Translations under genes and position numbers: made by a program | The notes under the pieces: model-generated | Seen by the model: the letters and a program-made list of their open reading frames with translations, nothing else | What the model was told of the DNA's origin: nothing | Database searches by the model: none | Shown here: positions 1 to 64,000 of the stretch, piece by piece | Layout of the letters: every line of letters begins with the position of its first letter | Numbering within the stretch: position 1 is the stretch's first letter | Assembly (NCBI GenBank): GCA_964370965.1 | Contig: CAYJLW010000010.1 | Span: forward strand, 4,227 to 68,226 | Length of the DNA stretch: 64,000 nt | Origin: an uncultured Acidimicrobiia bacterium | Lineage (GTDB): Bacteria > Actinomycetota > Acidimicrobiia > UBA2766 | Direction: 5' to 3'

Positions 1-231
1 GTCGAAGGCACCGGCGTGGACGAGACGGTCGAGGATGGACCGGCGCACCTGGGTGCGACGCACGAAGTCCTCCAGGGAGGTGAAAGGCCGCTCTGCCCGG
101 GCACACAGAATCGAGTCGATCTCGGCGGCACTGATGCCGGTGACATCCTGCAGGCCGACACGAATCCCCCACTTCGCGGGAGGGAGCTTGCCCCCTGGAA
201 CGAACATGTGTTCGAGTTTAGCCCGATCCTC
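1..231 (-). pseudogene. dnaE2: C-terminal fragment of DnaE-type polymerase (dnaE2/ImuC tail, HhH region); continues beyond window start
   Basis: Minus-strand frame reads EDRAKLEHMFVPGGKLPPAKWGIRVGLQDVTGISAAEIDSILCARAERPFTSLEDFVRRTQVRRSILDRLVHAGAFD. This matches the conserved DnaE motif that follows the fingers domain (E. coli DnaE: IVYGIGAIKGVGEGPIEAI...FDLCAR...LEKLIMSGAFD). An in-frame TGA at 232-234 sits immediately 5' of it. No RBS. Confidence 0.5.
200..215. promoter_or_regulatory. LexA/SOS-box-like palindrome ACGAAC-ATGT-GTTCGA
   Basis: Matches the actinobacterial SOS box TCGAAC-N4-GTTCGA at 11/12 positions with correct spacing. It lies 44 bp upstream of the DtxR-family start at 260, inside the dnaE2 fragment codons. 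Confidence 0.4.
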
Positions 232-240
232 TCAGGGGGG
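231..240. repeat. direct repeat CTCAGGGGGG (left junction copy)
   Basis: Near-identical to CTCAAGGGGGG at 1865-1875. Contains the TGA (232-234, minus strand) that precedes the dnaE2 C-terminal fragment frame. Confidence 0.5.
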
Positions 241-259
241 CTCTGATACGCTGCGACGC

Positions 260-931
260 ATGTCCGGACCGCGTCGACCGTCGATCGCCCGCGAGGACTA
301 CCTGCAGACCATCCTGCAACTCGACGAGGAGAACACCCCCGTCATCCAGGCCCGTCTCGTGGAGCGTCTCGGGCTCAGCCCCCCGTCGGTCTCCGAGGCC
401 ATCCGCAGCCTCGAAGACGACGGCCTTGTCACCGTGGCGGAACGCAAGCGCATCACCCTCACGGACAGCGGCCGCGTCCTGGCCGAGAAGATCGTCCGCC
501 GGCACCGGGTCGCCGAACGCATCCTCACAGACCTCCTCGGCCTCCCCTGGCACGAAGCGCATCTCGAGGCACACCAACTCGAGCACGGCCTCAGCGACCG
601 TGTCGTCGAGGCCGCGCTCGACGTCCTCGGACATCCCACGACCTGCCCGCACGGCAGCCCGATCCCCGGGAGCGCCTACGTCGCCGGCGCCGGGGTGACC
701 CTCGACACCGTGGCGACGGGTGAAGCGTTCCGCGTGGACATGGTGAGCGAAGAGGTCGAGCACAACCACGACATCCTCCAGTACCTGGGCGAGAACGGGT
801 TCGTCCCCGGCGTCGACGCCGAGGTGACGTCCGTGGCGCCCGACGGCACCCGCAGCGTCGTCGTCGCCGGCCAGACCATCGCCGTGGCCCCGGCCACGAG
901 CCGCCACGTCTTCGTCACGCCGCACCGATAG
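260..931 (+). CDS. DtxR/IdeR/MntR-family metal-dependent transcriptional regulator with C-terminal SH3-like (FeoA-type) domain
   Basis: N-terminal wHTH: IAREDYLQTILQLDEENTPVIQARLVERLGLSPPSVSEAIRSLEDDGLV. Metal-site motifs EAHQLEH and GHPTTCPHGSPIP. C-terminal SH3-like domain. ATG at 260 is the internal M that gives the ~223-aa size typical of the family. Confidence 0.8.
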   Translation: MSGPRRPSIAREDYLQTILQLDEENTPVIQARLVERLGLSPPSVSEAIRSLEDDGLVTVAERKRITLTDSGRVLAEKIVRRHRVAERILTDLLGLPWHEAHLEAHQLEHGLSDRVVEAALDVLGHPTTCPHGSPIPGSAYVAGAGVTLDTVATGEAFRVDMVSEEVEHNHDILQYLGENGFVPGVDAEVTSVAPDGTRSVVVAGQTIAVAPATSRHVFVTPHR

Positions 932-1138
932 ACCCACCGTCCTTCTCGGACTTCCGGGAGTCGGCAATCCGCCGCGTCAGGGCAGATCCCCCCACCAGCG
1001 CACGCGTCAGCCGGGCCGCCCAGCGGACGACGACCTGCCGCGTCAGGGCGGGTTCTGCCCGCCCGGCACTGCCCGGAGGCGGCACGCGGTCGAGCCGGGG
1101 GGTCCGTGGGGAGGAGTTGGCTCCCCCCCACGCTGGGG

Positions 1139-1780
1139 TCAGACTGCGCCGGTTACGGGGAGGCGGTGGGCGAGCATGGCCGTGAGGAGGTCTCCGAGAC
1201 CGGCGAGGAGTACGGAGTCGACGGCCGTCCAACGGTCCTCCGCCGACCTCTCGGCGATCACGATCCCACGCCCGGAGGACCCGATGGCCTGGTATGCGCC
1301 CGCCGAGCGGGCACGGCGGTGCAGCAGCCAACGACGTGTCGCCCGCGCCAGGCCTGTGAACGGCGTTGTGGCCCCGAGGAGCTTGCCTTCCGCGAGCGGC
1401 CCCGCTGCCTCGAGGAGCGGCAGCATCCCCACGGGGGCGGGAGCGCCGCGGCGCAACGACGGTGTCTCGTTGGTGCTCACGGCGAGCTCCACCGTGGGCA
1501 CGCCGCGGCGGGGGAGGATCACGGTGAGCTGGGACATCCGGGCGACGGCGAAATAGGGCGCCGCCGCTGCCCGCAGGATCTCGCTGTCGCGCCCACCGCG
1601 CTCGTGCGCCCGCCAGAGGGAATCGACAGAGACGCGCAGGGTGCGAACCGCCATGTCCGGCTGGACGCCGGCCCAACCCTCCGCCGGGGGCGCCGCCAGG
1701 TGCAGGTTGTTCTCGTAGCCGACCACGATGCGGTCGAGATCCGCCGCCGTCGGCGGTGCGATCCTGGCAAGCGTCTGCAT
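1139..1780 (-). CDS. hypothetical protein (213 aa), no family recognised
   Basis: ATG at 1780 is preceded by GGAAGGGGG 6 nt upstream. Composition looks coding. Lies inside the segment that interrupts dnaE2. Confidence 0.55.
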   Translation of the reverse strand: MQTLARIAPPTAADLDRIVVGYENNLHLAAPPAEGWAGVQPDMAVRTLRVSVDSLWRAHERGGRDSEILRAAAAPYFAVARMSQLTVILPRRGVPTVELAVSTNETPSLRRGAPAPVGMLPLLEAAGPLAEGKLLGATTPFTGLARATRRWLLHRRARSAGAYQAIGSSGRGIVIAERSAEDRWTAVDSVLLAGLGDLLTAMLAHRLPVTGAV

Positions 1781-1864
1781 CCGGTAGCCCCCTTCCGAGC
1801 ACGCGTCTCCTCCCCCATCGGCGGGGTTGTGGGACCGGTTGAGAGATCTCCCGGGAAGCGGATG

Positions 1865-1875
1865 CTCAAGGGGGG
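1865..1875. repeat. direct repeat CTCAAGGGGGG (right junction copy), followed by hairpin GGGGGAG-cgagct-CTCCCCC (1871-1890)
   Basis: Contains the stop codon (1866-1868) of the dnaE2 N-terminal body. Confidence 0.5.
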
Positions 1876-4424
1876 AGCGAGCTCTCCCCCTGATCGCGGA
1901 GCGGTTCCACGCGGTAGGCGGCATCGGAGACGTTGACGTCGAGAGGCAGGACCGCCACACCGCAGCGGCGGGCCTCGTGCACGAACAGCCGCCGCGGATA
2001 CATGCCGGGATCGTGGGTGAGGACACCGGCGAGGAACGCTGCAGGCTCGTGCGTCTTCAGCCAGGCCGACTGGTATGTGGTGACCGCGAACGCCGCCGCA
2101 TGCGCCTTGCAGAAGCCGAAGGAGGCGAAGGAGCGCACCTGGCCCCAGACCGCGGCGGCCTCCGCCGGGGCGATTCCCCGGGCAACCGCCCGGGCCTGAA
2201 GCCACTCGCCGATCTCGACGGTCTCGGGGTCGTCGGGGTCGCCGAGGCGACGGCGGACAGCGTCGGCTTCGGCCTCGCTCACCCCCCCGAGCGCGGCGAT
2301 CGTCCGGATCACCTGCTCGTGGTACACGATGACGCCATGGGTCTCTGACAGGATCGCATCGAGCAGCGGAGACGCGCACTCGACGGGTGCCCCGTGGTGG
2401 CGCTCCACAAACGGGTTCACCATGTCGCTCTTCACGGGCCCGGGCCGGAACAGGGAGATGTCCACGATGAGATGGGGGAACTCGGTGGGCTGGAACTTGC
2501 CCAGCAGCTCCCGCTGGCCGGGACTCTCGATCTGGAAGCAGCCCAGGGTCCGCCCGGAACGGATGAGCTCGAAGGTGGCAGGGTCGTCCCGGGGGACGGC
2601 GTCGACGTCGACCGTCTCGCCCCGCACCCGGGCGACCTCCTCCAGGGCGTGGGCGATCGCCGACTGCATGCGCACCCCGAGCACATCGAGCTTGACGAGA
2701 CCTAGTGCCTCGACGTCGTCCTTGTCGAACTGGGCCATGGGCAGACCTGACGGTGCCCGCTGCAGGGGGACGAGGTCGCGGAAGTCGTCCGGGCCGATGA
2801 GGACCCCGCTGGCGTGCATGGCCAGGTAGCGGGGGAACCCGTCGACCACGGCGCAGCGGGCGAAGAGATCCCGGACGTGGGGGGCGTCGAGGCGCACCCC
2901 CGCGAGCTCGGGCAGTGCCGCGACGGTCTCCTCGATCGCTCCCGCCGACCCGAAGAGCGGGAACTGGCGGGCGATGGTGTCGACCTCGACCTCGGGCAGA
3001 CCGAGGGCCCGACCCACCCCCCGGATCGCTCCCCGCACCCGGTAGGTGGCGACGGCGGCGACCATCGACGTGCGCTCGGCGCCGTAGCTCCGGGCGATCC
3101 ACGCCAGGATGTCGTCGCGGCGAGCGGACTCGACGTCGACGTCGACGTCGGGCAACTCGCTGCGATACTCGTTCAGGAAACGGGCGAAGCTGAGGTCGTG
3201 ATGCACGGGGTCGACGTCGGAGATCCCCAGCAAGTGGGTGACGAGGCTGCCGGCGGCCGAACCCCGACAGGCGCAGCGCACCCCCATGGCTTTGATGCCG
3301 GCGACGATCTCGGCGACGAGGAGGAAGTAGCCGCAGAAGCCGAGCCGGCGGATGACAGCCATCTCCCCGTCGAGACGGGCCCGCACCCCGGCACCGGCGC
3401 CGGGCATGCGCCGGGCGAGGCCTTCCTCACAGGCCTGCTCCAGCGCCACCGCCGGCGGGACGCCGCCACTGGTGCGCACGGGCGGAAGCCGGAACGGCCC
3501 CGTTGCCGGCGGCGGCCCCCCCCCGAGGCGATAGGGGGCATCGTGGCGGATGGTGGGAACGTAGCGGCACTGCTCGGCGAGCGTCAGGCTGGCGTCACAG
3601 ACCCACTCGGCACCGGCGAAGCGACGGCGCATCTCCTGCGGGGAGCACAACTCGCGGCGAGCTCCGCCCCGTCGGGCGGCCACGGCCGTGAGCGGTGCCA
3701 GTTCCCGCATGGCGAGGAGGAGGTCGTGCACCTCGGCGTCCTCCGGCTGGAGGTAGCAGGCGTCGTTGGTCGCCACGACCCGCACCCCGAGACGGCGACC
3801 GAGCGCGAGCACCCGGTCGACACGCGTGGCGCTGTCGGGAAGGAGATGGTGGTGCACCTCGAGGCTGTAGTTCTCCCAGCCGCAGACCTCGACGAAGCGG
3901 CGCACCGTGGCCGTCGCCCGTTCGACGTCGCGCAACCCGAGCCAGCGGCCCACCTCGCCCCGCTCACATCCGGACAGCACGAGAAGACCCTCGGCGTGGC
4001 GGCAGAACGCCTCCCAGGAAACCCCCAGCGAGGGGGCTCCGCCCCTCTCGTCGAGATGCATCTCGCTGAGGAGACGACAGAGGTTGGCGTAGCCGGTGGC
4101 GCTCTGCACGAGGAGGACCGTGTGGCATCCCCGCCGCAACTCGGGCGTGCTGCGGCGATCGGGGGGAAGGGAGGCGCCCTCGGCCTCGGCGGGGTCGGGC
4201 ACACCCGCCGGCGGGGCGATGGGCACCTCGGCGCCGAGTATCGGCCGCACCCCGGCGCCGTGGCAGGCCCGCAGGAACCGGACCATCCCCGCCAGACCGA
4301 GGTGGTCGGTGAGCGCCACCGCAGGCATACCCAGAGCGCCGGCCGCGCTCGCCAGAGCCTCGGGCCGGATGGCGCCGTAACGGAACGAGAAGGACGAGTG
4401 CACATGGAGATGGACGAACGACAT
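1866..4424 (-). pseudogene. dnaE2: error-prone DNA polymerase DnaE2 (ImuC), N-terminal 852 codons (PHP, palm and fingers); ORF ends prematurely at the insertion junction
   Basis: Starts MSFVHLHVHSSFSFRYGAIRPEALASAAGALGMPAVALTDH (PHP domain). Ends ...GVAVLPLDVNVSDAAYRVEPLRDQGESSLPP*. The HhH/OB tail is missing here but is found at 1-231. A LexA box lies 37 bp upstream. Confidence 0.75.
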
Positions 4425-4460
4425 GGCGAACACGAGTAGAGACGGGGAAGTTCTAGGGGC

Positions 4461-4476
4461 TCGAACACTTGTTCGA
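4461..4476. promoter_or_regulatory. LexA SOS box TCGAAC-ACTT-GTTCGA
   Basis: Perfect match to the Gram-positive/actinobacterial SOS-box consensus, 37 bp upstream of the dnaE2 ATG (4424). Confidence 0.8.
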
Positions 4477-4615
4477 GTGCAGACTGACACGCTAACGCCC
4501 CGGCCCCCCGCCGTCAAGAGGTCGCGCCAACAGCGTGAGGAAGCCCATGTCGTCGCCTCCCGCGGGCCGGGCGGAGACGAGAAGAGAGCGCGGGCGGGGC
4601 CTCGACGCGTCGGTC

Positions 4616-6076
4616 TCAGACGGGCGCGTAGGCCGTGTCCCACCAGGGCCGGTCACCGGCGAAGGGAGGTGTCCCGGTGTGCAGGGCCATGCCCCGGTAC
4701 CTGGCCCCGTAGCGACGCGCCAGCTCGGCGTGGGCGGCACGCAGCTCCGTCGCCTCGGCGGCGGTGACGTTGCGTTCGGGGTAGGTGATCACGCCGGCCT
4801 CGCTGACCACGAAGGGCAGGCCGGGCTTGTAGCGGTCCCATCGAGCCACCAACTCCTCCACACGGTTCACGATGTGGGACGCCTTCGGGGAGGGCTCGTT
4901 CATGTACGCGTGCAACTCCAGCGTCTCGACCTGGGGAGCGAGAGCGGCCACCCAGTCCTCGAAGACGAGGTTGCTCGCCACCTTGGAGCGGCCCCCGGTC
5001 TTGCGGGCGAGCACGTCCTTGACGATGCCGTAGAGCTCCGCCATCTTCGCCGTCCCGCCTGTCCAGTAGCCGTTGTCGAGGCCGTACGTGGACCAGTTGA
5101 CCCAGGGCGTGAGGTAGTTGGGCTGGGCGCCCCCGAGGGTGAAGCGCAGGTCCGGCTCGTTCCAGGGCGCCACCGAGATCTGCTCCGCCGGCACGTACAC
5201 GAGGGCGGCGTCGAGGAGGTCTTCGAGGAAGGGCCGGTAGGAGTCGCTCGGGTCCTTGAACCAGAGCCGCATGCTGTCAGCCGCCCAGGCGTCCTTGACG
5301 AGCCCGCCGTTCGGGCACCAGCCGAACAGGGGCGCCGCCGACGTCCCGGCCCAGCACTGCCCGTGCACAAAGAGAGTGATGACGAGTGGGGCGCCGATGT
5401 CACGGATCTTCCGGAAGAAGGGGGCGTAGGCGGACCAGTCGACACGGGCCCGGCCGTTGGGCATGTAGCGGTCGATCGACACGAGCCAGCGCACGACCCC
5501 CGGGCGGGCCGTGTCGAGCTTGGGGACCACAGACAGGTCGTGAGCGGGATCGGCGTTCATGTCGTATATCGCCCAGCCGGTGGGAGCGGTGTCCGGCCCC
5601 GAGGGCGGGGGGGGCGGGGGCGGGGGCGACGACATCGTGCCCGCCGCGACCGTGACCGTGGTCGAAGACGACACCGCCTCCCCGCGGTTGTCCGTGACGG
5701 TAAGGCTCACGGAGTATGCGCCCGGGACGTTGAAGAAGTGCGCCGCGGTGGCGCCCGACGCCATGGTGCCGTCGCCGAAGGCCCAGGCGTACGTGAGCAC
5801 GTACCCGTCCGGGTCCCGCGACCCGGAGGCGTCGAAGCGGACCTGCAGGGGGGCGATCCCGCTCGTGGCGGAAGCGGTGAACACCGCCGAGGGCTCCCGG
5901 TTGGGGCGACTCGTGGGCCGGGAGGCGAGGTGGGCCTCACCGGGAGCGGCGACGACGGTCATGCCGGCGGCGAAGACGGTCGCCACCACGGCCAGGGCCA
6001 CGAGGGCCCGGCCGGAGCGCCGGCGATGCGCGCGGCGCGCGAGGTGTCGGTCTGTGACGTAGGGGTGCGACGGCAT
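4616..6076 (-). CDS. secreted/anchored glycoside hydrolase-like protein: signal anchor - PKD domain - poly-Pro linker - catalytic domain with GH5-type NEP motif
   Basis: PKD-like: PLQVRFDASGSRDPDGYVLTYAWAFGDGT...YSVSLTVTDNRG. PPPPPPPP linker. ISVAPWNEPDL motif. N-terminal hydrophobic anchor. Confidence 0.6.
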   Translation of the reverse strand: MPSHPYVTDRHLARRAHRRRSGRALVALAVVATVFAAGMTVVAAPGEAHLASRPTSRPNREPSAVFTASATSGIAPLQVRFDASGSRDPDGYVLTYAWAFGDGTMASGATAAHFFNVPGAYSVSLTVTDNRGEAVSSSTTVTVAAGTMSSPPPPPPPPSGPDTAPTGWAIYDMNADPAHDLSVVPKLDTARPGVVRWLVSIDRYMPNGRARVDWSAYAPFFRKIRDIGAPLVITLFVHGQCWAGTSAAPLFGWCPNGGLVKDAWAADSMRLWFKDPSDSYRPFLEDLLDAALVYVPAEQISVAPWNEPDLRFTLGGAQPNYLTPWVNWSTYGLDNGYWTGGTAKMAELYGIVKDVLARKTGGRSKVASNLVFEDWVAALAPQVETLELHAYMNEPSPKASHIVNRVEELVARWDRYKPGLPFVVSEAGVITYPERNVTAAEATELRAAHAELARRYGARYRGMALHTGTPPFAGDRPWWDTAYAPV

Positions 6077-6186
6077 TTCCCCGTTCTTCGACCGTCACCG
6101 CCCCCGAACTTGATCAAGGGGGCCTCAACAGCAAGATAACCGAGCAGATCGGGCAAAACGGGCCAATCAGGACAGGATCCCGGCAC

Positions 6187-6543
6187 CTACACGACGATGC
6201 CCGCGCTGCCGTCGTCGCGCGTCACGCAAAAGCCTGCGGACTCCCATGCGAGCATGCCCCCCGTGACATTGACGGCTTCGGTGCCCGCCTCCAGGAGCAG
6301 GGCCGTGGCCTTCGCGGAACGCGCGCCCACCCGGCAGACGACGACGTACGCCGCGTCGCGAGCAAGCTCACCCCGGCGGCTCGTGAACTCGCTCAGGGGG
6401 AGATGCCGTGCCCCGGGGGCGTGCCCGGCGTCCCACTCGTGGCGCTCACGCACGTCGAGCAGCACATGGCCGACTCCGACGCGCTCCACGGCCTCGGCGA
6501 CGTCGACCTCCGGGACGGGTGGCCGCCCTCCTGGATCGACCAC
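6187..6543 (-). CDS. rhodanese-domain sulfurtransferase
   Basis: VLLDVRERHEWDAGHAPGARHLP...VVVCRVGARSAKA...GGMLAW. Start probably GTG near 6543, right after the acs stop. Confidence 0.7.
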   Translation of the reverse strand: MVDPGGRPPVPEVDVAEAVERVGVGHVLLDVRERHEWDAGHAPGARHLPLSEFTSRRGELARDAAYVVVCRVGARSAKATALLLEAGTEAVNVTGGMLAWESAGFCVTRDDGSAGIVV

Positions 6544-6550
6544 CGCCGTC

Positions 6551-8551
6551 TCAGTCCCCCTGGGCGCCGGAGCCGGCCCGGTCACGGATCTCGGTCACGA
6601 CGTCCACGTTGGCGAGCGTGGTGACGTCGCCCAGCTTGCGGTTCTCGGAGATGTCCCGCAGAAGGCGGCGCATGATCTTGCCCGAGCGGGTCTTCGGGAG
6701 GTCGTCGGTGAACACGATCGATTTCGGCTTCGCGATCGGGCCGATCTTCCCGGCAACGTGGCGGCGAAGCTCGTCGAGGAGAGCGCCGTCGCCCTCGACA
6801 CCCCCCCGCAGAGTGACGAAGGCGGCGATCGCCTGGCCGGTGTGGTCGTCAGCCCGGCCCACCACGGCCGCCTCGGCCACGGCGTGGTGATCGACGAGGG
6901 CGGACTCGACCTCGGTGGTGGAGATGCGGTGCCCCGAGACGTTCATGACGTCGTCGACGCGGCCCAAGAGCCAGAAGTAGCCCTCCTCGTCTCGCTTGGC
7001 GCCGTCGCCGGCGAAGTACATCCCCGGGAAGCGGCTCCAGTAGGTCTCCTGGTACCGCTCCGGGTCGCCGTAGATGCCGCGCAGCATCGCCGGCCACGGC
7101 TTCTTGAGAACGAGGTAGCCGCCGCCACCCAGAGGCACGGGCCTGCCCTCGTCGTCGACGACGTCGGCGTCCACACCCGGGAAGGGAAATGTCGCGGAGC
7201 CCGGCTTCAGCGTGGTGAGCCCCGGGAGGGGCGTGATCAGGATCATGCCCGTCTCGGTCTGCCACCAGGTGTCCACGACAGGCGTGCGCCCGCCCCCGAT
7301 CGTGTCCCGGTACCACGTCCAGGCCTCGGGGTTGATGGGCTCACCCACGGAACCGAGGAGCCGCAGGGACGAGAGGTCGTGGCGGCCCGGGAAGTCGTCG
7401 CCCCACCGCATGAACGTGCGGATCGCCGTGGGCGCGCAGTACAGGATGCTCACTTTGTAGCGCTCGATGACGTCCCACCAACGGTCCTTGTCCGGGTGGT
7501 CGGGGGTGCCCTCGTACATGACGCTCGTGGCGCCGTTCGCCAGCGGGCCGTAGACGATGTAGCTGTGGCCGGTCACCCATCCCACGTCCGCGGCGCACCA
7601 GAAGACGTCGTCGTCCTTCAGGTCGAAGATCATGCGGTGGGTGACGGCCGTACCCACCATGTAGCCCCCGGTCGTGTGCAGGATGCCCTTGGGCTTGGCG
7701 GTGGTCCCGGACGTGTAGAGGAGATACGCCATGTGCTCGCTGTCGAGAGGAACGGCCGGGCACTCCGGGCTCTGGCGCTCGACGACGTCGTGCCACCACA
7801 CGTCGCGCTCGTCGTCCCAGGCGACGTCCTGGCCGGTGCGGCGCACGACGAGGACCCGTTCGACGGTCTCGGTGGCCGAGACCGCCTCGTCGGCAGCGGG
7901 CTTCAGGCCCATGACCTGGCCCCGGCGCCAACCCCCGTCGGCGGTGACGAGAGCCTTGGCCCCGGAGTCGTGGATCCTGTCCGCGAGCGCCTCGGCGGAG
8001 AAGCCGCCGAAGACCACGGTGTGCGGGGCGCCGATCCGGGCACAGGCGAGCATGGCCACGACGATCTCGGGGATCATCGGCATGTAGATCGCCACCCGGT
8101 CACCCGTCGCGACACCGAGTTCCTTGAGGGCGTTGGCCGCCCGGCACACCTCGGCATGCAGTTCGGCATAGGTGATCGTGCGGGTGTCGCCGGGCTCACC
8201 CTCCCAGTGGTATGCGACCCGCTCGCCCAGACCCGCCTCGACGTGACGGTCGAGGCAGTTGTAGGCGAGGTTCGTCTTGCCCCCCACGAACCACTTAGCG
8301 AAAGGGATGTCCCACTCGAGCACGGCGTCCCAGGGTTCGAACCAGTGGAAGCCCTCCGCCTCGCGGCCCCAGAAGCCCTCGAGGTCCTCTCGCGCCTCCT
8401 CGTAGACGTCGCCGCCACGCACGTTGGCCTGCGCCGCGAACGCAGGGGGTGGCGGGAACCTACGCCCCTCCTCAAAGAGGTTCTCGATCGCCTCGTGGGC
8501 CTCGTCTGGCATCTGCTCCCCCTGAACCGGCGGCGGCGTCTTGGCGGGCAT
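6551..8551 (-). CDS. acs: acetyl-CoA synthetase (AMP-forming)
   Basis: Full-length Acs signatures: YTSGTTAKPKG, WWQTETG, SGHRISTTEVESAL, PKTRSGKIMRR. Confidence 0.9.
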   Translation of the reverse strand: MPAKTPPPVQGEQMPDEAHEAIENLFEEGRRFPPPPAFAAQANVRGGDVYEEAREDLEGFWGREAEGFHWFEPWDAVLEWDIPFAKWFVGGKTNLAYNCLDRHVEAGLGERVAYHWEGEPGDTRTITYAELHAEVCRAANALKELGVATGDRVAIYMPMIPEIVVAMLACARIGAPHTVVFGGFSAEALADRIHDSGAKALVTADGGWRRGQVMGLKPAADEAVSATETVERVLVVRRTGQDVAWDDERDVWWHDVVERQSPECPAVPLDSEHMAYLLYTSGTTAKPKGILHTTGGYMVGTAVTHRMIFDLKDDDVFWCAADVGWVTGHSYIVYGPLANGATSVMYEGTPDHPDKDRWWDVIERYKVSILYCAPTAIRTFMRWGDDFPGRHDLSSLRLLGSVGEPINPEAWTWYRDTIGGGRTPVVDTWWQTETGMILITPLPGLTTLKPGSATFPFPGVDADVVDDEGRPVPLGGGGYLVLKKPWPAMLRGIYGDPERYQETYWSRFPGMYFAGDGAKRDEEGYFWLLGRVDDVMNVSGHRISTTEVESALVDHHAVAEAAVVGRADDHTGQAIAAFVTLRGGVEGDGALLDELRRHVAGKIGPIAKPKSIVFTDDLPKTRSGKIMRRLLRDISENRKLGDVTTLANVDVVTEIRDRAGSGAQGD

Positions 8552-8577
8552 TCTCGCGCGTGGGGCATCATGGATGC

Positions 8578-8928
8578 GTGCCTGACGACCTCTCCGCCGC
8601 TCGTCCTGACCCCGGACCCGCCGCTTCCCCTCGCGAACGGCGCCATCCGCTGCCCCCCTCGCTGCGCGCCGGGGTGTTCGCGGGCGTCCTCGCCGGGGCC
8701 GTCCTGGGGTTCCTGATCGCCTACAGCGTGGCACGCCTCACCTGCGGCGTCCGCCTCTGCACAGGCCTGAAGCCTGTTCTGTGGGGACTGGGAGGCGCCG
8801 TCGTCGGCCTCCTGGGCACAGCAGTCGTCGCCGTCCTCGTGGCCCGCTCTTTCGGGGAGTGGTGGATGTTGCGCGAGGATCGCCGGGGGGCCGATCGTGA
8901 CGACCCGGCATCTCCGGGTGACGAATGA
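8578..8928 (+). CDS. small membrane protein (2 TM), hypothetical
   Basis: Hydrophobic helices AGVFAGVLAGAVLGFLIAY and WGLGGAVVGLLGTAVVAVLV. Stop overlaps the next ORF start (ATGA). Confidence 0.35.
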   Translation: MPDDLSAARPDPGPAASPRERRHPLPPSLRAGVFAGVLAGAVLGFLIAYSVARLTCGVRLCTGLKPVLWGLGGAVVGLLGTAVVAVLVARSFGEWWMLREDRRGADRDDPASPGDE

Positions 8929-9320
8929 ACCCCGACACGCCAGATCCCGCCGCCGCCGCCCGGGACGCGGGGACGCGCCCGGCGCCCACGGACGAGGCCG
9001 ATCTGCGCCGACAGGCACGGGCCTGGACCGAAGCCGTGCGCCGCGAACGCCGTGACCGGGCAGCCCGGATATCCCGCTTCGCCACCTTGTCCCTGCTCAC
9101 CGGCGCGGCCGTGCTGGGCGGGCTCCTCGTGGCATGGGTGCTCGGCCTCCTGCGCAGCGCCGACACGGCGTTCCTCGTCGCCATCCTCGCAGGGGGCACG
9201 TTCCTCGTGGGCGGATCCCTCTCCGGGATGCTGGCCTGGGCGGCCGCCACCTCCCTCGCCGACCCTCCTGACGACGAGGACGGCGACCGGCCGCCAGCCG
9301 CTGACCTGGACCCGGACTGA
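8925..9320 (+). CDS. small membrane protein (2 TM), hypothetical
   Basis: Translationally coupled to the previous ORF. Two TM helices followed by an acidic tail. Confidence 0.4.
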   Translation: MNPDTPDPAAAARDAGTRPAPTDEADLRRQARAWTEAVRRERRDRAARISRFATLSLLTGAAVLGGLLVAWVLGLLRSADTAFLVAILAGGTFLVGGSLSGMLAWAAATSLADPPDDEDGDRPPAADLDPD

Positions 9321-9422
9321 CCGCCGACGAGGTCGAGGAGTCCCGCGGCCAGGGCGATGCCGTGGCGTCGACGGCTGTACAGGGAGGCTGTGGATGTCGC
9401 TGCGGGTCTCTACACTTGGCTC

Positions 9423-9656
9423 ATGTCCGTGACCGTCGAACTCCCAGACGACATGCTGGCACGTCTGCAGGCCGAAGCCGCCCGCCGCGGGGTCAGCGTC
9501 GATGCGGTCATCACCGAGTTGGTCGCACAGCTCCCCGTAGACACACCCGCCCCGGCGAAACGGAACCTCGCGTTCATCGGGATGGGGGCATCGACCTCGG
9601 GGCGTCGTGCCCGTGATGCCGACGAGATGCTCGCCGAGGGATTCGGGCGCGACTGA
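9423..9656 (+). CDS. ribbon-helix-helix antitoxin (VapB-like)
   Basis: MSVTVELPDDMLARLQAEAARRGVSVDAVITELVAQ. Directly upstream of a PIN toxin. Confidence 0.6.
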   Translation: MSVTVELPDDMLARLQAEAARRGVSVDAVITELVAQLPVDTPAPAKRNLAFIGMGASTSGRRARDADEMLAEGFGRD

Positions 9657-9658
9657 GA

Positions 9659-10069
9659 GTGCTCATCGTTGACACCGGCGTCCTGCTCGCAGCGGCTGAC
9701 AACGCCGACCCCGACCACAAAGCCTGCGCCCAGCTTCTCGCCAAAGACGCCCGACCGCTTCTCACCACCCCGCTCGTGGTCGCCGAGACCGCCTATCTCA
9801 TCGGCCGCCAGCTCGGGCCGAAGGCCGAAGCCCGGTTCTTCCGCTCTGTCGCCAACGGCGACATCATTGTCCAGCCCCTCACACCCGACGACGACCGTCG
9901 CATCGCCGATCTCATCGACCAATACCTTGACCTGCCCCTCGGAGGCACCGACGCAAGCGTCATCGCCCTCGCCGAGCGTCTCGACCAGACCCGGGTCGCC
10001 ACGCTCGACCACCGCCACTTCGCGGTCGTGCGTCCCGCCCACCGCGACACCCTCGAACTCCTCCCGTGA
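9659..10069 (+). CDS. vapC: PIN-domain ribonuclease toxin VapC
   Basis: LIVDTGVLLAAADNADPDH...VVAETAYLI...DASVIALAERL. GTG start 3 nt after the antitoxin stop. Confidence 0.8.
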   Translation: MLIVDTGVLLAAADNADPDHKACAQLLAKDARPLLTTPLVVAETAYLIGRQLGPKAEARFFRSVANGDIIVQPLTPDDDRRIADLIDQYLDLPLGGTDASVIALAERLDQTRVATLDHRHFAVVRPAHRDTLELLP

Positions 10070-10182
10070 ACGCCGCGTGGATGTCCCCCAGTCCAGTGGA
10101 GTTGGGCGCGGTGCCGGCTGTGGGTGGGGACGCCGAGGGCCGTGAGGCAGCGGAGGAATCCCTCCCCCGATGGGCTGATGGT

Positions 10183-10887
10183 CTACGCCAGGCGCAAGAG
10201 GTGGAAGGCCTCGGCGTGAGCGAGTCCGGCGGCACGGCCCGTCTCGGCGGCCCGGGCGGGGAGCCACTCGGCGAACATGTCCCCGCCTTCGTCCAACTGG
10301 CTCCCGTGGCAGGCGATCGCCGCCACCTTGACCTCGAGGGTGTCGGTGACGTCCACGAAGGCGGTGGGCTCGAGGGTCCCCGACAGCAGCACGGCCGGAG
10401 TGGCGTGCGGGGGACCGCCCCGTCCGGGGTAGTAGTGGGCGTTGGGCGCCGCCCACGCCACGGCGTCCAGCGCGGCGGAACCCGTCACGCGGTGGTCGCG
10501 GTGATTCACGTACCCGTCACCGAAGACGAGCGCGCTGGGGTCCGGGCAGCACACCACGTCGGGCCGCACCGACCGCACGACCTCGACGATCTCCCCGATG
10601 AGCGCGGGGCCGGCGTCGATCTCGCCGTCGGCGTGACCGAGGCGGGTCGTACCCACGACACCGAGGATCTCCGCGGCTGCCAGCGTCTCCGCCCAGCGCA
10701 GGTCGGCGAGGTCCGCGGGCCCCAAACCGGCCGGCCCCGCGCCCTTGTCGCCGTTCGTGACGAGACAGACGTGCACTCGGGCCCCCGCACCTGCCCAGCG
10801 GGCCAGAGAAGCCCCGCAGGCGATCTCGGTGTCGTCGGGGTGGGCGTAGACGGCCAGGACCGCGCCCGGCGTGCCGTCGAAGATCAC
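10183..10887 (-). CDS. PIG-L/LmbE-family N-acetylglucosaminyl deacetylase
   Basis: AVYAHPDDTEIACGASLARWAGAG...VHVCLVTNGDKG. The start is a GTG that overlaps the pfkA stop. Confidence 0.7.
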   Translation of the reverse strand: MIFDGTPGAVLAVYAHPDDTEIACGASLARWAGAGARVHVCLVTNGDKGAGPAGLGPADLADLRWAETLAAAEILGVVGTTRLGHADGEIDAGPALIGEIVEVVRSVRPDVVCCPDPSALVFGDGYVNHRDHRVTGSAALDAVAWAAPNAHYYPGRGGPPHATPAVLLSGTLEPTAFVDVTDTLEVKVAAIACHGSQLDEGGDMFAEWLPARAAETGRAAGLAHAEAFHLLRLA

Positions 10888-10891
10888 GCCG

Positions 10892-11920
10892 TCATCCGAA
10901 GAACGTGCGGGCCAGCGCCCAGAGGTCGTCGTCGACTGTCTTGAGCGTGCCCACGGCCTCCTCCAGCGGGACCCTGACGATGTCGCCGCAGCGCAACGCC
11001 ACCATCTGGCCCCACGCTCCGGCATCGACGGCCTCGACCGCGGCGACGCCGAAACGGCTGGCGAGGAAACGGTCGAACGCCGTCGGGGTTCCTCCCCGTT
11101 GCACGTGACCCAGGATCGTCACGCGGGTCTCGTATCCGGTGCGCTCCTCGATCTCCCCCGCGATGACGTTGCCGATGCCGCCGAGTCGGACGTGACCGAA
11201 CTGGTCGGTGCCGGCCTCGGCGAGCGCCAGCGTCCCTTCCACGGGGGTGGCACCCTCGGCGATCACGACGATCGAGAACAGGGCGCCGTGCAGGTGCCGA
11301 TGACGGATGTGGCTGCACACCTCCTCGATGTCGAAGGGACGCTCCGGGACGATGATGACGTCCCCTCCCCCGGCGACCCCCGACCAGAGGGCGATCCAGC
11401 CGGCGTGGCGGCCCATGACCTCCACGACCATCACGCGGTCGTGGGACTCCGCCGTGGTGTGCAGCCGGTCGATCGCCTCCGTGGCGACCTGCACCGCAGT
11501 GTCGAAGCCGAACGTGAGCTCGGTGCCGGAGAGGTCGTTGTCGATGGTCTTCGGCACACCGACCACATGGACGCCGTCGCCGGCGAGCTTCGCGGCGACG
11601 CCGAGGGTGTCCTCGCCGCCGACGGCGATGAGGGCCTCGAGGTCGGCCACCTCGAGCTGGGAACGCACGCGCCCGAGACCGTCGGGCTCCCCGAGGGGAT
11701 TGGTGCGGCTCGTACCCAGGATGGTCCCCCCCCGGTGCAGGATGCCCCTGGTGTTCTCGAGCGTGAGCTCGTAGAAGTCGCCGTCGAGCACACCCCGCCA
11801 GCCATGGCGGAAGCCGAAGATGCGGTGGCCCTCCTGGCGGATCCCCTTGCGGGTGATCGCCCGGACAACCGCGTTGAGACCCGGGCAGTCGCCTCCGCCC
11901 GTGAGCACTCCGATGCGCAT
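10892..11920 (-). CDS. pfkA: ATP-dependent 6-phosphofructokinase
   Basis: MRIGVLTGGGDCPGLNAVVRA...GGEDTLGVA...MGRHAGWIAL. RBS GGGGGAGGG. Confidence 0.9.
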   Translation of the reverse strand: MRIGVLTGGGDCPGLNAVVRAITRKGIRQEGHRIFGFRHGWRGVLDGDFYELTLENTRGILHRGGTILGTSRTNPLGEPDGLGRVRSQLEVADLEALIAVGGEDTLGVAAKLAGDGVHVVGVPKTIDNDLSGTELTFGFDTAVQVATEAIDRLHTTAESHDRVMVVEVMGRHAGWIALWSGVAGGGDVIIVPERPFDIEEVCSHIRHRHLHGALFSIVVIAEGATPVEGTLALAEAGTDQFGHVRLGGIGNVIAGEIEERTGYETRVTILGHVQRGGTPTAFDRFLASRFGVAAVEAVDAGAWGQMVALRCGDIVRVPLEEAVGTLKTVDDDLWALARTFFG

Positions 11921-11966
11921 GGTCCCTCCCCCTGATCGGCAGGACGCAGATAGGATCTCCCCCACT

Positions 11967-13454
11967 ATGCCACCTGCGAGAGTGCTCTCGATCGACGCCG
12001 GCACCACAAGCGTCCGCTGCCTCGCCGTGGCCGGGGACGCCACGGTCACCGCCGTCGCGCAGCGCGAGTTCGCCCAGCACTACCCGCGCCCGGGTTGGGT
12101 GGAGCACGACGCCGACGAGATCTGGCGCCAGGTGCAGGCGACGATCGCCGACGTCCTCGCCCGTCCCGACGTCGACCCGTCCGCCGTCACCGGCGTCGGC
12201 ATCACGAACCAGCGCGAGACCGTCGTCGCCTGGAACCGCGCCACGGGCGAGGTCCTGGCACCGGCGATCGTGTGGCAGGACCGGCGCACGGCCGAGCGCT
12301 GCGCCGGCCTGCGGGCCGCGGGCGCCGAAGAGGAGATACGTGGCGCGACCGGTCTCGTCTGCGACCCGTACTTCAGCGGCACGAAGATCGAGTGGCTTCT
12401 CACCGAAGGCGGTGTCCCCCCGGGTCCCGACCTCGCCTTCGGCACGATCGACTCCTGGCTCGCGTACAAGCTCACCGGCGGCGCCGTCCACGTCACGGAT
12501 GCCTCGAATGCCTCGCGCACGCTGCTCTTCGACCTCGCCGCCGACGACTGGTCCGACGCGCAACTCGCCCGCTTCGGCGTGCCCCGGAGCACCCTGCCCA
12601 CCGTCGTCGACTCCAGCGGGGCCGTGGGCGTCACCGACCCGGGGGTCTGTGCCGGTCTCGCCGTCCCGGTGGCCGGAATGGCGGGCGACCAGCAGTCGGC
12701 CCTCTTCGGCCAGGCCTGCTTCGAACCGGGCATGTCGAAGAACACGTACGGCACGGGCAGCTTCGTCCTCACGAACGCCGGCACGGCCCCGCCGCCCCCC
12801 ACGCCCCTGCTCCTCTCCACCGTCGCCTGGAGGCTCGGCGGCACCACGACCTACGCGCTCGAGGGGTCGATCTTCGTGACGGGGGCGGCGATCCAGTGGC
12901 TGAGGGACCGGGCGGGGGTGATCGAGGCCGCCCCGGACACGGGCCCGCTCGCCGCCGGTGTCGCCGACGCCGGGGGGGTCGTCGTCGTCCCGGCCTTCGC
13001 CGGTCTCGGGGCCCCGTACTGGAACCCCGACGCCCGGGGGGCGGTCTTCGGCCTCACGCGCGGCTCCCATCGGGCCCATCTCGTGAGGGCCGTCGTGGAG
13101 TCGATGGCCCACCAGACCCGCGACGTCGTCGAGGCCATGAACGGCGTCCTCGCCGAACCCGTCGCCGAGCTCCGCGTCGACGGCGGGGCGTCGGTGATGG
13201 ACGTCCTCTGCCAACTCCAGGCCGACCAGCTCGGCATCGACGTGGTGCGACCGGCGAGCCCCGAGACCACCGCACTCGGAGCGGCGTTCCTGGCCGGCCT
13301 CGCGACGGGCGTGTGGGGGTCGTTGGCGGAGGTCGCCGGGGCCTGGCAGGAGGCCGCCCGCTTCCACCCGGCCGCCGACCGCGGCCCGGCCGACGCCTCC
13401 CACGCTCTCTGGCGCCGCGCCGTGGAACGCGTGCTCGCCTTCGCCGGGAGCTGA
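11967..13454 (+). CDS. glpK: glycerol kinase
   Basis: LSIDAGTTSVRCLAV...GITNQRETVVAWNRATGE...FGTIDSWLAYKLTGG. Confidence 0.9.
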   Translation: MPPARVLSIDAGTTSVRCLAVAGDATVTAVAQREFAQHYPRPGWVEHDADEIWRQVQATIADVLARPDVDPSAVTGVGITNQRETVVAWNRATGEVLAPAIVWQDRRTAERCAGLRAAGAEEEIRGATGLVCDPYFSGTKIEWLLTEGGVPPGPDLAFGTIDSWLAYKLTGGAVHVTDASNASRTLLFDLAADDWSDAQLARFGVPRSTLPTVVDSSGAVGVTDPGVCAGLAVPVAGMAGDQQSALFGQACFEPGMSKNTYGTGSFVLTNAGTAPPPPTPLLLSTVAWRLGGTTTYALEGSIFVTGAAIQWLRDRAGVIEAAPDTGPLAAGVADAGGVVVVPAFAGLGAPYWNPDARGAVFGLTRGSHRAHLVRAVVESMAHQTRDVVEAMNGVLAEPVAELRVDGGASVMDVLCQLQADQLGIDVVRPASPETTALGAAFLAGLATGVWGSLAEVAGAWQEAARFHPAADRGPADASHALWRRAVERVLAFAGS

Positions 13455-13478
13455 CCCGGGGCCGGGCGGGACCCGGAC

Positions 13479-14384
13479 TCAGTCCAGCGGGGTCACGTTG
13501 CGGGTGCGGCGCCCGAAGCTCTGGCACCAGGCCTCGCTCTCGTGCCAGATGTCGACGCGATTCCCCCTGATGGCCCCGCCGGTGTCCTCGGCAGTGAAAG
13601 TGCCGAGGCCCTCGATCTGGAAGTGGGAGCGCAGCGGGATCACGGCCGGGTCCACCGCTGCCGTCCCCGCGTGCGGCTTCGTGCCCGTGGCGGTGCTCCC
13701 GCCCCCCGAGTAGCAGGTGACCACGAAGGCGCTCCCGGTGCCGCCGGGCGGGGAGGCGCTCTGTGCGGGGGACGGCGCGGCCGCCGTGCGCGCCGCCGGC
13801 GCTGGGCCCGATGTGGCGGCCGGGGGGGTCGTGGTGGACGCCGCCGCCATGGCCCGCACGAGGAGACGGCGCTGCTCGGCCTGGCCACTCGCGAGATCAC
13901 GACGCGAGGTCTCCAGCTGGGAGAGACGCTGCGTCTCGCTCCTCTCGAGATCCGCGAGGCGGGCCCGTGCGATCTCGGCGTCCTCGACGGCGCCACGCAG
14001 GGCGTCGAGGCCGGCCTCCTGGCGCCGCGTCACGGAAGACGCGTAGCTCACGCGCAGGGCGAGGTCGTCGGGGCTCTCCGAGAGCAGCACCATGGCGAAG
14101 TAGTGGTCACCGCCGTGCTTGTAGGCGTCGACGGCCAGGGAACGCACGACGGCGGCGGACTCCTGTCGCCGCCGTCGGGCAGACGCGAGCTCCGATTCCG
14201 ACCTCTCACGCGCCGCCCTCACGCGGGCAAGGCGCCCACGGGTCTCCTCCAGGTCGCCCACGACGCCGGCGAGACGGCGGTCGATCTCCGCGAGCCGATC
14301 CCGCGGGGATGCGGCCGCGACGGGCACCCCGGGGAGGAGCCCGAGAGCGAGGGTGGCGAGCAGGAGCGCGGCGGTACGTCGCAT
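13479..14384 (-). CDS. secreted coiled-coil protein with C-terminal 3D (MltA-like) domain, probable cell-wall remodelling factor
   Basis: Signal peptide MRRTAALLLATLALGLL. Long coiled coil. C-terminal 3D motif GTAAVDPAVIPLRS...EDTGGAIRGNRVDIW. Confidence 0.65.
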   Translation of the reverse strand: MRRTAALLLATLALGLLPGVPVAAASPRDRLAEIDRRLAGVVGDLEETRGRLARVRAARERSESELASARRRRQESAAVVRSLAVDAYKHGGDHYFAMVLLSESPDDLALRVSYASSVTRRQEAGLDALRGAVEDAEIARARLADLERSETQRLSQLETSRRDLASGQAEQRRLLVRAMAAASTTTPPAATSGPAPAARTAAAPSPAQSASPPGGTGSAFVVTCYSGGGSTATGTKPHAGTAAVDPAVIPLRSHFQIEGLGTFTAEDTGGAIRGNRVDIWHESEAWCQSFGRRTRNVTPLD

Positions 14385-14487
14385 GGGAAGGGGGGGCACA
14401 AGAAAGCCCGCATACGTTGCGGGCCGGGGCAAACCCTAGCAACCCCGCCCGGCCATGGTCCACATGCACGGAGCCGCGCCCCCCGGG

Positions 14488-15282
14488 CTATGCAGCCGCG
14501 CGGGCCGTCTTCGCCTCCGGCGCCCCGGGCGGGGCCCCGTCGGCGCTCCGGCTGGCATAGCGGTCGGTGTACTCCTGGCCCGAGAGCTGCGCTATCTCGT
14601 ACATGAGCTCGTCGACGAGGGCGCGGCACGCCCGTCGCTGGTCCGGCCAGCTCCGGTACTTGTCGACGTCGACCGGTGTGCCGAAACGGACCAGGAGAGG
14701 CTTGCGCAGCCGTGGCATCGTCCGCCCCTTGGGCTGGATGTCACGGCTGCCCACGATGCCCACCGGGACGAGAGGCGCTCCGGTCTCGAGGGCGAGACGG
14801 GCGACCCCGGTGCGTCCCCGGTGGAGGCGGCCGTCGGGAGAGCGGGTGCCCTCGGGGTAGATGCCGAACAGGCCACCGTGGAGGAGGACCTCCTTGGCCG
14901 CCATGAGCGCCCCCTGGCTGGCGTCACCGCCCTCGCGCCGGATCGGGATCTGACCCACGCCCGTGAAGAACCACCGCGTCTTCCACGAATCGAAGTACTC
15001 CGCCTTCGCCACGTACGTCACGCGCCGGCGCAGCAGGGACGGCAGAAACAGGGAATCGAGGAAGGCGAGGTGGTTCGCCGCCAGGATCGCCGGCCCCCTC
15101 TGGGGGACGTTCTCGATGCCCTCCACACGCGTGGGCCACAGCGCCCGCAGGATCGGGGTCAGGATCGCCTTCATGATCCAGTAGAACACGGCCCCCTGCG
15201 TCTCCTCTTGGCCTGCCCCATGTCGGGGCCCGTCACGAACCGGGCGTAGACTCCCACCGTAGCCGTTCCGGAACCACTGCAT
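14488..15282 (-). CDS. plsC: 1-acyl-sn-glycerol-3-phosphate acyltransferase
   Basis: AANHLAFLDS (HxxxxD variant), FTGVGQIPIRR, GIYPEGTRS. Start is uncertain; an alternative ATG is at 15174. Confidence 0.7.
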   Translation of the reverse strand: MQWFRNGYGGSLRPVRDGPRHGAGQEETQGAVFYWIMKAILTPILRALWPTRVEGIENVPQRGPAILAANHLAFLDSLFLPSLLRRRVTYVAKAEYFDSWKTRWFFTGVGQIPIRREGGDASQGALMAAKEVLLHGGLFGIYPEGTRSPDGRLHRGRTGVARLALETGAPLVPVGIVGSRDIQPKGRTMPRLRKPLLVRFGTPVDVDKYRSWPDQRRACRALVDELMYEIAQLSGQEYTDRYASRSADGAPPGAPEAKTARAAA

Positions 15283-15724
15283 GATCCCGTACGACAGCTT
15301 CCTCATCGACCCTCCCTGGCTCCTCGTCAACGGCCTTCTCATCGGCCGCTACGTCCGCAGCCGCGCCCTGCGTTCCCTCGCTGGGGGTGCCACGGTGGCT
15401 GCCTTCGTCGTCACCTCAGTGAGCCTGTACTTCGACGCCCGCTGGACGGATTGGATCGTGCGCCTCTGTCGCGCCCGCTCGGGGCGCGACTGGATGCTGA
15501 ACTCCGGCGTCTTCAACTTCGAGTTCGAGAACGTGGGCTGGCGGACGCACGCCGTGTCGGCTCTCCTCTTCGCCACCTACCCCCTCTGGCTGGTCTTGGG
15601 GGTACGCGCCGGCGTCGCGCTCCGCCGCCGCGTCGAAGATCGCGACGGCACCGGGCCCGACGAAGCCGCGAGCGCCCCCGGGCCCTCGACGCCCCTCCCC
15701 CGAACCGTCACGTCGTCGGGCTAG
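15281..15724 (+). CDS. hypothetical membrane protein
   Basis: Three hydrophobic segments. Divergent from plsC. Weak evidence. Confidence 0.3.
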   Translation: MIPYDSFLIDPPWLLVNGLLIGRYVRSRALRSLAGGATVAAFVVTSVSLYFDARWTDWIVRLCRARSGRDWMLNSGVFNFEFENVGWRTHAVSALLFATYPLWLVLGVRAGVALRRRVEDRDGTGPDEAASAPGPSTPLPRTVTSSG

Positions 15725-15730
15725 CGGCGC

Positions 15731-16633
15731 TTGTCACCTGAAGGCCCCGCACCACCGCCAGGGAGGCGCCGCCTCCTCGTGCGGAGGCGGCGCCGCGAGG
15801 ACCCGCTCCCGCCCGGTGTCCCCGTCAACGGGGACGGCCCCGGCCAGGGCGGACCGACCGTCGAGACGGAGTCCCCCCCGCGAACGGACCAGGGCGTCTG
15901 GGTGGCGGGGCGCACCCCCGTGGGCGTGGTGCTCCTGCACGACCTCGGCGCCACGCCGGCAGGGCTGCGCACGATCATGCAGTCCCTGGTCGGCGAGGGC
16001 GCCTGGGTCGCCGCCCCGCTCCTCCCGGGCCACGGCGCCGACCCGTCTCGGCTGAGTCACCATGGCGTGGCGGACTGGCTCGCCGCCGCCGACAACGCCG
16101 TCATCGCTCTGCGGTCGAAGGTGCCCCACGTGCTCCTGATGGGTTGCGGCCTCGGCGGCGCGCTGGCGGTGGTCACCAGCGCCCGGCGAAGCGATCAGGT
16201 GGCCGGCCTCGTCACCGTCTCGGCGCCGGCGCGCACCTTCTCCCGCCGGCGCCTCCTGTACGCCACCTACGGTCGCCTGGTGCGCCGCATGTCGCCGCTC
16301 GGCCCCGACGTGAAGCGGGCCGACGCCCAGGAGCCTCTCGCCGACTGGCTGCCCGCCCGTGCCTACACGGCCCTCGCGGCTGCCGAGCGCATGGCGTGGG
16401 CGGCCGCCCCCCATGTGTCCTGCCGCTCGCTCGTCATCCAGCCCCGTGAGGACCACGTCGTGAGACCGACGGACGCCACAGCGCTGTGCGACCGCCTCGG
16501 CACCCCGACGAAGGAGCTCCTCTGGCTGGAACGCTCCTTCCACCAGGCCTGGATCGACCACGACGGCGCCCTGCTCACCGACCACGTCACCATGGTGGTC
16601 CTCCGACTCCGAGAGAGCGGCGCCCTCAGGTGA
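15731..16633 (+). CDS. alpha/beta-hydrolase-fold protein (esterase-like)
   Basis: VVLLHDLGATPAG...LLPGHG...VLLMGCGLGGALAV. The nucleophile-elbow position carries G/C rather than Ser. Start is uncertain. Confidence 0.5.
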   Translation: MSPEGPAPPPGRRRLLVRRRRREDPLPPGVPVNGDGPGQGGPTVETESPPRTDQGVWVAGRTPVGVVLLHDLGATPAGLRTIMQSLVGEGAWVAAPLLPGHGADPSRLSHHGVADWLAAADNAVIALRSKVPHVLLMGCGLGGALAVVTSARRSDQVAGLVTVSAPARTFSRRRLLYATYGRLVRRMSPLGPDVKRADAQEPLADWLPARAYTALAAAERMAWAAAPHVSCRSLVIQPREDHVVRPTDATALCDRLGTPTKELLWLERSFHQAWIDHDGALLTDHVTMVVLRLRESGALR

Positions 16634-17429
16634 CGCGGACCTCGTCGATCCCGGGCGGAGGTGGCGGCGGCTCGGGGTCGAGACGTTCGAGCAGGTCTAC
16701 GAGGAGTCCCGCGACGGCGTAGTTGCGGACGTACTTGTGGTTCGCCGGGACGACGTACCAGGGAGCCCATCGCGTGGAGGTCTCCGTGAGAGCCTCGTCG
16801 TAGGCGACGGCGAAGTCGTCCCAGCGCCTGCGGTCCTCGAGGTCTTCCTGCCGGAACTTCCACGTCTTGTCGGGCTCTTCGAGGCGGGCCTCCAGGCGGG
16901 CCTTCTGCTCTTCCCTGGAGATGTGCAGGAAAACCTTCAGCATGCTCGTGCCCTCGTCGACGAGCATGCGCTCGAATTCCCTGATGTGGTGGTAGCGACG
17001 CCTCCAGACGGCCTCGGGGGCGAGGTTGCGGACCCGGACGGCGACGACGTCTTCGTAGTGCGAACGGTTGAATATCCCGATCTGGCCCCGTTGCGGGCAG
17101 CGGGCGTGGACACGCCAGAGGTAGTCGTGGGCAAGCTCGCCGTCACTGGGTGCTTTGAAGGACGCCACCTCGCAACCCTGCGGGTTCACGCCCGTGAACA
17201 CCTTGCGTATCGCGCCGTCCTTGCCGGCTGTGTCCATGCCCTGGAGGACGAGGAGGACACTGCGGCGTTCCTCTGACCAGAGCCGGTTCTGGAGGGCGCT
17301 GAGGCGCTCGATGCGTTCGTCGAGACGCGAGGTGACGGAATCCTTGGTCCCCAGGCCGAGGCGGTCGTCCGGACTCCGGCCCCGGAGTCCGGCCTCCGCC
17401 CCGGGCGCCACCATGAGCTCGTCGAGCAT
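16626..17429 (-). CDS. polyphosphate kinase 2 family (PPK2)
   Basis: LLVLQGMDTAGKDGAIRKVFTGVNPQG, IFNRSHYEDV, KVFLHISREEQ. An alternative start at 17537 would share CCATGG with the TetR gene start. Confidence 0.75.
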   Translation of the reverse strand: MLDELMVAPGAEAGLRGRSPDDRLGLGTKDSVTSRLDERIERLSALQNRLWSEERRSVLLVLQGMDTAGKDGAIRKVFTGVNPQGCEVASFKAPSDGELAHDYLWRVHARCPQRGQIGIFNRSHYEDVVAVRVRNLAPEAVWRRRYHHIREFERMLVDEGTSMLKVFLHISREEQKARLEARLEEPDKTWKFRQEDLEDRRRWDDFAVAYDEALTETSTRWAPWYVVPANHKYVRNYAVAGLLVDLLERLDPEPPPPPPGIDEVRVT

Positions 17430-17535
17430 GTCGCATGATATCGAGGGAGGGACGCCATCCCCGGGCGGGGGCGGACCGCCCTCGCTCCCGCCCTGGTTCT
17501 TGACCGCCCGGTCAAGAGGTCCATAGCCTGAGACC

Positions 17536-18150
17536 ATGTCGACCGGAACCGAGCGCCGCCTCACCCCCCGTGGCCGGGAACGCCGCGGGCAACTCATGGC
17601 GACCGCCACGCAGCTCTTCGCCGAGCAGGGATACCACGACACCTCGGTGGCCGAGGTCGTGAGCGAGCTCGGCGTGGGCAAGGGTGTCTTCTACTGGTAC
17701 TTCGACTCCAAGGAAGCCCTCTTCCTGTCGCTCCTCCTGGAGGGCCTCCGCGGGTTGCGGCGGGCACAGCAGCGGGCCATCGAGGGCGAGGTGAACCCCG
17801 TGGAGCGCGTGGTCAGGGGCATCCGGGCGTCGATCGACTTCCTCGCCGGTCACCCGCACCTGTTCAAGCTCTTCGAGTTCGCTGCCACCGACTCCCGCTT
17901 CGCCCCCGACCTCCAGGCAGGCATCGAGGTCGCCGTGGCGGACACTGTGCGGCACCTGAAGGACGCCGTCGTCGAGGACCGCATCCCCGACACCGACCCC
18001 TACTTCATCGCCCACGGCATAGTGACGATCACGATGTACTTCGCCCGCCGCTTCTTCATCCCAGCGGGCCCCCGCCCCGACGTCGCCCACAACAAGGTCG
18101 TACAGGCGGCCGTGGACTTCTGCCTGCACGGCATGGGCGTGCAGTCCTGA
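17536..18150 (+). CDS. TetR-family transcriptional regulator
   Basis: RGQLMATATQLFAEQGYHDTSVAEVVSELGVGKGVFYWYFDSKEALF. Confidence 0.8.
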   Translation: MSTGTERRLTPRGRERRGQLMATATQLFAEQGYHDTSVAEVVSELGVGKGVFYWYFDSKEALFLSLLLEGLRGLRRAQQRAIEGEVNPVERVVRGIRASIDFLAGHPHLFKLFEFAATDSRFAPDLQAGIEVAVADTVRHLKDAVVEDRIPDTDPYFIAHGIVTITMYFARRFFIPAGPRPDVAHNKVVQAAVDFCLHGMGVQS

Positions 18151-18175
18151 CGGGAAGTCGCCCCGGCCCCGGAGC

Positions 18176-20281
18176 TCACGCCCGCAGCGGCATCCGGATC
18201 CCCCGCAGGATGCGGGCGACCTCGTGCATCGTCGTGCGCCCCAGCGAGGCCGCCTGGATGCCCGCGTCCCAGAGGCTGGAGAAGCCCTCCGCGTAGGCGA
18301 TGCGGGCGACGTCGGTGTCCGAAACGCCCCTGCCCAGCATGTCCCTGATCGCATCGCTCACGGGGAGCACCTCATAGAGGCCCATCCGACCACGGAAGCC
18401 GGTCTCGCCGCAGGCGGGACACCCCCGGCCCGCCCGCCAGTCGGCGTCCCCGGGCAGGTCGATGCCGAGCTCGGCGGCGACGTCGACGGGAACGGCGACC
18501 GCCTCGGCGCAGGAGTCACAGACCCGCCGCACGAGGCGCTGGGCCGCGACCAGGGTGACCGCCGAGCCCACCATGTACGGCTCCATACCCATGTCGACGA
18601 GGCGCGTGAGCGTGGCGGGGGCGTCGTTCGTGTGGATGGTGGAGAGGACTATGTGGCCGGTGAGTGCCGCTCGCAGCGCGATGGACGCGGTCTCGTTGTC
18701 CCGCACCTCACCCACCATGACGACGTCGGGATCCTGGCGGAGGACCGCCCGGAGCGCCGCCGGGAACGTGAAGCCGATCTTCTCGTCTATCTGGACCTGC
18801 GTGGCCGCACTGAGATCCCGCTCGATGGGGTCCTCGAGAGTGACGAGGTTGAGCTCGGGCGACGCCACCTCCTCCAGGGCGGCGTAGAGGGTGGTCGTCT
18901 TGCCCGACCCCGTGGGGCCGCTTATGAGCACGAGACCCTGCCGGCCGGTCACGGCCGCCCGCAGCATCTCGAGAGGGGTGCCCCCGAGGCCCGTTGCCGC
19001 GAGCGTGGGGATGCTCTCGGAGCGGTCGACGAGGCGGAGCACGACCTTCTCACCGTACGCCGAAGGCATCACTGACACCCGGGCGTCGAGGATGCGGTCG
19101 CGCAGCTTCAGATGGGCGCGGCCGTCCTGAGGCCGGCGCCGCTCGGCGATGTCGAGCTCCGAGATGATCTTCACCCGACTCACGAGTGCCGGGTGGATGT
19201 CCGAGTCGGCGTGAAAGAGGGGTCGCAGGTGGCCGTCGACCCGGATGCGCATCATGACCCGGTCGGCCTTGGGCTCGATGTGGAGGTCCGACGCCCGCCG
19301 GCGGGCGGCCTCGGCGAGCACCATGTCGAGGAGCTGCTCCGCGCTCGCCTCCGGAGCCCGGGCAGCCCCCTGGCTCATGTCCCCCGCACCGAGACGGGTG
19401 ACCGCCCGGTCGAGCGCGGAGGGGAGAGCGACGGCGGCCTGCACCCTGAGACCGGTGACGATACGGATGTCGTCGAGGCCCACGACGTCGGTGGGATCGG
19501 CCATCGCCACCCGCAACTCGCCGTCGGCGGAGAACTCGAAAGGCACGGCGCGGAGGCGGGCGGCGTCCTCGACGGTGATCGTCTCGCGGGCTTGGCGGTC
19601 GATCACCTTGCTGTCGAGATCGACGAAGGGCACGTGGAGGCGGCGGCCCAGCGCGAACGTGATCTCCTCCTCGCTCACCTTGCCCATCTCGATGAGAACC
19701 GTTCCCAGGCGCCGACGACCCAGGGAGGCCTGCTGGATGCGGAGGGCCTCCATCAGCGTCTCGGTCGTGATCACGTCGTCCTCGACGAGGATCTCCCCGA
19801 GGCGTTTCGCCGTCTCCGGCCGCTCCGGAGCGGAGGCGGGCACCGGCGACGGCCGCGGGGGGCCAGGCAGTTGCGGAGGAGCCGCCACGGATGTCACCGG
19901 GACGGCCGGTCCCGGCGACGGCGTCTCTGGCAGGTACACCCGGTGAGGGATGGGTGCGACGGCCGGAGCTGTGGGAGCACTCCCTGCCGGCGGGCCCGGG
20001 CCCGCAGGAGGGGGCGGGGGCCACACACCCGCCACCGGGGGGGACGCCACCCGAGGGGACGCCGCCGGTGCGGGAGGGGGCGGCGGCGGGGGCGCGGCCA
20101 CCAAGGGGGGCCCAGAGGAGTGGGGCGGGGGGGCCAGCCGCCCGAGGGCATCGAACGCCCCCAAGGCGTCTGCTGCGGAAGGGGCCTGTCGGAACGGTCC
20201 CCCGGCGTCAAAGCGGGAGAAGCACCGGTTGCACCACTGCGCCCCGTCCGGGTTCAAAGCGTCACATGCAGGACATCGCAC
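18176..20281 (-). CDS. GspE/PilB-family secretion ATPase with N-terminal zinc ribbon, Pro-rich linker and GspE_N domain
   Basis: MRCPACDALNPDGAQWCNRCF, then a PPPPPPP-rich linker. Walker A GPTGSGKTT. GspE signatures VGEVRD, His box, and a C-terminal tetracysteine CDSC...CPACG. GTG start. Confidence 0.8.
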   Translation of the reverse strand: MRCPACDALNPDGAQWCNRCFSRFDAGGPFRQAPSAADALGAFDALGRLAPPPHSSGPPLVAAPPPPPPPAPAASPRVASPPVAGVWPPPPPAGPGPPAGSAPTAPAVAPIPHRVYLPETPSPGPAVPVTSVAAPPQLPGPPRPSPVPASAPERPETAKRLGEILVEDDVITTETLMEALRIQQASLGRRRLGTVLIEMGKVSEEEITFALGRRLHVPFVDLDSKVIDRQARETITVEDAARLRAVPFEFSADGELRVAMADPTDVVGLDDIRIVTGLRVQAAVALPSALDRAVTRLGAGDMSQGAARAPEASAEQLLDMVLAEAARRRASDLHIEPKADRVMMRIRVDGHLRPLFHADSDIHPALVSRVKIISELDIAERRRPQDGRAHLKLRDRILDARVSVMPSAYGEKVVLRLVDRSESIPTLAATGLGGTPLEMLRAAVTGRQGLVLISGPTGSGKTTTLYAALEEVASPELNLVTLEDPIERDLSAATQVQIDEKIGFTFPAALRAVLRQDPDVVMVGEVRDNETASIALRAALTGHIVLSTIHTNDAPATLTRLVDMGMEPYMVGSAVTLVAAQRLVRRVCDSCAEAVAVPVDVAAELGIDLPGDADWRAGRGCPACGETGFRGRMGLYEVLPVSDAIRDMLGRGVSDTDVARIAYAEGFSSLWDAGIQAASLGRTTMHEVARILRGIRMPLRA

Positions 20282-20358
20282 TGGTCCGCCTCCACGTCCC
20301 CTGTCTCTTCATCGAAGCGCCCGCCCCCGGACTTGACAAGCGCCGGGGACGAGACCTC

Positions 20359-21540
20359 CTACAGGTCGGCGTCGAGGGCGCGGCGGATCCCCCGGACGGC
20401 CTGGCCGATGCGCTGCTCGTTCTCGACGAGGGCGAAGCGCACGAACCCGTCGCCGCCGGGACCGAAGCCCACCCCCGGGGACACAGCCACCTTGGCCTCC
20501 CGGACGAGGCGCACCGCGAACTCGAGGGACCCGAGGTCGCGATACCGCTCCGGGATGGGCGCCCACACGAACATGGTCCCCTTTGGCCTCTGCACGTCGG
20601 GCCAGCCGATGCGGTCGAGACCGTCGCAGAGGGCGTCCCGACGCACCTTGTAGATGTCGTTGACGACCTTCGGGTAGTCCGACGCCTCGTTCATCGCCAC
20701 GATGGCGGCGATCTGGATGGGCTGGAACGTGCCGTAGTCGAGGTAGGACTTGAGCTTCTGGAGTGCCGCCACGATCTCGGCGTTGCCCACGAGGAACCCG
20801 ACCCGCCACCCCGGCATGGAGAACGACTTCGTGAGCGTGTAGAGCTCCACTCCCACGTCCTTGGCGCCCGGGATCTCGAGCAGGCTGGGCGGCTGGTAGC
20901 CGTCGAAGGACACGTCCGCGTAGGCGAAGTCGTGCACGAGGAGGACGTCGTTCTCCTTGGCGAAGGCCACGAGACGCTCGAAGAAGGACCGGTCGACGCA
21001 GTAGGTCGTGGGGTTGTGGGGGAAGGACGTGATGATCACCCGGGCCCGGGGCCAAGCGCGTTCGTACGCCTCCTCGAGATTGGCGAAGAAGTCCTCGACG
21101 TGGGGACCGAGACCGACCTGGGTGACCTCGGCGCCCGCCAGGAACGGGGCGTAGAGGTGGATCGGATACGACGGCGTGGGGACGATCACGCCGTCACCGG
21201 GTTGGGCGAGCACCCACATGAGGTGCGCGAGTCCCTCCTTGGCGCCGATGGTGACGATCGCCTCGCGGTCCGGGTCGAGCTGCACGCCGAACTTGCGCCC
21301 GTAGAGGTCACAGACGGCCTTGCGCAGCTTCGGGATGCCGCGGCTCGCCGAGTAGCGGTGGTTGCGGGGATTGCGCACCGCCTCGCAGAGCTTGTCGACG
21401 GCGATGTCCGGGGAGGGGATGTCCGGGTTGCCGAAGCCGAGGTCGATGATGTCCGCGCCGTCGCGGCGGGCCTGCAGCTTCAGGGCGTCGACCGTGGCGA
21501 ACACGTAGGGCGGAAGGTTCTGGATGCGCCGGAACTCCAT
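20359..21540 (-). CDS. class I/II PLP aminotransferase, AlaC(YfdZ)-like glutamate-pyruvate aminotransferase
   Basis: [10 protein letters not shown]...[10 protein letters not shown]...SYPIHLYAP...SFPHNPT...[14 protein letters not shown] is collinear with E. coli AlaC. The upstream extension of the annotated 731-aa ORF is a GC-rich frame artefact. Confidence 0.85.
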
Positions 21541-21614
21541 CCGCCCATCGTAACCGACGGGCTCCGCGCCCATGGGCTGGAAGGCGCTCCCCCGGGCCGC
21601 GAGCCCCCGGCGCC

Positions 21615-22367
21615 TCAGCGTTCCCCCGCTCTCAGGAGGTCCACCATCTCGGCCAACGCCGGGAGCTCCGCGTGGTCCACGACGCCGAGCACGAGGTCGT
21701 CCGCCCCCGCTGCCACGTACTCGCCGAGGGCGCCGGCGAGGGCCGCCGGGGTCCCCGAGATGACGCCGGTCCGCGACCCCGCCACGCTCACGTTGCCCCC
21801 CCAGCTCACCGTCCTCCCACTCGCTGCCGCCGCCGTAGCCGCCCGCCGCACCTCCTCCGGCGGAGCGCCCCAGAGGTTGTGCCCGTCGGCGTGGGCGACG
21901 AGGGCCCTCGCCCGCGGGCCGCGCCCCCCCACCCAGACCGTAAGACCGGTCGCCTTCAGCCCCCGGATCGTCGCCAGGGCCAGGGTCGCGCGCTCGTCCG
22001 CACCGGGGTAGGTGATGCCGTAGGAGATGTTCTCGTCCCGCGAGAGACGGTCTGCGATCCCGACGCCGACGACCACGTCGCGCCCCGGGCAGGCGGCCGC
22101 CAGGGTGCGGGCCGCTGCCACGGCCACGGCCGGGGGGCGCAACGTGGACCGCAGCACGAGGGGGCCGAGGCCGATGCGCACGGTTTCGGCGGCCACAGCG
22201 GCGAGCACGGCGGTGGACTCCAGGACGGGACGCTCCCGGTCCCGCCCCAAAGGGAACACGTGGTCGTAGACCGCGACCCTGTCGAAACCGAGCGCCTCCG
22301 CCTCGCGGGCGGCGACGACGAACGCCGCGTCGAACCGGAACTGCGGAAGGCTGACGGCCACGGTCAC
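21615..22367 (-). CDS. luciferase-like (LLM-class) flavin/F420-dependent oxidoreductase
   Basis: [29 protein letters not shown]...[13 protein letters not shown] start 5 nt after the ROK stop. Confidence 0.6.
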
Positions 22368-22372
22368 CGGAC

Positions 22373-23341
22373 TCAGACGGCCACCCCCGCCGCCCGGAAG
22401 GCCACGAGCGCCGCGCCCACGGCACCGGACCAGGGCCCGAACGCCGCTGCCAGCACGGGCACGTCCGGTCGGAAGGCCGCCCCGCTGAGGCGGGCACCCA
22501 GACGTTCGCGTACAGGACCGAGGACGACGTCCCCGGCGGCGACAACGCCCCCACCCATCACGACACGGGCGGGATCGAGGCACTGCACGAGACCGGCAAG
22601 ACCGATCGCGACCCAGTCCGCGTACTCCGCGACCACGGCGTGGGCGAGGGGATCTCCCGCCTCCGCGGCGGCGACAGCGTGGCGACCGGTGACGGCGGCG
22701 CCGTCACCCCCGGCCAGGTCCAGGATGCGGGCCCCGGCGGGCTCCCCCGCGGCGTCGCGCGCCATGCGGTCCAGAGCCCGCCCGGACGCCACGGCCTCCC
22801 AGTGGCCCCGCTCACCGCAGGCGCACCTGGGGCCCCCCACGTGGACCATCATGTGCCCGATCTCCCCGGCGAACCCGTGCGCCCCCGCGAAAGGTGCGCC
22901 GGCGGCGATGATGCCGCCCCCGATCCCGGTGCCGAGAGTCACCATGAGGAGGTCCCCGCAGCGCTCCCCGGCCCCGAGGTCGTGCTCGGCGAGGGCGGCG
23001 CAGTCGGCGTCGTTGGCGGCAACCGCGTCGAGCCCCGTGCGCGCCGTGATCGCGTCCGTCACGGCTGCGCGGCGCAGCGCCACGTTCGGTCCGTAGACGA
23101 GTTCGCCGCGGTCCCGCTCGACGAGACCGGCCAGTCCCGCCCCCACGCCCACGACGTGGGCGTCACCCGCTCTTTCGAGAGCCGCCGCGGCGGCGGCGCA
23201 CACGCCTTCGAGCTGGCCGGCGGAATCCATTCCCGGTGTCTCGAGGACGATCCGGTCCACGACCGTGCCGTCGACACCCACGAGGGCGGCGCCCGTCTTC
23301 GTCCCGCCCAGGTCGAGACCGATCGAGAGCGGGACGGACAC
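22373..23341 (-). CDS. ROK-family glucokinase
   Basis: [10 protein letters not shown]...[10 protein letters not shown]...zinc motif [10 protein letters not shown]. Confidence 0.8.
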
Positions 23342-23342
23342 T

Positions 23343-23702
23343 TCAGTCCCCGGGCCGGGAGAGGCGGACGTCGGCCTTCTTGGCGCCGAGTCCCCTCAGG
23401 ACCCCCTCGAGGCGGAGCTCGCTCTCGCGGATGTCGATGTCGCGCCGGTCGATCATCTTGTCCGTGGTGACGACCGTGAGCTCCACCGCGGTGGCGCCGT
23501 CGAGGACATCGCGCAGGTCGTGGTCCACTCCTCGACTGCCGGATCCGACGACGAGCAGCCAGATCGCCACGACGACCACAGCGACCGCTCCCACCCACCA
23601 GGGGATCTTGAACCCGACGATCGCCCGCCCGACGCTGCGCTCGGATCCCGGCCCGGGCTCCCGCAGGGGACCGGCCCCGGCAGGCGGCTGTTGCGGCTCC
23701 AT
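23343..23702 (-). CDS. small membrane protein, hypothetical
   Basis: Single TM helix WWVGAVAVVVVAIWLLVV. Stop sits next to the ROK GTG start (TGAaGTG). Confidence 0.4.
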   Translation of the reverse strand: MEPQQPPAGAGPLREPGPGSERSVGRAIVGFKIPWWVGAVAVVVVAIWLLVVGSGSRGVDHDLRDVLDGATAVELTVVTTDKMIDRRDIDIRESELRLEGVLRGLGAKKADVRLSRPGD

Positions 23703-23727
23703 GGCGCCTCCTCTTCCCCTTGGGCGA

Positions 23728-24864
23728 TCAGAACCGCAGGAGCGCCCCGATGCGTCCCATCACGTCCACGTCCGCAGAATCCCGCAGCATCCGCACGGCG
23801 GCACCCTCGTTCACTGCGGCGTCGATCGCCTCCTCGACGACGTCATCGAGCCATTCGAGCTCCGTGGCGCAACGGTCGCAGGCCGGGCCCACGGCCCGCA
23901 GCGCGCCACACCCCGGACAGCGCCACCCGCCGGTGGCGAAGCCGGCGGAGACGACCAGGGTCTCGACACGGCGATCGGCGAGAGCGTCGAGCGTGCCGGC
24001 GAGACCCACGGTGCCCTTTCGGCTCCCGCCGGCCGCGGAGCGGAGCGCCGCGATGAGGTCCCGCTCCCGGTCGGCCTCCATGGCGGCGTCCAGGGCGTCG
24101 CACGCAGCGACCACGTCCTCGTTGCCGGCACCGGGCCCGCAGGGGATCCGGCCCACGATCCGCCGCCGGACGTCACCCGCCATCACCCGCTCGAGCTCGG
24201 CCACGGTCGACTCCTGACCGCCGAGCACGACGTCACGCGTGCCCTCGCCGTGGACCACGGCAGCGAGGTCGCCCGCCACGTGGGCGAGGTGGCGCACCAC
24301 TTCGTGTTCGCGCGACTGCTGCACCTTGGTGGCGCCCCGATCCTGGTGTCCCATGTCGACGCCCCGGGGCAGGGGGTCGGTCTCCTCTGAGAGGGGCACC
24401 ACTTCGCCGTCGTCGACGACGAGGACCCTGCCGCGCTCCCGGTCCGCGAGGGCGACCGCAAAGCGGTATCCGGCGGCGAGGACCTCCTCAAGAGGCCCGT
24501 TGACAGGCGAGTGGTTGTAGCGGACCTGGCTGCGCACGGGCCTCCGGAGCTCGAAGGTGCGCGTGAACCCGATGGCCTCACAGGAGAACATGGCGAGGCC
24601 CCTCGTGGCGCCCCGGTCCCACCCCGCCAGGAAGCGCTCGCAGCGGTCGAGGTCGGCCTGCGCAGCGACACGCACATCCTTGTCCAGATCCATGGCGTCT
24701 AGCTGCGAGCGACCCCGCTTGAGCGCGAGGCGTGTTTCCTCCTCGAGATCAGTGTGGCGGGGCAGGCGGCGGCCGTCGGTGTCCAAGAACACGCTCACCA
24801 CGAGGTGTCGGCGAGATCGAACAGCGGCCAGCTCCCTGATGTCACCTGCGGTGAGCCGTGGCAT
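23728..24864 (-). CDS. eRF1/Pelota-like (baeRF-type) domain protein with embedded zinc ribbon
   Basis: Size and layout resemble mycobacterial Rv2629-type eRF1-like proteins. CPGCG...CDRC ribbon near the C-terminus. No GGQ motif. Assignment is from memory of the family only. Confidence 0.45.
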   Translation of the reverse strand: MPRLTAGDIRELAAVRSRRHLVVSVFLDTDGRRLPRHTDLEEETRLALKRGRSQLDAMDLDKDVRVAAQADLDRCERFLAGWDRGATRGLAMFSCEAIGFTRTFELRRPVRSQVRYNHSPVNGPLEEVLAAGYRFAVALADRERGRVLVVDDGEVVPLSEETDPLPRGVDMGHQDRGATKVQQSREHEVVRHLAHVAGDLAAVVHGEGTRDVVLGGQESTVAELERVMAGDVRRRIVGRIPCGPGAGNEDVVAACDALDAAMEADRERDLIAALRSAAGGSRKGTVGLAGTLDALADRRVETLVVSAGFATGGWRCPGCGALRAVGPACDRCATELEWLDDVVEEAIDAAVNEGAAVRMLRDSADVDVMGRIGALLRF

Positions 24865-25012
24865 CCAGACCCCCTCGTGCTCTTGATCGCGGAATCAGCG
24901 CGTGCGGCCACACTAGGTGCCCGGACGCGCCCGGACAAGGGTCGTTGGACTCACGCGGGTCCATCCGCAAGCGGAGACATGATGCCCGTGACCACACCGA
25001 CACGGGGGACGC

Positions 25013-27448
25013 CTACGGGAGCGAGTCGTCCACGAGGGCGAGGGCGAGGACCTCGTCGACGTGGGCGGCGAAAACGAGGTCGATCTCGTCCCGGACGAAC
25101 TCCGGGACGTCCACGACGTCCTTGGCGTTGTCCTCGGGCAGGATCACCGTCTTCAGGCCCGCCCGGTGCGCGGCGAGGACCTTCTCCTTCACGCCCCCGA
25201 TGGGCAGGACGCGTCCCCGCAGGGTGATCTCGCCCGTCATGCCCACGCTGCGGCGCACGGCCCGGTCCGACAGTGCCGAGACGAGCGCCGTGGCCATCGT
25301 GATCCCGGCCGAGGGACCGTCCTTGGGCACGGCGCCCGCCGGGACGTGGACGTGCACGTCGTGGGTGTCCGCCCAGTTCGCATCCAGGCCGAGGCGATCG
25401 CCGATGCGCCGGGCATAGGTGAGGGCCGCCCGGGCGGACTCCTGCATGACGTCGCCGAGCTGGCCCGTCAGGGTGAGCTTGCCGGTGCCGGGCACGACCG
25501 ATGCCTCCACGAACAGGACGTCGCCGCCGGCGGCGGTGACCGCGAGACCGGTGGCCATGCCGACCTCGTCGGCCTCGGCGGCGAGGTCGGCCTTGAACTT
25601 CTCCGGGCCCAGGTACTCCCCCACCTTCTCCTCGTCAATGCGGATCGGGGTGTCGGCACCCTCGACGATCTCGCGGGCGGCCTTTCGCACGAGGGCGGCG
25701 AGCTCGCGGTCGAGACTCCGCACACCCGCCTCCCGCGTGTAGGCGTGGATGGTGAGCTTCACCGCCTCGGGGGTGAGCTCGGCCTGCTCGCCCGTGACCC
25801 CGTGGGCCTCGAGCTCCTTGGGCACGAGATAGCGCTCGGCGATCGCCGCCTTCTCCGGCTCGGTGTACCCCGGCAGCGTGATCACCTCGAGGCGGTCGAG
25901 CAGGGGCCGCGGGATGGTGTCTAGGACGTTGGCCGTGGCGATGAACAGGACCCGGGAAAGGTCGAGGGGGACGTCGAGGTAATGGTCGCGGAAGCCGTGG
26001 TTCTGAGCGGGGTCGAGAACCTCCAGCAGAGCCGCCGCCGGGTCGCCCCGGTAGTCGGCGCCCAGCTTGTCGATCTCGTCCAGCATCATCACCGGGTTCA
26101 TGCTCCCGGCACGACGCAAGGCGGCGACGATGCGCCCCGGCATCGCTCCGATGTACGTGCGCCGGTGCCCTCTGAGCTCGGCTTCGTCGCGCACTCCCCC
26201 GAGGGACATCCGCACGAACTCGCGCCCGAGAGCGCGGGCGATGGATTGGCCGAGCGACGTCTTGCCCACGCCCGGGGGACCCACGAAGCAGAGGATGGGG
26301 CCCGCGAGGTCGCTCTTGAGCTGCCGCACGGCGAGGAACTCCAGGATGCGCTCCTTGGGCTTCTCCAGGCCGTAGTGGTCCTCGTCCAGGATCTCCCTGG
26401 CGCCGGCGACGTCACCGGAGTCCTCGGTCACAACCCCCCAAGGCACGGCGAGCAGCCAGTCGAGGTAGCTGCGGATGACGGAGTGCTCGGGCGATGCGGG
26501 TGGGACCTTCTCGAGGCGCTTCAACTCGCGGAGCGCTTCGTCCCTGGCCTCCTGGGGCATGACGGAGCCCTCGACCTGGGCGCGCAGGTCGGCGACCTCG
26601 GCAGTCTCGTCGTCCTCGCCCAGCTCCTTGCGGATGGCGTCGAGCTGGCGACGGAGGAGGAACTCACGCTGCTGCTGGTCGAGCTCCCCCTGCACCTGCT
26701 CGTTGATCTTCGAGCCCATCTCGAGGAGCTCGAGCTCACGCGCCAGGATGCGGAGGATCTCCTCTAGGCGGTCGGCCACGTCCGCTGTGGCGAGGAGCTC
26801 CTGGCGTTTCTCGGTGTCCATGTTGATGTTGGAGGCGAGGAAGTCCGCCAGGACCTCGGGATCGGTGACGTTCAGCGCCGCCGTCACGAGCTGCTCGGGG
26901 AGGTACGGTGCCAGCTCGACCATCCGTTGGAAGGCCGTGAGGACGCTGCGGCGGGTCGCCTCGACCCGGGGACCTTCGGCTCCCGTGGTCTCCAGGCGGG
27001 CCACCCGAGCCCGGAAGTACGGCTCGGTCTCGACGACCTCATCTATGCGGATGCGGCCCACACCCTCGATGACGACGCGCAGGGATCCGTCCGGGAAGCG
27101 GAACATCTGGATGACCCGCGCCAGCGTCCCGACGTCGTGGAGGTCCGCTGACGTGGGTTCCTCGACGGAGGAGTCCCGCAGGGCGACCACGGCGAGGAGC
27201 TTCTCGTCGTCGCCGCCGCCGAGCACGTCCTCTATGAGGTGCTTCGACTTCGGCCGGCCCACCATGACGGGGGCGACGATCTCGGGGTAGACGACGGTGT
27301 CGCGCAGCGGGAGGAGGGCGACGACCTCAGGCGTCTCGACCAGGTCGTCGCTCCCCGGTTCCCCGCCGCCCACGGGCACGGCTTCGGGGGCGCCGGCATC
27401 GCTGCCGGCAACGGGGATTCCGCCGCGCGTCTCGACGGTGTCGTCCAT
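25013..27448 (-). CDS. lon: ATP-dependent Lon protease
   Basis: LPLRDTVVYPE (LonN), Walker A GPPGVGKTSLG, LDEIDK, protease domain PKDGPSAGITMATALVSAL. The annotated 1575-aa ORF runs through upstream genes in one frame, which is an artefact. Confidence 0.9.
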   Translation of the reverse strand: MDDTVETRGGIPVAGSDAGAPEAVPVGGGEPGSDDLVETPEVVALLPLRDTVVYPEIVAPVMVGRPKSKHLIEDVLGGGDDEKLLAVVALRDSSVEEPTSADLHDVGTLARVIQMFRFPDGSLRVVIEGVGRIRIDEVVETEPYFRARVARLETTGAEGPRVEATRRSVLTAFQRMVELAPYLPEQLVTAALNVTDPEVLADFLASNINMDTEKRQELLATADVADRLEEILRILARELELLEMGSKINEQVQGELDQQQREFLLRRQLDAIRKELGEDDETAEVADLRAQVEGSVMPQEARDEALRELKRLEKVPPASPEHSVIRSYLDWLLAVPWGVVTEDSGDVAGAREILDEDHYGLEKPKERILEFLAVRQLKSDLAGPILCFVGPPGVGKTSLGQSIARALGREFVRMSLGGVRDEAELRGHRRTYIGAMPGRIVAALRRAGSMNPVMMLDEIDKLGADYRGDPAAALLEVLDPAQNHGFRDHYLDVPLDLSRVLFIATANVLDTIPRPLLDRLEVITLPGYTEPEKAAIAERYLVPKELEAHGVTGEQAELTPEAVKLTIHAYTREAGVRSLDRELAALVRKAAREIVEGADTPIRIDEEKVGEYLGPEKFKADLAAEADEVGMATGLAVTAAGGDVLFVEASVVPGTGKLTLTGQLGDVMQESARAALTYARRIGDRLGLDANWADTHDVHVHVPAGAVPKDGPSAGITMATALVSALSDRAVRRSVGMTGEITLRGRVLPIGGVKEKVLAAHRAGLKTVILPEDNAKDVVDVPEFVRDEIDLVFAAHVDEVLALALVDDSLP

Positions 27449-27602
27449 GAGGGCAGTGTAGTGATCCTCCCCGCCTCTCCCGACAGACGCATCTGGACTT
27501 GAGCGTTGTGCTGTCAACTTTTCTTCCAATCCGCGAGAAACATCGCCCGCCTCGGTGACAACACCGTCCCCGGGGCCGTTTCTTCCGCGGAGTCCCCTTG
27601 CG

Positions 27603-28217
27603 TCACCCCAGCGTGATGCGCTGCACCTTGGCGGCGCTTGCGCCCTGGGTGCGTCCGAGCGCAGTCTCGAGCCCCTCGAGAAGGGAGCGGGCGGCCGCTG
27701 TGAGCTCCTGGGCCGCCGTGAGGAGATGGGCCATCGTTTCCGGCCGGGCGCCGCGCGCCTCGGAGAAGAGCGCCCCGATCGGGCAGGCGTAGCACTCGGC
27801 CCCCTGGCCGCCCGCAACCCCTGGCGACGCCCGTCGCCCTCCGGCAGGCGGGGGAGCGCCGGCGCCTCCCGGCGGGCCTCCGGCCCCCGTCGCGGCGGTG
27901 CCGCCGAAGCGGGACGACATCGCGTCCCAGCCCCCCAGGAGGCTCCACGCCGCGGAGGCGGCCTCGGAGGCATCAGGGGCCCCGGGAAGCTGCTCACCGC
28001 CCACCTCGTCGAACGCCGGGACCTCGACCGGGGCGTCCCCGCCCTCGCCACCTCCGGGGATCGCCTGGAACAACGGATTGCGCGCCCGGCGGGCCCCGCC
28101 CCGGTGACGCCCGGGCCGCTCCGGCTGGGGCCCGCCCCCGAGACCGGCCCGAACGGGTGGGGACGGCTCACCCCACGCGGACGCGCCCGGCTGTCCACGG
28201 CCCTGCGGGAAGGACAT
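27603..28217 (-). CDS. Gly/Pro-rich low-complexity protein, hypothetical
   Basis: ORF between the ArsA-like gene and lon. C-terminal part (AECYACPIGALFSEARG...LLEGLETALG) looks protein-like. Weak. Confidence 0.3.
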   Translation of the reverse strand: MSFPQGRGQPGASAWGEPSPPVRAGLGGGPQPERPGRHRGGARRARNPLFQAIPGGGEGGDAPVEVPAFDEVGGEQLPGAPDASEAASAAWSLLGGWDAMSSRFGGTAATGAGGPPGGAGAPPPAGGRRASPGVAGGQGAECYACPIGALFSEARGARPETMAHLLTAAQELTAAARSLLEGLETALGRTQGASAAKVQRITLG

Positions 28218-28260
28218 CCCCTCGGAGGAGCGCTGCCCCTGCGAGGCGACTTCCTCGGGC

Positions 28261-29448
28261 TCAGGCAGACGCAGCATCGGCAGCTCCGAAACACACAACG
28301 AGACGGCCGTCCTGGAGTGACGCGCTCGTGATGTCGCGCCGCGTGAGGCTCTGGGGGAGCAACATCGTCCGTTTGTGGGGACCGACAGTCACGAAGAGCT
28401 GGTCGTCGCGCCTGGTGACGTCGACCTCGTCGCGGGATGCGAACGGCAGCCAGATCGACACGACGTAGTCCCCCCCCTCGAGAGAGACGCGCAGCGGCTC
28501 CAGGCTGCGGTCGAGGACAGCGAGAGGGTCGATGCCCTCGTAGAGCTCGACGGCGAAACGCCGCAGCCTCTCGACCCCCACGACCTCGGAGTCGAAGAGC
28601 CGGCTGCGCAGCGCCGGGAGGGGTGAGAACGCCTGCTCGATGTCCTCCAGGTGAGCGGCCTGCGTCTCCTTCCACGCCGTGAAGTACGGATCGACGACCT
28701 CCTCCGGCAGGATGCGATTCGTCACCGTGGCGTCGACCCGGTATCCGAAGAGCGCCAGATACGTGTAGAGGCGTCGCGCCTCGGCGATCACCATGCGTTC
28801 TGGTGTGAGCACGAGCCGCATGGACGTGGTCTCGGGATCCGACAGGAGGGCGCGCACACCTTCGAGACGGGCGTACATCTCGTCGACGGCCTCGAAGACG
28901 TCGTCGTCCGCCATTGGAGGCAGGCTCGGAACCCTGTTCCACACCGGGCGGGCCGCACGGGCGATGCGACGGCCCACGGGGAAGAGCCGTTCCATGGCCC
29001 AGGACAGGATGTCGGGCAGGCTGAGGAGGCGGATCGTCTCCGCCGTGGGAGCGCAGTCGACGACGATGAGGTCGAAGTTGCCGGTGTCTGCGTAGTCCTT
29101 GATGTCGGTGAGGGCGAAGAGCTCGTCCATGCCCGGAAGCACGGAGAGCTCTTCTGCGGCGAGACCGTGCATCCCCGACCAGTCCAGCAGGGTCACGAGA
29201 TGGCGCTGGATGTCCCCCCAGGTCTCCTCGAGTCGCTCCTGGGCATCGACCTGCACCGCCCAGAGGTCCCCGGAGATGAGCTCGGGAGCCCCGCCGATGC
29301 GGACGTCGAAGGCGTCGCCCAGGCTGTGGGCGGGGTCGGTGGAGAGCACGAGCACAGAAAGCCCGGAATCGGCCGCCGCCAGGGCGGTCGCCGCCGCCGT
29401 GGTCGTCTTCCCCACACCGCCCTTGCCGCTGAACAGGAGAATGCGCAC
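28261..29448 (-). CDS. ArsA/Get3-family anion-transporting ATPase homologue
   Basis: RILLFSGKGGVGKTTTAAATAL...VLVLSTDPAHSLGDAF. GTG start with GGAGGAAAGG RBS. Confidence 0.8.
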   Translation of the reverse strand: MRILLFSGKGGVGKTTTAAATALAAADSGLSVLVLSTDPAHSLGDAFDVRIGGAPELISGDLWAVQVDAQERLEETWGDIQRHLVTLLDWSGMHGLAAEELSVLPGMDELFALTDIKDYADTGNFDLIVVDCAPTAETIRLLSLPDILSWAMERLFPVGRRIARAARPVWNRVPSLPPMADDDVFEAVDEMYARLEGVRALLSDPETTSMRLVLTPERMVIAEARRLYTYLALFGYRVDATVTNRILPEEVVDPYFTAWKETQAAHLEDIEQAFSPLPALRSRLFDSEVVGVERLRRFAVELYEGIDPLAVLDRSLEPLRVSLEGGDYVVSIWLPFASRDEVDVTRRDDQLFVTVGPHKRTMLLPQSLTRRDITSASLQDGRLVVCFGAADAASA

Positions 29449-29523
29449 TGGCGCCCTTTCCTCCGCCGGCGCGCCAGCATAGTGAAGGGGGCGTCCGGAG
29501 CCCGCTCTCTGCGGGTGGCCTGC

Positions 29524-30033
29524 CTACGGCCTGCGGTCTGCCTCTCCCGCGTCGTCGGCGGCGTCCCCTCGCATCGGCCAGGCGCAGTAGCGGGCGCTGT
29601 GGACACCCGCGAGGCCTGGGGCGAAGACGGGCACGAGGACTCCGAAAGCCATGGCGGGCACGCCCACGACGAGCGGTTCGGGATCCCTGTTCGCCAGCGC
29701 CGCACCGAGACCCACGACGCAGGCCAACCCGAAACACCACTGGAACACCGCGCGGTCACGGCGTCCGGCGAAGCCGCCGAGGAAGAGCCCCGTGGCCCGC
29801 ACACCCACGCCGCTGCGCAACGCGCGGGCGCCCGAGAGCACGATGGCCGCCACGAACGCCGCCCCGCCGGCGAGAAAGAGGGCTGCGTCCACGCTCACGA
29901 GCACGGGTCGGATGCTCTTGGCGGCCAAGGCCGCGAGGGAGAGCACGACGAAGACGGACGTCCCGGCAGCACAGAGCCAGACGAGCCAGGCCCCACCCTG
30001 GGCCGGGGACGGGAGTCGCTCCCCTTCAACCAC
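29524..30033 (-). CDS. polytopic membrane protein, hypothetical
   Basis: Four or five hydrophobic helices. Probable GTG start that overlaps the upstream gene stop by 8 nt. Confidence 0.35.
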   Translation of the reverse strand: MVEGERLPSPAQGGAWLVWLCAAGTSVFVVLSLAALAAKSIRPVLVSVDAALFLAGGAAFVAAIVLSGARALRSGVGVRATGLFLGGFAGRRDRAVFQWCFGLACVVGLGAALANRDPEPLVVGVPAMAFGVLVPVFAPGLAGVHSARYCAWPMRGDAADDAGEADRRP

Positions 30034-30832
30034 GAGGAGCGGCGAGGCCGACCAGGAGAGCCATGAGAGCGGAGGCCACGAGCACGACGACGACGCTGCA
30101 CGCCACCCAGAACAGCGCACGCTCCTTCAGGAGCGCGGCATCCGGCCGGCCGGGGGCCACGCGGGAGGCATCGATACCCGACAACACCCAGACGGCGCAG
30201 CCCACCGCGGCCAAGAGGTAGCGCATGAGCCCGACCGCACCGCTGCCCGGGAAACCGGCCGCCGCCACGAGGCTGAGGACGACGAGAACGGCCCGACCCG
30301 CTGCCTGCGCACGCTGGTGCAGATACCACTGCCCACCCCCGGGCACAACGGACGCCAGGAGAGCCACACGGGGGTTGCCCGCCCGAACGGTGGGACGGGT
30401 GCGGATCTCCGAGAACAGCGAAGCGCCGCACGCCCGGCATGTCGTGTCTGCGATCGCCTGCGCGGACCCGCACACCCGACACACCCAGCCCGGGCGGCCG
30501 TCGACCCGGCAGGTCTCGTGCTCGCCGATGCGCCGGCCGGTGCGTTCCACGGCGACGTCGGCCTGCACGACCGGGGGCCCCGGCTCCACGCGTCCGGCCG
30601 CCGGGAGGGAGTCCGTCTGCACTTGCAGGCCCACGCCGCCCGGGCCGGGCACGACGCTGATGCGGGAGAGGGCGTCCCAGGCGTCCTGGGCCGCAGCGGA
30701 CGAGGGCGCCCCCGCCCGCATCGGCAGGGGGCCAGGATCGGCCCGCGACTCCGGGGCGCGGAAGGGCGCGTGGCAACGCTGGCACCACTGCGCACTCTCG
30801 GAGTTGCGCGCTCCACAGGACAGGCAGATCAC
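30026..30832 (-). CDS. membrane protein with two N-terminal zinc ribbons
   Basis: CLSCGARNSESAQWCQRCH and CRVCGSAQAIADTTCRACG, followed by TM helices. GTGA overlap with the upstream SRPBCC-like gene. Confidence 0.5.
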   Translation of the reverse strand: MICLSCGARNSESAQWCQRCHAPFRAPESRADPGPLPMRAGAPSSAAAQDAWDALSRISVVPGPGGVGLQVQTDSLPAAGRVEPGPPVVQADVAVERTGRRIGEHETCRVDGRPGWVCRVCGSAQAIADTTCRACGASLFSEIRTRPTVRAGNPRVALLASVVPGGGQWYLHQRAQAAGRAVLVVLSLVAAAGFPGSGAVGLMRYLLAAVGCAVWVLSGIDASRVAPGRPDAALLKERALFWVACSVVVVLVASALMALLVGLAAPRG

Positions 30833-31326
30833 CGCGGGGCCTCCATCTCTCTCTTCAGGCCGGAGAGGCCCCGCCAGCCGAGTTGGCGCAGCCACGCCAG
30901 CAGACGCCGCTGGTCCCGTGGGGGCTCGGCGCGCACCCTCCAGAACAGCGACACGAGAGACCACTCACGCCAAGCCCTCACGTACCACTCGACCTCGGCC
31001 TCGAGCGGGCGTCGGGACAGCGCCAGGCCGACGCAGGGATCCCTGTGGCCCCGCCAGTCCATCCACAGACCGGCCCCGGTCTCGCGCCGGCGGAGGTCGG
31101 AGCACACGGCCTCGACGTCCAGGCCCGCCGCCCCGCACAGGGCCCGCACCCGCCAACTGTCCCCGACGCCGAGTCCGCCCGTGGTGACCTTGTGGTCGAG
31201 GGTCCGCACACCGCGCCACCACGCCACCCAGGCGACGGGATCGGCGAGGGCGTCCACAACCTCCCCTGGAGCGGCCCGCACGAAGGCGGTGTCCGCCGAG
31301 TGGAGCGGCTCACCCATGTCGATCAC
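30829..31326 (-). CDS. hypothetical protein, possibly SRPBCC-like
   Basis: ORF coupled to fadD (ATGA overlap). Family assignment is tentative. Confidence 0.4.
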   Translation of the reverse strand: MIDMGEPLHSADTAFVRAAPGEVVDALADPVAWVAWWRGVRTLDHKVTTGGLGVGDSWRVRALCGAAGLDVEAVCSDLRRRETGAGLWMDWRGHRDPCVGLALSRRPLEAEVEWYVRAWREWSLVSLFWRVRAEPPRDQRRLLAWLRQLGWRGLSGLKREMEAPR

Positions 31327-33095
31327 GTGTACATGGCCTCTATCTCGTCCCCGTAGTTGTCCGCGATCTGCCGCCGACGCACTTTCAGGGTGGGCGTCAC
31401 CTCTCCTGCGTCCTGGGAGAAATCGTGGGGAAGGATCGTGAACTCCTTGATGGATTCGACATGTGAGAGCGTGGAGTTGACACGGTCGACGGCTTTCTGG
31501 ACGAGGGCGCGCACCTCAGGTGTCTGGCTGAGGGCGGCGAGGTCGTCCGGCAGGTCCTTGTCCTTGGCCCACGGTCCCACGACGTCTTCGTCGAGAGTGA
31601 TGAGCGCCGAGACGAACTTGCGGGCGTCGCCGATGACGACGGACTGGCTGATGTACTTGTCGGCCTTCAGCTTCGACTCGATCTCCGAGGGCGAGATGTT
31701 CTTGCCCCCGGCCGTGATGATGAGGTCCTTCTTGCGATCCGTGATGCGCAAGTAGCCGTCCTCGTCGAACTCGCCCACGTCGCCGGAGTGGAGCCAGCCG
31801 TCCACGACGGTCTCGGCCGTGGCCTCGGGGTTCTTGAAGTAGCCCGCGAACACGTTGCCCCCGCGCACGAGGATCTCGCCGTCCTCGGCGATCTTCACGT
31901 CACAGCCCGGGATCGGCGGACCCACCGTGCCGATCTTGATCTTCTCCGGCGGGTTCAGCGACGTGGGGCCCGTGTCCTCGGTCTGGCCGTACACCTCGGC
32001 GACGGGGAGACCGATCGCGTGGAAGAACACCAAGGTCTCTCTGGTGATCGGCGCAGCGCCGCTCACCAGGGCCGTCACCTCGTCAAGGCCGAGCTGATGA
32101 CGCACCTTCGAGAGCACGACCCGGTCGAGGACGGGGTGGAGGAGGCCGTCGAGGAAGCCGGGCCGGGCACCCGTCTGCCTGGCCTCGACGACACGGTGGC
32201 CCATCTCGACGGCGGCGTTCACGAGCTTCCCCTGCAGGCCGGTCATCTCGGCGAAGCGCCCCTCGAGGGCCACCTGGAACTTCTCGTAGAGCCGGGGGAC
32301 GGCGAAGAAGACCGTCGGCCGGCAGGCGCCGAGGTCGTCCCTCAGGGTCGGGACGCTGGAGAACCAGGTCTCGCCTCCCCGCGAGATCATCATGTAGTGG
32401 CTCACCATGCGCTCCGCGATGTGGGCCAGCGGGAGGAACGAGAGGGTGCGCATCGTGGGCGGCCGCAGGACCTGGGAGAGCGACCCGCAGGTCCACACGA
32501 TGTTGTCATGGGTGAGCATGGCGCCCTTCGGCGGTCCGGTGGTCCCTGACGTGTAGATCAGACAGGCGAGGTCCTCCGGGGTGATCGCGTCGCAGGCGGA
32601 GTCGTACACGGCCGTGTCACTGGCGTCGAGCTCAGCGCCCCGGGAGACGAGTTCCTCGTAGGTGGCGTCGCCCCCGCCGTCTTCGATCGTGATCACCTTC
32701 TCCAGCTTCGGGAGCTTGTCGCGGACTTCGTCGACCTTGGCCCGCTGCTCGCCGTTCTCGACGAAGACGACCTTGGCGTCGGAATGGTCCAAGACGTACT
32801 CCACCTGCGGCGGGGAGTTCGTGTGGTACACGGGAACGGCAGTGGCGCCGGTGACGAGGGTGGCGAGATCGATGACGTGGTACTCGGCCCGGTTGTAGGA
32901 GAGCACGGCGACGCCGTCTCCCTTGCCCACGCCCAGGTCCATGAGCGCGCGGGCGAGAGCCCGCACGTTGCGCCCGTAGTCGGTCCAGCTCGTCGCCTGC
33001 CACACACCCGTGTCGTCCTGTGTGCACAGCGCCGCACGGTCGCGCAACTCGTGCACGCGGGCGTTGAACAGCCCGATGATCGTGTTCTCACTCAC
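31323..33095 (-). CDS. fadD: long-chain fatty-acid--CoA ligase (AMP-dependent synthetase)
   Basis: IYTSGTTGPPKGAML, GYGQTE, ITDRKKDLIITAGGKNISP. Confidence 0.85.
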   Translation of the reverse strand: MSENTIIGLFNARVHELRDRAALCTQDDTGVWQATSWTDYGRNVRALARALMDLGVGKGDGVAVLSYNRAEYHVIDLATLVTGATAVPVYHTNSPPQVEYVLDHSDAKVVFVENGEQRAKVDEVRDKLPKLEKVITIEDGGGDATYEELVSRGAELDASDTAVYDSACDAITPEDLACLIYTSGTTGPPKGAMLTHDNIVWTCGSLSQVLRPPTMRTLSFLPLAHIAERMVSHYMMISRGGETWFSSVPTLRDDLGACRPTVFFAVPRLYEKFQVALEGRFAEMTGLQGKLVNAAVEMGHRVVEARQTGARPGFLDGLLHPVLDRVVLSKVRHQLGLDEVTALVSGAAPITRETLVFFHAIGLPVAEVYGQTEDTGPTSLNPPEKIKIGTVGPPIPGCDVKIAEDGEILVRGGNVFAGYFKNPEATAETVVDGWLHSGDVGEFDEDGYLRITDRKKDLIITAGGKNISPSEIESKLKADKYISQSVVIGDARKFVSALITLDEDVVGPWAKDKDLPDDLAALSQTPEVRALVQKAVDRVNSTLSHVESIKEFTILPHDFSQDAGEVTPTLKVRRRQIADNYGDEIEAMYT

Positions 33096-33180
33096 CGATT
33101 ACTCCTCTGTCCCTCGAACTCACCCCTGACCGCCCGGTCGACGGCAACCGCGTCTCAGGGGAGCACGGCCAAATGTAGCC

Positions 33181-34188
33181 ATGGCCATGGGCACATGCAT
33201 CCTCCGGCGGATGCGCCACTATGCTGCCCGCGCCGTGACCCGCGCCGCCCACCTCGCCGCCCCGCCGCCACTCGTCGTCGTGAGCGGTCTGCCCCGCAGC
33301 GGCACGAGCTGGGTGGCCAAGGTGCTCGCCTTCACACCCGGCTACACGTACTACCGCGAACCGGACAACTCCGACCACGTCGCGGGCGCCCGGCGGGAGT
33401 TCCGCTGGCTCTACCTCCCCAGTGGACGCCACGACCCTGCATGGGACACCCACATGCGCCGTGCCTTGCGCGGCCGAGTGGCGACCCCGTTCACCATGCA
33501 GGAGGACCCCGGCCCCCTCATGGCGCGCCTCCCTCTCCGTGTGGCGGGAAAGCTGGGGGCGACGGCCCCGTTCCTCTACCTGCCCAAGCGCCGCACGCTC
33601 GTGAAGCTCGTGCATGCCAACCTCGCTCTCGAGTGGATCGCAGACGAGTTCCCCGCCGCCCGCCAGGTCCACGTGATGAGACATCCCTGTGGCACCTTCG
33701 CGAGCTGGGCGCGACTCGGCTGGGAGCCCGAACCCCGGCGCCTGCTGGGCGACGACCGCCTCGTGGGAGACCATCTGGCGCCATTCGTGGACGTGATCGA
33801 GGGCGCCGGGACCTTCTGGCAACGGGCAGGGGCCCTCTGGGGCGCCATCTACACGGTCGTCCATGCCCAACTCCCCCGCCACCAGGACTGGTGTTTCGTC
33901 CAGCACGAGTGGCTCTGCGCGGACCCCGTGACCAGATGTCGGCGCCTCTTCGACGCGCTCGGCCTCCGGTGGACGAAGGAGACCGCGTCGTTCCTGCGGG
34001 AATCCGACCGTCCCGGCGACGACGCCGCCTACTCCCTGCGGCGCTCCGCCGCCGCCGAGATCGACAAGTGGAAGAGCACCGTCGACCCGTCCGACGTCGC
34101 CGCCTGCCGCGAGGTCGTGGAGGCGTTCGACCTCCCGTACTACCGCGACTTCGAACCCGTTCCGGGAACCCCCGCCTGGGCCACCTGA
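33181..34188 (+). CDS. sulfotransferase-family protein
   Basis: PAPS-binding 5'PSB-like motif VVSGLPRSGTSW near the N-terminus. Confidence 0.6.
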   Translation: MAMGTCILRRMRHYAARAVTRAAHLAAPPPLVVVSGLPRSGTSWVAKVLAFTPGYTYYREPDNSDHVAGARREFRWLYLPSGRHDPAWDTHMRRALRGRVATPFTMQEDPGPLMARLPLRVAGKLGATAPFLYLPKRRTLVKLVHANLALEWIADEFPAARQVHVMRHPCGTFASWARLGWEPEPRRLLGDDRLVGDHLAPFVDVIEGAGTFWQRAGALWGAIYTVVHAQLPRHQDWCFVQHEWLCADPVTRCRRLFDALGLRWTKETASFLRESDRPGDDAAYSLRRSAAAEIDKWKSTVDPSDVAACREVVEAFDLPYYRDFEPVPGTPAWAT

Positions 34189-34195
34189 ACGCGCC

Positions 34196-35338
34196 TCACA
34201 CGACCGCGCCGAAGCGCACGTCCATCCACTCGCGGAAGCGGCGCGACTGGTGATCCCATGTGAGCTCGGCGACGGCCCGGTCCCGACCGGCGCGCCCGGC
34301 CGCCTCCGCGGCCCGGGGGTCGGCGAGATACCCCCGCAGGGCCTCCACCACCCCCTTGACGTCCGTGGCATCGACGACACGTCCCGTCTCGCCGTCCACG
34401 ACGGCGTCGGTAGCGCCCCCGGACCGGCCCGCCACAACCGGGATCCCGCACGCCCCTGCCTCCACGAAGACGATCCCGAACCCCTCCGCCTCGATGCCTC
34501 CCCAGCGATCGTGGCACAGCATGGCGAAGACGTTCCCCGCCTGGTACAGCGTCACGAGATCCTCGTCGGGCACCCGACCCAGGAGGCGGACCGCGCCGCC
34601 GAGGTCCCTGTCCGCGACCAGACGCTCGAGACGACCCGCCTCGCGACCGGTACCCCCGATGACGACCTGCAGATCGGGAACGTCGTGGCGAAGCTCTGCG
34701 GTCGCCTCGACGAGCAGGTGCATGCCCTTGCGCGGAACGAGGCGGGACACGGACACTACCGTCGGTCGATTCGCCGCGAGGCCGAGGCGCTCCCGGGCCG
34801 CCACCCGGTCGCCCGGCGCGAAACGATCCGTGTCCACACCCGGCCACACCTCCAGCAGCGGCGGTGTCAGGCTCCCGGCCACTCGCCGCGCCCAACCGGC
34901 CACCCAGGGGCCCATGGCGACGACGCCACCGGCACCGGCGAGGACCCGCCGGAGGAGCCGTCGGGTCCCCGGGAGACGCCCGGGCACGCTCACGTCCGCT
35001 CCGTAGACCACCGTCACGTAGGGGACGCCGTGGCGCCGCGGCACGGACCCCAGCAGGGAGAGCGGGAGCGCGGAACCGAACACGACCACGTCGGGACGCA
35101 CCTCGCGCACAAGAGCATCGAGACCGACCGCGAGCGCCGGCGTGGGCAGCATCGTGGCGGACGCAGTGCGCTCCACGCGGTACGGGAGGGCGGCATCGTG
35201 ACCGGCGGCGTCGGCGTGCGCGGCGGCCAGGACAACGAGGTTGCAGGGATCCAGAGCCCCGAAGAGATGCGCCTGGACGACCTGGATGCCGCCCACCTTG
35301 GGTGGGAAGTCGTTGGTGACGAGCAGCACACGGGGCAC
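34196..35338 (-). CDS. GT4-family glycosyltransferase (PimA/PimB-like)
   Basis: RVLLVTNDFPPKVGGIQ...EGFGIVFVEAGACGIPVVAGRSGG. Confidence 0.8.
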   Translation of the reverse strand: MPRVLLVTNDFPPKVGGIQVVQAHLFGALDPCNLVVLAAAHADAAGHDAALPYRVERTASATMLPTPALAVGLDALVREVRPDVVVFGSALPLSLLGSVPRRHGVPYVTVVYGADVSVPGRLPGTRRLLRRVLAGAGGVVAMGPWVAGWARRVAGSLTPPLLEVWPGVDTDRFAPGDRVAARERLGLAANRPTVVSVSRLVPRKGMHLLVEATAELRHDVPDLQVVIGGTGREAGRLERLVADRDLGGAVRLLGRVPDEDLVTLYQAGNVFAMLCHDRWGGIEAEGFGIVFVEAGACGIPVVAGRSGGATDAVVDGETGRVVDATDVKGVVEALRGYLADPRAAEAAGRAGRDRAVAELTWDHQSRRFREWMDVRFGAVV

Positions 35339-35544
35339 GCCGAGACGCTAGCGCGCCGCCCCCGTCACGGCGGGCGCCCCGGCCCTGGGGTCCTTGTGAC
35401 CCACGACACCGTCCCGGCGCCTTCCTGGGATAGCTTTGGCCCGATGTCTCCGCCGCGTGGCCGTCCACAGACCTCGACGACGGTCGTCGCCGCGGTCTTC
35501 GCCGGCCTCCTCGTCATGTACGCGTCCGTCCACCCGGAGACGCC

Positions 35545-36201
35545 TCAGCTCCCGCTCCCGGAGCCGCTGCGGGCCCGCCCCCGATTGCGGGCCCCGCCGC
35601 CGCCTCCTCCGCCTCCGCTCCCGCCACTGCGACGGCGCCGGCTGCGGGAACGACGGGGCTTGGGCGGCTTCCACCAGCCCAGAGCCTCGGCCAGCTTGTT
35701 CTCGGGCACGAGACGGGCGTGCTCGGTGTCCAAGACCCATTCGGCTTCGTGAATCCGACCCCGACTCACGAAACGGAAGCTCACCTGCCAGGCGGTCTCC
35801 CCGAGCTTCGTGACCCACCAGCACTCCTCGAGGATGTCGTCGGGGACACGGACGTTGCGCTTGTGGAGATTCGCGAGCACGGCATCGTGCAGGGTGGCGT
35901 CGGACGGGCCGTCCTCGTCGCGGACCAGCCAGAGGCCGTGCGCGGCCTCGAGGGCGGCCGCCGGGGAGTCCACGTCGAGGGGACCCGTGGGCAACTCCCG
36001 CTCCGGCTCCACTTCCTGCTCCGGTTCGGACTCCTGGGTGGACCTGCCGGTGGTGACGCGCCTCCCGCCGCCGCGCCCGAGCAGGGCGACGACACGATCG
36101 TCGATCTCCACTTCGTAGCCGGCGTTCTCGGCATCCGGGTGAGCGGCGAGCAGGAAGCGGGTGCCGTCGTCGGAACGGCCCAAGACGTGGAGACGTATCA
36201 C
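35545..36201 (-). CDS. DUF3071/SepH-like protein with basic Gly/Arg-rich tail
   Basis: N-terminus VIRLHVLGRSDDGTRFLLAAH...EVEIDDRV resembles the SepH N-domain. C-terminal RSRSRRRRSGGSGGGGGGGG tail. Confidence 0.45.
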   Translation of the reverse strand: MIRLHVLGRSDDGTRFLLAAHPDAENAGYEVEIDDRVVALLGRGGGRRVTTGRSTQESEPEQEVEPERELPTGPLDVDSPAAALEAAHGLWLVRDEDGPSDATLHDAVLANLHKRNVRVPDDILEECWWVTKLGETAWQVSFRFVSRGRIHEAEWVLDTEHARLVPENKLAEALGWWKPPKPRRSRSRRRRSGGSGGGGGGGGARNRGRARSGSGSGS

Positions 36202-36306
36202 GGTTCCTCGCGATCGCAATGAGCGCCCCGGTGGGTCACGGAGGCGCACGGAAAGACGTGCCCCGGGATGCTACCCGTCGCAGCCCCGCGAACCGCCCCC
36301 GCCGGG

Positions 36307-36531
36307 TCATCCCGCCACCGCCGGGCGCCGTTCCACGACCTCACCGAGGAGGCCCTTGGCCCGCAGGAGACGCAGGGCCCGCTCCTCGGCGGCGTCGAAG
36401 ACCACAGCGTCGTCGGCATCACGGCCGGCCAGGAAGGTGACCAGGCAATCCCCACAGTGAGCCGACCCGCGGGCAGCGCACCCTGCGCACTCGATCAGCG
36501 TTCCGGACGCCCCGAAGTCCCGATCTGTCAT
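36307..36531 (-). CDS. small zinc-ribbon protein (74 aa), hypothetical
   Basis: ECAGC...CGDC. Perfect GGAGG RBS 5 nt upstream of the ATG. Confidence 0.5.
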   Translation of the reverse strand: MTDRDFGASGTLIECAGCAARGSAHCGDCLVTFLAGRDADDAVVFDAAEERALRLLRAKGLLGEVVERRPAVAG

Positions 36532-36645
36532 GACGCCTCCTCGGTCTCGATGCAGACACCGTATCGGCGACCTACGACAGATTCGGGGCCTCCCACCGGA
36601 ATCCCGACCCGAACTTCCCGGGCCCACTGAGGGCGACCCGCTGTC

Positions 36646-37635
36646 TCAGGTACGCAAGAAGCAGCGAGCCCGCTCCCGACGGGCGGCCGGGTAGCCCGCC
36701 CACTTCGTATCCGGCAGCGCCTCCGGTCCCACCTCCACGAAACCGCACGTCCGGAACAGACCAGCGGCCTCCTCACTGGTCGTGACCGCGAACAGGCCTT
36801 CCAGACCCCGCTCCAGGGCGCGGTCCCAGATCCCCTCGACGAGGCGCCTCCCCACTCCCTCCCCGTGGAAACGGCTCACGGCGAAGAGCGCCTCGACCTC
36901 GGCGAGGCCGCTGGGGGCGTACGGCTCCTCGGCGATGGCGACGACGCCCGCAGGATGGCTCCCGGCCACGAAGAAGCCGATCGCCCGCGGCAAGAGGTCC
37001 TCGATCTCCGCCTCGCTACGGGGTCTCAGGTACCCGAGATCGCACCCGCTGCGGACCAGCGCCGCCATGGCCTGATAGTCGGAGAAGCCCAGCGCCCTCA
37101 CCTCCCCGTAGTCCCCCAGGCTGAGGAGGGTGCCGCTGCCGGCGTACGTGAACAGCTCGTCCTCGATGCCGCCCGGTTCGACCAGGTTGATGCCCTGGAC
37201 ACCCGCGTAGAGCGGCCGCACCACACGGGCGAGCGCGCCGGGGAGGCCGGCGGCGGCCACATCCACGAAGCTCCGCCTGGCGCCGTCGGGCGAACGCAGG
37301 ACCAGCCCGGCACCCACGAGGACGAGCTTGTGCACCCGCCCGGCGCCGGCGATGGCGCTCGCTGTCCCCGCGGGGTCGACGACGGCCCTCACCGCGACTG
37401 CGCCGCGCGCGAGTTCCCGCCAGATCCCGACGACGTCCGCGTCCGCGCCAGGCTCCGGCCCCTCTCCGCGGCTCACGAGGACCACCCGGGCTCCTTGTGC
37501 CGCGAGCGCAGTGGCTACGCCGCGGCACTCCTCGAGGGACCTCGGGTCCAAGGCTGCCAGAACGAGGTACTCCCCCCGGAACAGGTCCAGGTAGAACGAC
37601 CGCTCGTCCAACGGCGGGACGGGTGACGCCCTCAT
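36646..37635 (-). CDS. ArgA-like amino-acid N-acetyltransferase (truncated amino-acid-kinase fold plus GNAT)
   Basis: GIEDELFTYAGSGTLL (AAK C-terminal motif). GNAT region VGRRLVEGIWDRALERGLEGLFAVTT. Confidence 0.5.
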   Translation of the reverse strand: MRASPVPPLDERSFYLDLFRGEYLVLAALDPRSLEECRGVATALAAQGARVVLVSRGEGPEPGADADVVGIWRELARGAVAVRAVVDPAGTASAIAGAGRVHKLVLVGAGLVLRSPDGARRSFVDVAAAGLPGALARVVRPLYAGVQGINLVEPGGIEDELFTYAGSGTLLSLGDYGEVRALGFSDYQAMAALVRSGCDLGYLRPRSEAEIEDLLPRAIGFFVAGSHPAGVVAIAEEPYAPSGLAEVEALFAVSRFHGEGVGRRLVEGIWDRALERGLEGLFAVTTSEEAAGLFRTCGFVEVGPEALPDTKWAGYPAARRERARCFLRT

Positions 37636-39077
37636 CGGCGGGGTGCGCCGATCGCCTCCAGGAACGTCTCGGACCTGGCCGTGACGGCTCCGACCCGTTC
37701 GAGACGTTGGCGCAGCTCGCGATCAGAGGTCACCGTGAGGACGCCCGTGCCCGGTTCCGCCCGCTCTGCGATCTCCACGAGCCGGTCATCGGCTTTCGGC
37801 CCCCCGCTGAACTCGAACGTGACCGGCTCCACACGGCGGCGACCGACGAACTGCTCGGGCTCGGCGGAGTCGAACACGACGTGCAGTCGCGCCCCACCCG
37901 GACGCGCCGCTCCCCGGCAGCGCGTGAGGAGAAGCTCCCGCTGGGCATCACCCGGAAGCTCGCCCCAGCCGCGCACACTCTGGCGGGTGACGTTGTAGCC
38001 GTCGACGAGGACGAGGAACCCCCGACGGCCCAGGACCCAGCGGACACCGTCGACGGTGTCGGGAGCGAGTCCCGGCGGATAGCGGACCCGGCGGGTCCTC
38101 CGGACACCGCGTCTGGCCTCGCGCGGGGCCGGAGGCGACTCGCCGGCGGGTTCAGCGGTCGCCTCGCCCGGGGTGCGAAGCCCGTCCATCAGGGACCGGA
38201 GCGAGGCCGCCTGCGCCTCCAGGGCGTCCGCAACCGACGTGAGATCCGGCAGGCGTGACGCCCGCACGGCCTCGACCTCGGCCTCCAGGCGTCGCACCCG
38301 CTCCTCCGCCGCCGCCAACCTCCCCCGCGCGTCGACAGCCGCGGAGTCGGCCTCCCTCGCCCTCGCCCCCAGAGCGTCCTCCCTGGCGGCGACGGTCTCG
38401 GCGGCCCGGCGCCTCCCGTCCTCCGCCGCGCCGACCCGGGCCTCCAGGCCCTCGATCTGTTCGCGCAACCCGCGCCGGTCCCCTCGGATCCGGTCGAGTT
38501 CGCCGTCCTTGTCCTCTGTCGCCCGGAGGGCGTCCGCGAGTCGCTTCTCCAGCCGCTCCCGTTCGCGGATGCCCTCCTCGAGGGCGCTCTCGGAGTCGGC
38601 GACCAGTTCCGTCATGGCCTGGGCGGCCCCCGCCCGGCGGCCCTGCCAGCCGGTGGCCGCAGCCAGCACGATGGCCGCCCAGCCCGAGTGACGGCGGGCG
38701 GCCGCTACCGACGCTATCCGGCTGAGCGCGGCGTCGTTGCCGGTCTCGACAGCTCGCGAGAGGCCCGCCACCGACGGCGCCTCCCCCGCGAACGCCGCAG
38801 CAACGGACGAGGCGAGGTCGGCGGACTCCGCCAGGACCCGCCGGAGGGCCTTGCGGACGCCGGCCTGTGTCGCCGCCTGGCGGGGTTTGAACTTGACGAA
38901 CGGACGCAATTCGGTCGGCACGTCCAGAGGAGGCGCACCGGACTCGCCCCTGGCGAGACGCAGGAACGACACGAAGGCCGCCTCGTAGTACGGCCCCAGC
39001 AGCGAGTCCGCCGCGCCCAGCACGTCGTCAGGGCCAAGGCCCTCCGCCCGGGTTCCCGGGACGCCCGCGTCTCCCAT
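37632..39077 (-). CDS. coiled-coil protein with C-terminal NYN/YacP-like (PIN-related) domain
   Basis: Long RLEAEVEAVR-type heptads. C-terminus FLVLVDGYNVT...HVVFD. Confidence 0.5.
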   Translation of the reverse strand: MGDAGVPGTRAEGLGPDDVLGAADSLLGPYYEAAFVSFLRLARGESGAPPLDVPTELRPFVKFKPRQAATQAGVRKALRRVLAESADLASSVAAAFAGEAPSVAGLSRAVETGNDAALSRIASVAAARRHSGWAAIVLAAATGWQGRRAGAAQAMTELVADSESALEEGIRERERLEKRLADALRATEDKDGELDRIRGDRRGLREQIEGLEARVGAAEDGRRRAAETVAAREDALGARAREADSAAVDARGRLAAAEERVRRLEAEVEAVRASRLPDLTSVADALEAQAASLRSLMDGLRTPGEATAEPAGESPPAPREARRGVRRTRRVRYPPGLAPDTVDGVRWVLGRRGFLVLVDGYNVTRQSVRGWGELPGDAQRELLLTRCRGAARPGGARLHVVFDSAEPEQFVGRRRVEPVTFEFSGGPKADDRLVEIAERAEPGTGVLTVTSDRELRQRLERVGAVTARSETFLEAIGAPRR

Positions 39078-39094
39078 CCCTACAATGCCTCCGT

Positions 39095-39505
39095 ATGGTC
39101 GCCTGGCACCGGGAGTTGCGCGTCGACACGAAAGGCGACGGCGACGTCGTCGATCTCAACGACGTCGCCGTCTCGGCGGTTGCCGACGCAGGTGTCGACT
39201 CCGGGCTCCTCTGCGTGCATGCTCCGCACACCACCGCCGGGGTGACCGCCCTGGAGTACGAACCCGGGGCCAACGAAGATCTCGCCGCCGTCCTGGAACG
39301 CCTCGCTCCCCGCCACGACCGCTACGCCCACAACGTCGCCGACAGCAACGGCCACGCCCATGCCAGGGCGGCGATCCTGGGGCCGTCCGTGACGATCCCG
39401 GTGAGCGGCGGCCGTCCCCTGCTCGGGACGTGGCAGCACGTGGCCCTCGTGGACTTCGACGACCGGCCCCGCACCCGCACGGTGCTCCTCACAGTCGTGG
39501 GCTGA
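39095..39505 (+). CDS. YjbQ/UPF0047 family protein (secondary thiamine-phosphate synthase-like)
   Basis: GLLCVHAPHTTAGVTALEYEPG...HNVADSNGHAH. Confidence 0.75.
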   Translation: MVAWHRELRVDTKGDGDVVDLNDVAVSAVADAGVDSGLLCVHAPHTTAGVTALEYEPGANEDLAAVLERLAPRHDRYAHNVADSNGHAHARAAILGPSVTIPVSGGRPLLGTWQHVALVDFDDRPRTRTVLLTVVG

Positions 39506-39540
39506 GGTGTTCGCCCGGTGATCCCGGTGCAGCGACTCAA

Positions 39541-40704
39541 CTAGACCACGCCGCCCCGACGTAGGGCGACGATCTCTTCGGGCCCGTAGCCCGCGGCGGC
39601 GAGGACCTCGTCGGTGTGCTCTCCGTGGGCCGGGGCGACCCGCTCCAGGGCACCGGGGGCCTCGCGGAGCTTGACCGGAATGCCCAGTTGGGGGAACTTC
39701 CCCGCGGACGGGTGCTCCTGCTCCACGACCATCCCGCGGTGGCGCACCTGGGGGTCCTCGAAGGCCTCGGCGACGGTCTTCACGGGCGCCACGCACACGT
39801 CGAGTCCCTCGAACACGTCCATCCACTCGTCCCGTGTGCGCTGGGCGAACTCCGCGGCGATCTCCTCACGGTGGGAGGGGTCGAAGCCGTGGGCGAGGTC
39901 GCTGCGGCCCAGGGCCGACACGAGAGCGGCCCAGAACTGGGGCTCCAACGCACCGACGCTCACATACCTGCCGTCGGCGCACTCGTACACGTCGTAGCAG
40001 GGAAACCGGCCGTTCAGGACGTACTCCCCAGGCCCGGGGGCCTTGCCGGTGGCGATGTACTCCCCGGCGATCGGCGCCAGCCAGGACACGATGCCGTCTG
40101 ACATGCCGATGTCCACGAAGTCGCCTTTGCCGGTCTCCCTGGCCCGCACGAGCGCGGCCAGGATCCCGACGGCCGCCATGAGACCGCCCCCGCCCACGTC
40201 GCCGATCTGCAGTCCCGGGAAGGCAGGCTTCGCCTCGGGGTCCTGGCCGCACACCGAGAGCCCTCCGGTGTAGCTCATGTAGTTCACATCGTGACCGGCG
40301 AGGTCCCGGTAGGGACCGTCGGCGCCGTAGCCGCTGATCGAGCAGTACACGAGGGCGGCGTTCGCCTGGCGGAGGTCCTCGTAGCCCACCCCGAGCTTGT
40401 CCATGACTCCGGGTCGAAACCCCTCGACGAGGACGTCCGCCGACGAGGCGAGACGCTCCAGGACTGCGACGCCCTCTGGCAACTTCAGGTTCAGGCGCAT
40501 CGAGCGCTTGTTGCGGTTCAGCACCCAGTGGGCGCCGGAATAGGGGCCGATGGAGGCGCCGCCGAAGCGCATGTAGTCCCCCATCCCCGTGTCCTCGACC
40601 TTGACGACGTCGGCCCCGAGGTCGCCCAGAAGCCCCGTGCAGAACCCCCCAGGGAGGAGACGGGTGAGATCGAGAACCGTGACACCGGTGAGGGGACCTG
40701 CCAT
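39541..40704 (-). CDS. CaiB/BaiF family III CoA-transferase
   Basis: LTGVTVLDLTRLLPGGFCT...VLVEGFRPG. Confidence 0.85.
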   Translation of the reverse strand: MAGPLTGVTVLDLTRLLPGGFCTGLLGDLGADVVKVEDTGMGDYMRFGGASIGPYSGAHWVLNRNKRSMRLNLKLPEGVAVLERLASSADVLVEGFRPGVMDKLGVGYEDLRQANAALVYCSISGYGADGPYRDLAGHDVNYMSYTGGLSVCGQDPEAKPAFPGLQIGDVGGGGLMAAVGILAALVRARETGKGDFVDIGMSDGIVSWLAPIAGEYIATGKAPGPGEYVLNGRFPCYDVYECADGRYVSVGALEPQFWAALVSALGRSDLAHGFDPSHREEIAAEFAQRTRDEWMDVFEGLDVCVAPVKTVAEAFEDPQVRHRGMVVEQEHPSAGKFPQLGIPVKLREAPGALERVAPAHGEHTDEVLAAAGYGPEEIVALRRGGVV

Positions 40705-41282
40705 CAGGTCCTCTTCAGCTCGCGGATCCCGGGCTCGGCCAGAGCGATGTCGACGACATTGCGCATTACCCGGCGGGCGCTGGCTTCGTCCCCCGGCGGC
40801 GCCCCGAGACGCACGTAGAGAGTGTCGCCCTCGTGGCTGACCAAGGTGGGCGTGCCGAAGATCCCGTGGGCGACAACGGCGTCGTCGTGCTCCGCGGCCA
40901 CCTCACGCACCTGCCGGCCGCTCTCCAGAACCGACCGGAGGGCATCGGCGTCAGCGTGGGCGGCCCCCGCAGCGCGGAGGAGCGCGTCGCGGTCGGCGAG
41001 GTCGATGCCGGCCTCGTAGCGGGACTCGAGGAGGAGGCGGTGGAAGGCGTCGGCCACCTTGTCGTCGATGCCGCGCAACTCCCGGTACGCGCAGAGCGCA
41101 TCCAGACCGGGAGGATGCTCCTCGGCGTGGTCGAAGAGGCGGTACCCGGGGCGGCTCTCCTGCGCCTGCGCCTGCAGGAAGCAGCGCCACTCGATGTCGT
41201 AGCCGAGATCGGCGACGTCCACCCACTTCCGGAAGTGGTACACGTACGGGCAGTTGAAGTCGAAGTAGACCTTGAAGCTCAC
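40704..41282 (-). CDS. DsbA-family thiol-disulfide oxidoreductase (HCCA-isomerase-like)
   Basis: YFDFNCPYVY with CPYV active site. Confidence 0.7.
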   Translation of the reverse strand: MSFKVYFDFNCPYVYHFRKWVDVADLGYDIEWRCFLQAQAQESRPGYRLFDHAEEHPPGLDALCAYRELRGIDDKVADAFHRLLLESRYEAGIDLADRDALLRAAGAAHADADALRSVLESGRQVREVAAEHDDAVVAHGIFGTPTLVSHEGDTLYVRLGAPPGDEASARRVMRNVVDIALAEPGIRELKRT

Positions 41283-41397
41283 TCGCTCCCCCGGGGGCGA
41301 CGACCGTGCGACCGGAGTATATGGGGCGGGTGCGGCGGCCTCGCCTGCTGTGGAGGGGCGAGGTACTCAAGCGCCCAGTGCCTGAGGCTACGTGCTG

Positions 41398-42441
41398 CTA
41401 CGAGCGGGTCTGGGCTCGGGAGGCCCGGACGAGGGCTTCGAGCTTGGCGACGGCGGCGCCGGAGTCGAGGGCTTCGCCTGCCATGCGGAGGCCGGCCGCG
41501 AGGTCCCCCGCGAGCCCGGCCACGACGAGGGCCCCAGCGGCGTTCAGGACGACGACGTCGCGCAGCGGACCGGCTTCACCGGCTAGCACGCGACGGCAGA
41601 GGGCGGCGTTCTCGGCGGCGTCGCCGCCGGCGAGGTCCCGGGGCGTGGCAGCCGCGAGGCCGAGCTCCGCGGGGTCCACCACGGTTTCGGTCACGGTGCC
41701 GCCGTCGAGGACCCAGACCCGATTGGGCCCCGTCGTGGAGAGCTCGTCGAGGCCGTGGGCGCCGTGGACGACCCAGGCCCGGCGGCCACCGAGAGCCCCG
41801 AGGGCAACGGCCATCCTGGGCGCCAAGACGGGGTCGGGGACCCCGACAAGCTGGTGGTCGGCGCGCGCGGGGTTGGCGAGCGGCCCGAGGACGTTGAACA
41901 CCGTGCGGATGCCGAGCGCCCGGCGCACCGGCCCCACATGGCGCATGGCCGGGTGGAAGACCGGGGCGAAGCAGAAGCCGATTCCGGCCTCCTCGATGCA
42001 GGCCGCCACGGCGTCCGGGCCGATCTCGATCGCCACGCCGAGGGCCTCGAGGAGGTCGGCCGAGCCGCACCGCGAGGACGCTGCCCGGTTCCCGTGCTTG
42101 GCCACCCGAGCCCCGCCCGCCGCCGCCACGAACGCCGCCATCGTGGACACGTTCGCCGTGCCGGAACGGTCGCCGCCGGTGCCGCACGTGTCCAGGAGCG
42201 GCGGCGCGACCGGCACCGCCAAGGAGAAATCGAGCATCGTGCGGGCGAGACCCGTGATCTCCGCGGCGGTCTCGCCCTTGGCCCGGAGGGCGACGAGGAA
42301 GCCGGCGACGACCGCCGGATCCGTCTCCCCCCGCATGATGTCGGCGAGCGCGGCCGCCGCCGTGTCGGCGTCGAGGTCGTGTCCGGCGAGAAGAGCATCG
42401 AGGATGTCCGCCCAGGCCACTGCGCCCCCCTCTAGTTCCAC
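41398..42441 (-). CDS. trpD: anthranilate phosphoribosyltransferase
   Basis: DTCGTGGDRSGTANVSTMAAFVAAAGG...KHGNRAASS...GPLANP. Confidence 0.85.
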   Translation of the reverse strand: MELEGGAVAWADILDALLAGHDLDADTAAAALADIMRGETDPAVVAGFLVALRAKGETAAEITGLARTMLDFSLAVPVAPPLLDTCGTGGDRSGTANVSTMAAFVAAAGGARVAKHGNRAASSRCGSADLLEALGVAIEIGPDAVAACIEEAGIGFCFAPVFHPAMRHVGPVRRALGIRTVFNVLGPLANPARADHQLVGVPDPVLAPRMAVALGALGGRRAWVVHGAHGLDELSTTGPNRVWVLDGGTVTETVVDPAELGLAAATPRDLAGGDAAENAALCRRVLAGEAGPLRDVVVLNAAGALVVAGLAGDLAAGLRMAGEALDSGAAVAKLEALVRASRAQTRS

Positions 42442-43601
42442 CAGAGGTCCCCGCTGATCAGCCCCCCGGCGACGATGCCCTTCTGGATCTGCGTGGTGCC
42501 CTCGACGATGGTGAGCTGGCGGGCATCCCGGTAATAGAGCTCCGTCATGTGGTCCTTCATGTAGCCCGCGGCTCCCAGCACCTGGAGGGCGACACCGGAC
42601 GCCTTCACCGCCACTTCGGTGGCGTAGTACTTCGCCATCGAGAGGAAGGGGGCGTCCGCCTTGGTGAAACGGCCGGCGTCAGACATCGTGGCCGCCCGGT
42701 ACGTGAGCAGGCGGGCGGCTTCGATCTCGGTGGCGACGTCGGCGAGCATCCACTGGATGCCCTGGAAGTCGGCCACGGCGCGCCCGAAGGCCTCCCGTGC
42801 CTTGGCGTACTCGACGGCGTACATGAGCGCTCCCTCGGCGAGCCCGATGCCACGGGCGGCCACTATGGGCCGCATGGAGTTGAGCCCGAGCATGGCCGCC
42901 CGGAAGCCCTCGCCCTCCGCGCCGATGCGGTTGGCCACCGGCACCTCGACGTCCTCGAGCACGAGTTCGCCGGTCGCCACGGCGCGCACTCCCATCTTCC
43001 GGTCCAGCGGCCCCACGCTCACACCGGGCAGGTCCCGGTCGACGACCAGGGCGACGAGCCCGCCGTGGTCGCGGAGCGACGGGTCCCCCAGCTTCGCGAA
43101 GACCGTGTAGTAGTCGGCGGCCGCGACACCGGACATCCAGCACTTGCGGCCGTTGAGGACGTACACGTCGCCGCGGCGCTCTGCCCGGGTCTGCATGCCC
43201 ATGACATCCGAACCCGCCTGCGGCTCCGAGAGCCCGAAAGCCGCCCGCATCTCGCCGGTGGCCACGCCCCGGCAGTAGCGCTGCTTCTGCTCCTCGCTTC
43301 CGGCGATCATGATCGGCCCCGTGGGCAGCCTGCTGAGGAGCAGCAGGAGGGCCGAGGACTGGCAGTACCGGGCGACTTCCTCGATCGCGAGCGTGAGACC
43401 GAGTATCCCGGCACCGGATCCGCCGCAGCTCTCGGGGAAGCAAAGGCCGAACAACCCGGCGTCGGCGAAGACCCCGAAGATGTCCTCGGGGTACTCGCCG
43501 CTCTCGTCCAGCTCCCGGGCTCTGGGCCTGACCTTCTCCTGCGCTATGCGCCGGACGGTGCGAACGAGCTCCTGGAGTTCGGGGGACAGGGAAAAATCCA
43601 C
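42432..43601 (-). CDS. acyl-CoA dehydrogenase
   Basis: AFGLSEPQAGSD...YYRDARQLTIVEGTTQIQ. Confidence 0.85.
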   Translation of the reverse strand: MDFSLSPELQELVRTVRRIAQEKVRPRARELDESGEYPEDIFGVFADAGLFGLCFPESCGGSGAGILGLTLAIEEVARYCQSSALLLLLSRLPTGPIMIAGSEEQKQRYCRGVATGEMRAAFGLSEPQAGSDVMGMQTRAERRGDVYVLNGRKCWMSGVAAADYYTVFAKLGDPSLRDHGGLVALVVDRDLPGVSVGPLDRKMGVRAVATGELVLEDVEVPVANRIGAEGEGFRAAMLGLNSMRPIVAARGIGLAEGALMYAVEYAKAREAFGRAVADFQGIQWMLADVATEIEAARLLTYRAATMSDAGRFTKADAPFLSMAKYYATEVAVKASGVALQVLGAAGYMKDHMTELYYRDARQLTIVEGTTQIQKGIVAGGLISGDLWWN

Positions 43602-43711
43602 GCCCGGCAGGCTAGACGAGGACGCTCCGGCCGCTCTGGCCGCTCAGACGCCGGAACGGTCGCGGGCCGGCGCCGCGTCCCCTCCCGGGCGCTGCACGAA
43701 GCTCGGGGAGG

Positions 43712-43942
43712 TCACGCTGAACGACGGCGCCGCCGGATGATCCGACGCCGCTCGCGCGATGTGGCCCCGCCCCAGATGCCTTCCTTCTCCCGGTGGGCGA
43801 TGGCGTGCTCCAGGCATTGCATCCGCACGGCGCAGGCCCCGCAGATGGCCAGTGCCGGCCCGGCTCCCTCTTCCTCGTCCTCCGGGTAGAAGGTGTCTGG
43901 GTCCACTTCGAGGCAACGTGCGTATTCCCGCCAGTGAGTCAT
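43712..43942 (-). CDS. WhiB-family (Wbl) transcriptional regulator
   Basis: Four Cys: C-x(n)-CGACAVRMQC. GIWGG motif. Basic tail. GGAGG RBS. Confidence 0.8.
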   Translation of the reverse strand: MTHWREYARCLEVDPDTFYPEDEEEGAGPALAICGACAVRMQCLEHAIAHREKEGIWGGATSRERRRIIRRRRRSA

Positions 43943-44208
43943 CGCGACCCCTCCGTCACATCTGCCCGGTCCCCCCGCCGCGACCGGGCCTCCTCCGTTC
44001 TCCGCCGGAGATGATGTCGGCAGGAATTGGGCAGAACTTGAGCCTTTTCCTCCCCCCCGGTGGCAGAGACCGCTCGGGCGCGACACGGCCCCACGCCGGC
44101 GCAGCGGGTGGCACGGCGTCGGGGGGCCCCAACGGGAGCGGAGTCCTCGAAGCGGACGTTGGGGGGAGACGCCGTGACAGGCCCCGCTGCGCCGGCAGAA
44201 GCGCTCCC

Positions 44209-45000
44209 CTACGCGCCCAGATACGCCTCTTTCACCCGCGGGTCCGCGAGGAGTTCCCGGCCGGTGCCCTCCATGGTGATCTGGCCGGTTTCGAGCACGT
44301 AGGCGCGGTCGGCGATCTCGAGCGCCTTGTTCGCCATCTGCTCCACGAGGAGGATGGTGGATCCTTCGCGGGCGAGTTCGGTGATGATGGCGAAGATCTC
44401 GTTCACGAGAAGGGGCGCGAGGCCCAGGGAGGGCTCGTCGAGGAGGAGGAAATGCGGGCGGCTCATGAGCGCCCGGCTGATGGCGAGCATCTGCTGCTCG
44501 CCGCCGGAGAGGAGTCCGGCGGGCCGGTTGCGCCTGTCCTTGAGCACAGGGAACCTCTCGTAGATGGCTTCGAGGTCGCCTTGGATGCGGCTGCGCTGGC
44601 GCCCGTAGCGACGGTAGGCGCCGAGGAGGAGGTTGTCCTCGACGGTGGAGGCACCGAAGATGCGCCGCCCCTCGGGCACATGGGCCATCCCGAGGGCGGC
44701 GATCTTGTGGGCGGGCAACTTCTCGACCGCGGCGCCCCGGAAGAAGACCAGGCCCTTCACGCTCTTGAGAAGCTCGGAGACCCCGGAGACGGTCTTCATC
44801 GTCGTGGACTTGCCGGCCCCGTTCGCCCCGATGATGACGACGACCTCGCCCTGGTCGACGTGGAAGGAGATGCCCTTCAGGGCGGCAGCCGCCCCGTAGT
44901 AGACCCAGAGGTCGCGCACTTCGAGGAAGTGCTCCGACGGTGCCTGCATCATCGCCTTGCGTTGCGTCTCGTCGAGGGGGACCGTCCGTTCCACCATCAT
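44209..45000 (-). CDS. livF: branched-chain-amino-acid-type ABC transporter ATP-binding protein (LivF-like)
   Basis: GANGAGKST...LSGGEQQMLAI...LLLDEP. ATGA coupling to the upstream gene. Confidence 0.85.
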   Translation of the reverse strand: MMVERTVPLDETQRKAMMQAPSEHFLEVRDLWVYYGAAAALKGISFHVDQGEVVVIIGANGAGKSTTMKTVSGVSELLKSVKGLVFFRGAAVEKLPAHKIAALGMAHVPEGRRIFGASTVEDNLLLGAYRRYGRQRSRIQGDLEAIYERFPVLKDRRNRPAGLLSGGEQQMLAISRALMSRPHFLLLDEPSLGLAPLLVNEIFAIITELAREGSTILLVEQMANKALEIADRAYVLETGQITMEGTGRELLADPRVKEAYLGA

Positions 45001-47207
45001 TCCGCCCCCAGGTAGGCCTCGATCACCCGAGGGTCGGCCTGCACTCGATCGGGCGTCCCTTCGGCGATCTTGCGTCCGTAGTCGAGCACGGTGATCATGT
45101 CGGAGATCCCCATGACGAGATCCATGTGGTGTTCGATGAGCAGCACGGTGACGCCGTGTTCGCGGATGTCCCGGATGAGGTCGGTGAGCTCATGGGTCTC
45201 CTGCGGGTTCATGCCGGCGGCGGGTTCGTCGAGGAGGAGGAGATCGGGGTCGGCGGCAAGGGCGCGGGCGATCTCCAGCCTCCGCTGGTCCGCGAACGCG
45301 AGAGTGCCCGCCGGCTCCCAGGCCTTGTCCGCCAGGCCCACGTACTCCAGGAGCCCGTAGGCCCTCCTCAGCACGTGCTTCTCCTCTTTCGTCCCCCAGG
45401 AGAAGAACAGTGATGTGACCAGGAGCGCCTTCGTGCGGGTGTGCATGCCCACCATGACGTTCTGGATCACGGTCATCTGCCGCCACACTTGGAGGTTCTG
45501 GAACGTGCGGGTCATCCCGGACTTGGCCCGGTGATGACTCCTGTCGCTCGTGACATCCTTGCCGGCGAAGACCACCCGACCCTCGTCTGCCTCGTAGAAG
45601 CCCGTGATGGTGTTGATCGTGGTCGTCTTGCCCGACCCGTTGGGGCCGATGAGGGAGTGGATGCTGCCCGGGCGCACCTCCATGTCGATGCTGTCGACGG
45701 CCCGGAGACCCCCGAAGACCTTGGACGTGCTCCGGAGCTCGAGGAGCGGCTTGTCGCCCCAGGACCGCGGGTCGTGCGCGGGGCGGGGAAGGCGGTCGGC
45801 ATCGGTCGTCTCGGGGGGCCGGGGTCGGCGCAGCGCCTTGCCCTTCTTCACCGCCCGGAGGTCGAGGCGCCGCTTGAACTCGCGAATCTGGCCCACCGTA
45901 CCGTTCGGGGCGCTGATCACGTTCCAGATCAGGATGGCACCGAAGACGATCCCGTAGATGCCGGTCACGGTGTCGAGCTTCGTGACCTTGAGGAAGAAGG
46001 GGAAGAGCACACCGAGACCCAGAGCGCCCACGACCGGGCCCGAAACGGTCCCGAGGCCGCCGAAGACGCACATGAAGACGAGGCTGAAGGACTGCAGGAA
46101 CCCGAAGTTCGTCGAGGAGATGAACGAGTGGTTGGGGTCCTCGGCGTAGAGGGCGCCGGCGAGCGCCCCGAACGTGCCCGAGAGCGCGAAGGCGAGGACG
46201 CGGAAGCGGTAGACCGCCACTCCGCTCGCCCGGGCGGCGATGTCACTGTCGCGGATCGCCATCCAGGCCCTGCCCCAACGGGATCGGACCACGTTGATGG
46301 AGAGCAGCACCACGATGAGGAGGACGACGACACAGAAGTAGTAGAAACGGATGTGATAGGCCTCCTGGGAGGCGAAGCCCATGTCCACCTTGCCGGGGTC
46401 GGGATAGAGGCCGGGCAGGCGCTTCTGGGGAGCCACTCCTGTGGCGCCCCCGAAGAAGCTCGTGAAGATGAGCGTGAGGGGGCCGATGAGGCCCACGACG
46501 AGGAACGTCACGACGGACAGGTAGAAGCCCTTGAGGTGCACGCAGAACACGGCGACGACGGCGCCCATCGCCGCCCCCCAGCACAGGGCGATCGGGAGGG
46601 CGAGCCACGGGTCGAGCACCGGTCCGCCCAGCTTCACCATAACGTAGGCCCCCGCGGCCATGAATGCCGCGTTCCCGAGGGAGAGCATCCCCGTGTAGCC
46701 GGCCACGATGTTGAGACCCAGGGCGGCGACCCCGAACGTGATCGCCTCGATCATGCTCGTGACGAAGAACCGCCCCTGGCCGGACGCGGAGTACACGAAG
46801 TACGGGTAGGCGCCCAGAAGGGCAACGAGGCCGATCATGAGCACGCCGTACGTGAGGGTCCGGCGAGAGGGCCTGTAGGCGAGGGGGCCCGCGGGGGTGG
46901 CGAACTCCGGGGCGGCCGTCTCGACGTCGCCGAGCGTGTGCCCCGCAGCGTGCGCGGGGACCTCAGCGGGCGCCTCGGGGAGAGGCGCGGGGGGTGGGGG
47001 CGGGGGCGGCATCGGCGCCGCCGGCCTGCCCGAGGGCGGGGGCACCGGGCTCCCGCCGCCCGGTGGCGGGGCGACGGGTGGCGGCCCCCCACCCGGTGGC
47101 GGCCCCGGCGGCGTGGGGGGGCGAGTGCCCCGCGGCGGGCCGCCCGGGGTGGGTGGGCGGGGGGGGGGGGTGGGGGGCTCGGCGCCGGGCGGCCCGGGGT
47201 GTGTCAT
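44997..47207 (-). CDS. fused LivM-type permease / LivG-type ATPase with Pro-rich N-terminus
   Basis: N-terminal half is a LivM-like polytopic permease. C-terminal half carries GPNGSGKTT, Q-loop, ABC signature and LLLDEPAAG, all in one ORF. Confidence 0.8.
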   Translation of the reverse strand: MTHPGPPGAEPPTPPPRPPTPGGPPRGTRPPTPPGPPPGGGPPPVAPPPGGGSPVPPPSGRPAAPMPPPPPPPAPLPEAPAEVPAHAAGHTLGDVETAAPEFATPAGPLAYRPSRRTLTYGVLMIGLVALLGAYPYFVYSASGQGRFFVTSMIEAITFGVAALGLNIVAGYTGMLSLGNAAFMAAGAYVMVKLGGPVLDPWLALPIALCWGAAMGAVVAVFCVHLKGFYLSVVTFLVVGLIGPLTLIFTSFFGGATGVAPQKRLPGLYPDPGKVDMGFASQEAYHIRFYYFCVVVLLIVVLLSINVVRSRWGRAWMAIRDSDIAARASGVAVYRFRVLAFALSGTFGALAGALYAEDPNHSFISSTNFGFLQSFSLVFMCVFGGLGTVSGPVVGALGLGVLFPFFLKVTKLDTVTGIYGIVFGAILIWNVISAPNGTVGQIREFKRRLDLRAVKKGKALRRPRPPETTDADRLPRPAHDPRSWGDKPLLELRSTSKVFGGLRAVDSIDMEVRPGSIHSLIGPNGSGKTTTINTITGFYEADEGRVVFAGKDVTSDRSHHRAKSGMTRTFQNLQVWRQMTVIQNVMVGMHTRTKALLVTSLFFSWGTKEEKHVLRRAYGLLEYVGLADKAWEPAGTLAFADQRRLEIARALAADPDLLLLDEPAAGMNPQETHELTDLIRDIREHGVTVLLIEHHMDLVMGISDMITVLDYGRKIAEGTPDRVQADPRVIEAYLGAE
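47159..47170. repeat. G12 homopolymer (C12 on the coding strand), followed by a G6 run
   Basis: Lies in codons ~12-16 (PPPP) of the LivM-LivG fusion ORF. Confidence 0.7.
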
Positions 47208-47211
47208 CTCC

Positions 47212-48111
47212 CTACACCTTCTCGATCTGGACCTTGCCGAAGATGCCCGACGGCTTCAGCGCCAGTACGGCGAGGAGGCCGGCGAAGATCACGAGGTCGG
47301 CGTAGCGGCCCCCATTGGGGATCAGCGTGGTGGTGACACCGGTGATGAACGCCACGGAGAACGCCCCGAAGATGGCCCCCCGCGTCGACCCCAGGCCGCC
47401 GAAGACCGCGGCGATGAGGGCGGCGAAGGAGAGCGTGATCGAGTTCTCGAGCTTCACGAAGAGCGTGGGGGCAATCAGGACCGCCCCGACAGCGCCGAGG
47501 AGGCCGGCGATCGCGAAGGAGAGGACGACGATGAAGCCGGTGTTTATGCCCATGAGCGAGGCCGTGGAGCGATCCTGGCTCACAGCGCTGAACGCCCGCC
47601 CGAGCATGGTCCTCGTGAGGAGCAGCTCGATGCCCACCATGAGCCCCACGGCGAAGAGGATGAGGAGGATGTCAGAGGGGGTGATGGGGACGTCGAAGAC
47701 ACGGATCGCCTTGCCGCTCACGAGATTGGGGATCTTCTGGGGGTCCGCGCCGATGGCGTTCTTCACCGCGTCGGGGATGAACAGCGTCCCGAGAGCAAAC
47801 GTGGTGATGATCCAGCCGATGTTCGTCGCCGGGTCGAAGCGCCCCAGCGGAGCCACGGCCACGAGGTCGATGAGGACCCCGAGAAGCGCTCCCAGGATCA
47901 TCACGATGACGAACGCCGCCCAGATGGGGAGGCCGAAACGCTCGGGATCGGAGAGTTGGAAGGCGGCGTACCCGGCCGCCACGACGATGCCGCCCTGGGC
48001 GAAGTTCACGATCCGCGTGGTGGCGAACACGATGTTGATGCCCAGCGCGATGAGACCGATCGTGGCGCCCTGCGTGAGCGTGATCACGACGATCTGCACG
48101 ATGTCGGTCAC
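47212..48111 (-). CDS. livH: branched-chain-amino-acid-type ABC permease (LivH-like)
   Basis: Polytopic permease. Typical LivH N-terminus QIVVITLTQGATIGLIALGINIVF. Confidence 0.85.
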   Translation of the reverse strand: MTDIVQIVVITLTQGATIGLIALGINIVFATTRIVNFAQGGIVVAAGYAAFQLSDPERFGLPIWAAFVIVMILGALLGVLIDLVAVAPLGRFDPATNIGWIITTFALGTLFIPDAVKNAIGADPQKIPNLVSGKAIRVFDVPITPSDILLILFAVGLMVGIELLLTRTMLGRAFSAVSQDRSTASLMGINTGFIVVLSFAIAGLLGAVGAVLIAPTLFVKLENSITLSFAALIAAVFGGLGSTRGAIFGAFSVAFITGVTTTLIPNGGRYADLVIFAGLLAVLALKPSGIFGKVQIEKV

Positions 48112-48155
48112 ATCACCTCCCTCGGTTCCTCCCAGCCTTCCCCGTCATCTCCGCC

Positions 48156-49631
48156 TCAGTGGACGGGGTTGTCCAGCGGGCACTGCGTGCCCCAGCCTTC
48201 GTCGACCACCTGCTTCATGACGTCCGGGTGCGACCGCTTGTTGGGTTCCAGTGTGGGGTTCACGAGTTGCGTGGGGCCGACGTAGCCCGGTGGGAAGACA
48301 TCCTTCCATTCCCTGCCCAGCTTGTAGGTGTCGTTGGCCGGCTTGCCCCGCTCCAGCGTCACCAGGATGAGGTCGTCTGGCGTCTTGGAGAGGTGACTCT
48401 TCTTCGTGAACTCGAAGTCGATCGAGGAGAACTTCTGCTTCCCGGCCGTCTCGACCGCCTCGATCATCTTCTTGCGGTCGGTCCCCTTGGCGAGCTTCAC
48501 GGCGTTGGCGATCACGTACATGGCGTCCGCCGGGGACTCCTCGCCCCCCGTGGGGAAGGTGTCGAGGTACTTCTTCATCCACTCACGGATCGCGAAGGTG
48601 GGGAGGTAGATGAGACCCCCGACGTGCCAGGCCGTGAGCGACCCCGCCTTCGCGGCCGCTCCCGCGAGCTCGGCCCACTTCTTGTCGCCCATGGCAGCCG
48701 GGGACCCCATGAGCTGCGGATTGCTCCCGGCCTTCGCCGGGCCGATCTCGGAGTAGGCCATGCCTGCGTCCGCGAGTTGCTTCACACAGTTCGCCGTGTC
48801 GCTGGCGACTCCCCACATCCACACCGACTGCGCTCCGCGCACACCGCTGATCTGGGAAGCGAACGAGGAGTTGTTGAGCGTGTAGCTGGTGATCTTCGAT
48901 CCATCGAGACCGGCGTCCTTCATGGCCGTCTCGAACTTGTCCTTGGACGCGGCCGCCGTTGTGTTGTCGTAGATGAGGCCGCAGCGCGCGTAGCCCCGAT
49001 TGCTCTTGCAGTACTCCCCCAGGAGCTTCATGGCCCAGGAGTCCGGAACCAGGAACTGGAACACGGGCCGGAAGGCCTCGTCGTCGGGGTAGATCAGCTT
49101 GTCGTCGTACAGGTCGGCGAAGGCCGCCGTGATCATCAACTGGTCGACTGCGATGCGGTCCTTGATCTCCCGGAGACCCGCAGGCACGGCCCAGACGACA
49201 CCGACGACGTCCTGCTGGCCGGCGAGGTCCTGGTAGGCCTTCACGATCTGGCCCACGTCGGCGGCGCTGATGTCCTTCTTGACGATTTCGACCTTGCGTC
49301 CGCCGATCCCACCGGTGGCGTTCACATGCTCCTTGGACGCCTGGAGGGAGCGCTCCGCTATGGCTCCGATGAACGACCCCACGCCGGAGAAAGGTGCGAT
49401 GACCCCGATCTTGAGCGTGTCCTTGCCCCCGCCGAAGCCCCCGCCGCCGTCGTCACCGCCGCCGCCGATGCCGCCACCGCCGCCCCCGCAAGCCGACAGC
49501 GCCGACGCCGACAGGAACGCTGCGGATGACGTCGTGAAACCGACCTTCAACATCCAGTCCATCAGGCGGCGCCGCGAGATCTCGCCGTCGCCCTGCCGCT
49601 CGATGAAATCCCGTTCACGGTCTTCGTTCAC
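48156..49631 (-). CDS. ABC substrate-binding lipoprotein (Liv-type), Tat-like signal; tandem paralogue 1
   Basis: GTG start with GAGGGAGG RBS. N-terminus NEDRERDFIERQGDGEISRRRLMDWMLKVGF, then lipobox LSASALSAC, then a Gly-rich linker. Confidence 0.8.
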   Translation of the reverse strand: MNEDRERDFIERQGDGEISRRRLMDWMLKVGFTTSSAAFLSASALSACGGGGGGIGGGGDDGGGGFGGGKDTLKIGVIAPFSGVGSFIGAIAERSLQASKEHVNATGGIGGRKVEIVKKDISAADVGQIVKAYQDLAGQQDVVGVVWAVPAGLREIKDRIAVDQLMITAAFADLYDDKLIYPDDEAFRPVFQFLVPDSWAMKLLGEYCKSNRGYARCGLIYDNTTAAASKDKFETAMKDAGLDGSKITSYTLNNSSFASQISGVRGAQSVWMWGVASDTANCVKQLADAGMAYSEIGPAKAGSNPQLMGSPAAMGDKKWAELAGAAAKAGSLTAWHVGGLIYLPTFAIREWMKKYLDTFPTGGEESPADAMYVIANAVKLAKGTDRKKMIEAVETAGKQKFSSIDFEFTKKSHLSKTPDDLILVTLERGKPANDTYKLGREWKDVFPPGYVGPTQLVNPTLEPNKRSHPDVMKQVVDEGWGTQCPLDNPVH

Positions 49632-49710
49632 GCAATCCTCCCTCGGGTAACGGCGCAACTATAGGTCTGCGCCGACGACGTTGCCGGGCACCCACCCGAC
49701 AAGCTGAGCT

Positions 49711-51183
49711 TCAGTGGATGGGGTTGTCGAGGGCGCACTGCGTTCCCCAGCCGCCCTCGATGACCTCCTTCATGACGTCAGGATGACGGCGCTTGTTCGC
49801 CTCGACGGTGGGATTCACGAGATGCGTGGGACCCACGTATCCGGCGGGGAAGACCTCCTTGAACTCCTTGCCCAGCTTGTACGTGCCGTTGGCGGGCTTC
49901 CCCCGTTCCAGCGTGACGATGATGAGGTCGTCCTTGGTCTTGGAGAGGTGGCTCTTCTTCGTGAACTCGAAGTCGATGGAGGAGAACGTCTGACGGCCGG
50001 CGCTCTCGACGGCCTCGATCATCTTCTTGCGGTCGAGGCTCCCTGCCCTCTTCACGGCGTTCGCCACGAGGTACGAGGCGTCCGCCGGCGACTCCTCGCC
50101 CCCGGTCGGGAACGTGTCGAGGTACTTCTTCGCCCACGCACGGAACTTGAAGGACGGGAGGTAGATGAGGCCCCCGACGTGCCAGGCCGTGAGAGTCCCG
50201 GCCTTGGCGGCGGCCCCCGCGAGCTCCGCCCACTTCTTCTCCCCCAACGACGCGGGGGAGCCCATGAGCTGCGGGCCCGTCCCCGCCCTCGCCGAGTTCA
50301 CGTCGACATACGCCATCCCCGAGTCCGCGAGCTGCTTCACGGCGTTCGCGGTGTCCGTCGCCAGACCCCACATCCAGACCGTCTGCGATCCCTTCACGGC
50401 CCCTATCTGCGACCCGAAGTTCGAGTTGTTCAGCGTGTAGCTGGCCACCTTCGAGCCGTCGATTCCCACGTTGCGGAACGCGTTCTGGATCCGGGCCTTC
50501 GCGACGTCGAAGAGCGTGCTGTCATAGATGATCCCGCCGCGGGCGTAGCCCCTGTTGTTCTTGGAGTAGTCGGCGAGCACCTCGGTTGCCCAGGTGTCGG
50601 GGATGAGGAACTGGAAGAAGGGCCGGAACGCCTCGTTGTCGGGGTAGAGGTCGCCGTCGTCGTAGAGGCCGGCAAAGGCCCCCGACAGGAGGATCTGGTC
50701 GACGACGATGCGGTCCTTGAGCTCACGGACCCCCCCGGGGATGCCCCACACGACGCCGGCGATGTCCTGGATGCCGGCGAGGTCCTGGTAGGCCTTCGTG
50801 ACCTGGTTGGGATCGGCGGCGCTGATGTCCTTCTTGATGAACTCGATCTTCCGGCCGCCGATGCCCCCGGTGGCGTTCACGTGGGCCTTCGTGGCGTCGA
50901 TCGCCCGGTCCACGATCGCCCCGATGAACGAGCCGATCCCCGAGAAGGACCCGATCACGCCGATCTTGATGGTGTCCTTGCCCTCGCCGAAGCTCCCGCC
51001 TCCGCCGTCGCCCCCGCCTCCGATGCCCTTCTTGCCGCCGCAGCCGTTGAGCGCCGACGCGGCGAGGAACCCGGCGGTGGACGTCCCGAAACCGACCTTC
51101 GCCATCCACTCCATGAGGCGCCGCCGTGAGATGTCCCTGTCGGTCTGGCGCTCGATGAAGTCCCGCTCACGGTCCTCGTTCAT
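49711..51183 (-). CDS. ABC substrate-binding lipoprotein (Liv-type), Tat-like signal; tandem paralogue 2
   Basis: Collinear paralogue of 48156-49631 with the same N-terminal motif. ATG with GAGGAGG RBS. Confidence 0.8.
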   Translation of the reverse strand: MNEDRERDFIERQTDRDISRRRLMEWMAKVGFGTSTAGFLAASALNGCGGKKGIGGGGDGGGGSFGEGKDTIKIGVIGSFSGIGSFIGAIVDRAIDATKAHVNATGGIGGRKIEFIKKDISAADPNQVTKAYQDLAGIQDIAGVVWGIPGGVRELKDRIVVDQILLSGAFAGLYDDGDLYPDNEAFRPFFQFLIPDTWATEVLADYSKNNRGYARGGIIYDSTLFDVAKARIQNAFRNVGIDGSKVASYTLNNSNFGSQIGAVKGSQTVWMWGLATDTANAVKQLADSGMAYVDVNSARAGTGPQLMGSPASLGEKKWAELAGAAAKAGTLTAWHVGGLIYLPSFKFRAWAKKYLDTFPTGGEESPADASYLVANAVKRAGSLDRKKMIEAVESAGRQTFSSIDFEFTKKSHLSKTKDDLIIVTLERGKPANGTYKLGKEFKEVFPAGYVGPTHLVNPTVEANKRRHPDVMKEVIEGGWGTQCALDNPIH

Positions 51184-51260
51184 GGATGCCTCCTCATGGC
51201 GTCGACGTGCTGCGTGGGTGGGCAAACACACGGACTTCGTGTCCGCAGGGAACGGCTACC

Positions 51261-52610
51261 TCACTCGAACGGGTCCTTGCCCTTCAGGTTCGGCGCCGTC
51301 CCGGGCACGGCGACAAAGAACCCACCCTGGCTCTTCACGTCCGGGAACTGCTGGCCGACGTAGGTGTCGGCGGCGTCGGGTTCGCGGTTGTACGCGACGA
51401 TCGCGTAGTCCGACGGCGTCACCCCGAGGCGGTCCTTGAACGAGTACTCGGCCGCCATCCCGCGCAACGTGAGGCCGTCGAGGGCGTCCATGACGTCGCC
51501 CGGGTCGCTGCCCCCCTTCTCGGCGGCCGCTACGGCCAAGAGGCCCGCGTCACAGGAGATGAGGTCGGCAACCGAGAGATCGGCCGAGGCCTGCCCTCCC
51601 GACTTCTTGCGCACCTTGTAGAACTCCTTCACGGCGGGAGTGGGGTCCCACGGCCCCCCGGCGATGCCCGTCGAGAGGGTTCCGTTGCGTACCGGGGGCG
51701 TGAGCTGGTTGATGTCCTGGGTTCCGAGCGCGGGGACCGCCATGCGGGGGGCGACCATCATCTGGCTGCCGAGGCCGGCCACGAACCAGGACTGGATCAC
51801 CCGGAACCCCTGCGTGGCGTCCGCCCACACGAACACCGTCTGGGCGGCGGCGTCACCCGTGGACTTCACCTTCGCCCGCAGGTCTGCGTCGGCGACCCCG
51901 AAAGGGACGTCGGCCACGGGGGCAAGGCCTTCGGTGGCGAGCGCCTGCAGCATGTAGTTGTGCCCCGCCTGACCGTAGGTCGTGTCCTGGTCCCACATGA
52001 GAGCGAAGCGGGTGTAGTTGCGCTCCTTCGTGGCGAACTTCACGAGCTTCTCGGCCACCTGCGGATCCTGCAGGGCTATGGAGAAGGCGTTCGGGTTGTT
52101 CGCCAGGAGGGCCGGGTTGCCGTCGTACACGACGATCACGGGCACACCCTGGGCGGCGGCAGCCTTGATCCCGGCGTCGACCTGGTCCCCCACCGATCCG
52201 TAGACGATCACCCCGGCGCCGTCGGCGATGAGGTTGTTCACGGCCTGCACGGCCCCCGCCGGGTCGCCGTTGTCGTCCTCTACGCGCACCCCGACCTTGT
52301 CTCCCACGAGGAAAGGGACCACCTGTGTGCCGTTCGCGAGGGTCTGGAAATCCTTGCCGGGGCCTGCAGATGAGATCACGAGGCCGATCACCAGATTCTG
52401 GCGCAGCTTCGTGCCCCACTTCGGGGGTGCCGGGTCCTTCGGCGGCGGGCGGCGGTCGCCCGTGTTCGAGCCCCCCACGTCGCGCGCCCCCGCCGCGCTC
52501 TTGGACTCACTGCCCCGGGAGCAGCCCGAGGCCAAGAGCGCCAGCACCGCCAGCGCTGCGAGGACGGTCCGGAGTCTGCGTCGCACGTCGCCCCCTCTCA
52601 CGTCCCGCAC
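51261..52610 (-). CDS. ABC substrate-binding lipoprotein (LivK/AmiC family)
   Basis: RRRLRTVLAALAVLALLASGC signal/lipobox. Periplasmic-binding-protein type I fold motifs. Confidence 0.8.
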   Translation of the reverse strand: MRDVRGGDVRRRLRTVLAALAVLALLASGCSRGSESKSAAGARDVGGSNTGDRRPPPKDPAPPKWGTKLRQNLVIGLVISSAGPGKDFQTLANGTQVVPFLVGDKVGVRVEDDNGDPAGAVQAVNNLIADGAGVIVYGSVGDQVDAGIKAAAAQGVPVIVVYDGNPALLANNPNAFSIALQDPQVAEKLVKFATKERNYTRFALMWDQDTTYGQAGHNYMLQALATEGLAPVADVPFGVADADLRAKVKSTGDAAAQTVFVWADATQGFRVIQSWFVAGLGSQMMVAPRMAVPALGTQDINQLTPPVRNGTLSTGIAGGPWDPTPAVKEFYKVRKKSGGQASADLSVADLISCDAGLLAVAAAEKGGSDPGDVMDALDGLTLRGMAAEYSFKDRLGVTPSDYAIVAYNREPDAADTYVGQQFPDVKSQGGFFVAVPGTAPNLKGKDPFE

Positions 52611-52612
52611 CC

Positions 52613-55531
52613 TCAGACCTTCACGCCTGGGAGCTCGAAGACGAACATGACGCTCCCGTCGGCTTCTTCGCCCCCTGACTCGGCGAGGCCCATGAACGTC
52701 GTGTACTTCTTGGCGCGTTTCAGGCCCTCCTGACTGAGAGCGGTGTTGAAGTCACCCGAGATCTGCACGCCGCTCACTCCCCCGATGAGAAGTGGAGACG
52801 CCGACACGGCGGCACCGAGCTGGGTGGCGGCGGAGCTGAGGCTCTCGGCCACGTACGCGATAGAGCCCTCGATGGTGACCCCGAGGTCGCTCGGGTCCCA
52901 CGTCCCGATCGCGGCCGGAGCCGTGAACTGCAGCGCCTTGCCCAGCGCCCTCACCGCTGTGGCGATGTCGTCGGGCTGGCCGCGCCTGTCGAGCCTCGTG
53001 ACCCGCGGGTTCCCGTAGCCGCCGGCGATGATGGACAGGGCCTTCTCGGCGGTCTGGGGCTTCACCGTACGGCTGCCGGGGTCTGCCAGCACCTTGTCAC
53101 AAGGCGTGTCGAGCACTGGGGGCACGATGGGCACGATGTAGTTGCCGGCGCCATCCTTCGGCATGCTGGACGGGCAGAGGGCGTCCTCGCGGTCGACGCT
53201 GTAGTTGATCAGGTTCACCGCCTGGGAGATCTTCGGGCCCGTCTGGGCGTTGCCGAGGTCGGTCACCTGGTAGCCCGGGTACCCTGCCACGGACGCCGTG
53301 AAGTTGAAGCCGGGGCCCCAGAGCAGGCTCTCGATCACCGTCGCCGACGCCTCGATGGCTCCCAACGGCCCGGCGAAGGCCTGGGCGCAGGTGATCTGGG
53401 TGGCGACGGTTCCGGGCGGTGCCGTGAGGATCGTGAGGTCTGTGAGCACCTGGTTCAGCGTGGGCCAACAGGAGGGCGCCGTGTCGGTCCCCTTGGGGGC
53501 GTCAGGGCTGAGACCTCCGGCGAGGACCAAGATCGCCTTGAGGCCGTCAGGGATGCCGTTCGCCGGGTAGTTCGGGCCCAGCAGGGAGGCGTAGTTCTGG
53601 GACGCCCCGCTCCAACCCCGCCGGCTCATCCTCGAGTCGGTGATGATGCCCAGGCCGCCGGCGTCGACCGTCGCCGTCACCGGGGAGTCGATGGCGTTGT
53701 TGATCCCCTGCTCGGACCCGGAGAGCAGCACGGTGCCCAGGTTGAGCTTGGCATTGGGGCCGAGGAGGCCCCCGGCGAGGGCAGAGAGGTCCAACTCCGG
53801 CAGGAAGCTCTTGGCCGTGCCGTTGAGGAGGGACCTCAGCGTGATGTCGCTCGTGGGAAGGAACGCCGGGCAGGCGGGGCTGATGTCGTCACAGAGCCCC
53901 TTCAGCAAAGGAGGCGGGCCGCCGGACACGCCGGGGTAGAGCTCCCCCTTCACCATGGCGATGGTGTTCAGCGCCGCCGTCGTGTAGTAGCCGGGGTAGG
54001 TGTCGGGGTTCGGGAACACGAACGGGTCGAAGTCCGCCACACCGTCGTTGTCGGCGTCGATCGCCCCCTTGGCGGCGAACTTGATCATCGCCGCCCAGTT
54101 GTAGAGCGAGCCGAAGTACCCCCCGGAACCGTCAGGGAGGGTGTTCTGGGTGAGGTCACCGCCGAGTTGGCCGCCCGTGGTGCGCGTGATCTCCTGGGAG
54201 CGGTAGGTGTTGTTGCGGGTGTCGAGGGACGCCGCCCAGCCTGTGGTGGTGCGCTTCGCCACCATCGGGGGCACTTCGCCGAGCTGCTTCGGTACGCCAG
54301 CGGAGCTGGCGAAGGTGCAGTTCGCCCCCGGCCCGGGAGGCGTGTTGCCGGCAGAGGAGCAGAGCGGGTTCGTGTAGTTCGACTTGCCCAGCGCCCCGGC
54401 GAGCTGGGCGAGACCGGGTGCCAGGGTTCCCTCGATCTGCGTGCGGAGCTCGACAAGGCCGTCGTAGAGCGTCTTCATGTTGGGCACGAGCTGCGTGTTC
54501 ACAGCCCGGCCGCCCTCCTCGAGGGAGCGGGAGAGGACGTCGAGGCCCTCCTCGGCGATCTGCTTGAGGCCGTCGGCGGCCTTGGGCAGGCCCTCCTCGG
54601 GGGACGTGAGCTGCAGGAAGGCCCCGTAGAACTGGTTGAGGGCGTAGAGGAGCGTGTCGGTGGCGCCACCGCCGAGCTCCTGGGCGTCGGCGACAGCCTC
54701 GGCCTGCTCCATACCGATGCCCGGCGTGACGACGATGCGCCCCGAGGGGAGGTCGAAGCTCTTCGTCTGCCCCTTGACCTTCAACGTCAGGGAACCGGGC
54801 TGGGTCGGCGGGAAGAGAACGCCGCTGGCGGTGACCGTGGCGCCGTCGCCCCGGTGGCCGAGCTGGCCGTTCTCGGCCTCGAGGCCCTTCCAGTTCTCGT
54901 CGTCGAAGAACAGCGGCCCCACGGAGACGGTGAGGGGGATGAAGACGAAGCCGACGTCGGTGACTTCCTTGTCGGACACAGAGTCGGTGTAGGTGACCTC
55001 CCGCGCCTGACCGGTGATGTTGTCGACGACGAGCTCGAGCTCGAAGGTGCCCGCCTTGCCCTTGATCTTCTCGAGGTCGGTGACCTCCGTGCCGTTCAGG
55101 CTGTACGTGGTCTTGACGCGCACCGGGAGCTGCTTGTCGCCCCGCGGGGTCTTCACGACGCCACTGCCCGAGAGGAGATCGGCCTGGCCGGTGAAGTAGA
55201 TGTCGGTGGGCTTGCCCGGGCCCTTGACGTCCTCGTTCCAGGTGAGCGTGCTGTCGGACACGGACGGTTTGGGTGAGTCGAACTGCGCCGAGACGTCGCT
55301 GAGGTCGGCCTTCTTCGTGACGCGCATCGTGCCCGAACCCTGGAGGCGAAGGAAGTCGTCTATGGCGACCTGCGACACGGCGCCGGACTCAGAGAGTTGG
55401 GCGACGACGACTTCGGTCTCGGCCAGGGTCGCGTCGGCAGACGCCGCTTGCACGAGAGGCATGGCGGCAGCGGGTACGAGCACCATCGCCACAGCGAGAG
55501 CCAGCCACTTCAGCCGCCGAGTTCTCTTCAC
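52613..55531 (-). CDS. large secreted protein (972 aa), unknown function, with Ca-binding-like DADNDGVADFDP motif
   Basis: GTG start with GGGAGGGGAG RBS. Signal peptide KRTRRLKWLALAVAMVLVPAAA. Stop is 3 nt before the downstream SBP gene start. Confidence 0.6.
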   Translation of the reverse strand: MKRTRRLKWLALAVAMVLVPAAAMPLVQAASADATLAETEVVVAQLSESGAVSQVAIDDFLRLQGSGTMRVTKKADLSDVSAQFDSPKPSVSDSTLTWNEDVKGPGKPTDIYFTGQADLLSGSGVVKTPRGDKQLPVRVKTTYSLNGTEVTDLEKIKGKAGTFELELVVDNITGQAREVTYTDSVSDKEVTDVGFVFIPLTVSVGPLFFDDENWKGLEAENGQLGHRGDGATVTASGVLFPPTQPGSLTLKVKGQTKSFDLPSGRIVVTPGIGMEQAEAVADAQELGGGATDTLLYALNQFYGAFLQLTSPEEGLPKAADGLKQIAEEGLDVLSRSLEEGGRAVNTQLVPNMKTLYDGLVELRTQIEGTLAPGLAQLAGALGKSNYTNPLCSSAGNTPPGPGANCTFASSAGVPKQLGEVPPMVAKRTTTGWAASLDTRNNTYRSQEITRTTGGQLGGDLTQNTLPDGSGGYFGSLYNWAAMIKFAAKGAIDADNDGVADFDPFVFPNPDTYPGYYTTAALNTIAMVKGELYPGVSGGPPPLLKGLCDDISPACPAFLPTSDITLRSLLNGTAKSFLPELDLSALAGGLLGPNAKLNLGTVLLSGSEQGINNAIDSPVTATVDAGGLGIITDSRMSRRGWSGASQNYASLLGPNYPANGIPDGLKAILVLAGGLSPDAPKGTDTAPSCWPTLNQVLTDLTILTAPPGTVATQITCAQAFAGPLGAIEASATVIESLLWGPGFNFTASVAGYPGYQVTDLGNAQTGPKISQAVNLINYSVDREDALCPSSMPKDGAGNYIVPIVPPVLDTPCDKVLADPGSRTVKPQTAEKALSIIAGGYGNPRVTRLDRRGQPDDIATAVRALGKALQFTAPAAIGTWDPSDLGVTIEGSIAYVAESLSSAATQLGAAVSASPLLIGGVSGVQISGDFNTALSQEGLKRAKKYTTFMGLAESGGEEADGSVMFVFELPGVKV

Positions 55532-55758
55532 GACTCCCCTCCCTTCGCCAGGCCCGACAGGCGCCCGAGCCGGGCCCGCTCCGTCAGCACACCCATGGGG
55601 CCCCCAGTACGCAGTCGGAACAGAGAAGACAATTTGACCGGGAGCATAGCCATTGCCACCCCGGAACGTGTGCATGCCATGAGGGACCCGCCTCGCGGAG
55701 CTCTTCGCCTTCCCGACCCCGTTCCTTCGGCAAGTCCACGGCGTGGATTCAGTGTCGA

Positions 55759-55778
55759 GTGAACGACCGGTCATTCAC
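55759..55778. promoter_or_regulatory. candidate TetR operator: 20-bp palindrome GTGAACGACC-GGTCATTCAC
   Basis: 19 of 20 positions self-complementary. Lies 34 bp upstream of the TetR ATG (55812), in the divergent region shared with the large-protein operon. Confidence 0.35.
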
Positions 55779-55811
55779 ACGGTGGGGCCTCTACCTCCGT
55801 ATGATGCGCAG

Positions 55812-56471
55812 ATGGACCCCGGTACCGAGGCGGCGAAGCCGCACAGCCGGCGCGCCGGCGCCGAACGCACCCGCGTTGCGATCCTCGAGACCGCCCGCGG
55901 GCTCTTCGCCGAGGCGGGCTACCGGGGCACCTCCGTGGCCGACATCGCGGAGGCCGCGGGGCTCGCCCCCGGCACGATCTACGTCCACTTCAAGAACAAG
56001 GCCGACCTCCTCGCCGAGGTGATCCGCTCCACGGAGCCCAACGATCTCGTCCTCAGCCCCGAAGAGCTCAGCCGGATCTCGGTGGCGGAGATGTTCTCGG
56101 AGATCGCCGCCATCTCGATCCGCCAGGCCGAGACGAACGCTGCCTTCCTCACCTCCATGGCCCACGAGGCCCGCAAGTTCCCCGAGACCCGTGCCGACTT
56201 CTACCGCCAGGTGATGCTGCGCCCGATGCAGGCCGTCGCCGGCCTCCTCGCCCATGTCCCGGGCTGCGCGGAGCTCGACGAGAGCGACCGCCGCGCCCTC
56301 GCCCACGTCTTCTTGAGCGCCGCCGTCTTCACAGTCGTGGAGCAGGAGATCCTGGGGGGCGCCGAATGCGATCCCATCGACATCGAGCGGGTACCCGCGT
56401 TGCTGGGCCTGCTCCTCGAAGGGGGAGTCGGAGGCATCTCCGGCGAAAACCGCACCAAGCGCAAGCGCTGA
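55812..56471 (+). CDS. TetR-family transcriptional regulator
   Basis: RTRVAILETARGLFAEAGYRGTSVADIAEAAGLAPGTIYVHFKNKADLL. Confidence 0.75.
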   Translation: MDPGTEAAKPHSRRAGAERTRVAILETARGLFAEAGYRGTSVADIAEAAGLAPGTIYVHFKNKADLLAEVIRSTEPNDLVLSPEELSRISVAEMFSEIAAISIRQAETNAAFLTSMAHEARKFPETRADFYRQVMLRPMQAVAGLLAHVPGCAELDESDRRALAHVFLSAAVFTVVEQEILGGAECDPIDIERVPALLGLLLEGGVGGISGENRTKRKR

Positions 56472-56638
56472 CGAGCTCCCGGGGGCAGAGATCCCACACG
56501 CGACCCAACCCGCGAGGCCGCAACCACCGAAACGTGATGCCGGTCCCGGCATCCGGGGAGGACAGCATTCCCTTGGGCTCGACAGCCCCAGTTCCGCGCA
56601 GCGGGCACGATGATCCCCGGAGAAGGAGACGGAGCCCC

Positions 56639-58138
56639 ATGACAGCTCGGCATCGGACGTCCTCCCTGGTGCTGCTCACCGCCTTGGCCCTCACGCTGGT
56701 GAGCTGCACGAGCCCCCAGGGCGACGACACCTCGACGGGGGGCTTCGGGACGGGCGGCTCGACAGGAGGCAACCTCAAGATCGGGGTCGTGGGAGCCTTC
56801 AGCGGCCCCGTCTCCTACGTGGGCAACGCCGTCCTCAACGGGGTGAACTACGCGAAGGACCTGCTGAACGAGAAGGGCGGCGTCCTCGGGCGCAAGGTCG
56901 AGGTCGTGAAGTGCGACGGCCAGTTCTCGCCGTCCACGGAGGTGAACTGCCTCACGAAGCTCTCCAGCGTCGACGACGTCGACCTCATCGTCACCGACGA
57001 CAGCCAGGGGGTGAACACCCTCGGGCCGGCGAAGACGGCGGCCCTCAAGGTCCCCGTCCTGTTCCCTGTTGCCGCCCCGGCACGCATCGACGTGAAGGAG
57101 ACCCCGAACTTGTTCTCCCTCGGCGCCACGGGCACCGACCCTGCCGCACCCGAGGGCGACATCGCTGTGCTCTCGAAGTTCCTCGTCCAGGACAAGGGCT
57201 ACAGGCGTTTCGCCGTCATCCAGATGGACGTGGGTCCCTTCGCCACCGCGACGAAGGTCTTCCAACAGCTCATCGGCCAGTACGGCGGCCAGGTCGTCAC
57301 CGTGCAGAAGTTCCAGATCGGCGACGTCGACATGTCGAGCCAAGTGCGGGCCGCCCAGAACGCCAACGCCCAGGTCGTGGTCTGCCTGGGCCTCGGTGCC
57401 GACTGCGCCCGCGTCGCACAGGCCATGGCGCGCTCGGGCTACAAGGCGCAACTCGCGGGCACGGCCACGTTCTACATGCGGGCGTTCAGGGAGCTCGCCA
57501 AGGGCGCCACCAACGACGCCGTCTTCACGGTTCCCCGCTCCGAGAACGTCGATCCCGCCTTCCTGCAGTGGCTCTTCGAGTACTTCCGCCGCTACGGCGT
57601 GAAGACGTTCCTCATCAACGGCTCCAAGTCCCCCGACTACCCGGGCCTCGAGCTCCCCGCCTACTGCGCTGTGGACATCTACGCCAAGGCCGCCCGCGTA
57701 GCGAGGTCGACGGAGGCCGCCAAGGTCATCAAGGCCCTGGAGCGCTCCCGGGGCTACCGCTGCGTCGCCACGCAACGCACGTGGTCACCCGCCGACCACG
57801 CCGCCACGGTCGATCCTCCCGCCGAGCCGTGGGTCACCCGGTTCAAGAACGGCCACCTCATGTGGGACTGGGATCCGAGAGGCGTGCCCGCCCTCGAGGA
57901 CGCCCGCTACGCCGTGGAGGAGGATGCGCTCACTGCCGGCTACAAAACGGATGCCGACGCGGTCATCGGCATCGCCGGGGCATACCTCTCCGAGATCGAG
58001 AAACGCCAGGCCGAGATCGTCCCCCGCATCGGCCAGGAGGAGTACGACAAGCAGGTCACCCAACTGAAGCAGGCGATCGCGGCGGCGAAGTCCCTGAAGA
58101 AGTCCGGCAAGGCCCGCAAGCTCCCCGAGATCGACTGA
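56639..58138 (+). CDS. ABC substrate-binding lipoprotein (Liv-type) with C-terminal extension
   Basis: RBS GGAGAAGGAG. Signal and lipobox LTALALTLVSC. PBP type I fold. Confidence 0.8.
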   Translation: MTARHRTSSLVLLTALALTLVSCTSPQGDDTSTGGFGTGGSTGGNLKIGVVGAFSGPVSYVGNAVLNGVNYAKDLLNEKGGVLGRKVEVVKCDGQFSPSTEVNCLTKLSSVDDVDLIVTDDSQGVNTLGPAKTAALKVPVLFPVAAPARIDVKETPNLFSLGATGTDPAAPEGDIAVLSKFLVQDKGYRRFAVIQMDVGPFATATKVFQQLIGQYGGQVVTVQKFQIGDVDMSSQVRAAQNANAQVVVCLGLGADCARVAQAMARSGYKAQLAGTATFYMRAFRELAKGATNDAVFTVPRSENVDPAFLQWLFEYFRRYGVKTFLINGSKSPDYPGLELPAYCAVDIYAKAARVARSTEAAKVIKALERSRGYRCVATQRTWSPADHAATVDPPAEPWVTRFKNGHLMWDWDPRGVPALEDARYAVEEDALTAGYKTDADAVIGIAGAYLSEIEKRQAEIVPRIGQEEYDKQVTQLKQAIAAAKSLKKSGKARKLPEID

Positions 58139-58173
58139 CAGGGGGCCATGCCCAAACCCCGCACGGTCCCGTC

Positions 58174-59124
58174 GTGTCGTCCGACAGAACCGTGTTCTCC
58201 TACCCTGTGCGAACCGTGACCGACGCCATCCAGATCCTCGTACAGGGACTCACGCAGGGGGTGGTCTACGCCCTCCTCGCCATGGGTCTCGCCCTCGTGT
58301 ACCGCACCACGAAAGTGATCAACTTCGCCCACGGCGAGCTCATGATCTTCGCCGTCTACGTGATGTACGTCCTGAACCAGAACCCGCTCCGGCCCGTCCC
58401 CTACCCGCTCGCCGCCCTCGCCGGCATCGGCGTCGCCGTCGGACTCGGGACGCTCGTCTACCTCGTGGCCATCAAGCGCGTGACCCGCTTCACGGGCTCC
58501 ATCGGCTGGGTGCTGGGCACCATCGCCGCCGCGGCCGTCATCCAGGAGGGCCTCGTCGCGATCATCGGCAACTCCGAACCCCAGGCGATCCCGGGACCTT
58601 TCGCGCATCTCGGCGTGGTCCGCCTCGGCGGTGTCGTCATCGCCCAGGAGTACCTCGTCACGGCGGCGATCGGTCTCCTGATCGTGATCGCGTTCGACTT
58701 CCTGGAGAGTCGCACCCGCCTGGGGCGGGCGATGCAGGCAGTGGCCGAGAACCCCGACGCCGCCGCGCTCGTCGGCATCAGCCGCACACGCATCACCTAC
58801 ACGGCGTTCGCTCTCGCCGCCGCCACCGCCGCCGTTGCCGGCCTGCTCGTGACACCCATCACCTTCGCGCAGCCCTCCAAGGGCGCCGAATTCACGGTGC
58901 TGGCGCTCACCGCGGCTCTCCTCGGGGGCATCGACCGGGTCCGGGCCGCCGCCCTCGGGGGCCTCCTGCTCGGCCTCTTCGAGATCGTGCTCGGACGGAT
59001 CCTGAACGACGCCGGCTCCTCACTGCTCTCCCTGCGCAACGTCTTCGTCTTCTCGCTCCTCATCCTCGTCCTCGTCATCCGCCCCAGAGGCGTGTTCGGC
59101 GCCCGTGTTGCGGAGCGCGTGTGA
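58174..59124 (+). CDS. livH: branched-chain-amino-acid-type ABC permease (LivH-like)
   Basis: ILVQGLTQGVVYALLAMGLALVY... GTG start is uncertain; alternatives are 58192 and 58207. Confidence 0.8.
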   Translation: MSSDRTVFSYPVRTVTDAIQILVQGLTQGVVYALLAMGLALVYRTTKVINFAHGELMIFAVYVMYVLNQNPLRPVPYPLAALAGIGVAVGLGTLVYLVAIKRVTRFTGSIGWVLGTIAAAAVIQEGLVAIIGNSEPQAIPGPFAHLGVVRLGGVVIAQEYLVTAAIGLLIVIAFDFLESRTRLGRAMQAVAENPDAAALVGISRTRITYTAFALAAATAAVAGLLVTPITFAQPSKGAEFTVLALTAALLGGIDRVRAAALGGLLLGLFEIVLGRILNDAGSSLLSLRNVFVFSLLILVLVIRPRGVFGARVAERV

Positions 59125-61109
59125 GCAGACGCTTCCTCGTGTACCGCCGCTGGCCCCTCGGCGTCGTCCTGCTGGGAGCGCTGCTCGGCGTCGCCCTCCT
59201 CACGCAGAACCCGTACTACATGCGCCTCTTCATCTGGTACGGGGCGATCTACGCCCTGATCGTGGCCGGCCTCAACGTCCTCACCGGAGCCACAGGGCAG
59301 GTGTCCCTCGGCCACGTGGCGCTGTTCGCGATCGGCGCCTACGTGTCGGGCTGGCTGGGAGTGGCGAAGCTCCCCTGGGCGATCTGCGCCCTCGCCGCCG
59401 TCGCCTGCGCAGCCGCCGGCGGCCTCCTCATAGGGGCCCCTGCCCTGCGCCTCAAGGGTGCCTACCTGGCGCTGGCGACCCTGGCGTTCGCCCTCGTCGT
59501 CCTGCAACTGCTCGAGGCGCTCCCCAAGGCCCTCGACATCCCCGGGGGGGACGCCGCCGTCCTGGGCGTTCCCCGGCCGGCGTTCGGCTCCCTCGTGCCC
59601 CGCACCGAGGCTCAGTACTACGTGTTCGCAGTCCTCGTGGCCGCCCCGTTCGTGTGGGTGTCCCGCAACGTCTTCTGGTCCGCCACCGGCCGCCAGCTCC
59701 AGGCGGTACGTGACGACGAGTACGCCGCCCGCGCCCTGGGGATCTCCGTCTACCCGGCGAAGCTCTCCGCCTTCGTGTTCTCCGCCGCCTGCGCCGGTCT
59801 CGCCGGCGCCCTGTTCGCCTCCATGAACGGCAACGTCTTCCGCAACGACTTCACGCAGGTCGACTCGTTGCGCTACGTCGTGGCCCTCCTCATCGGCGGC
59901 CTCGCCGCCCCCGTGGCCGGGCCGGTCTGGGGGGCCCTCGCCACCGTCGGCCTCACGTACGTGGGCCAGACGTACTTCCAGGACAAGCAGGCGCTCCTCA
60001 CGGCCGTCGTCTTCCTGGGCGTTCTCGCCCTGTTCCCCCGGGGCATCGGAGGCCTCCTGCGGCGCACCCCGCTCGCCCGCTGGCTGCCGGGCCCCGGCCC
60101 CACGCTGGTCGCCGCCGGGGTCCTGCGCCGTGGCGGCACGCTCGCCGACGTCGAGCGTCTCGCCCACTCCGACGCCGGAGCCGACGCCGCTGCCGTGGCC
60201 GCGCTCGCCGGCCCCCCGCCACCGTCGCCGCCGTCGGGCGCCGCGCTGCCGGCGGGCCCCCTGTTCGGGGTGCCGCCCCGCAAGCCGGACGACACCGGGC
60301 GCCCCGTCCCCGCCTGGGGACCCGTCGCCCTCGACGACCGCCCCGCCCTCCTGGACGTCACCCAGGTCTCGAAGCGCTTCGGGGGCGTGCAGGCCGTCGA
60401 CGGCGTTTCTTTCACGGTGCGAGCGGGGTCGATCCACGTCCTCATGGGCCCCAACGGCTCCGGCAAGTCCACGGTTCTGGACCTCGTCACGGGTCTCACC
60501 CGAACGGACTCCGGGCGCGTCAACCTCGCCTCCCGCGACATCACCGGACTGGCGGCGCACCGCCGCGCCCGGGCAGGCATCGCCCGCACGTTCCAGGAGA
60601 TCCGCCTGTTCGGGTCTCTCACCGCCCTGGAGAACTGCATGGTCGGGGTGCCCACACGCCACCGCGTCCTCACCCAGGTCCTCCGGGTCCCGGGCGCCCG
60701 CGACGAGGACGCCCGGCACGCCGCGGAGGCGCTCGACATCCTGGAGGCCTGGGGCCTGGGCGAGTTCGCCGGACGCCCGGCGAGCGCCCTCTCCTACGGC
60801 CAACGCAAGATGCTGGAGCTCGCCCGGGCGGCGTCACGGCACCCGCAGATCCTCCTCGTGGACGAACCCTCCGCCGGACTCAACCCCCGCTGGGTCGCCG
60901 CCATGGTCGACGCCCTCTCCGGCCTCAGGGACGCGGGCCTCACACTGCTTGTCGTGGAACACCACCAGGACGTCATCGCCGACCTCGCCGACACGGTCAC
61001 GGTTCTCGACCAGGGGCGGGTCATCGCCGAAGGCCCCCCGGCGTACGTGCAGCGGCTCCCGACCGTCCTCGACGTGTACCTGGGCACCCCCATCGGGGTG
61101 GCGCCGTGA
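59121..61109 (+). CDS. fused LivM-type permease / LivG-type ATPase
   Basis: GTGA overlap with the livH stop. Permease half, then GPNGSGKST...LSYGQRKMLELARA...LLVDEPSAG in one ORF. Confidence 0.8.
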   Translation: MSRRFLVYRRWPLGVVLLGALLGVALLTQNPYYMRLFIWYGAIYALIVAGLNVLTGATGQVSLGHVALFAIGAYVSGWLGVAKLPWAICALAAVACAAAGGLLIGAPALRLKGAYLALATLAFALVVLQLLEALPKALDIPGGDAAVLGVPRPAFGSLVPRTEAQYYVFAVLVAAPFVWVSRNVFWSATGRQLQAVRDDEYAARALGISVYPAKLSAFVFSAACAGLAGALFASMNGNVFRNDFTQVDSLRYVVALLIGGLAAPVAGPVWGALATVGLTYVGQTYFQDKQALLTAVVFLGVLALFPRGIGGLLRRTPLARWLPGPGPTLVAAGVLRRGGTLADVERLAHSDAGADAAAVAALAGPPPPSPPSGAALPAGPLFGVPPRKPDDTGRPVPAWGPVALDDRPALLDVTQVSKRFGGVQAVDGVSFTVRAGSIHVLMGPNGSGKSTVLDLVTGLTRTDSGRVNLASRDITGLAAHRRARAGIARTFQEIRLFGSLTALENCMVGVPTRHRVLTQVLRVPGARDEDARHAAEALDILEAWGLGEFAGRPASALSYGQRKMLELARAASRHPQILLVDEPSAGLNPRWVAAMVDALSGLRDAGLTLLVVEHHQDVIADLADTVTVLDQGRVIAEGPPAYVQRLPTVLDVYLGTPIGVAP

Positions 61110-61918
61110 CAGGCCCCGGGGCGATGGCGGGCGTCGCACCCGCCGTGACGGCGCCGGGCGCCCACCGACTGACGCTCGAGTTCCACGACGTCGGCGTCCA
61201 CTACGGCCCCGTTGTCGCAGTGGACGGATTCAACGCCTGGGTGGGTGCCGGGGAGATCGTCGCTCTCCTGGGCTCCAACGGCTCGGGCAAGTCCACGGTC
61301 CTGAGGGCGGCCTCGGGCCTCGTCCCCACCGCCGAGGGCCGCATCGCCTTCGCCGGGAAGTGGATCCACGGGATGCGCTCCCCTGAGATCGTCCGGCGTG
61401 GCCTCGTGCAGATCCCTCAGGGTCGCATGGTGTTCTCGGACCAGACCGTCGAAGCCAATCTGCTCTTGGGCGCCCACACCCGGGGCCGCCTCACGAATGT
61501 CGTCCGCGACGACGTCGCCGCCATCTTCGAGGCCTTCCCGAAGCTCGCGGACAGGCGCCGCAACCTGGCGGGAACCCTGTCGGGCGGGGAGCAGCAGATG
61601 CTCGCCGTCGCCCGGGGTCTGATGTCGCGCCCGCGCATGCTCATGCTGGACGAGCCGTCGCTCGGGCTCGCCCCGATCATCCAGCGCCAGATCTTCGACA
61701 CGATCCGCCAGCTCGCCGACACCGGCCTCGGGGTCCTCGTCGTCGAGCAGATGGCCCACCTCGCCCTCGAGGTCGCCGACCGCGGCTACGTCCTCGACCG
61801 CGGCCGCCTCGTGGCATGGGGCACCCCCGACGAGCTCAGGGCGTCCGGAAAGCTGGTGGAGGCCTACCTCGGCAAGTCGAGGGGGGACTCCGTCCCCCCT
61901 CGATCTCCTCCCCCCTGA
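61106..61918 (+). CDS. livF: ABC ATP-binding protein (LivF-like)
   Basis: GSNGSGKST...LSGGEQQMLAVARGL...LMLDEP. GTGA overlap with the upstream gene. Confidence 0.85.
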   Translation: MTGPGAMAGVAPAVTAPGAHRLTLEFHDVGVHYGPVVAVDGFNAWVGAGEIVALLGSNGSGKSTVLRAASGLVPTAEGRIAFAGKWIHGMRSPEIVRRGLVQIPQGRMVFSDQTVEANLLLGAHTRGRLTNVVRDDVAAIFEAFPKLADRRRNLAGTLSGGEQQMLAVARGLMSRPRMLMLDEPSLGLAPIIQRQIFDTIRQLADTGLGVLVVEQMAHLALEVADRGYVLDRGRLVAWGTPDELRASGKLVEAYLGKSRGDSVPPRSPPP

Positions 61919-61987
61919 AGCCTGCCGCACGGAGTTGCGTCCCCCAAGGCAGTGCCGCCCCCGGTGGGAGTGGCGGGTCACCATCGC

Positions 61988-62006
61988 GGCCGGGCGGAGC
62001 CCGGCC
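61988..62006. terminator. GC hairpin GGCCGGGC-gga-GCCCGGCC between convergent genes, followed by (CTGA)3
   Basis: Perfect 8-bp stem with 3-nt loop, between the livF stop (61918) and the convergent gene stop (62020). No U-tract. Confidence 0.3.
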
Positions 62007-62019
62007 TCTGACTGACTGA

Positions 62020-63204
62020 CTACCGGCGCTCGCCGCCGCCTGTCGTCACGGGCGCGGATTCCTCGCCAGGCATCTCCTCGGACCCCATGGCGGACGCTTC
62101 CCTCTCGTCTTCCGGGGCTTCCCGCTTCTGCTCGACGGCGTCGGGCTCGACGCGACCGGCGTGCTCGGCGGCAGCCTGCTCGAGGCGCTGCGTCTCGAGG
62201 TCGTTGCCGCACATGGGGCAGACCGCCCAGCGCTCGTCTTGGATGCGCGCCCCGCACGCCCAGCACGAGTCGTCGGGGAACTCGGTCCAGAGCTGCCAGG
62301 CGACGAAGTCCCGCCCGAGCAGGGCGAGGGCCAGGATCGGCCCGAACGCCGTGAGGCCGTACACGCGAAGGCCACCCGGGACCCACTTCACGAGCCAGGC
62401 GGCGGCGTCGGACGCCTCCCGGATGAACAGGAACGTGAAGTACGGCAGCAGGAACACCAGCACGTACAGGAGGGTGCGCTTGATGCTGCGCGTGACATAG
62501 AAGGCGAACGCCACGAACGCCGTCGAGAAGACCCACGGGACGACGAAGCGCGCCACGCGTACCCCGTTGTTCGTGGGGCCCGGCGCCAGCCACAGGTAGC
62601 CCCGCACGACGACGAATGACACGGTGGAGGTGAGGCCGGCCATGAACAGGACGTAGACGAGGATCCAGAACAGCCCGGCGGTGCGCCGGCCCCGGTCCCG
62701 GTGGGTGACCGGGCGCAGCCACGGCCTGCGGCGGTCGAAGAAACGCCGGACGTCCTGTGCGTCACCGGTCTCGCCGTCGTCGGCGCCGGACGTGGCGCTC
62801 CCTGTCACCTTCGACTCCGGGGTGCTCGGACGTTGCCCGGCGGATGCGGCGATCGCCCGCAGCGGAGCGTCGAGCTCGTCGTCCGCTGTGTCCTCGTCCT
62901 CCTCGGCCCCGGATACCGGGGCCGCCTCGGTCTCGGCGGCCCGCACGGCCTCCACGAAGGCGTCGGGGGCGGGCACGCCCAGCGGGAACCCCATGGGCGA
63001 CACGTCGTCCGCCTCGACGGCAACGGCCTCCGAGGCGAGCGCGACCACGGATTCCGGGGCGGGCTCCTCCCCGTCATCGGACGCCGCGTCAGGGACGTCC
63101 ACGGCCTCCGGGGCCGTGTCGGCCTCACCGGTTGGCTGTTCCGCACCGGCGGTGGCGCCGGCGTCGTCGGTGGCGTCGTCTTCGACTGGGTCGCTGGTGT
63201 CCAT
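62020..63204 (-). CDS. membrane protein with acidic low-complexity N-terminus and C-terminal zinc ribbon
   Basis: D/E/A-rich 180 aa, then four TM helices, then CWACG...CPMCG. Confidence 0.5.
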   Translation of the reverse strand: MDTSDPVEDDATDDAGATAGAEQPTGEADTAPEAVDVPDAASDDGEEPAPESVVALASEAVAVEADDVSPMGFPLGVPAPDAFVEAVRAAETEAAPVSGAEEDEDTADDELDAPLRAIAASAGQRPSTPESKVTGSATSGADDGETGDAQDVRRFFDRRRPWLRPVTHRDRGRRTAGLFWILVYVLFMAGLTSTVSFVVVRGYLWLAPGPTNNGVRVARFVVPWVFSTAFVAFAFYVTRSIKRTLLYVLVFLLPYFTFLFIREASDAAAWLVKWVPGGLRVYGLTAFGPILALALLGRDFVAWQLWTEFPDDSCWACGARIQDERWAVCPMCGNDLETQRLEQAAAEHAGRVEPDAVEQKREAPEDEREASAMGSEEMPGEESAPVTTGGGERR

Positions 63205-63378
63205 CGGCCGAGGCTACCTCCGGCGCCCGGGGGGACCCGGGAGTGCGCTGTTCGGGCCGATCGCGAGATCGGCCGACCCACCGACGGGGTCGTTCCCTCG
63301 CGAACGGCCCCCGTACTAGGCGGCCAATTCGGCGTGCTCCTAGGATGCGGGACGCTCCCGACGCCCGTGAGGAGGCCC

Positions 63379-64000
63379 ATGCCCGGCTTCGCCGCCGCCG
63401 ACCGCCAGATGACCCTCGACCGCCTTGCCCGGCGCACCTACGACGTCGTGGTCGTGGGGGGCGGCATCACCGGCTGCGGCGCCGCCCTCGACGCGGCGGC
63501 GCGCGGCCTTTCCGTGGCCCTGCTGGAGAAGGACGACCTCGCCTCCGGGACCTCCTCGCGTTCCTCCAAGCTCGTCCACGGCGGCCTCCGCTACCTACAG
63601 TCACGCGACTTCCGCCTCGTCTACGAGGCCCTCGCCGAGCGTCAGCGGCTGCTCCACATCGCCCCCCATCTCGTCCGCCAGCTCGACTTCCTCATCCCCC
63701 ACTACGGATCGAGGACCTTCAAGAGGGCGATCAGCACCGGCCTCTGGCTCTACGACCTCACGGGCGGCTTTCGCATCGGGAAGATCCACAAGCCGGTCGG
63801 GGCGGAGGAGGCCTTCGCCCAGATGCCCACGCTCACGACGGCGAAGCTCCAGGGCGGCTGGTACTACCCGGACGCCCAGGCCGACGACGCCCGCCTCACG
63901 ATGGCGATCGCCCGCACGGCGGCGCTGCGTTTCGGGGCCGACGTCGCCACCTACGCGCAGGTCGAGGGGGTGGAGAAGGACCCATCCGGACGCGTGCGGG
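63379..64000 (+). CDS. glpD: FAD-dependent glycerol-3-phosphate dehydrogenase (5' part, continues past window end)
   Basis: RBS GAGGAGG. YDVVVVGGGITGCGAALDAAARGLSVALLEKDDLASGTSSRSSKLVHGGLRYL. Confidence 0.8.
   Translation, partial: MPGFAAADRQMTLDRLARRTYDVVVVGGGITGCGAALDAAARGLSVALLEKDDLASGTSSRSSKLVHGGLRYLQSRDFRLVYEALAERQRLLHIAPHLVRQLDFLIPHYGSRTFKRAISTGLWLYDLTGGFRIGKIHKPVGAEEAFAQMPTLTTAKLQGGWYYPDAQADDARLTMAIARTAALRFGADVATYAQVEGVEKDPSGRVR

Follow-up and report, generated by a model that had tools for sequence, protein, structure and literature searches.

Modules in which the polymerase DnaE2 is encoded with a Y-family polymerase (PolY), without ImuA or ImuB, have been described, for example DnaE2-DinB2 in Streptomyces coelicolor and DnaE2-PolY2 in Bacteroidetes (PMC6511836; PMC12926913). 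In the DnaE2B-PolY-RecA module, the PolY beside DnaE2 bears clamp-binding and RecA-NT motifs (PMC12926913). Little is understood so far of how non-replicative DnaE2 is recruited by, and assembles with, its Y-family partners (PMC10421592, PMC6511836, PMC12926913). PolIII-alpha genes fragmented by frameshifts were taken in a genome survey to be errors or one-off frameshifts and were rejoined (PMC3919608). We searched the literature available to us for a described split dnaE2 and found none.

Here, we describe a dnaE2-like gene in two pieces at the start of a 64,000-nucleotide stretch of DNA from an uncultured Acidimicrobiia bacterium (the window). We propose, with a probability of roughly 0.7, that the gene was split long ago at a hypervariable loop, giving a DnaE2-like polymerase of two polypeptides under joint LexA control. 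The features of the locus are the following.

1..207, minus strand: dnaE2 C-half gene, first 69 codons (MFVPGGKLPPAKWGIRVGL..); leaves the window at its start
201..214, no strand assigned: predicted LexA box 2, CGAACATGTGTTCG, overlapping the C-half start codon
215..220, minus strand: -10-like hexamer TAAACT (TANNNT), read from the sequence, 7 nt upstream of the A of the C-half ATG
231..240, plus strand: repeat copy 1, CTCAGGGGGG, inside the 52-bp divergent dtxR/C-half promoter region, with no sign of a junction
260..931, plus strand: spacer gene 2, a DtxR/IdeR/MntR-family metalloregulator (dtxR), 223 aa, divergent from the C-half
1139..1780, minus strand: spacer gene 1, a lineage-specific ORFan, 213 aa
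1865..1875, plus strand: repeat copy 2, CTCAAGGGGGG, spanning the last N-half codons and stop, a chance-level match
1866..4424, minus strand: dnaE2 N-half, 852 aa, with PHP, palm/thumb (DNA_pol3_alpha) and fingers, the catalytic core
4462..4475, no strand assigned: predicted LexA (SOS) box 1, CGAACACTTGTTCG, 38 nt upstream of the N-half start codon

The N-half matches PF02811 (PHP), PF07733 (DNA_pol3_alpha) and PF17657 (DNA_pol3_finger), and its stop (TGA, 1868-1866) lies in the linker after LPLDVNVS..YRVE, 11 residues past YRVE. The next DnaE block (WGIRVGL.., HhH domain) is found at 207..1, 1.66 kb downstream of the N-half; the minus-strand frame 231..1 matches HHH_6 (E=5.7e-15) and has an in-frame TGA just before it (234-232). 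Both frames and both stops are as described in the original prediction of a split dnaE2. The complete C-half, read in L001 (14218-15114), is 298 aa long, matches PF14579 (HHH_6) and PF01336 (OB), and ends in a WHAGGGSAG motif, so that the domain order of a DnaE-type C-family polymerase (PHP, Pol3-alpha, fingers, HhH, OB) is complete across the two genes. The N-halves of the window, L081, L084 and L004 carry the palm motifs LPDVDVDVE and VKLDVLGVR, which we take to be the equivalents of E. coli D401/D403/D555.

Using PDB alignments, we placed the split point at approximately residues 825-831 of E. coli Pol III alpha, and the crystallisation boundary of E. coli alpha(1-917) is thus not the split site. 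Among 65 intact relatives, the loop between the fingers and the HhH (beta-binding) domain can be as short as 10 aa and as long as 172 aa, and in the AF2 model of one of the intact relatives (P0144) strands 828-832 and 846-850 flank a lower-confidence coil. The junction peptides comprise 11 residues after the last N-half block and 13 before the first C-half block. A split intein would call for an N-intein of at least about 100 aa and a C-intein of about 35 aa ending in HN and followed by C/S/T; peptides this short make protein splicing impossible, and we rejected an intein or trans-splicing, as the junction peptides are also unconserved and hold no intein blocks. Across the split relatives, the N-half tails and C-half heads are unconserved, which argues that there is no dedicated docking element.

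An assembly or sequencing artefact, whether a chimeric contig or a frameshift error, is extremely improbable. Fragmented dnaE2 genes do occur in some long-read-style assemblies, with three pieces in L089 and an ATGA overlap beside G-runs in L088, but the arrangement described here recurs with identical sequence across at least 24 contigs, which stem from several samples and from several ENA, Logan and NCBI assemblies; independent NCBI and Logan MAGs share the architecture; and two complete genes lie between the halves. Misassembly, which the original prediction had listed for checking, is thereby excluded. The nucleotides of L001, L002 and L003 are identical to those of the window except in a 30-nt repeat, and strain-level dN/dS is therefore impossible. 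P0035/L088 and P0026/L089 were considered as extra independent splits and set aside as ambiguous or erroneous, since the long-read-style assembly they come from also has dnaE2 broken into three pieces.

The split is common to at least eight protein lineages, which form an exclusive clade. In the seven closest N-half clusters (at least 60% identity) and in L004, HHH_6/OB is missing and the protein stops in this same linker; about 110 other relatives (at most 52% identity) are full length. In a tree made by NJ only, the core clade had bootstrap support of 100/100 together with L004 and of 83/100 by itself. The C-half search gave standalone C-halves (280-332 aa) as its top matches, and in every case the N and C halves lay at one locus, with one type of operator. 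The spacer between them measures 7 nt in L004, 1.66 kb in the window, 1.8 kb in L081, 5.4 kb in L084 and 7.9 kb in L082. Judged from these sequences, the split is old and conserved clade-wide, with dual predicted operators. One N-part of 859 aa, P0131/L087, falls outside the clade and has no C-half in its vicinity.

L004 differs in several respects: deleting one A of an AAA run would fuse its two ORFs, its C-half has no terminal WH..GSAG motif, and no PolY adjoins it. For these reasons, its adjacent split could have come about late, through a frameshift or decay, instead of representing the ancestral state.

To characterize the spacer, we examined its two genes. The ORFan had no match in Pfam, NCBIfam or PHROG, found only itself in searches of 5.8e9 and 1.84e9 proteins, and had no counterpart in the L081, L082 and L084 spacers; its GC1/2/3 values (0.75/0.57/0.86) are those usual for coding sequence. 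The DtxR-family protein has Fe_dep_repress, Fe_dep_repr_C and FeoA domains and occurs in L081, L082, L084 and L086. The spacers of split relatives hold differing genes, and dtxR is the sole spacer gene common to the whole core clade. With only these two genes, the spacer is free of any transposase or integrase, as had been claimed. We rejected a phage or mobile origin of the spacer given the ORFan without a PHROG match, the weak HTH matches of dtxR, and the native codon usage.

These comparisons bear directly on the earlier model of a 1.6-kb insertion in dnaE2 bounded by 10/11-bp direct repeats, which we took as a recent cassette of unknown mobility with a target-site duplication. Both repeats are present at the two frame ends where they had been reported; their significance did not hold up. 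In a local-alignment test, 4000 pairs of 40-nt segments were drawn at random with the spacing of the repeats, and 10.9% of them reached the score of the repeat pair (p ~ 0.11); the window is 71% G+C and holds 110 G6/C6 runs. The repeat is not kept in L086, a 71%-identical relative that reads ..CCTCCCTGAG... The codons said to rejoin across the junction, LEHMFV, are instead the predicted LexA operator, predicted promoter and start codon of a separate gene, and the linker codons EDRAKLEHMFV correspond to the LexA box at 201-214 and the ATG (207-205) that opens this C-terminal gene. In L081, L082, L084 and L086, with spacers differing in length and content, and in the nearly spacer-free L004, the orthologue stops in this linker and the C-terminal block is encoded by a gene of its own, the very situation that the original prediction had named as refuting it. 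Relatives show different spacers in place of the expected empty site with one copy of the repeat. That DNA did at some time enter between the halves is certain, since the flanking synteny on both sides is ancestral, and this part of the insertion reading stands. A discrete, repeat-bounded 1.6-kb event does not, given chance-level repeats and the same split with other spacers or none, and we consider a recent insertion very improbable. A transposable element or cassette with target-site duplication was likewise rejected, with the repeat at chance, no mobility gene and no empty site.

The SOS regulation that had been predicted was borne out at the sequence level by a perfect predicted LexA box upstream of the N-half. 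We found only two perfect CGAACN4GTTCG sites in the 64-kb window, one per half, against 0.09 expected. Perfect, actinobacterial-type predicted LexA boxes were present in all relatives examined: the position of the N-half box is also occupied in L081, L084, L004 and L006, and every separated C-half examined, in L081, L082, L084 and L086, comes with a perfect box of its own. L004, in which the halves are adjacent, has a single box. The hexamer at 215..220, together with a start codon lying within the box, suggests a leaderless C-half transcript, and a like layout (TANNNT, 7 nt, start codon within the box) was seen at the L086 C-half, the L081 N-half and the intact L006. A sigma-70/terminator consensus scan was uninformative (0 promoters; 1 terminator versus 0.9 expected), and an Rfam search of the whole window returned no matches. 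Derivation of the C-half promoter from a duplicated dnaE2 5' end was judged too weak, the case being a single 10/11-nt match beyond the box, between the L086 C-half and the L006 start, that is absent from other pairs. With its two predicted operators, the locus is a clear case of an operator gained once a gene had split.

Next, we considered whether the two pieces could be pseudogene remnants, with an insertion having destroyed dnaE2 and both pieces decaying. We estimated dN/dS at 0.27-0.41 for the N-half, 0.26-0.53 in most pairs for the C-half (0.15-0.33 versus L004), 0.25-0.35 for PolY and 0.17-0.54 for dtxR, figures that are rough since, at pS 0.5-0.8, dS is partly saturated. Across the genomes compared, these ratios show purifying selection on both halves. 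An interrupted dnaE2, a spacer gene that is an ORFan, and the loss of the terminal motif from the L004 C-half speak for decay. Against this, both halves are intact ORFs in all split lineages, including those only 54-63% identical to the window; their dN/dS of ~0.3 equals that of the neighbouring dtxR and PolY; the catalytic motifs are intact; a perfect 14-bp LexA palindrome stands at every separated C-half; and the C-half shows no rate acceleration. We therefore regard decay of the locus as quite improbable.

The C-half overlaps the downstream Y-family polymerase gene by 4 nt (PolY at L001 15111-16322) and is predicted to be translationally coupled to it in the window, L082 and L084. In the intact relatives L005 and L007, dnaE2 is followed by PolY too. 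The adjoining gene appears to encode an active-type Pol IV (NF003015, 392.9 bits versus a cutoff of 367; DMDAFYASVE and SLDEAF present), that is, an active-type DinB and not ImuB, and neither imuA nor imuB was found within +/-10 kb in L001, L081, L082 and L084. A DnaE2A system (ImuA-ImuB-DnaE2) would be expected to have imuA or imuA' and a catalytically dead imuB, in the cassette or elsewhere in the genome. By eye, the PolY C-terminus contains QLSFD and AVRARFGDTAV, which resemble clamp-binding and RecA-NT motifs.

In scoring against NF004225 ("error-prone DNA polymerase"), the N-half reached 577 bits and the C-half 109, below the cutoff of 939; the DnaE1 model NF004226 gave 644 and 102 bits, respectively. 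Intact relatives also fell below both cutoffs, with near-equal scores (762-826 versus 770-829). The polymerase is best classed in a divergent DnaE2-like group, the family label "DnaE2" resting on context and on source annotations; the JGI annotation of relatives reads "error-prone DNA polymerase." There is no tau-binding C-terminal domain: the C-half ends at about residue 1074 of E. coli alpha and at 1063/1146 of the DnaE1 profile, and its tail RFWHAGGGSAG aligns with that of intact relatives, in the manner of a DnaE2 tail. Outside uncultured Actinomycetota/Acidimicrobiia relatives, the nearest named homologues are Streptomyces proteins with 42-46% identity.

The tie to PolY raises the possibility that the halves sub-functionalised and do not reassemble, with the N-half as the sole polymerase and the HhH-OB protein as a DNA-binding subunit of PolY or a free SOS-induced factor. 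Translational coupling, unconserved junction peptides and an independent promoter for each half are all compatible with such a division. It is nonetheless unlikely, as the C-half keeps pace with the N-half in its evolution, exactly as in fused proteins: C- versus N-region identity of split pairs fits the regression of 104 intact proteins, with residuals of -0.021 to +0.048 (SD 0.037). The DnaE2-specific terminal motif, WHxSxGSxG, is kept in every C-half but that of L004, and the halves always share a locus and an operator type.

In the fission reading that we prefer, a common ancestor of a clade of Acidimicrobiia would have carried a LexA-controlled dnaE2-like gene in an operon with a Y-family polymerase, and this gene would have been cut in the hypervariable surface loop between the fingers and the HhH domain. 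The catalytic core (PHP, palm, thumb, fingers) would have retained the original SOS promoter, and the HhH-OB module would have stayed with the Y-family gene, with its own LexA-box promoter wherever other genes intervene. We infer that the halves are co-induced, that the C-half is transcribed without a leader, and that the halves assemble and are active: once DNA is damaged, cleavage of LexA would release both units from repression at the same time, and the two polypeptides would most likely reassemble non-covalently, possibly via pairing of the loop-flanking beta-strands. With the co-translated Y-family polymerase, they would then form a translesion or mutagenic polymerase complex.

Since both halves are under selection and one repressor, and the C-half is tied to PolY, the C-terminal module may be what contacts the Y-family partner. 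The natural cut falls precisely at the border of catalytic core and HhH-OB module and provides a ready-made construct boundary. More tentatively, and we think it doubtful, the fission may have been selected and not just tolerated, with HhH-OB as a separately transcribed, LexA-timed subunit, co-translated with PolY, that would bridge or switch between the DnaE2 core and PolY. If this were true, the mutasome would have three polypeptides, DNA/clamp engagement would be a detachable part, and these genomes would be a natural dissection of how Y-family partners recruit DnaE2-type polymerases. For annotation, the ~850-aa "DNA polymerase III alpha" and the ~290-aa "OB-fold protein" or "hypothetical protein" called in Acidimicrobiia MAGs pair up, and such calls are not assembly errors.

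Among known systems, the locus resembles the DnaE2-PolY modules (DnaE2B-type) in having a LexA-controlled, non-replicative DnaE without a tau-binding C-terminal domain beside a Y-family gene, a likeness drawn from these features. In those modules, however, DnaE2 is one polypeptide of ~1100 aa, whereas the window has two genes and two operators, and the Y-family partner is inactive in Streptomyces and looks catalytically active here. Cyanobacterial DnaE, reportedly described by Wu et al. in 1998 (ref. 38 of PMC3919608), is split into dnaE-n and dnaE-c and joined by a split intein. It is likewise a C-family alpha subunit from two separate genes; unlike it, the window has no intein, another split site, a translesion polymerase and not a replicase, and halves at one locus. 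The PolB of Methanothermobacter thermautotrophicus is said to be encoded in two genes without an intein (Kelman et al. in 1999). This too is gene fission into two polypeptides, which in PolB must associate non-covalently, but in a polymerase of another family, in another domain of life, with neither SOS regulation nor a duplicated operator. Finally, the fragmented genes of the genome survey (PMC3919608) are also dnaE-type genes in pieces, whereas the split in the window is clade-wide, has whole genes between the pieces, is under selection and has its own regulatory site.

The two parts of dnaE2 are separate open reading frames on the minus strand, and we found two further genes between them and a second LexA box at the C-half start. 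The features at this end of the window are:

4462-4475: predicted LexA box, perfect CGAACN4GTTCG, upstream of the N-half
4424..1866, minus: dnaE2 N-half, 852 codons, with PHP, DNA_pol3_alpha and DNA_pol3_finger domains
1780..1139, minus: ORFan of 213 codons without a family match, between the N-half and dtxR
260..931, plus: dtxR, a DtxR/IdeR/MntR-type regulator gene between the N-half and the C-half
220-215: TANNNT hexamer TAAACT, abutting the box at 201-214, 7 nt before the C-half ATG
201-214: predicted LexA box, perfect CGAACN4GTTCG, containing the C-half ATG
207-1, minus: C-half, start ATG at 207-205, leaving the window at position 1; HHH_6 (E = 5.7e-15)

The N-half protein ends ...LPLDVNVSDAAYRVEPLRDQGESSLPP, followed by TGA, and translation of the C-half begins MFVPGGKLPPAKWGIRVGLQDVTGIS.... 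On contigs that extend past the window start, the C-half is complete (298 aa, or 308 aa; HHH_6 and OB domains). The next gene there, for a 403-aa Y-family polymerase (PolY), starts within a 4-nt overlap with the C-half stop, and a GFO/IDH/MocA oxidoreductase gene comes after PolY. The C-half HhH and OB domains are separated by an in-frame 30-nt tandem repeat encoding QRQLRSHVTE (contig L001, ~14480-14560), with two copies in L001 and L002, three in L003 and one in the relative L086. The 213-aa ORFan matched only itself, both in a set of 5.8e9 clustered proteins and when 1.84e9 representatives were searched exhaustively with phmmer; with GC1/2/3 of 0.75/0.57/0.86, it nonetheless looks like genuine coding sequence. 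The remainder of the window (8000-64000) resembles ordinary chromosome, with genes for Lon protease, a type II/IV secretion ATPase, a branched-chain ABC transporter, a CoA-transferase, acyl-CoA synthetases and an aminotransferase; it gave no Rfam matches and holds no more LexA boxes, and neither imuA nor imuB was among its sampled ORFs.

Misassembly, a possibility raised with the original prediction, is contradicted by several independent results. At least 24 contigs (36 index blocks), drawn from several assemblies in ENA, Logan and NCBI, encode exactly the same 852-aa N-half protein. The N-half, ORFan and dtxR are nucleotide-identical in L001, L002, L003 and the window. As most of the C-half lies past the window start, C-half and PolY identity was compared among L001-L003, which are also identical there; the sole difference among the compared contigs is the copy number of the 30-nt repeat. 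Separately, dnaE2 relatives in ERZ25039586, a long-read-style metagenome assembly, are broken, L088 at the same linker (5990-6010, an ATGA overlap adjoining G-runs) and L089 into three pieces (3815-7068). These breaks are probably homopolymer errors, which calls for caution when counting splits from such data.

To locate the cut, we performed alignments to PDB structures, in which N-half residue 833 corresponds to E. coli alpha 819 and C-half residue 17 to 833. The cut therefore falls in a loop at about 825-831 of E. coli alpha, coinciding with the Pfam fingers/HHH_6 boundary; the same alignments rule out a cut at the 917 truncation. The spacing of the motifs flanking the cut varied from 10 to 172 residues (median 37) among 65 intact relatives. 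An AF2 model of the intact relative P0144 (pLDDT 84.5, pTM 0.85) places strands 828-832 (..YRVE) and 846-850 (..GIR) on either side of a lower-confidence coil, consistent with a hairpin at the cut that could re-form in trans from its two strands.

A search with the N-half returned seven clusters at 60-61% identity (P0122-P0127) plus P0128 (locus L004) at 51%, all lacking HHH_6 and OB and ending a few to about 40 residues past ..DVNxS..VE. Another 110 or so relatives, none above 52% identity, are full-length proteins with both domains; these measure roughly 1010-1310 aa, apart from a few shorter ones cut off at contig ends. The eight split N-halves group together to the exclusion of all other sequences in a neighbor-joining tree (bootstrap 100/100 for the core plus L004, 83/100 for the core alone). 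The best matches to the C-half were eleven standalone clusters (280-332 aa, 52-71% identity). Gene orders at the related loci are listed below.

Gene order at related split loci (N and C, the two halves; lengths in aa)
L081 (GCA_020850945.1, Acidimicrobiia): N(858) - dtxR(rev) - DUF6777 - C - PolY; spacer about 1.8 kb
L084 (GCA_046331095.1): N(871) - PNPOx, dtxR, APH, M24, ABC1, Ank - C(284) - PolY - GFO - DUF3040 - TgpA; spacer 5.4 kb
L082 (Logan SRR10823763): N(838) - 76-aa ORF, dtxR, M24, two ORFs, GGDEF-EAL, Ank, DMFA2_C - C(297) - PolY - GFO; spacer 7.9 kb
L086 (Logan SRR22388054): dtxR(rev) - C - PolY
L004 (Acidimicrobiia SLM_MC1B_68-O05): N stop, 7 nt, C start; no spacer genes

Split and unsplit-type loci (e.g., L088) share their flanks, with PolY-DUF3040-TgpA-DUF58 on one side, and acs lies upstream in split loci; the halves therefore occupy the ancestral locus and have come to be separated by different DNA. 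By these comparisons, the split is old and clade-wide. Outside the clade, L087 (3112-5691) encodes an 859-aa dnaE2 N-part (50% identity) ending in the same linker, with a mraZ-rsmH-PBP-murE cluster directly after it, a LexA-boxed DUF6504 gene upstream and no C-half found nearby; an independent truncation or fission may have occurred here.

The original prediction had instead read the locus as one dnaE2 split by a 1.6-kb insertion between 10/11-bp direct repeats. Its description is correct: on re-reading, all the stated positions were confirmed, for CTCAGGGGGG (231-240), CTCAAGGGGGG (1865-1875) and both TGA codons (234-232 and 1868-1866). The repeats themselves are at chance level. The two 40-nt junction windows have a local alignment score of 8, which 10.9% of 4000 random window pairs at the same spacing equaled or exceeded; the window is 71% G+C and holds 110 G6/C6 runs. 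Of the relatives whose sequence covers this position, L086 is the closest (C-half 71% identical), and its corresponding copy reads CCTCCCTGAG. Nor was the proposed rejoined linker formerly coding: the stretch translated as ...KLEHMFV... is 201-214, which holds the C-half ATG, and its layout of LexA box, TANNNT and ATG recurs elsewhere, so that it reads as operator, promoter and start codon. The miscalled N-terminal extension of P0122 reads ..IEHMFVHLH.. because the operator and start codon were translated there too. Recent mobile insertion is thus contradicted by several independent results, among them differing DNA between halves at the ancestral locus, which the original prediction had itself named as grounds for its rejection. 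No new mechanism of insertion is involved.

We searched for perfect matches to the actinobacterial LexA box, CGAACN4GTTCG, and found two in the 64-kb window (0.09 expected; 0 of 100 shuffles reached two). Upstream of the N-half, a perfect box is present in L001, L081, L084 and L004; a separate perfect box stands before the C-half in L001, L081, L082, L084 and L086. With its halves abutting, L004 has a single box. Every separated half thus has its own predicted SOS operator. A hexamer followed by a box that encloses the start codon is seen at three further sites, the starts of the unsplit L006 dnaE2, the L081 N-half and the L086 C-half, and from the hexamer spacing the C-half transcript would be leaderless. 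In the L081 C-half, translation from an in-frame ATG at 7929, 6 nt past the box, recovers the GIRLGL block, which is cut short when the called TTG is taken as the start. The start codons of dtxR and the C-half lie 52 nt apart on opposite strands (208-259), each with a TANNNT 7 nt upstream (TACGCT and TAAACT, respectively), which suggests back-to-back leaderless promoters; the LexA box at 201-214 might therefore affect dtxR too. Beyond the box, the opening codons of the C-half in L086 (ATGTTCGCTCGCGATGG, 825-841) nearly match the intact L006 dnaE2 start (GTGTTCGCTCGCGAAGG, 7983-7999), a single pair that hints weakly at a C-half promoter and start derived from a duplicated dnaE2 5' end. Further perfect boxes lie in L001 (18645-18658, between DNA methylase and DUF3040 genes) and L081 (409-422, over the ATG of a 97-aa ORF without a Pfam match, upstream of acs).

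Pseudogene decay is likewise contradicted by several independent results. All N-halves and C-halves are open reading frames; the palm motifs LPDxDxDVE and VKLDxLGVR are retained, as is the DnaE2-type terminal WHxSxGSxG in all C-halves but that of L004. Pairwise Nei-Gojobori dN/dS, rough because synonymous sites are partly saturated, was 0.27-0.41 for the N-half, 0.26-0.53 for the C-half (0.15-0.33 in L004 pairs; 0.35 at dS 0.46 in the least saturated pair), 0.25-0.35 for PolY and 0.17-0.54 for dtxR, values that indicate purifying selection on both halves. As an independent check, we compared C-region with N-region identity across 5356 pairs from 104 intact relatives (slope 1.04, residual SD 0.037). 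Ten pairs of split proteins fell on this line (residuals -0.021 to +0.048); there is no indication that detachment relaxed constraint on the C module.

The L004 C-half (10516-11322), which has no PolY gene downstream, may be degenerating or working differently. Its adjacent halves possibly represent the ancestral state at fission; they could also be secondary or a late frameshift, since deleting one A from the AAA run at 10503-10505 would fuse both ORFs.

The PolY scores above the Pol IV model NF003015 cutoff (392.9 bits vs 367) and carries DMDAFYASVE and SLDEAF; by these features it is an active-type DinB, not ImuB. It also directly follows dnaE2 in the intact relatives L005 and L007. The simplest history runs in three steps: an ancestor would have had a LexA-box-dnaE2-PolY operon; fission would have cut the hypervariable loop in the ancestor of the clade; and dtxR, later other genes, would have been inserted between the halves, with a LexA-box promoter gained or retained before C-PolY. 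We infer that the halves would form a two-polypeptide polymerase, SOS co-induced and working with PolY. The strongest remaining alternative is that the C-module has come to serve PolY, not the catalytic core.

We found no published description of a conserved non-intein dnaE2 split, in literature whose coverage is incomplete, so that this is absence of evidence; surveys of C-family polymerases cite only the intein-split cyanobacterial DnaE and sporadic frameshift fragments, which were rejoined there (PMC3919608). The split is a genuine and clear-cut case, of use in dissecting how DnaE2 and PolY assemble. Neither the halves nor the intact relatives reached the NCBIfam DnaE2 or DnaE1 cutoffs, both models scoring almost equally; all lack the tau-binding C-terminal domain, have predicted LexA boxes and bear the JGI name "error-prone DNA polymerase." DnaE2-PolY modules without ImuA/ImuB have been published (PMC6511836; the "DnaE2B" group, PMC12926913), and the features of this locus fit them.

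Follow-up and report, generated by a model that had tools for sequence, protein, structure and literature searches.

Next to a DtxR-family metalloregulator gene and over the start of a C-terminal fragment of the error-prone polymerase gene dnaE2, an uncultured Acidimicrobiia bacterium recorded solely in metagenomes carries a palindrome that resembles a LexA (SOS) box, and the question raised by this arrangement is which of the two genes the palindrome serves. The first-pass annotation of the 64-kb stretch of DNA analysed here (the window) had placed the site inside dnaE2, regarded the metalloregulator gene as part of an inserted segment and proposed that this gene had captured promoter or operator from the dnaE2 flank, becoming responsive to DNA damage.

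The palindrome and the two cistrons of dnaE2

As had been noted, the palindrome agrees with the actinobacterial consensus TCGAAC-N4-GTTCGA at 11 of 12 positions, including all ten positions of the core half-sites, with a spacing of 4 nt. On the minus strand it reads TCGAACACATGTTCGT, a palindrome with the ATG of the dnaE2 C-half (207-205) at its centre (CGAACACATGTTCG). Exact cores of the form CGAAC-N4-GTTCG occur twice in the window, at 201-214 and 4462-4475, solely at the 5' ends of both dnaE2 halves, against 0.09 expected from dinucleotide-preserving shuffles (0 of 100 reached two), so that the chance estimate of 0.06 per 64 kb given earlier was about right; with one mismatch allowed in the core, five sites are observed in the window versus 3.4 expected, which is not significant. 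The second box, before the N-half, is situated downstream of a predicted promoter (TTGACG, 4517-4512, 17 nt, TAGCGT, 4494-4489). For Mycobacterium tuberculosis, the LexA site TCGAAC-N4-GTTCGA has been defined via mutagenesis and ChIP (PMC3381160) and, for Streptomyces venezuelae, the motif tCGAAC-N4-GNNCGa via ChIP-seq and SPR, with dnaE2 and the adjoining dinP both being LexA targets induced by DNA damage (PMC9380542). The features of the window and of related loci, the latter examined as 20-kb loci, are collected in Table 1.

Table 1. Features of the dnaE2-DtxR region in the window, followed by predicted promoter elements and gene orders of the related loci (L numbers)
Feature	Position	Strand	Particulars
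dnaE2 C-half cistron, 5' part	1-207	minus	HhH and OB; start ATG 207; runs off the window start
LexA/SOS box ACGAACATGTGTTCGA	200-215 (core 201-214)		sequence read and motif count
Predicted -10 hexamer TAAACT (TANNNT)	215-220	minus	7 nt upstream of the A of ATG 207
Predicted extended -10 of DtxR, TGATACGCT	244-252	plus	7 nt ahead of ATG 260
DtxR-family metalloregulator gene	260-931	plus	223 aa; wHTH, metal-binding/dimerisation and SH3-like domains
orf213	1139-1780	minus	orphan ORF in the gap between N-half and DtxR; species-specific
dnaE2 N-half	1866-4424	minus	852 aa; PHP, Pol III alpha catalytic and fingers domains
Second LexA box TCGAACACTTGTTCGA	4461-4476		12/12 consensus match; 37 nt upstream of the dnaE2 N-half ATG
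Predicted C-half promoter, window			TAAACT-CGAACAC-ATG
Predicted C-half promoter, L008			TAGGAT-CGAACAC-ATG; same position, hexamer differs
Predicted C-half promoter, L005 and L091			TTGTAC-box-TA(A/G)GAT (TAAGAT in L005, TAGGAT in L091)
Predicted C-half promoter, L009 and L089			TTGACC-box-..TAGGGT-6 nt-ATG
Predicted C-half promoter, L006			box, then TATGCT
Predicted DtxR extended -10, L008			TGATACGCT
Predicted DtxR extended -10, L005			GGATACGCT
Predicted DtxR extended -10, L006/L094 and L009			TGATACGAT
Similar DtxR element, L093			TGGTACTCT
Gene order, L005/L077 (Acidimicrobiia SJ788), dnaE2 direction			N-half, DtxR (opposite strand), DUF6777 gene, C-half, Pol IV
Gene order, L006/L094			N-half, 76-aa ORF, DtxR (opposite strand), about 7 kb of unrelated genes, C-half, Pol IV
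Gene order, L009 (Acidimicrobiia STL-ACT9)			N-half, DtxR, about 4 kb, C-half, Pol IV
Gene order, L008 (C-half 71% identical)			DtxR divergent from C-half, window-like
Gene order, L089/90			C-half and Pol IV behind other neighbours
Gene order, L091/92			C-half and Pol IV; short contigs, little upstream sequence

Across both halves together the complete domain order of a DnaE2 polymerase is found, with PHP, Pol III alpha catalytic and fingers domains (PF02811, PF07733 and PF17657) in the N-half, followed by HhH and OB domains (PF14579, HHH_6, 5.5e-15, and PF01336) in the C-half. The N-half ends in a variable loop just past '...LPLDVNVSDAAYRVEP'. It matches the error-prone DNA polymerase model NF004225 over profile positions 5-811 of 1047 (7.5e-173, 577 bits), the shortfall from the 939-bit whole-protein cutoff being expected of a half-gene, and the DnaE models NF004226 and TIGR00594 score slightly above NF004225. 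The full C-half, read from 24 contigs encoding a DtxR protein identical to that of the window (41 collection blocks list such contigs), comprises 298 or 308 amino acids with HHH_6 and an OB fold. Instead of a single polypeptide, two cistrons are thus present, with an opposite-strand gene in the space between, which measures 1.65 kb in the window and 1.8 to about 7.9 kb in related loci. PDVDVD and HASG, the catalytic motifs, are retained even though the lineages share only about 55-65% identity.

Since the C-half frame is closed upstream by an in-frame stop (234-232, minus strand) and ATG 207-205 is the sole canonical start ahead of the conserved HhH domain with its GIRVGL motif, the box at 200-215 lies at the 5' end of an independent cistron. 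The description of the site as intragenic holds for the history of the gene, but not for its present state. Beyond the window, a 403-aa Y-family polymerase gene (dinB, Pol IV) overlaps the C-half stop by 4 nt; its product passes the NCBIfam Pol IV subfamily cutoff (NF003015, 392.9 bits versus 367) and keeps the catalytic motifs DMDAF and SLDE. The orphan orf213 was considered as an ImuA'-like gene or an intein remnant and this was rejected, as it has no Pfam or NCBIfam match and its sole homologue is itself.

Distribution of the split and selection on its parts

Within one Acidimicrobiia clade, the same split of dnaE2 recurs in no fewer than seven diverged lineages, whose C-halves share 52-71% identity; C-half homologues present as separate genes encode about 280-330 amino acids. 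When one genome per GTDB species was scanned with a C-half profile, 80 loci were returned, of which about 70 Actinomycetota loci have one continuous dnaE2 ORF over the junction, three (L055, L066 and L074) are out of frame there and two, L009 and L077, show a kilobase-scale split; a few short loci without an N- or C-half match were left unscored. Many 250-520-aa C-half matches had pointed to widespread splitting, an idea rejected because the genome scan shows most Actinomycetota genes to be intact; many of the short matches are contig-end fragments or frameshifts. In another lineage, L096, further rearranged fragments of the dnaE2 locus are present.

In the intact genes, the segment from '...LPLDVN.SEPEY..E' to 'GIRLGL' varies by 3-435 nt, which indicates a loop tolerant of length changes, and the split position falls exactly within it, with no domain missing. 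As judged from these alignments, the break lies where the fingers domain gives way to the HhH/OB module, in a predicted variable loop at the surface. Pairwise dN/dS values by NG86, which are approximate at these divergences and this GC content, amount to 0.27-0.42 for the N-half, 0.27-0.53 for the C-half and 0.17-0.52 for DtxR, and the matching pairwise identities of the two halves run in parallel (0.61/0.61/0.65 for the N-half and 0.61/0.60/0.64 for the C-half). Purifying selection acts on all three genes, which argues against a pseudogene.

No convincing target-site duplications or terminal repeats were found around the 'insert', and the GC profile reveals no foreign island. The presumed inserted segment is not a recent insertion, but the gap of an evolutionarily old gene split common to diverged lineages. 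The sole notable repeat pair is formed by the regions of the two LexA boxes themselves (201-226 versus 4462-4487, 77% identical). An Rfam scan of positions 1-5000 at E<=1 detected no RNA family.

The box at the C-half and the predicted promoter of DtxR

A perfect box is found in the C-half promoter of six lineages (the window, L008, L005, L091/92, L006/L094 and L009), while the box of L089/90 differs by one mismatch (CGAACATATGTTTG). In these seven lineages the box is present at distances from DtxR ranging from 52 bp to about 7 kb, the gene directly upstream of the C-half being DtxR, DUF6777, DMFA2_C or an ABC transporter, and the intergenic DNA around the box has diverged; as the immediate upstream gene differs between lineages, the box travels with the C-half. 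Where 0.9 to about 7 kb of genes separate DtxR from the C-half, as in L005, L006/L094, L009 and L089, the box stays by the C-half and not by DtxR, which lends no support to operator capture by DtxR. The junction of about 70 intact Actinomycetota dnaE2 genes has no box in any of them, which places the origin of the C-half operator at the split or later. The N-half, on the other hand, is preceded by a perfect box in every complete split locus (window 4462, L005 3634, L009 1823 and L094 13514).

As its place is conserved across the orthologous promoters of seven lineages with diverged flanks, and as a second perfect box precedes the N-half, the palindrome at 200-215 can be taken with near certainty for a true SOS operator to which LexA would bind. 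Its identification as a LexA box, proposed initially from the motif, has in this way gained support. It overlaps the start of a DNA-damage-response gene, the dnaE2 C-half with dinB behind it, as judged from predicted promoters. In the window and in L008, the predicted -10 hexamer is followed after 7 nt by the ATG without a Shine-Dalgarno sequence between -10 and start codon, which suggests a leaderless C-half mRNA with the box lying over +1, spanning about -8 to +8 of the predicted start in the window. In the other lineages the box is located between the predicted -35 and -10, or just ahead of the -10, so that by these predictions its position would always be compatible with repression. A scan of positions 1-1200 for E. 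coli-type sigma-70 promoters and terminators detected nothing, its consensus being uninformative for GC-rich actinobacteria.

The three-domain DtxR-family gene 45 bp past the box was recognized correctly, with a winged helix-turn-helix domain (Fe_dep_repress, PF01325, 2.3e-13, 50.6 bits versus a cutoff of 26), a metal-binding and dimerisation domain (Fe_dep_repr_C, PF02742, 1.1e-27) and a C-terminal SH3-like (FeoA) domain (PF04023, 1.5e-10). The protein shares the architecture and conserved His/Glu ligands of DtxR, IdeR and MntR, with IdeR and DtxR as its nearest relatives of solved structure, the best PDB match to Saccharopolyspora erythraea IdeR (1.4e-36) and the equivalents of His79, Glu83, His98, Glu105 and His106 kept in the alignment to 7b1v. 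It scores below both equivalog cutoffs, however, with 149 bits versus 290 for the IdeR/DtxR iron repressor (NF053665) and 112 versus 350 for MntR, and IdeR Met10 and Cys102 are replaced by Asp and His. Such a replacement points to Mn-type over Fe-type selectivity, and the metal specificity of the gap protein is probably of the Mn type.

DtxR orthologues are 56-88% identical, and all split loci that extend as far as the gene have it in the dnaE2 gap. Ahead of the gene, TGATACGCT is built like an extended -10 (TG, a single base, TANNNT), and this element, TGATACG(C/A)T, recurs in five lineages of the split clade, in all of them and in L093 6-7 nt ahead of the start codon. No LexA box is nearby in three of the six lineages with this or a similar element. 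L005 and L006 have no box-like site with up to two mismatches within 160 nt upstream of DtxR, and in L009 more than 3.8 kb lies between DtxR and the closest exact box (boxes at 1823 and 9877, DtxR start near 5650). L093, a lower-GC relative, has DtxR at the syntenic position (ROK, MoxR, DUF58, TgpA, DUF3040, DtxR ... YkuD) and no dnaE2, dinB or LexA box in 20 kb. The conserved element, along with the occurrence of DtxR without a nearby box elsewhere, argues that DtxR has its own predicted promoter, from which a probably leaderless mRNA would be transcribed.

This predicted promoter bears on the premise that any DtxR promoter must lie in the dnaE2 flank, since the conserved extended -10 is placed within the very 19 bp of the 'insert' that precede the gene. 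A start inside the segment and unrelated to the palindrome, the outcome that the first-pass annotation had named as speaking against its own proposal, is thereby predicted. The box ends 45 bp before the DtxR ATG in a divergent intergenic region of 52 bp, and with DtxR +1 at A260, as predicted, would occupy about -60 to -45, upstream of the core promoter and presumably a poor position for repression. The predicted DtxR and C-half starts are back to back, 53 bp apart, in the window and L008. A candidate DtxR/IdeR-type operator in the 52-bp region, a weak resemblance to TTAGCC at 218-223, is not conserved in L008 and was rejected.

Alternative readings and related polymerases

The account that we hold to be probable is that the palindrome at 200-215 serves as the LexA operator of the C-half and dinB, transcribed leftward as an operon from the minus strand, that dnaE2 was split long ago in an Acidimicrobiia clade and that DtxR uses its own promoter. 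The N-half would have retained the ancestral SOS promoter with the box at 4462-4475, while the C-half, with dinB behind it, would be under an SOS-box promoter of its own, where in the window species a LexA dimer would cover both transcription and translation start. Upon DNA damage, RecA-stimulated cleavage of LexA would de-repress both halves together, and the two polypeptides may assemble non-covalently into a working DnaE2 beside Pol IV. DtxR would be a long-term resident of the gap, transcribed divergently from its extended -10, and its closeness to the box a by-product of the short gap on that side in the window species and L008.

That DtxR has itself gained SOS control via the neighbouring box, making metal regulation responsive to DNA damage in this species, is unlikely in our judgement. 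Such control would draw on the short divergent region, on the adjacency kept in L008, on the LexA sites known between divergent genes of M. tuberculosis (PMC3381160) and on the probable steric interference between RNA polymerases at back-to-back promoters, but the box follows the C-half in L005, L006/L094, L009 and L089, DtxR orthologues there and in L093 are without a nearby box, the conserved extended -10 would leave the box outside the core promoter, and de-repression of the SOS promoter opposite should, if anything, set up competition for the DtxR promoter and not induction. Because the box lies in the common 52-bp divergent region, DtxR may in the window species and L008 be influenced secondarily by LexA or by the SOS promoter that faces away from it. 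A functional box could also control a C-half and dinB that are independent of the N-half, the HhH/OB protein being an accessory factor of Pol IV and the N-half acting alone or not at all. Translational coupling to dinB via the 4-nt overlap and the rearranged locus fragments of L096 would agree with such an independence, which we nevertheless regard as quite unlikely, given that both halves evolve at the same rate and that each half carries a perfect box in the window, L005, L009 and L094; a box on each half in every complete split locus fits co-regulated partners.

Highly improbable is a dnaE2 that is dead after disruption by an insertion, with the palindrome a relic or a chance sequence without function. 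The 1.65-kb interruption with its opposite-strand gene and the orphan orf213, which looks recently acquired, could be taken in this sense, but full-length ORFs, domains and the PDVDVD/HASG motifs are kept in both halves at dN/dS values of about 0.3-0.4, the box is kept in seven lineages despite diverged neighbouring DNA, and a chance palindrome has an expectation of 0.09 per 64 kb. Going beyond the account that we favour, the locus might encode a true two-subunit, intein-free DnaE2, with catalysis by a PHP-palm-fingers protein and DNA binding by a separate HhH/OB protein. Owing to the LexA operator on each gene, this enzyme would be assembled only after SOS induction, and the Mn-type DtxR of the gap would be functionally coupled to it. 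This reading is doubtful. If it were true, the coupling could use the back-to-back overlapping promoters of the window species and link metal status to mutagenic synthesis.

Among characterized systems, the locus most closely resembles Streptomyces dnaE2-dinP (dinB2), in which an error-prone C-family gene is directly followed by a Y-family gene, with SOS boxes, and both genes are induced by DNA damage (PMC9380542). The about 70 intact Actinomycetota loci have the same dnaE2-IMS layout as Streptomyces, while here dnaE2 is represented by two genes, each with an SOS box, and unrelated genes occupy the 1.6-8 kb that separate them. Actinobacterial DnaE2B-PolY modules have been classified, and Streptomyces DinB2 has been described as inactivated (PMC12926913), in contrast to the Y-family partner here with its DMDAF and SLDE motifs. 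Both boxes are like the mycobacterial and actinobacterial SOS box in their match to the consensus (11/12 at 200-215 and 12/12 at 4461-4476) and in their location in promoters of SOS-type genes. Unlike the usual SOS box, the box at the C-half of the window and of L008, like that at the N-half of L005, has its centre on the start codon of what is probably a leaderless mRNA, so that operator, predicted start and the first two codons (Met-Phe) coincide.

The closest parallel for a C-family catalytic subunit encoded by two separate genes is cyanobacterial DnaE (DnaE-n/DnaE-c). The cyanobacterial protein is the replicative DnaE1, the halves of which are joined by a split intein through protein trans-splicing, whereas here the SOS polymerase DnaE2 is split, between fingers and HhH domain. 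The new termini comprise about 10-25 residues and no Hint or intein family was found in the Pfam results; without an intein, reassembly would have to be non-covalent, if it occurs. Two comprehensive surveys of C-family polymerases, in which fragmented sequences were reconstructed or removed, mention only the intein-split cyanobacterial DnaE and do not describe a split dnaE2 (PMC3919608; PMC12926913), and a full-text literature search for dnaE2 with 'split gene' returned no paper containing the phrase. An intein-free, two-cistron dnaE2 with an SOS operator for each half appears to be unreported.

The LexA box alone is ordinary, and operator capture by DtxR is probably wrong. What is unusual is an SOS polymerase gene that has been stably split in the long term at a domain boundary, with purifying selection on both halves and a predicted SOS operator for each. 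Pipelines that discard or 'repair' fragmented polymerases (PMC3919608) would miss the split form, and DnaE2 would as a consequence be mis-scored as a pseudogene in these genomes. The locus would also exemplify the re-wiring of a regulon after a gene split, in which the orphaned half acquires an operator of its own, and, if the halves reassemble, would represent a natural experiment indicating that the HhH/OB module of a C-family polymerase is able to work as a separate subunit.

Apparently rearranged and frame-broken dnaE2 loci

Beyond the split dnaE2 of the window species, a further lineage (locus L096) shows a different layout: a 412-aa fragment with HEPN_SAV_6107 and PHP domains, a 498-aa HhH/OB fragment and, 2 kb further along, a Y-family polymerase. 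Here dnaE2 may have been broken up a second time, independently, or the layout may be an assembly artefact. In the scan of one genome per GTDB species, three dnaE2 genes that are intact in other respects have their frame broken at or near the same loop as the split; because all three stem from long-read MAG assemblies, these breaks may be indel errors instead of real splits.

In a lower-GC relative (L093, 20.7 kb) the synteny ROK, MoxR, DUF58, TgpA, DUF3040, DtxR ... YkuD is kept, and neither dnaE2 half, nor dinB, nor any LexA box was found in the whole locus. Either the SOS polymerases have been lost from around the DtxR-family metalloregulator gene, or this gene is the original resident of the site.

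An orphan gene and a variable linker

The gene orf213, an insert separating the dnaE2 N-half from the 3' end of the DtxR gene, is called in all contigs of the window species. It is an orphan, with no match in Pfam or NCBIfam and no homologue except itself among 5.8 billion proteins.

In the dnaE2 C-half, the linker between the HhH and OB domains contains a 30-bp tandem repeat, in frame and encoding TEQRQLRSHV. With three copies in L001 and L003 and four in L002 and L004, contigs of the window species, the repeat is a copy-number polymorphism between samples.

Positions of the features discussed, by locus
Feature	Locus	Position
dnaE2 C-half with tandem repeat (just left of window position 1)	L001	9052-9948
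Same	L002	6710-7636
orf213 (-)	window	1139-1780
LexA-box regions compared	window	201-226; 4462-4487
C-half LexA box in palindrome	L006	7926-7977
Same	L094	near 3035
N-half LexA box on start codon	L005	3627-3650
dnaE2-type fragments	L096	3553-10824
dnaE2 frame breaks	L055, L066, L074	around 10000
Perfect LexA box near dnaE2 locus (outside window)	L001	5508-5521
Perfect LexA box near dnaE2 locus	L005	409-422
Perfect LexA box near dnaE2 locus	L094	19078-19091

LexA operators at and around the dnaE2 halves

In the window, the regions around the two LexA boxes share 77% identity across 26 nt, and outside the box itself 8 of the 12 flanking bases agree; this likeness may be due to chance or may be the remnant of a promoter duplication. 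In the diverged lineage L005, the ATG of the dnaE2 N-half forms the centre of its own LexA box (TATTCT-CGAACAT-ATGTTCG; the protein starts MF...), the same operator-on-start-codon layout as at the C-half of the window, a hint that one half may have received a copy of this operator/start-codon module from the other. At the C-half of another diverged lineage (L006/L094), the LexA box sits inside a perfect palindrome, CACGACAGCATAGTCGAACAGATGTTCGACTATGCTGTCGTG, whose 42 bp far exceed what a LexA site requires.

Among the additional perfect boxes (L001, L005 and L094), one is flanked by a DUF3040/SCO2097-family gene on one side and by a gene for a dcm-type cytosine methylase on the other, and the others overlap the starts of small ORFs without annotation; the genes at these boxes are possibly additional SOS genes of the clade.

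Follow-up and report, generated by a model that had tools for sequence, protein, structure and literature searches.

In Streptomyces and other actinomycetes, lon is under HspR/HAIR regulation. The ArsA/Get3/TRC40 family of ATPases includes the arsenical pump ArsA, a tandem protein with a metalloid-binding cysteine triad, and Get3, which carries a CxxC motif. Among bacterial proteins related to the archaeal and eukaryotic release factors, baeRF-1 family 10 (PF18854) was described as having full N, M, and C domains, a conserved catalytic-loop glutamine, and linkage to HPF, and a role in release or rescue was proposed for it (Burroughs and Aravind 2019, PMC6514570). The Balon factors (P. urativorans Balon, MSMEG_1130, and Rv2629) share a three-domain aeRF1-like fold but serve in ribosome hibernation and block peptide release; they are sporadically distributed, and Hsp20 and chaperones are found in their published neighbourhoods (PMC10901736; Helena-Bueno et al., Nature 2024). 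We analysed a stretch of 64,000 nucleotides from an uncultured Acidimicrobiia bacterium (the window), in which genes for an ArsA/Get3-like ATPase, a Lon protease, and an eRF1-like protein follow one another, and whose linkage had been taken to suggest a module for the triage of stalled translation products or membrane proteins.

Gene content and layout of the locus

Gene calls in the window (71% GC) were based on GC3 frame plots and Pfam. The predicted set of four co-directional minus-strand genes is borne out at the coordinates below by both methods, and independent public gene calls for an identical contig give the same genes with the same lengths. The features of the locus are listed from upstream to downstream with respect to the minus strand.

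34196 to 35329, minus strand: GT4 glycosyltransferase, upstream backbone anchor (Glycos_transf_1/GT4 in public gene calls)
33181 to 34188, plus strand: sulfotransferase, window-specific insertion on the opposite strand (Pfam Sulfotransfer_3, E 4.6e-13)
31323 to 33095, minus strand: FadD-like long-chain acyl-CoA ligase (Pfam AMP-binding and AMP-binding_C_3)
30829 to 31326, minus strand: conserved 165-aa protein of no known family (orthologues 47 to 59% identical in close relatives)
30026 to 30832, minus strand: 268-aa protein, zinc ribbon(s) at the N terminus and TM segments at the C terminus (sub-threshold Zn_Ribbon_1/DZR, public gene call)
29524 to 30033, minus strand: 169-aa polytopic membrane protein, backbone member (HMM from 52 relatives, E 1e-16)
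28261 to 29448, minus strand: ArsA/Get3-family ATPase with a single ATPase domain and an HSP20-like domain at its C terminus (Pfam, NCBIfam)
27603 to 28277, minus strand: 224-aa Gly/Pro-rich ArsA partner with a conserved C-terminal helix, ending in VQRITLG (overlap, tblastn, HMM)
27498 to 27518, no strand assigned: weakly HAIR-like inverted repeat, GTTGACA-N7-GCTCAAG, lying 70 nt ahead of the ATG of Lon (consensus match)
25013 to 27448, minus strand: canonical LonA protease (NCBIfam, Pfam architecture, motifs)
23728 to 24864, minus strand: Balon-like aeRF1-fold protein, baeRF_family10, whose C domain contains a 4-Cys zinc ribbon (Pfam, AF2, Foldseek, phmmer, profile)
23343 to 23702, minus strand: 119-aa predicted membrane ORF, window-specific, between the Balon-like gene and ROK (high GC3, public call)
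22373 to 23341, minus strand: ROK-family kinase, glucokinase-like, downstream backbone anchor (Pfam ROK, E 2e-61)
21615 to 22361, minus strand: luciferase-like monooxygenase (Pfam Bac_luciferase, E 1.9e-14)
20359 to 21573, minus strand: class I/II aminotransferase, backbone member (Pfam Aminotran_1_2, E 8e-51)

The Gly/Pro-rich reading frame proved to be a real gene with its ATG at 28277, conserved in relatives as the partner of the ArsA-like ATPase. The gaps between the four genes had been given as about 45 to 150 bp; they are in fact -17 nt (ArsA/224-aa gene), 154 nt (224-aa gene/Lon), and 148 nt (Lon/Balon-like gene). The tight coupling described for the upstream genes holds, with the 165-aa gene overlapping both of its neighbours, FadD and the zinc-ribbon/TM gene, by 4 nt, a junction of -8 nt between the zinc-ribbon/TM gene and the 169-aa membrane protein gene, and 75 nt from there to ArsA. 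Downstream, 25 nt separate the Balon-like gene from the 119-aa ORF, and 1 nt separates this ORF from ROK. Scans for sigma-70 promoters and intrinsic terminators returned nothing above shuffle expectation, such scans being uninformative at 71% GC in an actinobacterium, and RNA folding of the two Lon-flanking gaps (z of -0.8 to +0.9) gave terminator evidence neither way. With all genes in one orientation and neither of these gaps yielding a terminator, read-through co-transcription is possible; given the gaps of about 150 bp on both sides, Lon would probably have its own promoter.

Much of the surrounding gene order is shared with close relatives. There, GT4 is 55 to 64% identical, the FadD-like ligase has orthologues at the equivalent position throughout (56 to 66% identical), the orthologues of the 268-aa protein are 32 to 46% identical, and the aminotransferase reaches 80 to 84%, while ROK lies downstream of either the small ArsA partner or Lon. 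Synteny continues past the cluster through genes for TetR, Hydrolase_4, acyltransferase, FGGY kinase, and PFK. The sulfotransferase had no tblastn match in any related locus, and no homologue of the 119-aa ORF was found in any related locus compared. The 165-aa protein matched no Pfam or NCBIfam family, and an hhalign comparison with the true SRPBCC gene that relatives carry at the equivalent position gave E 0.043 over 30 residues, which leaves its "SRPBCC-like" label unconfirmed.

Lon, the ArsA/Get3-like ATPase, and its small partner

The original identifications of Lon and of an ArsA/Get3-type ATPase stand. Lon scores 937 bits against NCBIfam TIGR00763 "endopeptidase La" (cutoff, 608), its Pfam architecture is complete (LON_substr_bdg, AAA, Lon_lid, and Lon_C), and it carries the Walker A motif GPPGVGKT and the Ser-Lys dyad, with the serine in GPSAG and the lysine in GGVKEK. 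Orthologues that are 65 to 70% identical occupy the equivalent position in five close lineages, and this position between ArsA and ROK, specific to the clade of the window, distinguishes the gene from other LonA genes.

In architecture and catalytic motifs, the protein resembles the HspR/HAIR-regulated LonA proteases, and the inverted repeat upstream of its gene extends the likeness, although the match is poor, with 10 of 14 positions agreeing with CTTGAGT-N7-ACTCAAG (shuffle P 0.027). Similar elements precede the orthologous Lon genes of three relatives, L163 (P 0.006) and L164 and L170 (P about 0.05 each), and none was found upstream of Lon in L161 or L172. The window contains ten equally good matches elsewhere, a search for CIRCE ahead of Lon found nothing, and scanning of window ORFs turned up no HspR gene. 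The repeat is thus a candidate operator that is suggestive only, and heat-shock control of Lon of the HspR/HAIR type is possible.

The ATPase matches Pfam ArsA_ATPase (E 1e-87) and ArsA_HSP20 (E 9e-20) and, with 261 bits against a cutoff of 135, NCBIfam TIGR00345; its P-loop, GKGGVGKTT, is the deviant Walker A of the ArsA/Get3/TRC40 family. At least 24 public contigs encode an identical ArsA. An arsenical pump ArsA in the strict sense is ruled out by its single domain of about 300 aa in place of a tandem, by a TIGR04291 score of 98 bits (cutoff, 650), by its having two cysteines only and no metalloid-binding triad, and by the absence of ars genes among its neighbours. Nor is it Get3 in the strict sense, as it lacks CxxC, carries the C-terminal HSP20-like domain, and has no dedicated partner in the TM protein encoded upstream, which is kept in loci without ArsA. 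Identity with BagA or BagB was likewise rejected, with scores far under the cutoffs.

A further difference from ArsA and Get3 is the obligatory small partner gene, the start of which overlaps the ArsA stop by 17 nt, an arrangement identical in all close relatives. By tblastn, the partner is 27 to 52% identical to homologues of 120 to 224 aa in close relatives, and an HMM of the 85- to 91-aa form of the Acidimicrobiales, searched against the window in six frames, has the 224-aa gene as its top match (E 1.7e-4). The two genes co-occur in every locus examined. They would form a separate, translationally coupled two-gene unit, for which membership in the ATPase family suggests a chaperone or targeting role. 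The M. tuberculosis order plsC-Rv2183c-Rv2184c (ArsA-like)-TB16.3-fadD15-pimB' may represent the same ancestral block.

Conserved backbone and proposed variable slot

Relatives were sampled at class level and approached from each of the three genes. On the side of the Balon-like gene, 80 Acidimicrobiia loci were inspected of 339 species matches. GT4 lies upstream in all 40 loci whose flank reaches 8 kb or more; where the flank was sufficient, ROK follows immediately downstream in 60 of 65 loci and the aminotransferase is present in 64 of 65, and the luciferase-like monooxygenase occurs in 17 of the 80. ArsA is found in 24 of the 40 long-flank loci and in about half of those fully visible (29/59), the Balon-like gene stands without ArsA in 30 loci, and at least five independent losses have removed the ArsA cassette from loci that retain the Balon-like gene. 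Lon is present in none of the 80. On the ArsA side, ten lineages (ArsA 64 to 70% identical) share the same backbone, with ArsA and its small partner constant and the contents of the next position variable: it is empty in four, holds HSP20 only in one, HSP20 and Lon in three, and Lon alone or with other genes in two. The HSP20 gene beside Lon is divergent, and the Balon-like gene occupies the slot in none of the ten. Other occupants have no stress connection, namely, a GH76 hydrolase, two histidine kinases, and a coiled-coil protein of 700 to 1000 aa that has no Pfam family and no homologue in the window. On the Lon side, neither ArsA nor the Balon-like gene lies within 10 kb in the 80 nearest metagenome Lon loci.

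The original prediction had named an adjacency unique to this genome as what would speak against it. The Lon/Balon-like pair and the triple set are found in the window species only (0/80 Balon-side loci, 0/10 close lineages, and 0/80 Lon-side loci), whereas the linkage of ArsA with the Balon-like gene (about half of the 60 visible loci) and of ArsA with Lon (5 of 10 lineages) does recur.

These distributions argue for a conserved housekeeping backbone with a variable slot, in which the three genes are probably chance neighbours and not a dedicated triage pathway. The backbone would run from GT4 through (FadD), the small conserved protein, the membrane proteins, and ArsA with its partner to the slot, ROK, and the aminotransferase, and would be conserved across Acidimicrobiia-like actinobacteria. 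In the window, the slot holds two independently distributed stress genes, LonA and the Balon-like gene, of which the latter is tightly packed with the downstream 119-aa ORF, ROK, monooxygenase, and aminotransferase and not with Lon, and the adjacency of Lon, the Balon-like gene, and ArsA would be the product of genes being gained and lost at a single permissive site. Because the Balon-like, Lon, and ArsA genes come and go independently across about 100 related genomes, we do not regard them as a dedicated quality-control machine. Against the slot model stand the recurrence of the ArsA-Lon adjacency in close lineages and of the ArsA-Balon-like adjacency in more distant loci, and the repeatedly stress-related character of the occupants (HSP20, Lon, and the Balon-like gene), which leaves room for a thematic or regulatory link.

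Such a link would mean that the slot beside ArsA-HSP20 preferentially gathers stress genes, joined by shared regulation (heat shock or stationary phase, for example) or by a theme of proteostasis and ribosome preservation, with no single biochemical pathway. The HSP20, Lon, and Balon-like occupants, the Hsp20 and chaperone genes of published Balon neighbourhoods (PMC10901736), and the HAIR-like repeats upstream of Lon in the window and three relatives are in keeping with this idea. We nevertheless consider it unlikely, as the slot also accommodates the hydrolase, kinase, and coiled-coil genes and is empty in four lineages, and the repeats are individually weak matches (P 0.006 to 0.05) with equally good ones scattered through the window.

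The Balon-like protein and its probable role

The label "eRF1/Pelota-like" given to the 378-aa product of the last gene is correct, but Balon-like is more precise. The protein exceeds the gathering threshold of Pfam baeRF_family10 (56.4 versus 27.1 bits), an annotation also found in the public record, and its AF2 model (pLDDT 89) has as its best Foldseek matches the chains of MSMEG_1130, Rv2629, and P. urativorans Balon on 70S ribosomes (top chains 8v9l_z and 8v9j_z, TM 0.71, followed by 8v9k_z and 8rd8_B). The TM-score is 0.71 to MSMEG_1130 and about 0.5 to aRF1. A phmmer comparison with the solved Balons gave E 1.2e-7, and the family profile of the clade matches MSMEG_1130 at E 5.2e-32 versus 1.4e-13 for aRF1, a difference of about 18 orders of magnitude. 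MSMEG_1130_fam_RHF of NCBIfam was matched at E 2.8e-10 with a score under the cutoff, and the equivalog cutoffs are far from reached (39.8/480 bits for MSMEG_1130, 29.9/320 for Rv2629, and 21.5/330 for AOC03_06830); by these scores, the protein is a distant relative of the Balon families and not an equivalog. A Pfam PT-VENN match (aa 185 to 222, 23.2 bits) was dismissed as spurious, as it falls on a long M-domain helix and has no toxin context.

With Balon, the protein shares the three-domain fold, a length inside the family range of 360 to 420 aa, and the lack of GGQ and NIKS. Where the M domain of Balon has its lasso loop and bL27 trap, the model shows a long, flexible loop of about 18 residues (aa 160 to 178) at low confidence. 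The protein differs in being only 22 to 23% identical and in the form of the C-domain insertion, which lies at the same site: MSMEG_1130 has the Cys-less EF-Tu-binding beta-hairpin there, and the window protein carries a zinc ribbon of four cysteines (C316, C319, C329, and C332), as in aRF1. The HP motif, an N-domain insertion of Balon that binds the decoding centre, could not be recognised in the alignment (FIHPL in MSMEG_1130, VNGPL in the window, and VGQL in the family consensus), and NHSP lies five residues upstream in the window protein. The settings differ as well, the window neighbours being GT4, ArsA, and ROK kinase instead of RaiA, Hsp20, or transporters, and the gene keeping one syntenic locus class-wide. 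Taken together, these comparisons make the gene a probable relative of the hibernation factor Balon, an assignment by remote homology, against which count the low identity and NCBIfam scores, the aRF1-like zinc ribbon kept in this clade, and a GHQ in the catalytic-loop region of the window protein. From the fold, the full-length homology to MSMEG_1130 and Rv2629, and the lack of GGQ and NIKS, the protein would most likely occupy the ribosomal A site without peptidyl-tRNA hydrolysis and thereby park ribosomes in stress or stationary phase. For MSMEG_1130, inhibition of translation or occupancy of the A site on vacant 70S ribosomes has been shown.

The GHQ, the zinc ribbon, the profile match to aRF1, and the baeRF_family10 assignment could alternatively point to activity in release or rescue, the role put forward for baeRF-1 family 10, with which the protein shares its full N, M, and C domains. 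The glutamine reported as conserved in that family (PMC6514570) is not conserved in this clade, however. At the GGQ position of eRF1, the family consensus reads RGE and the window M-G-H; glutamine appears in 3 of 24 aligned sequences, and the aligned residue is mostly Glu, His, or Asp among the 23 homologues. NIKS/NIKL is absent from the N domain of the window protein and its homologues, and MSMEG_1130 is by far the closer match in profile and structure, all of which makes a release function improbable. The HPF linkage reported for family 10 was not seen among the genes identified at these loci.

We would be surprised if the locus were a heat-shock-controlled island in which Lon and the Balon-like protein are functionally coupled and the ArsA-HSP20 pair holds aggregation-prone clients; were it so, Lon might, for example, clear away the hibernation factor, or ribosomal proteins left unprotected, at entry into or exit from dormancy, and the arrangement unique to the window would be an adaptation that fuses proteostasis with ribosome hibernation. 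A dedicated module in which stalled translation and nascent-chain triage join the three proteins, released and possibly membrane-destined chains being held or degraded, is harder still to credit: the genes are co-directional without detected terminators, each of the three families has a connection to proteostasis or the ribosome, an HSP20-like domain is part of ArsA, membrane proteins are encoded immediately upstream, and pairwise adjacencies recur, but in about 100 related loci and 80 Lon loci neither the triple nor the Lon/eRF1-like pair was found outside the window species, each member comes and goes on its own (Balon-like without ArsA in 30 loci, ArsA without Balon-like in 10 lineages, and Lon without Balon-like in 5), the eRF1-fold protein has no GGQ-type catalytic glutamine or NIKS and its closest solved relatives block peptide release, the membrane protein persists where ArsA is absent, and Lon stands alone between its two gaps with a heat-shock-type operator candidate upstream.

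In conclusion, the Lon, ArsA-like, and Balon-like genes are ordinary members of known families, and the current understanding of Lon, Get3/ArsA, and ribosome rescue is unchanged. A tempting inference from guilt by association is removed, as the run of three "quality-control" genes seen here reflects a permissive slot and probably not a pathway, and the "eRF1/Pelota-like" gene is relabelled a probable Balon-type hibernation factor. Acidimicrobiia carry a zinc-ribbon-bearing relative of Balon at one syntenic locus throughout the class, directly upstream of the ROK kinase, which may be of use in annotating these mostly uncultured bacteria and in studying the evolution of Balon from aRF1.

Gene set of the cluster

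Because the window has 71% GC, genes were called from third-position GC and then checked against Pfam and NCBIfam. All genes named in the original prediction were recovered on the minus strand, at the coordinates given there. The Gly/Pro-rich ORF is a real gene whose ATG at 28277 creates a 17-nt overlap with the ArsA stop, as in every close relative. Public gene calls for an identical contig give the same gene set.

28261-29448, minus strand: ArsA_ATPase plus ArsA_HSP20 protein (Pfam)
27603-28277, minus strand: small partner of ArsA, 224 aa, Gly/Pro-rich
25013-27448, minus strand: complete LonA (TIGR00763, 937 bits against a cutoff of 608)
23728-24864, minus strand: baeRF_family10 protein (Pfam), here termed Balon-like

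The ATPase is a single-domain member of the ArsA/Get3 family with an HSP20-like tail; unlike the arsenical pump ArsA, it has no arsenical-pump features, and unlike Get3, it has no CxxC motif. It forms an obligate pair with its small partner, with a conserved start/stop overlap (also in the close-relative locus L163:11169-11708). Differences in a Gly/Pro-rich middle give the partner a length of 85 to 224 aa, whereas a single helix (HL..AA.E...AAR.L) and the end of the C terminus, VQ.I.(V/L)(S/G), are constant; one relative's partner gave a sub-threshold DUF5304 match (E 0.0016).

Lon is canonical, with Walker A and the catalytic-dyad Ser and Lys present. Neither consensus scans for promoters and terminators nor RNA folding was informative. 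Upstream of Lon lie a -10-like TACACT, placed for a leaderless start, and a weak HAIR-like repeat (10/14 matches, shuffle P 0.027), of which three orthologous Lon genes have a better version and two others none. HspR/HAIR control of lon is known in actinomycetes, and the repeat is suggestive of such control here.

The Balon-like protein

An AlphaFold model built from 24 homologues was confident (pLDDT 89), and its top matches among solved structures were not release factors but Balon ribosome-hibernation factors on 70S ribosomes, namely, MSMEG_1130 (E 4.5e-24, TM 0.71), Rv2629, and Psychrobacter urativorans Balon. In the same comparison, aRF1 and eRF1 reached a TM of about 0.5 and Pelota fell below these. 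Sequence comparisons agreed: phmmer gave a full-length match (E 1.2e-7), and the family profile scored an E of 5.2e-32 to MSMEG_1130 versus 1.4e-13 to aRF1. The NCBIfam MSMEG_1130-family model covers the protein end to end but scores 39.8 bits, with the cutoff at 480, making it a distant relative rather than an equivalog. In contrast to MSMEG_1130, its clade retains a zinc ribbon with four Cys as part of the C domain. The eRF1-fold protein is a zinc-ribbon-bearing relative of Balon and of baeRF-1 family 10.

Where eRF1 has its catalytic Gln, most members of the family have Glu, His, or Asp; the Gln of the window protein itself (GHQ) is not conserved, and no NIKS motif was found in the protein. 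Binding of Balon factors to the A site does not depend on mRNA; these factors hold the peptidyl-transferase center in an inert state and inhibit translation (PMC10901736). Together with the structural and sequence matches to Balons, these features make ribosome hibernation the best-supported putative function, as judged from remote homology. A Pfam PT-VENN (pre-toxin) match at residues 185 to 222 (23.2 bits, threshold 20.3), on a long helix past the catalytic-loop region, is probably a compositional false positive.

Neighborhoods of the Balon-like, Lon, and ArsA genes

A scan of species-representative genomes yielded 339 relatives of the Balon-like protein, nearly all from Acidimicrobiia metagenome-assembled genomes, and the best 80 were searched with every window protein by tblastn, including 10-kb flanks. 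It is from best hits that the source of the window is placed, probably, among Acidimicrobiia-like actinobacteria. Lon was found in none of these 80 loci. Among the 40 whose upstream flank spans 8 kb or more, ArsA occurred in 24 and the GT4 glycosyltransferase in all 40; the ROK kinase lay directly downstream in 60 of 65 loci, and the aminotransferase was present in 64 of 65. Inspection of gene orders showed nested forms of a single block, from the longest (QueG-like, GT4, TM, SRPBCC, ArsA, small protein, large coiled-coil protein, Balon-like gene, ROK) through graded intermediates to a GT4 gene with the Balon-like gene immediately after it; QueG-like is a tentative label, given by eye, for a large Fe-S/Cys-rich protein. 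The small protein accompanies ArsA in every case, and the coiled-coil protein appears only where both occur. ArsA was present in 29 and absent from 30 of the 59 fully visible loci, and in a tree of the Balon-like proteins, the ArsA cassette is missing from at least five separate clades that retain the Balon-like gene.

The coiled-coil protein (700 to 1000 aa) separates the ArsA partner from the Balon-like gene in at least about 19 Acidimicrobiales loci (e.g., L008:7788-9929, L006:6854-9871, L015:7736-9883, and L044:7445-9952), where the window has Lon. Its N-terminal MRLLQL...FHP..TVV.GL and C-terminal PLVIDDALAG...VQVIYLSDDP look like the ends of a degenerate SMC/RecF-type ATPase; it has no Pfam family and no homologue in the window.

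The 80 Lon loci nearest to that of the window on metagenome contigs (47 to 59% identical) had neither ArsA nor the Balon-like gene within 10 kb. A protein search with ArsA recovered the window ArsA itself, 100% identical, on at least 24 contigs with the same neighbors, and a nearer clade at 62 to 70% identity. Gene orders were inspected, with tblastn confirmation, in ten lineages of this clade chosen as informative for the slot, the variable interval between the small partner and the ROK kinase. All ten share the window backbone.

Backbone orthologues in the ten close lineages
GT4: 55-64% identical
FadD: 56-66% identical
165-aa protein: 47-59% identical
Zn-ribbon-TM protein, TM protein, ArsA, ROK: orthologues present
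Small partner: same 17-nt overlap
Aminotransferase: 80-84% identical

The slot is empty in four lineages; holds only a divergent HSP20 in one, the closest relative (70% ArsA identity); HSP20 plus Lon in three; and Lon, alone or with unrelated genes, in two. These Lon genes are 65 to 70% identical to that of the window and hence orthologous. None of the ten has the Balon-like gene. HSP20, which has no counterpart in the window, is divergently transcribed just past the ArsA partner and beside Lon in four lineages, one of them without Lon (L163:11765-12181, L164:11551-12009, L170:11715-12125, L177:2138-2566).

Synteny with close relatives reaches well past the cluster (TetR, Hydrolase_4, acyltransferase, FGGY kinase, PFK). 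A polyphosphate kinase 2 gene (16626-17690, minus strand), about 7 kb from Lon between TetR and Hydrolase_4, looks like a window-specific insertion, as these two are adjacent in L163, L170, and L173; polyphosphate and Lon are connected in Escherichia coli. A sulfotransferase gene (33181-34188, plus strand) splits the otherwise co-directional GT4-FadD junction and is missing there in all relatives compared. Elsewhere, a T2SSE/GspE-type secretion ATPase (18176-20281, minus strand) carries, in its extended ORF, a zinc-ribbon-like CxxC motif at the N terminus and a long linker rich in Pro; in the public record the gene has a later start (at least 555 aa, MshEN plus T2SSE). A lower-GC stretch (65 to 69%; 44997-55774, minus strand) encodes an ABC transporter of the branched-chain amino-acid type, in which permease and ATPase are fused, together with three Peripla_BP_6 paralogues in tandem and an ORF of 1053 aa that matches no Pfam family.

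Gene spacing and the variable slot

Junctions in transcription order (nt; negative values are overlaps)
fadD / 165-aa: -4
165-aa / Zn-ribbon-TM: -4
Zn-ribbon-TM / TM: -8
TM to ArsA: 75
ArsA / small partner: -17
Small partner to Lon: 154
Lon to Balon-like gene: 148
Balon-like gene to 119-aa ORF: 25
119-aa ORF to ROK: 1
ROK to monooxygenase: 11
Monooxygenase to aminotransferase: 41

Judged by spacing, Lon is isolated, and the Balon-like gene groups tightly with the metabolic genes downstream. Across Acidimicrobiia (L001-L080, the loci of Balon-like relatives), ROK lies directly 3' of the Balon-like gene, and in >90% of loci the tblastn-defined gap has a median near 30 nt; where relatives lack that gene, ROK adjoins or overlaps any upstream gene, such as Lon in L163 and L164. 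The 119-aa ORF that intervenes in the window (23343-23702, minus strand), annotated in the public record, has one hydrophobic segment and high GC3, with no homologue among about 100 related loci and no family match.

Among the loci compared, the Lon/Balon-like adjacency and the ArsA-Lon-Balon-like triple occur in this species only. ArsA recurs with Lon and with the Balon-like gene in different clades, and each of the three is found without the others. The slot often holds stress genes (HSP20, Lon, Balon-like), although its contents are not restricted to them, which makes a looser stress neighborhood a conceivable but less likely reading. The linked quality-control module originally proposed for the three genes is not supported by these neighborhoods, compared from all three sides, and neither the Balon paper (PMC10901736) nor the baeRF paper (PMC6514570) reports linkage to Lon or ArsA. 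The finding adds further representatives of already known families, and the simplest account of their arrangement, drawn from gene order, would be a vertically inherited housekeeping backbone with a single permissive slot.
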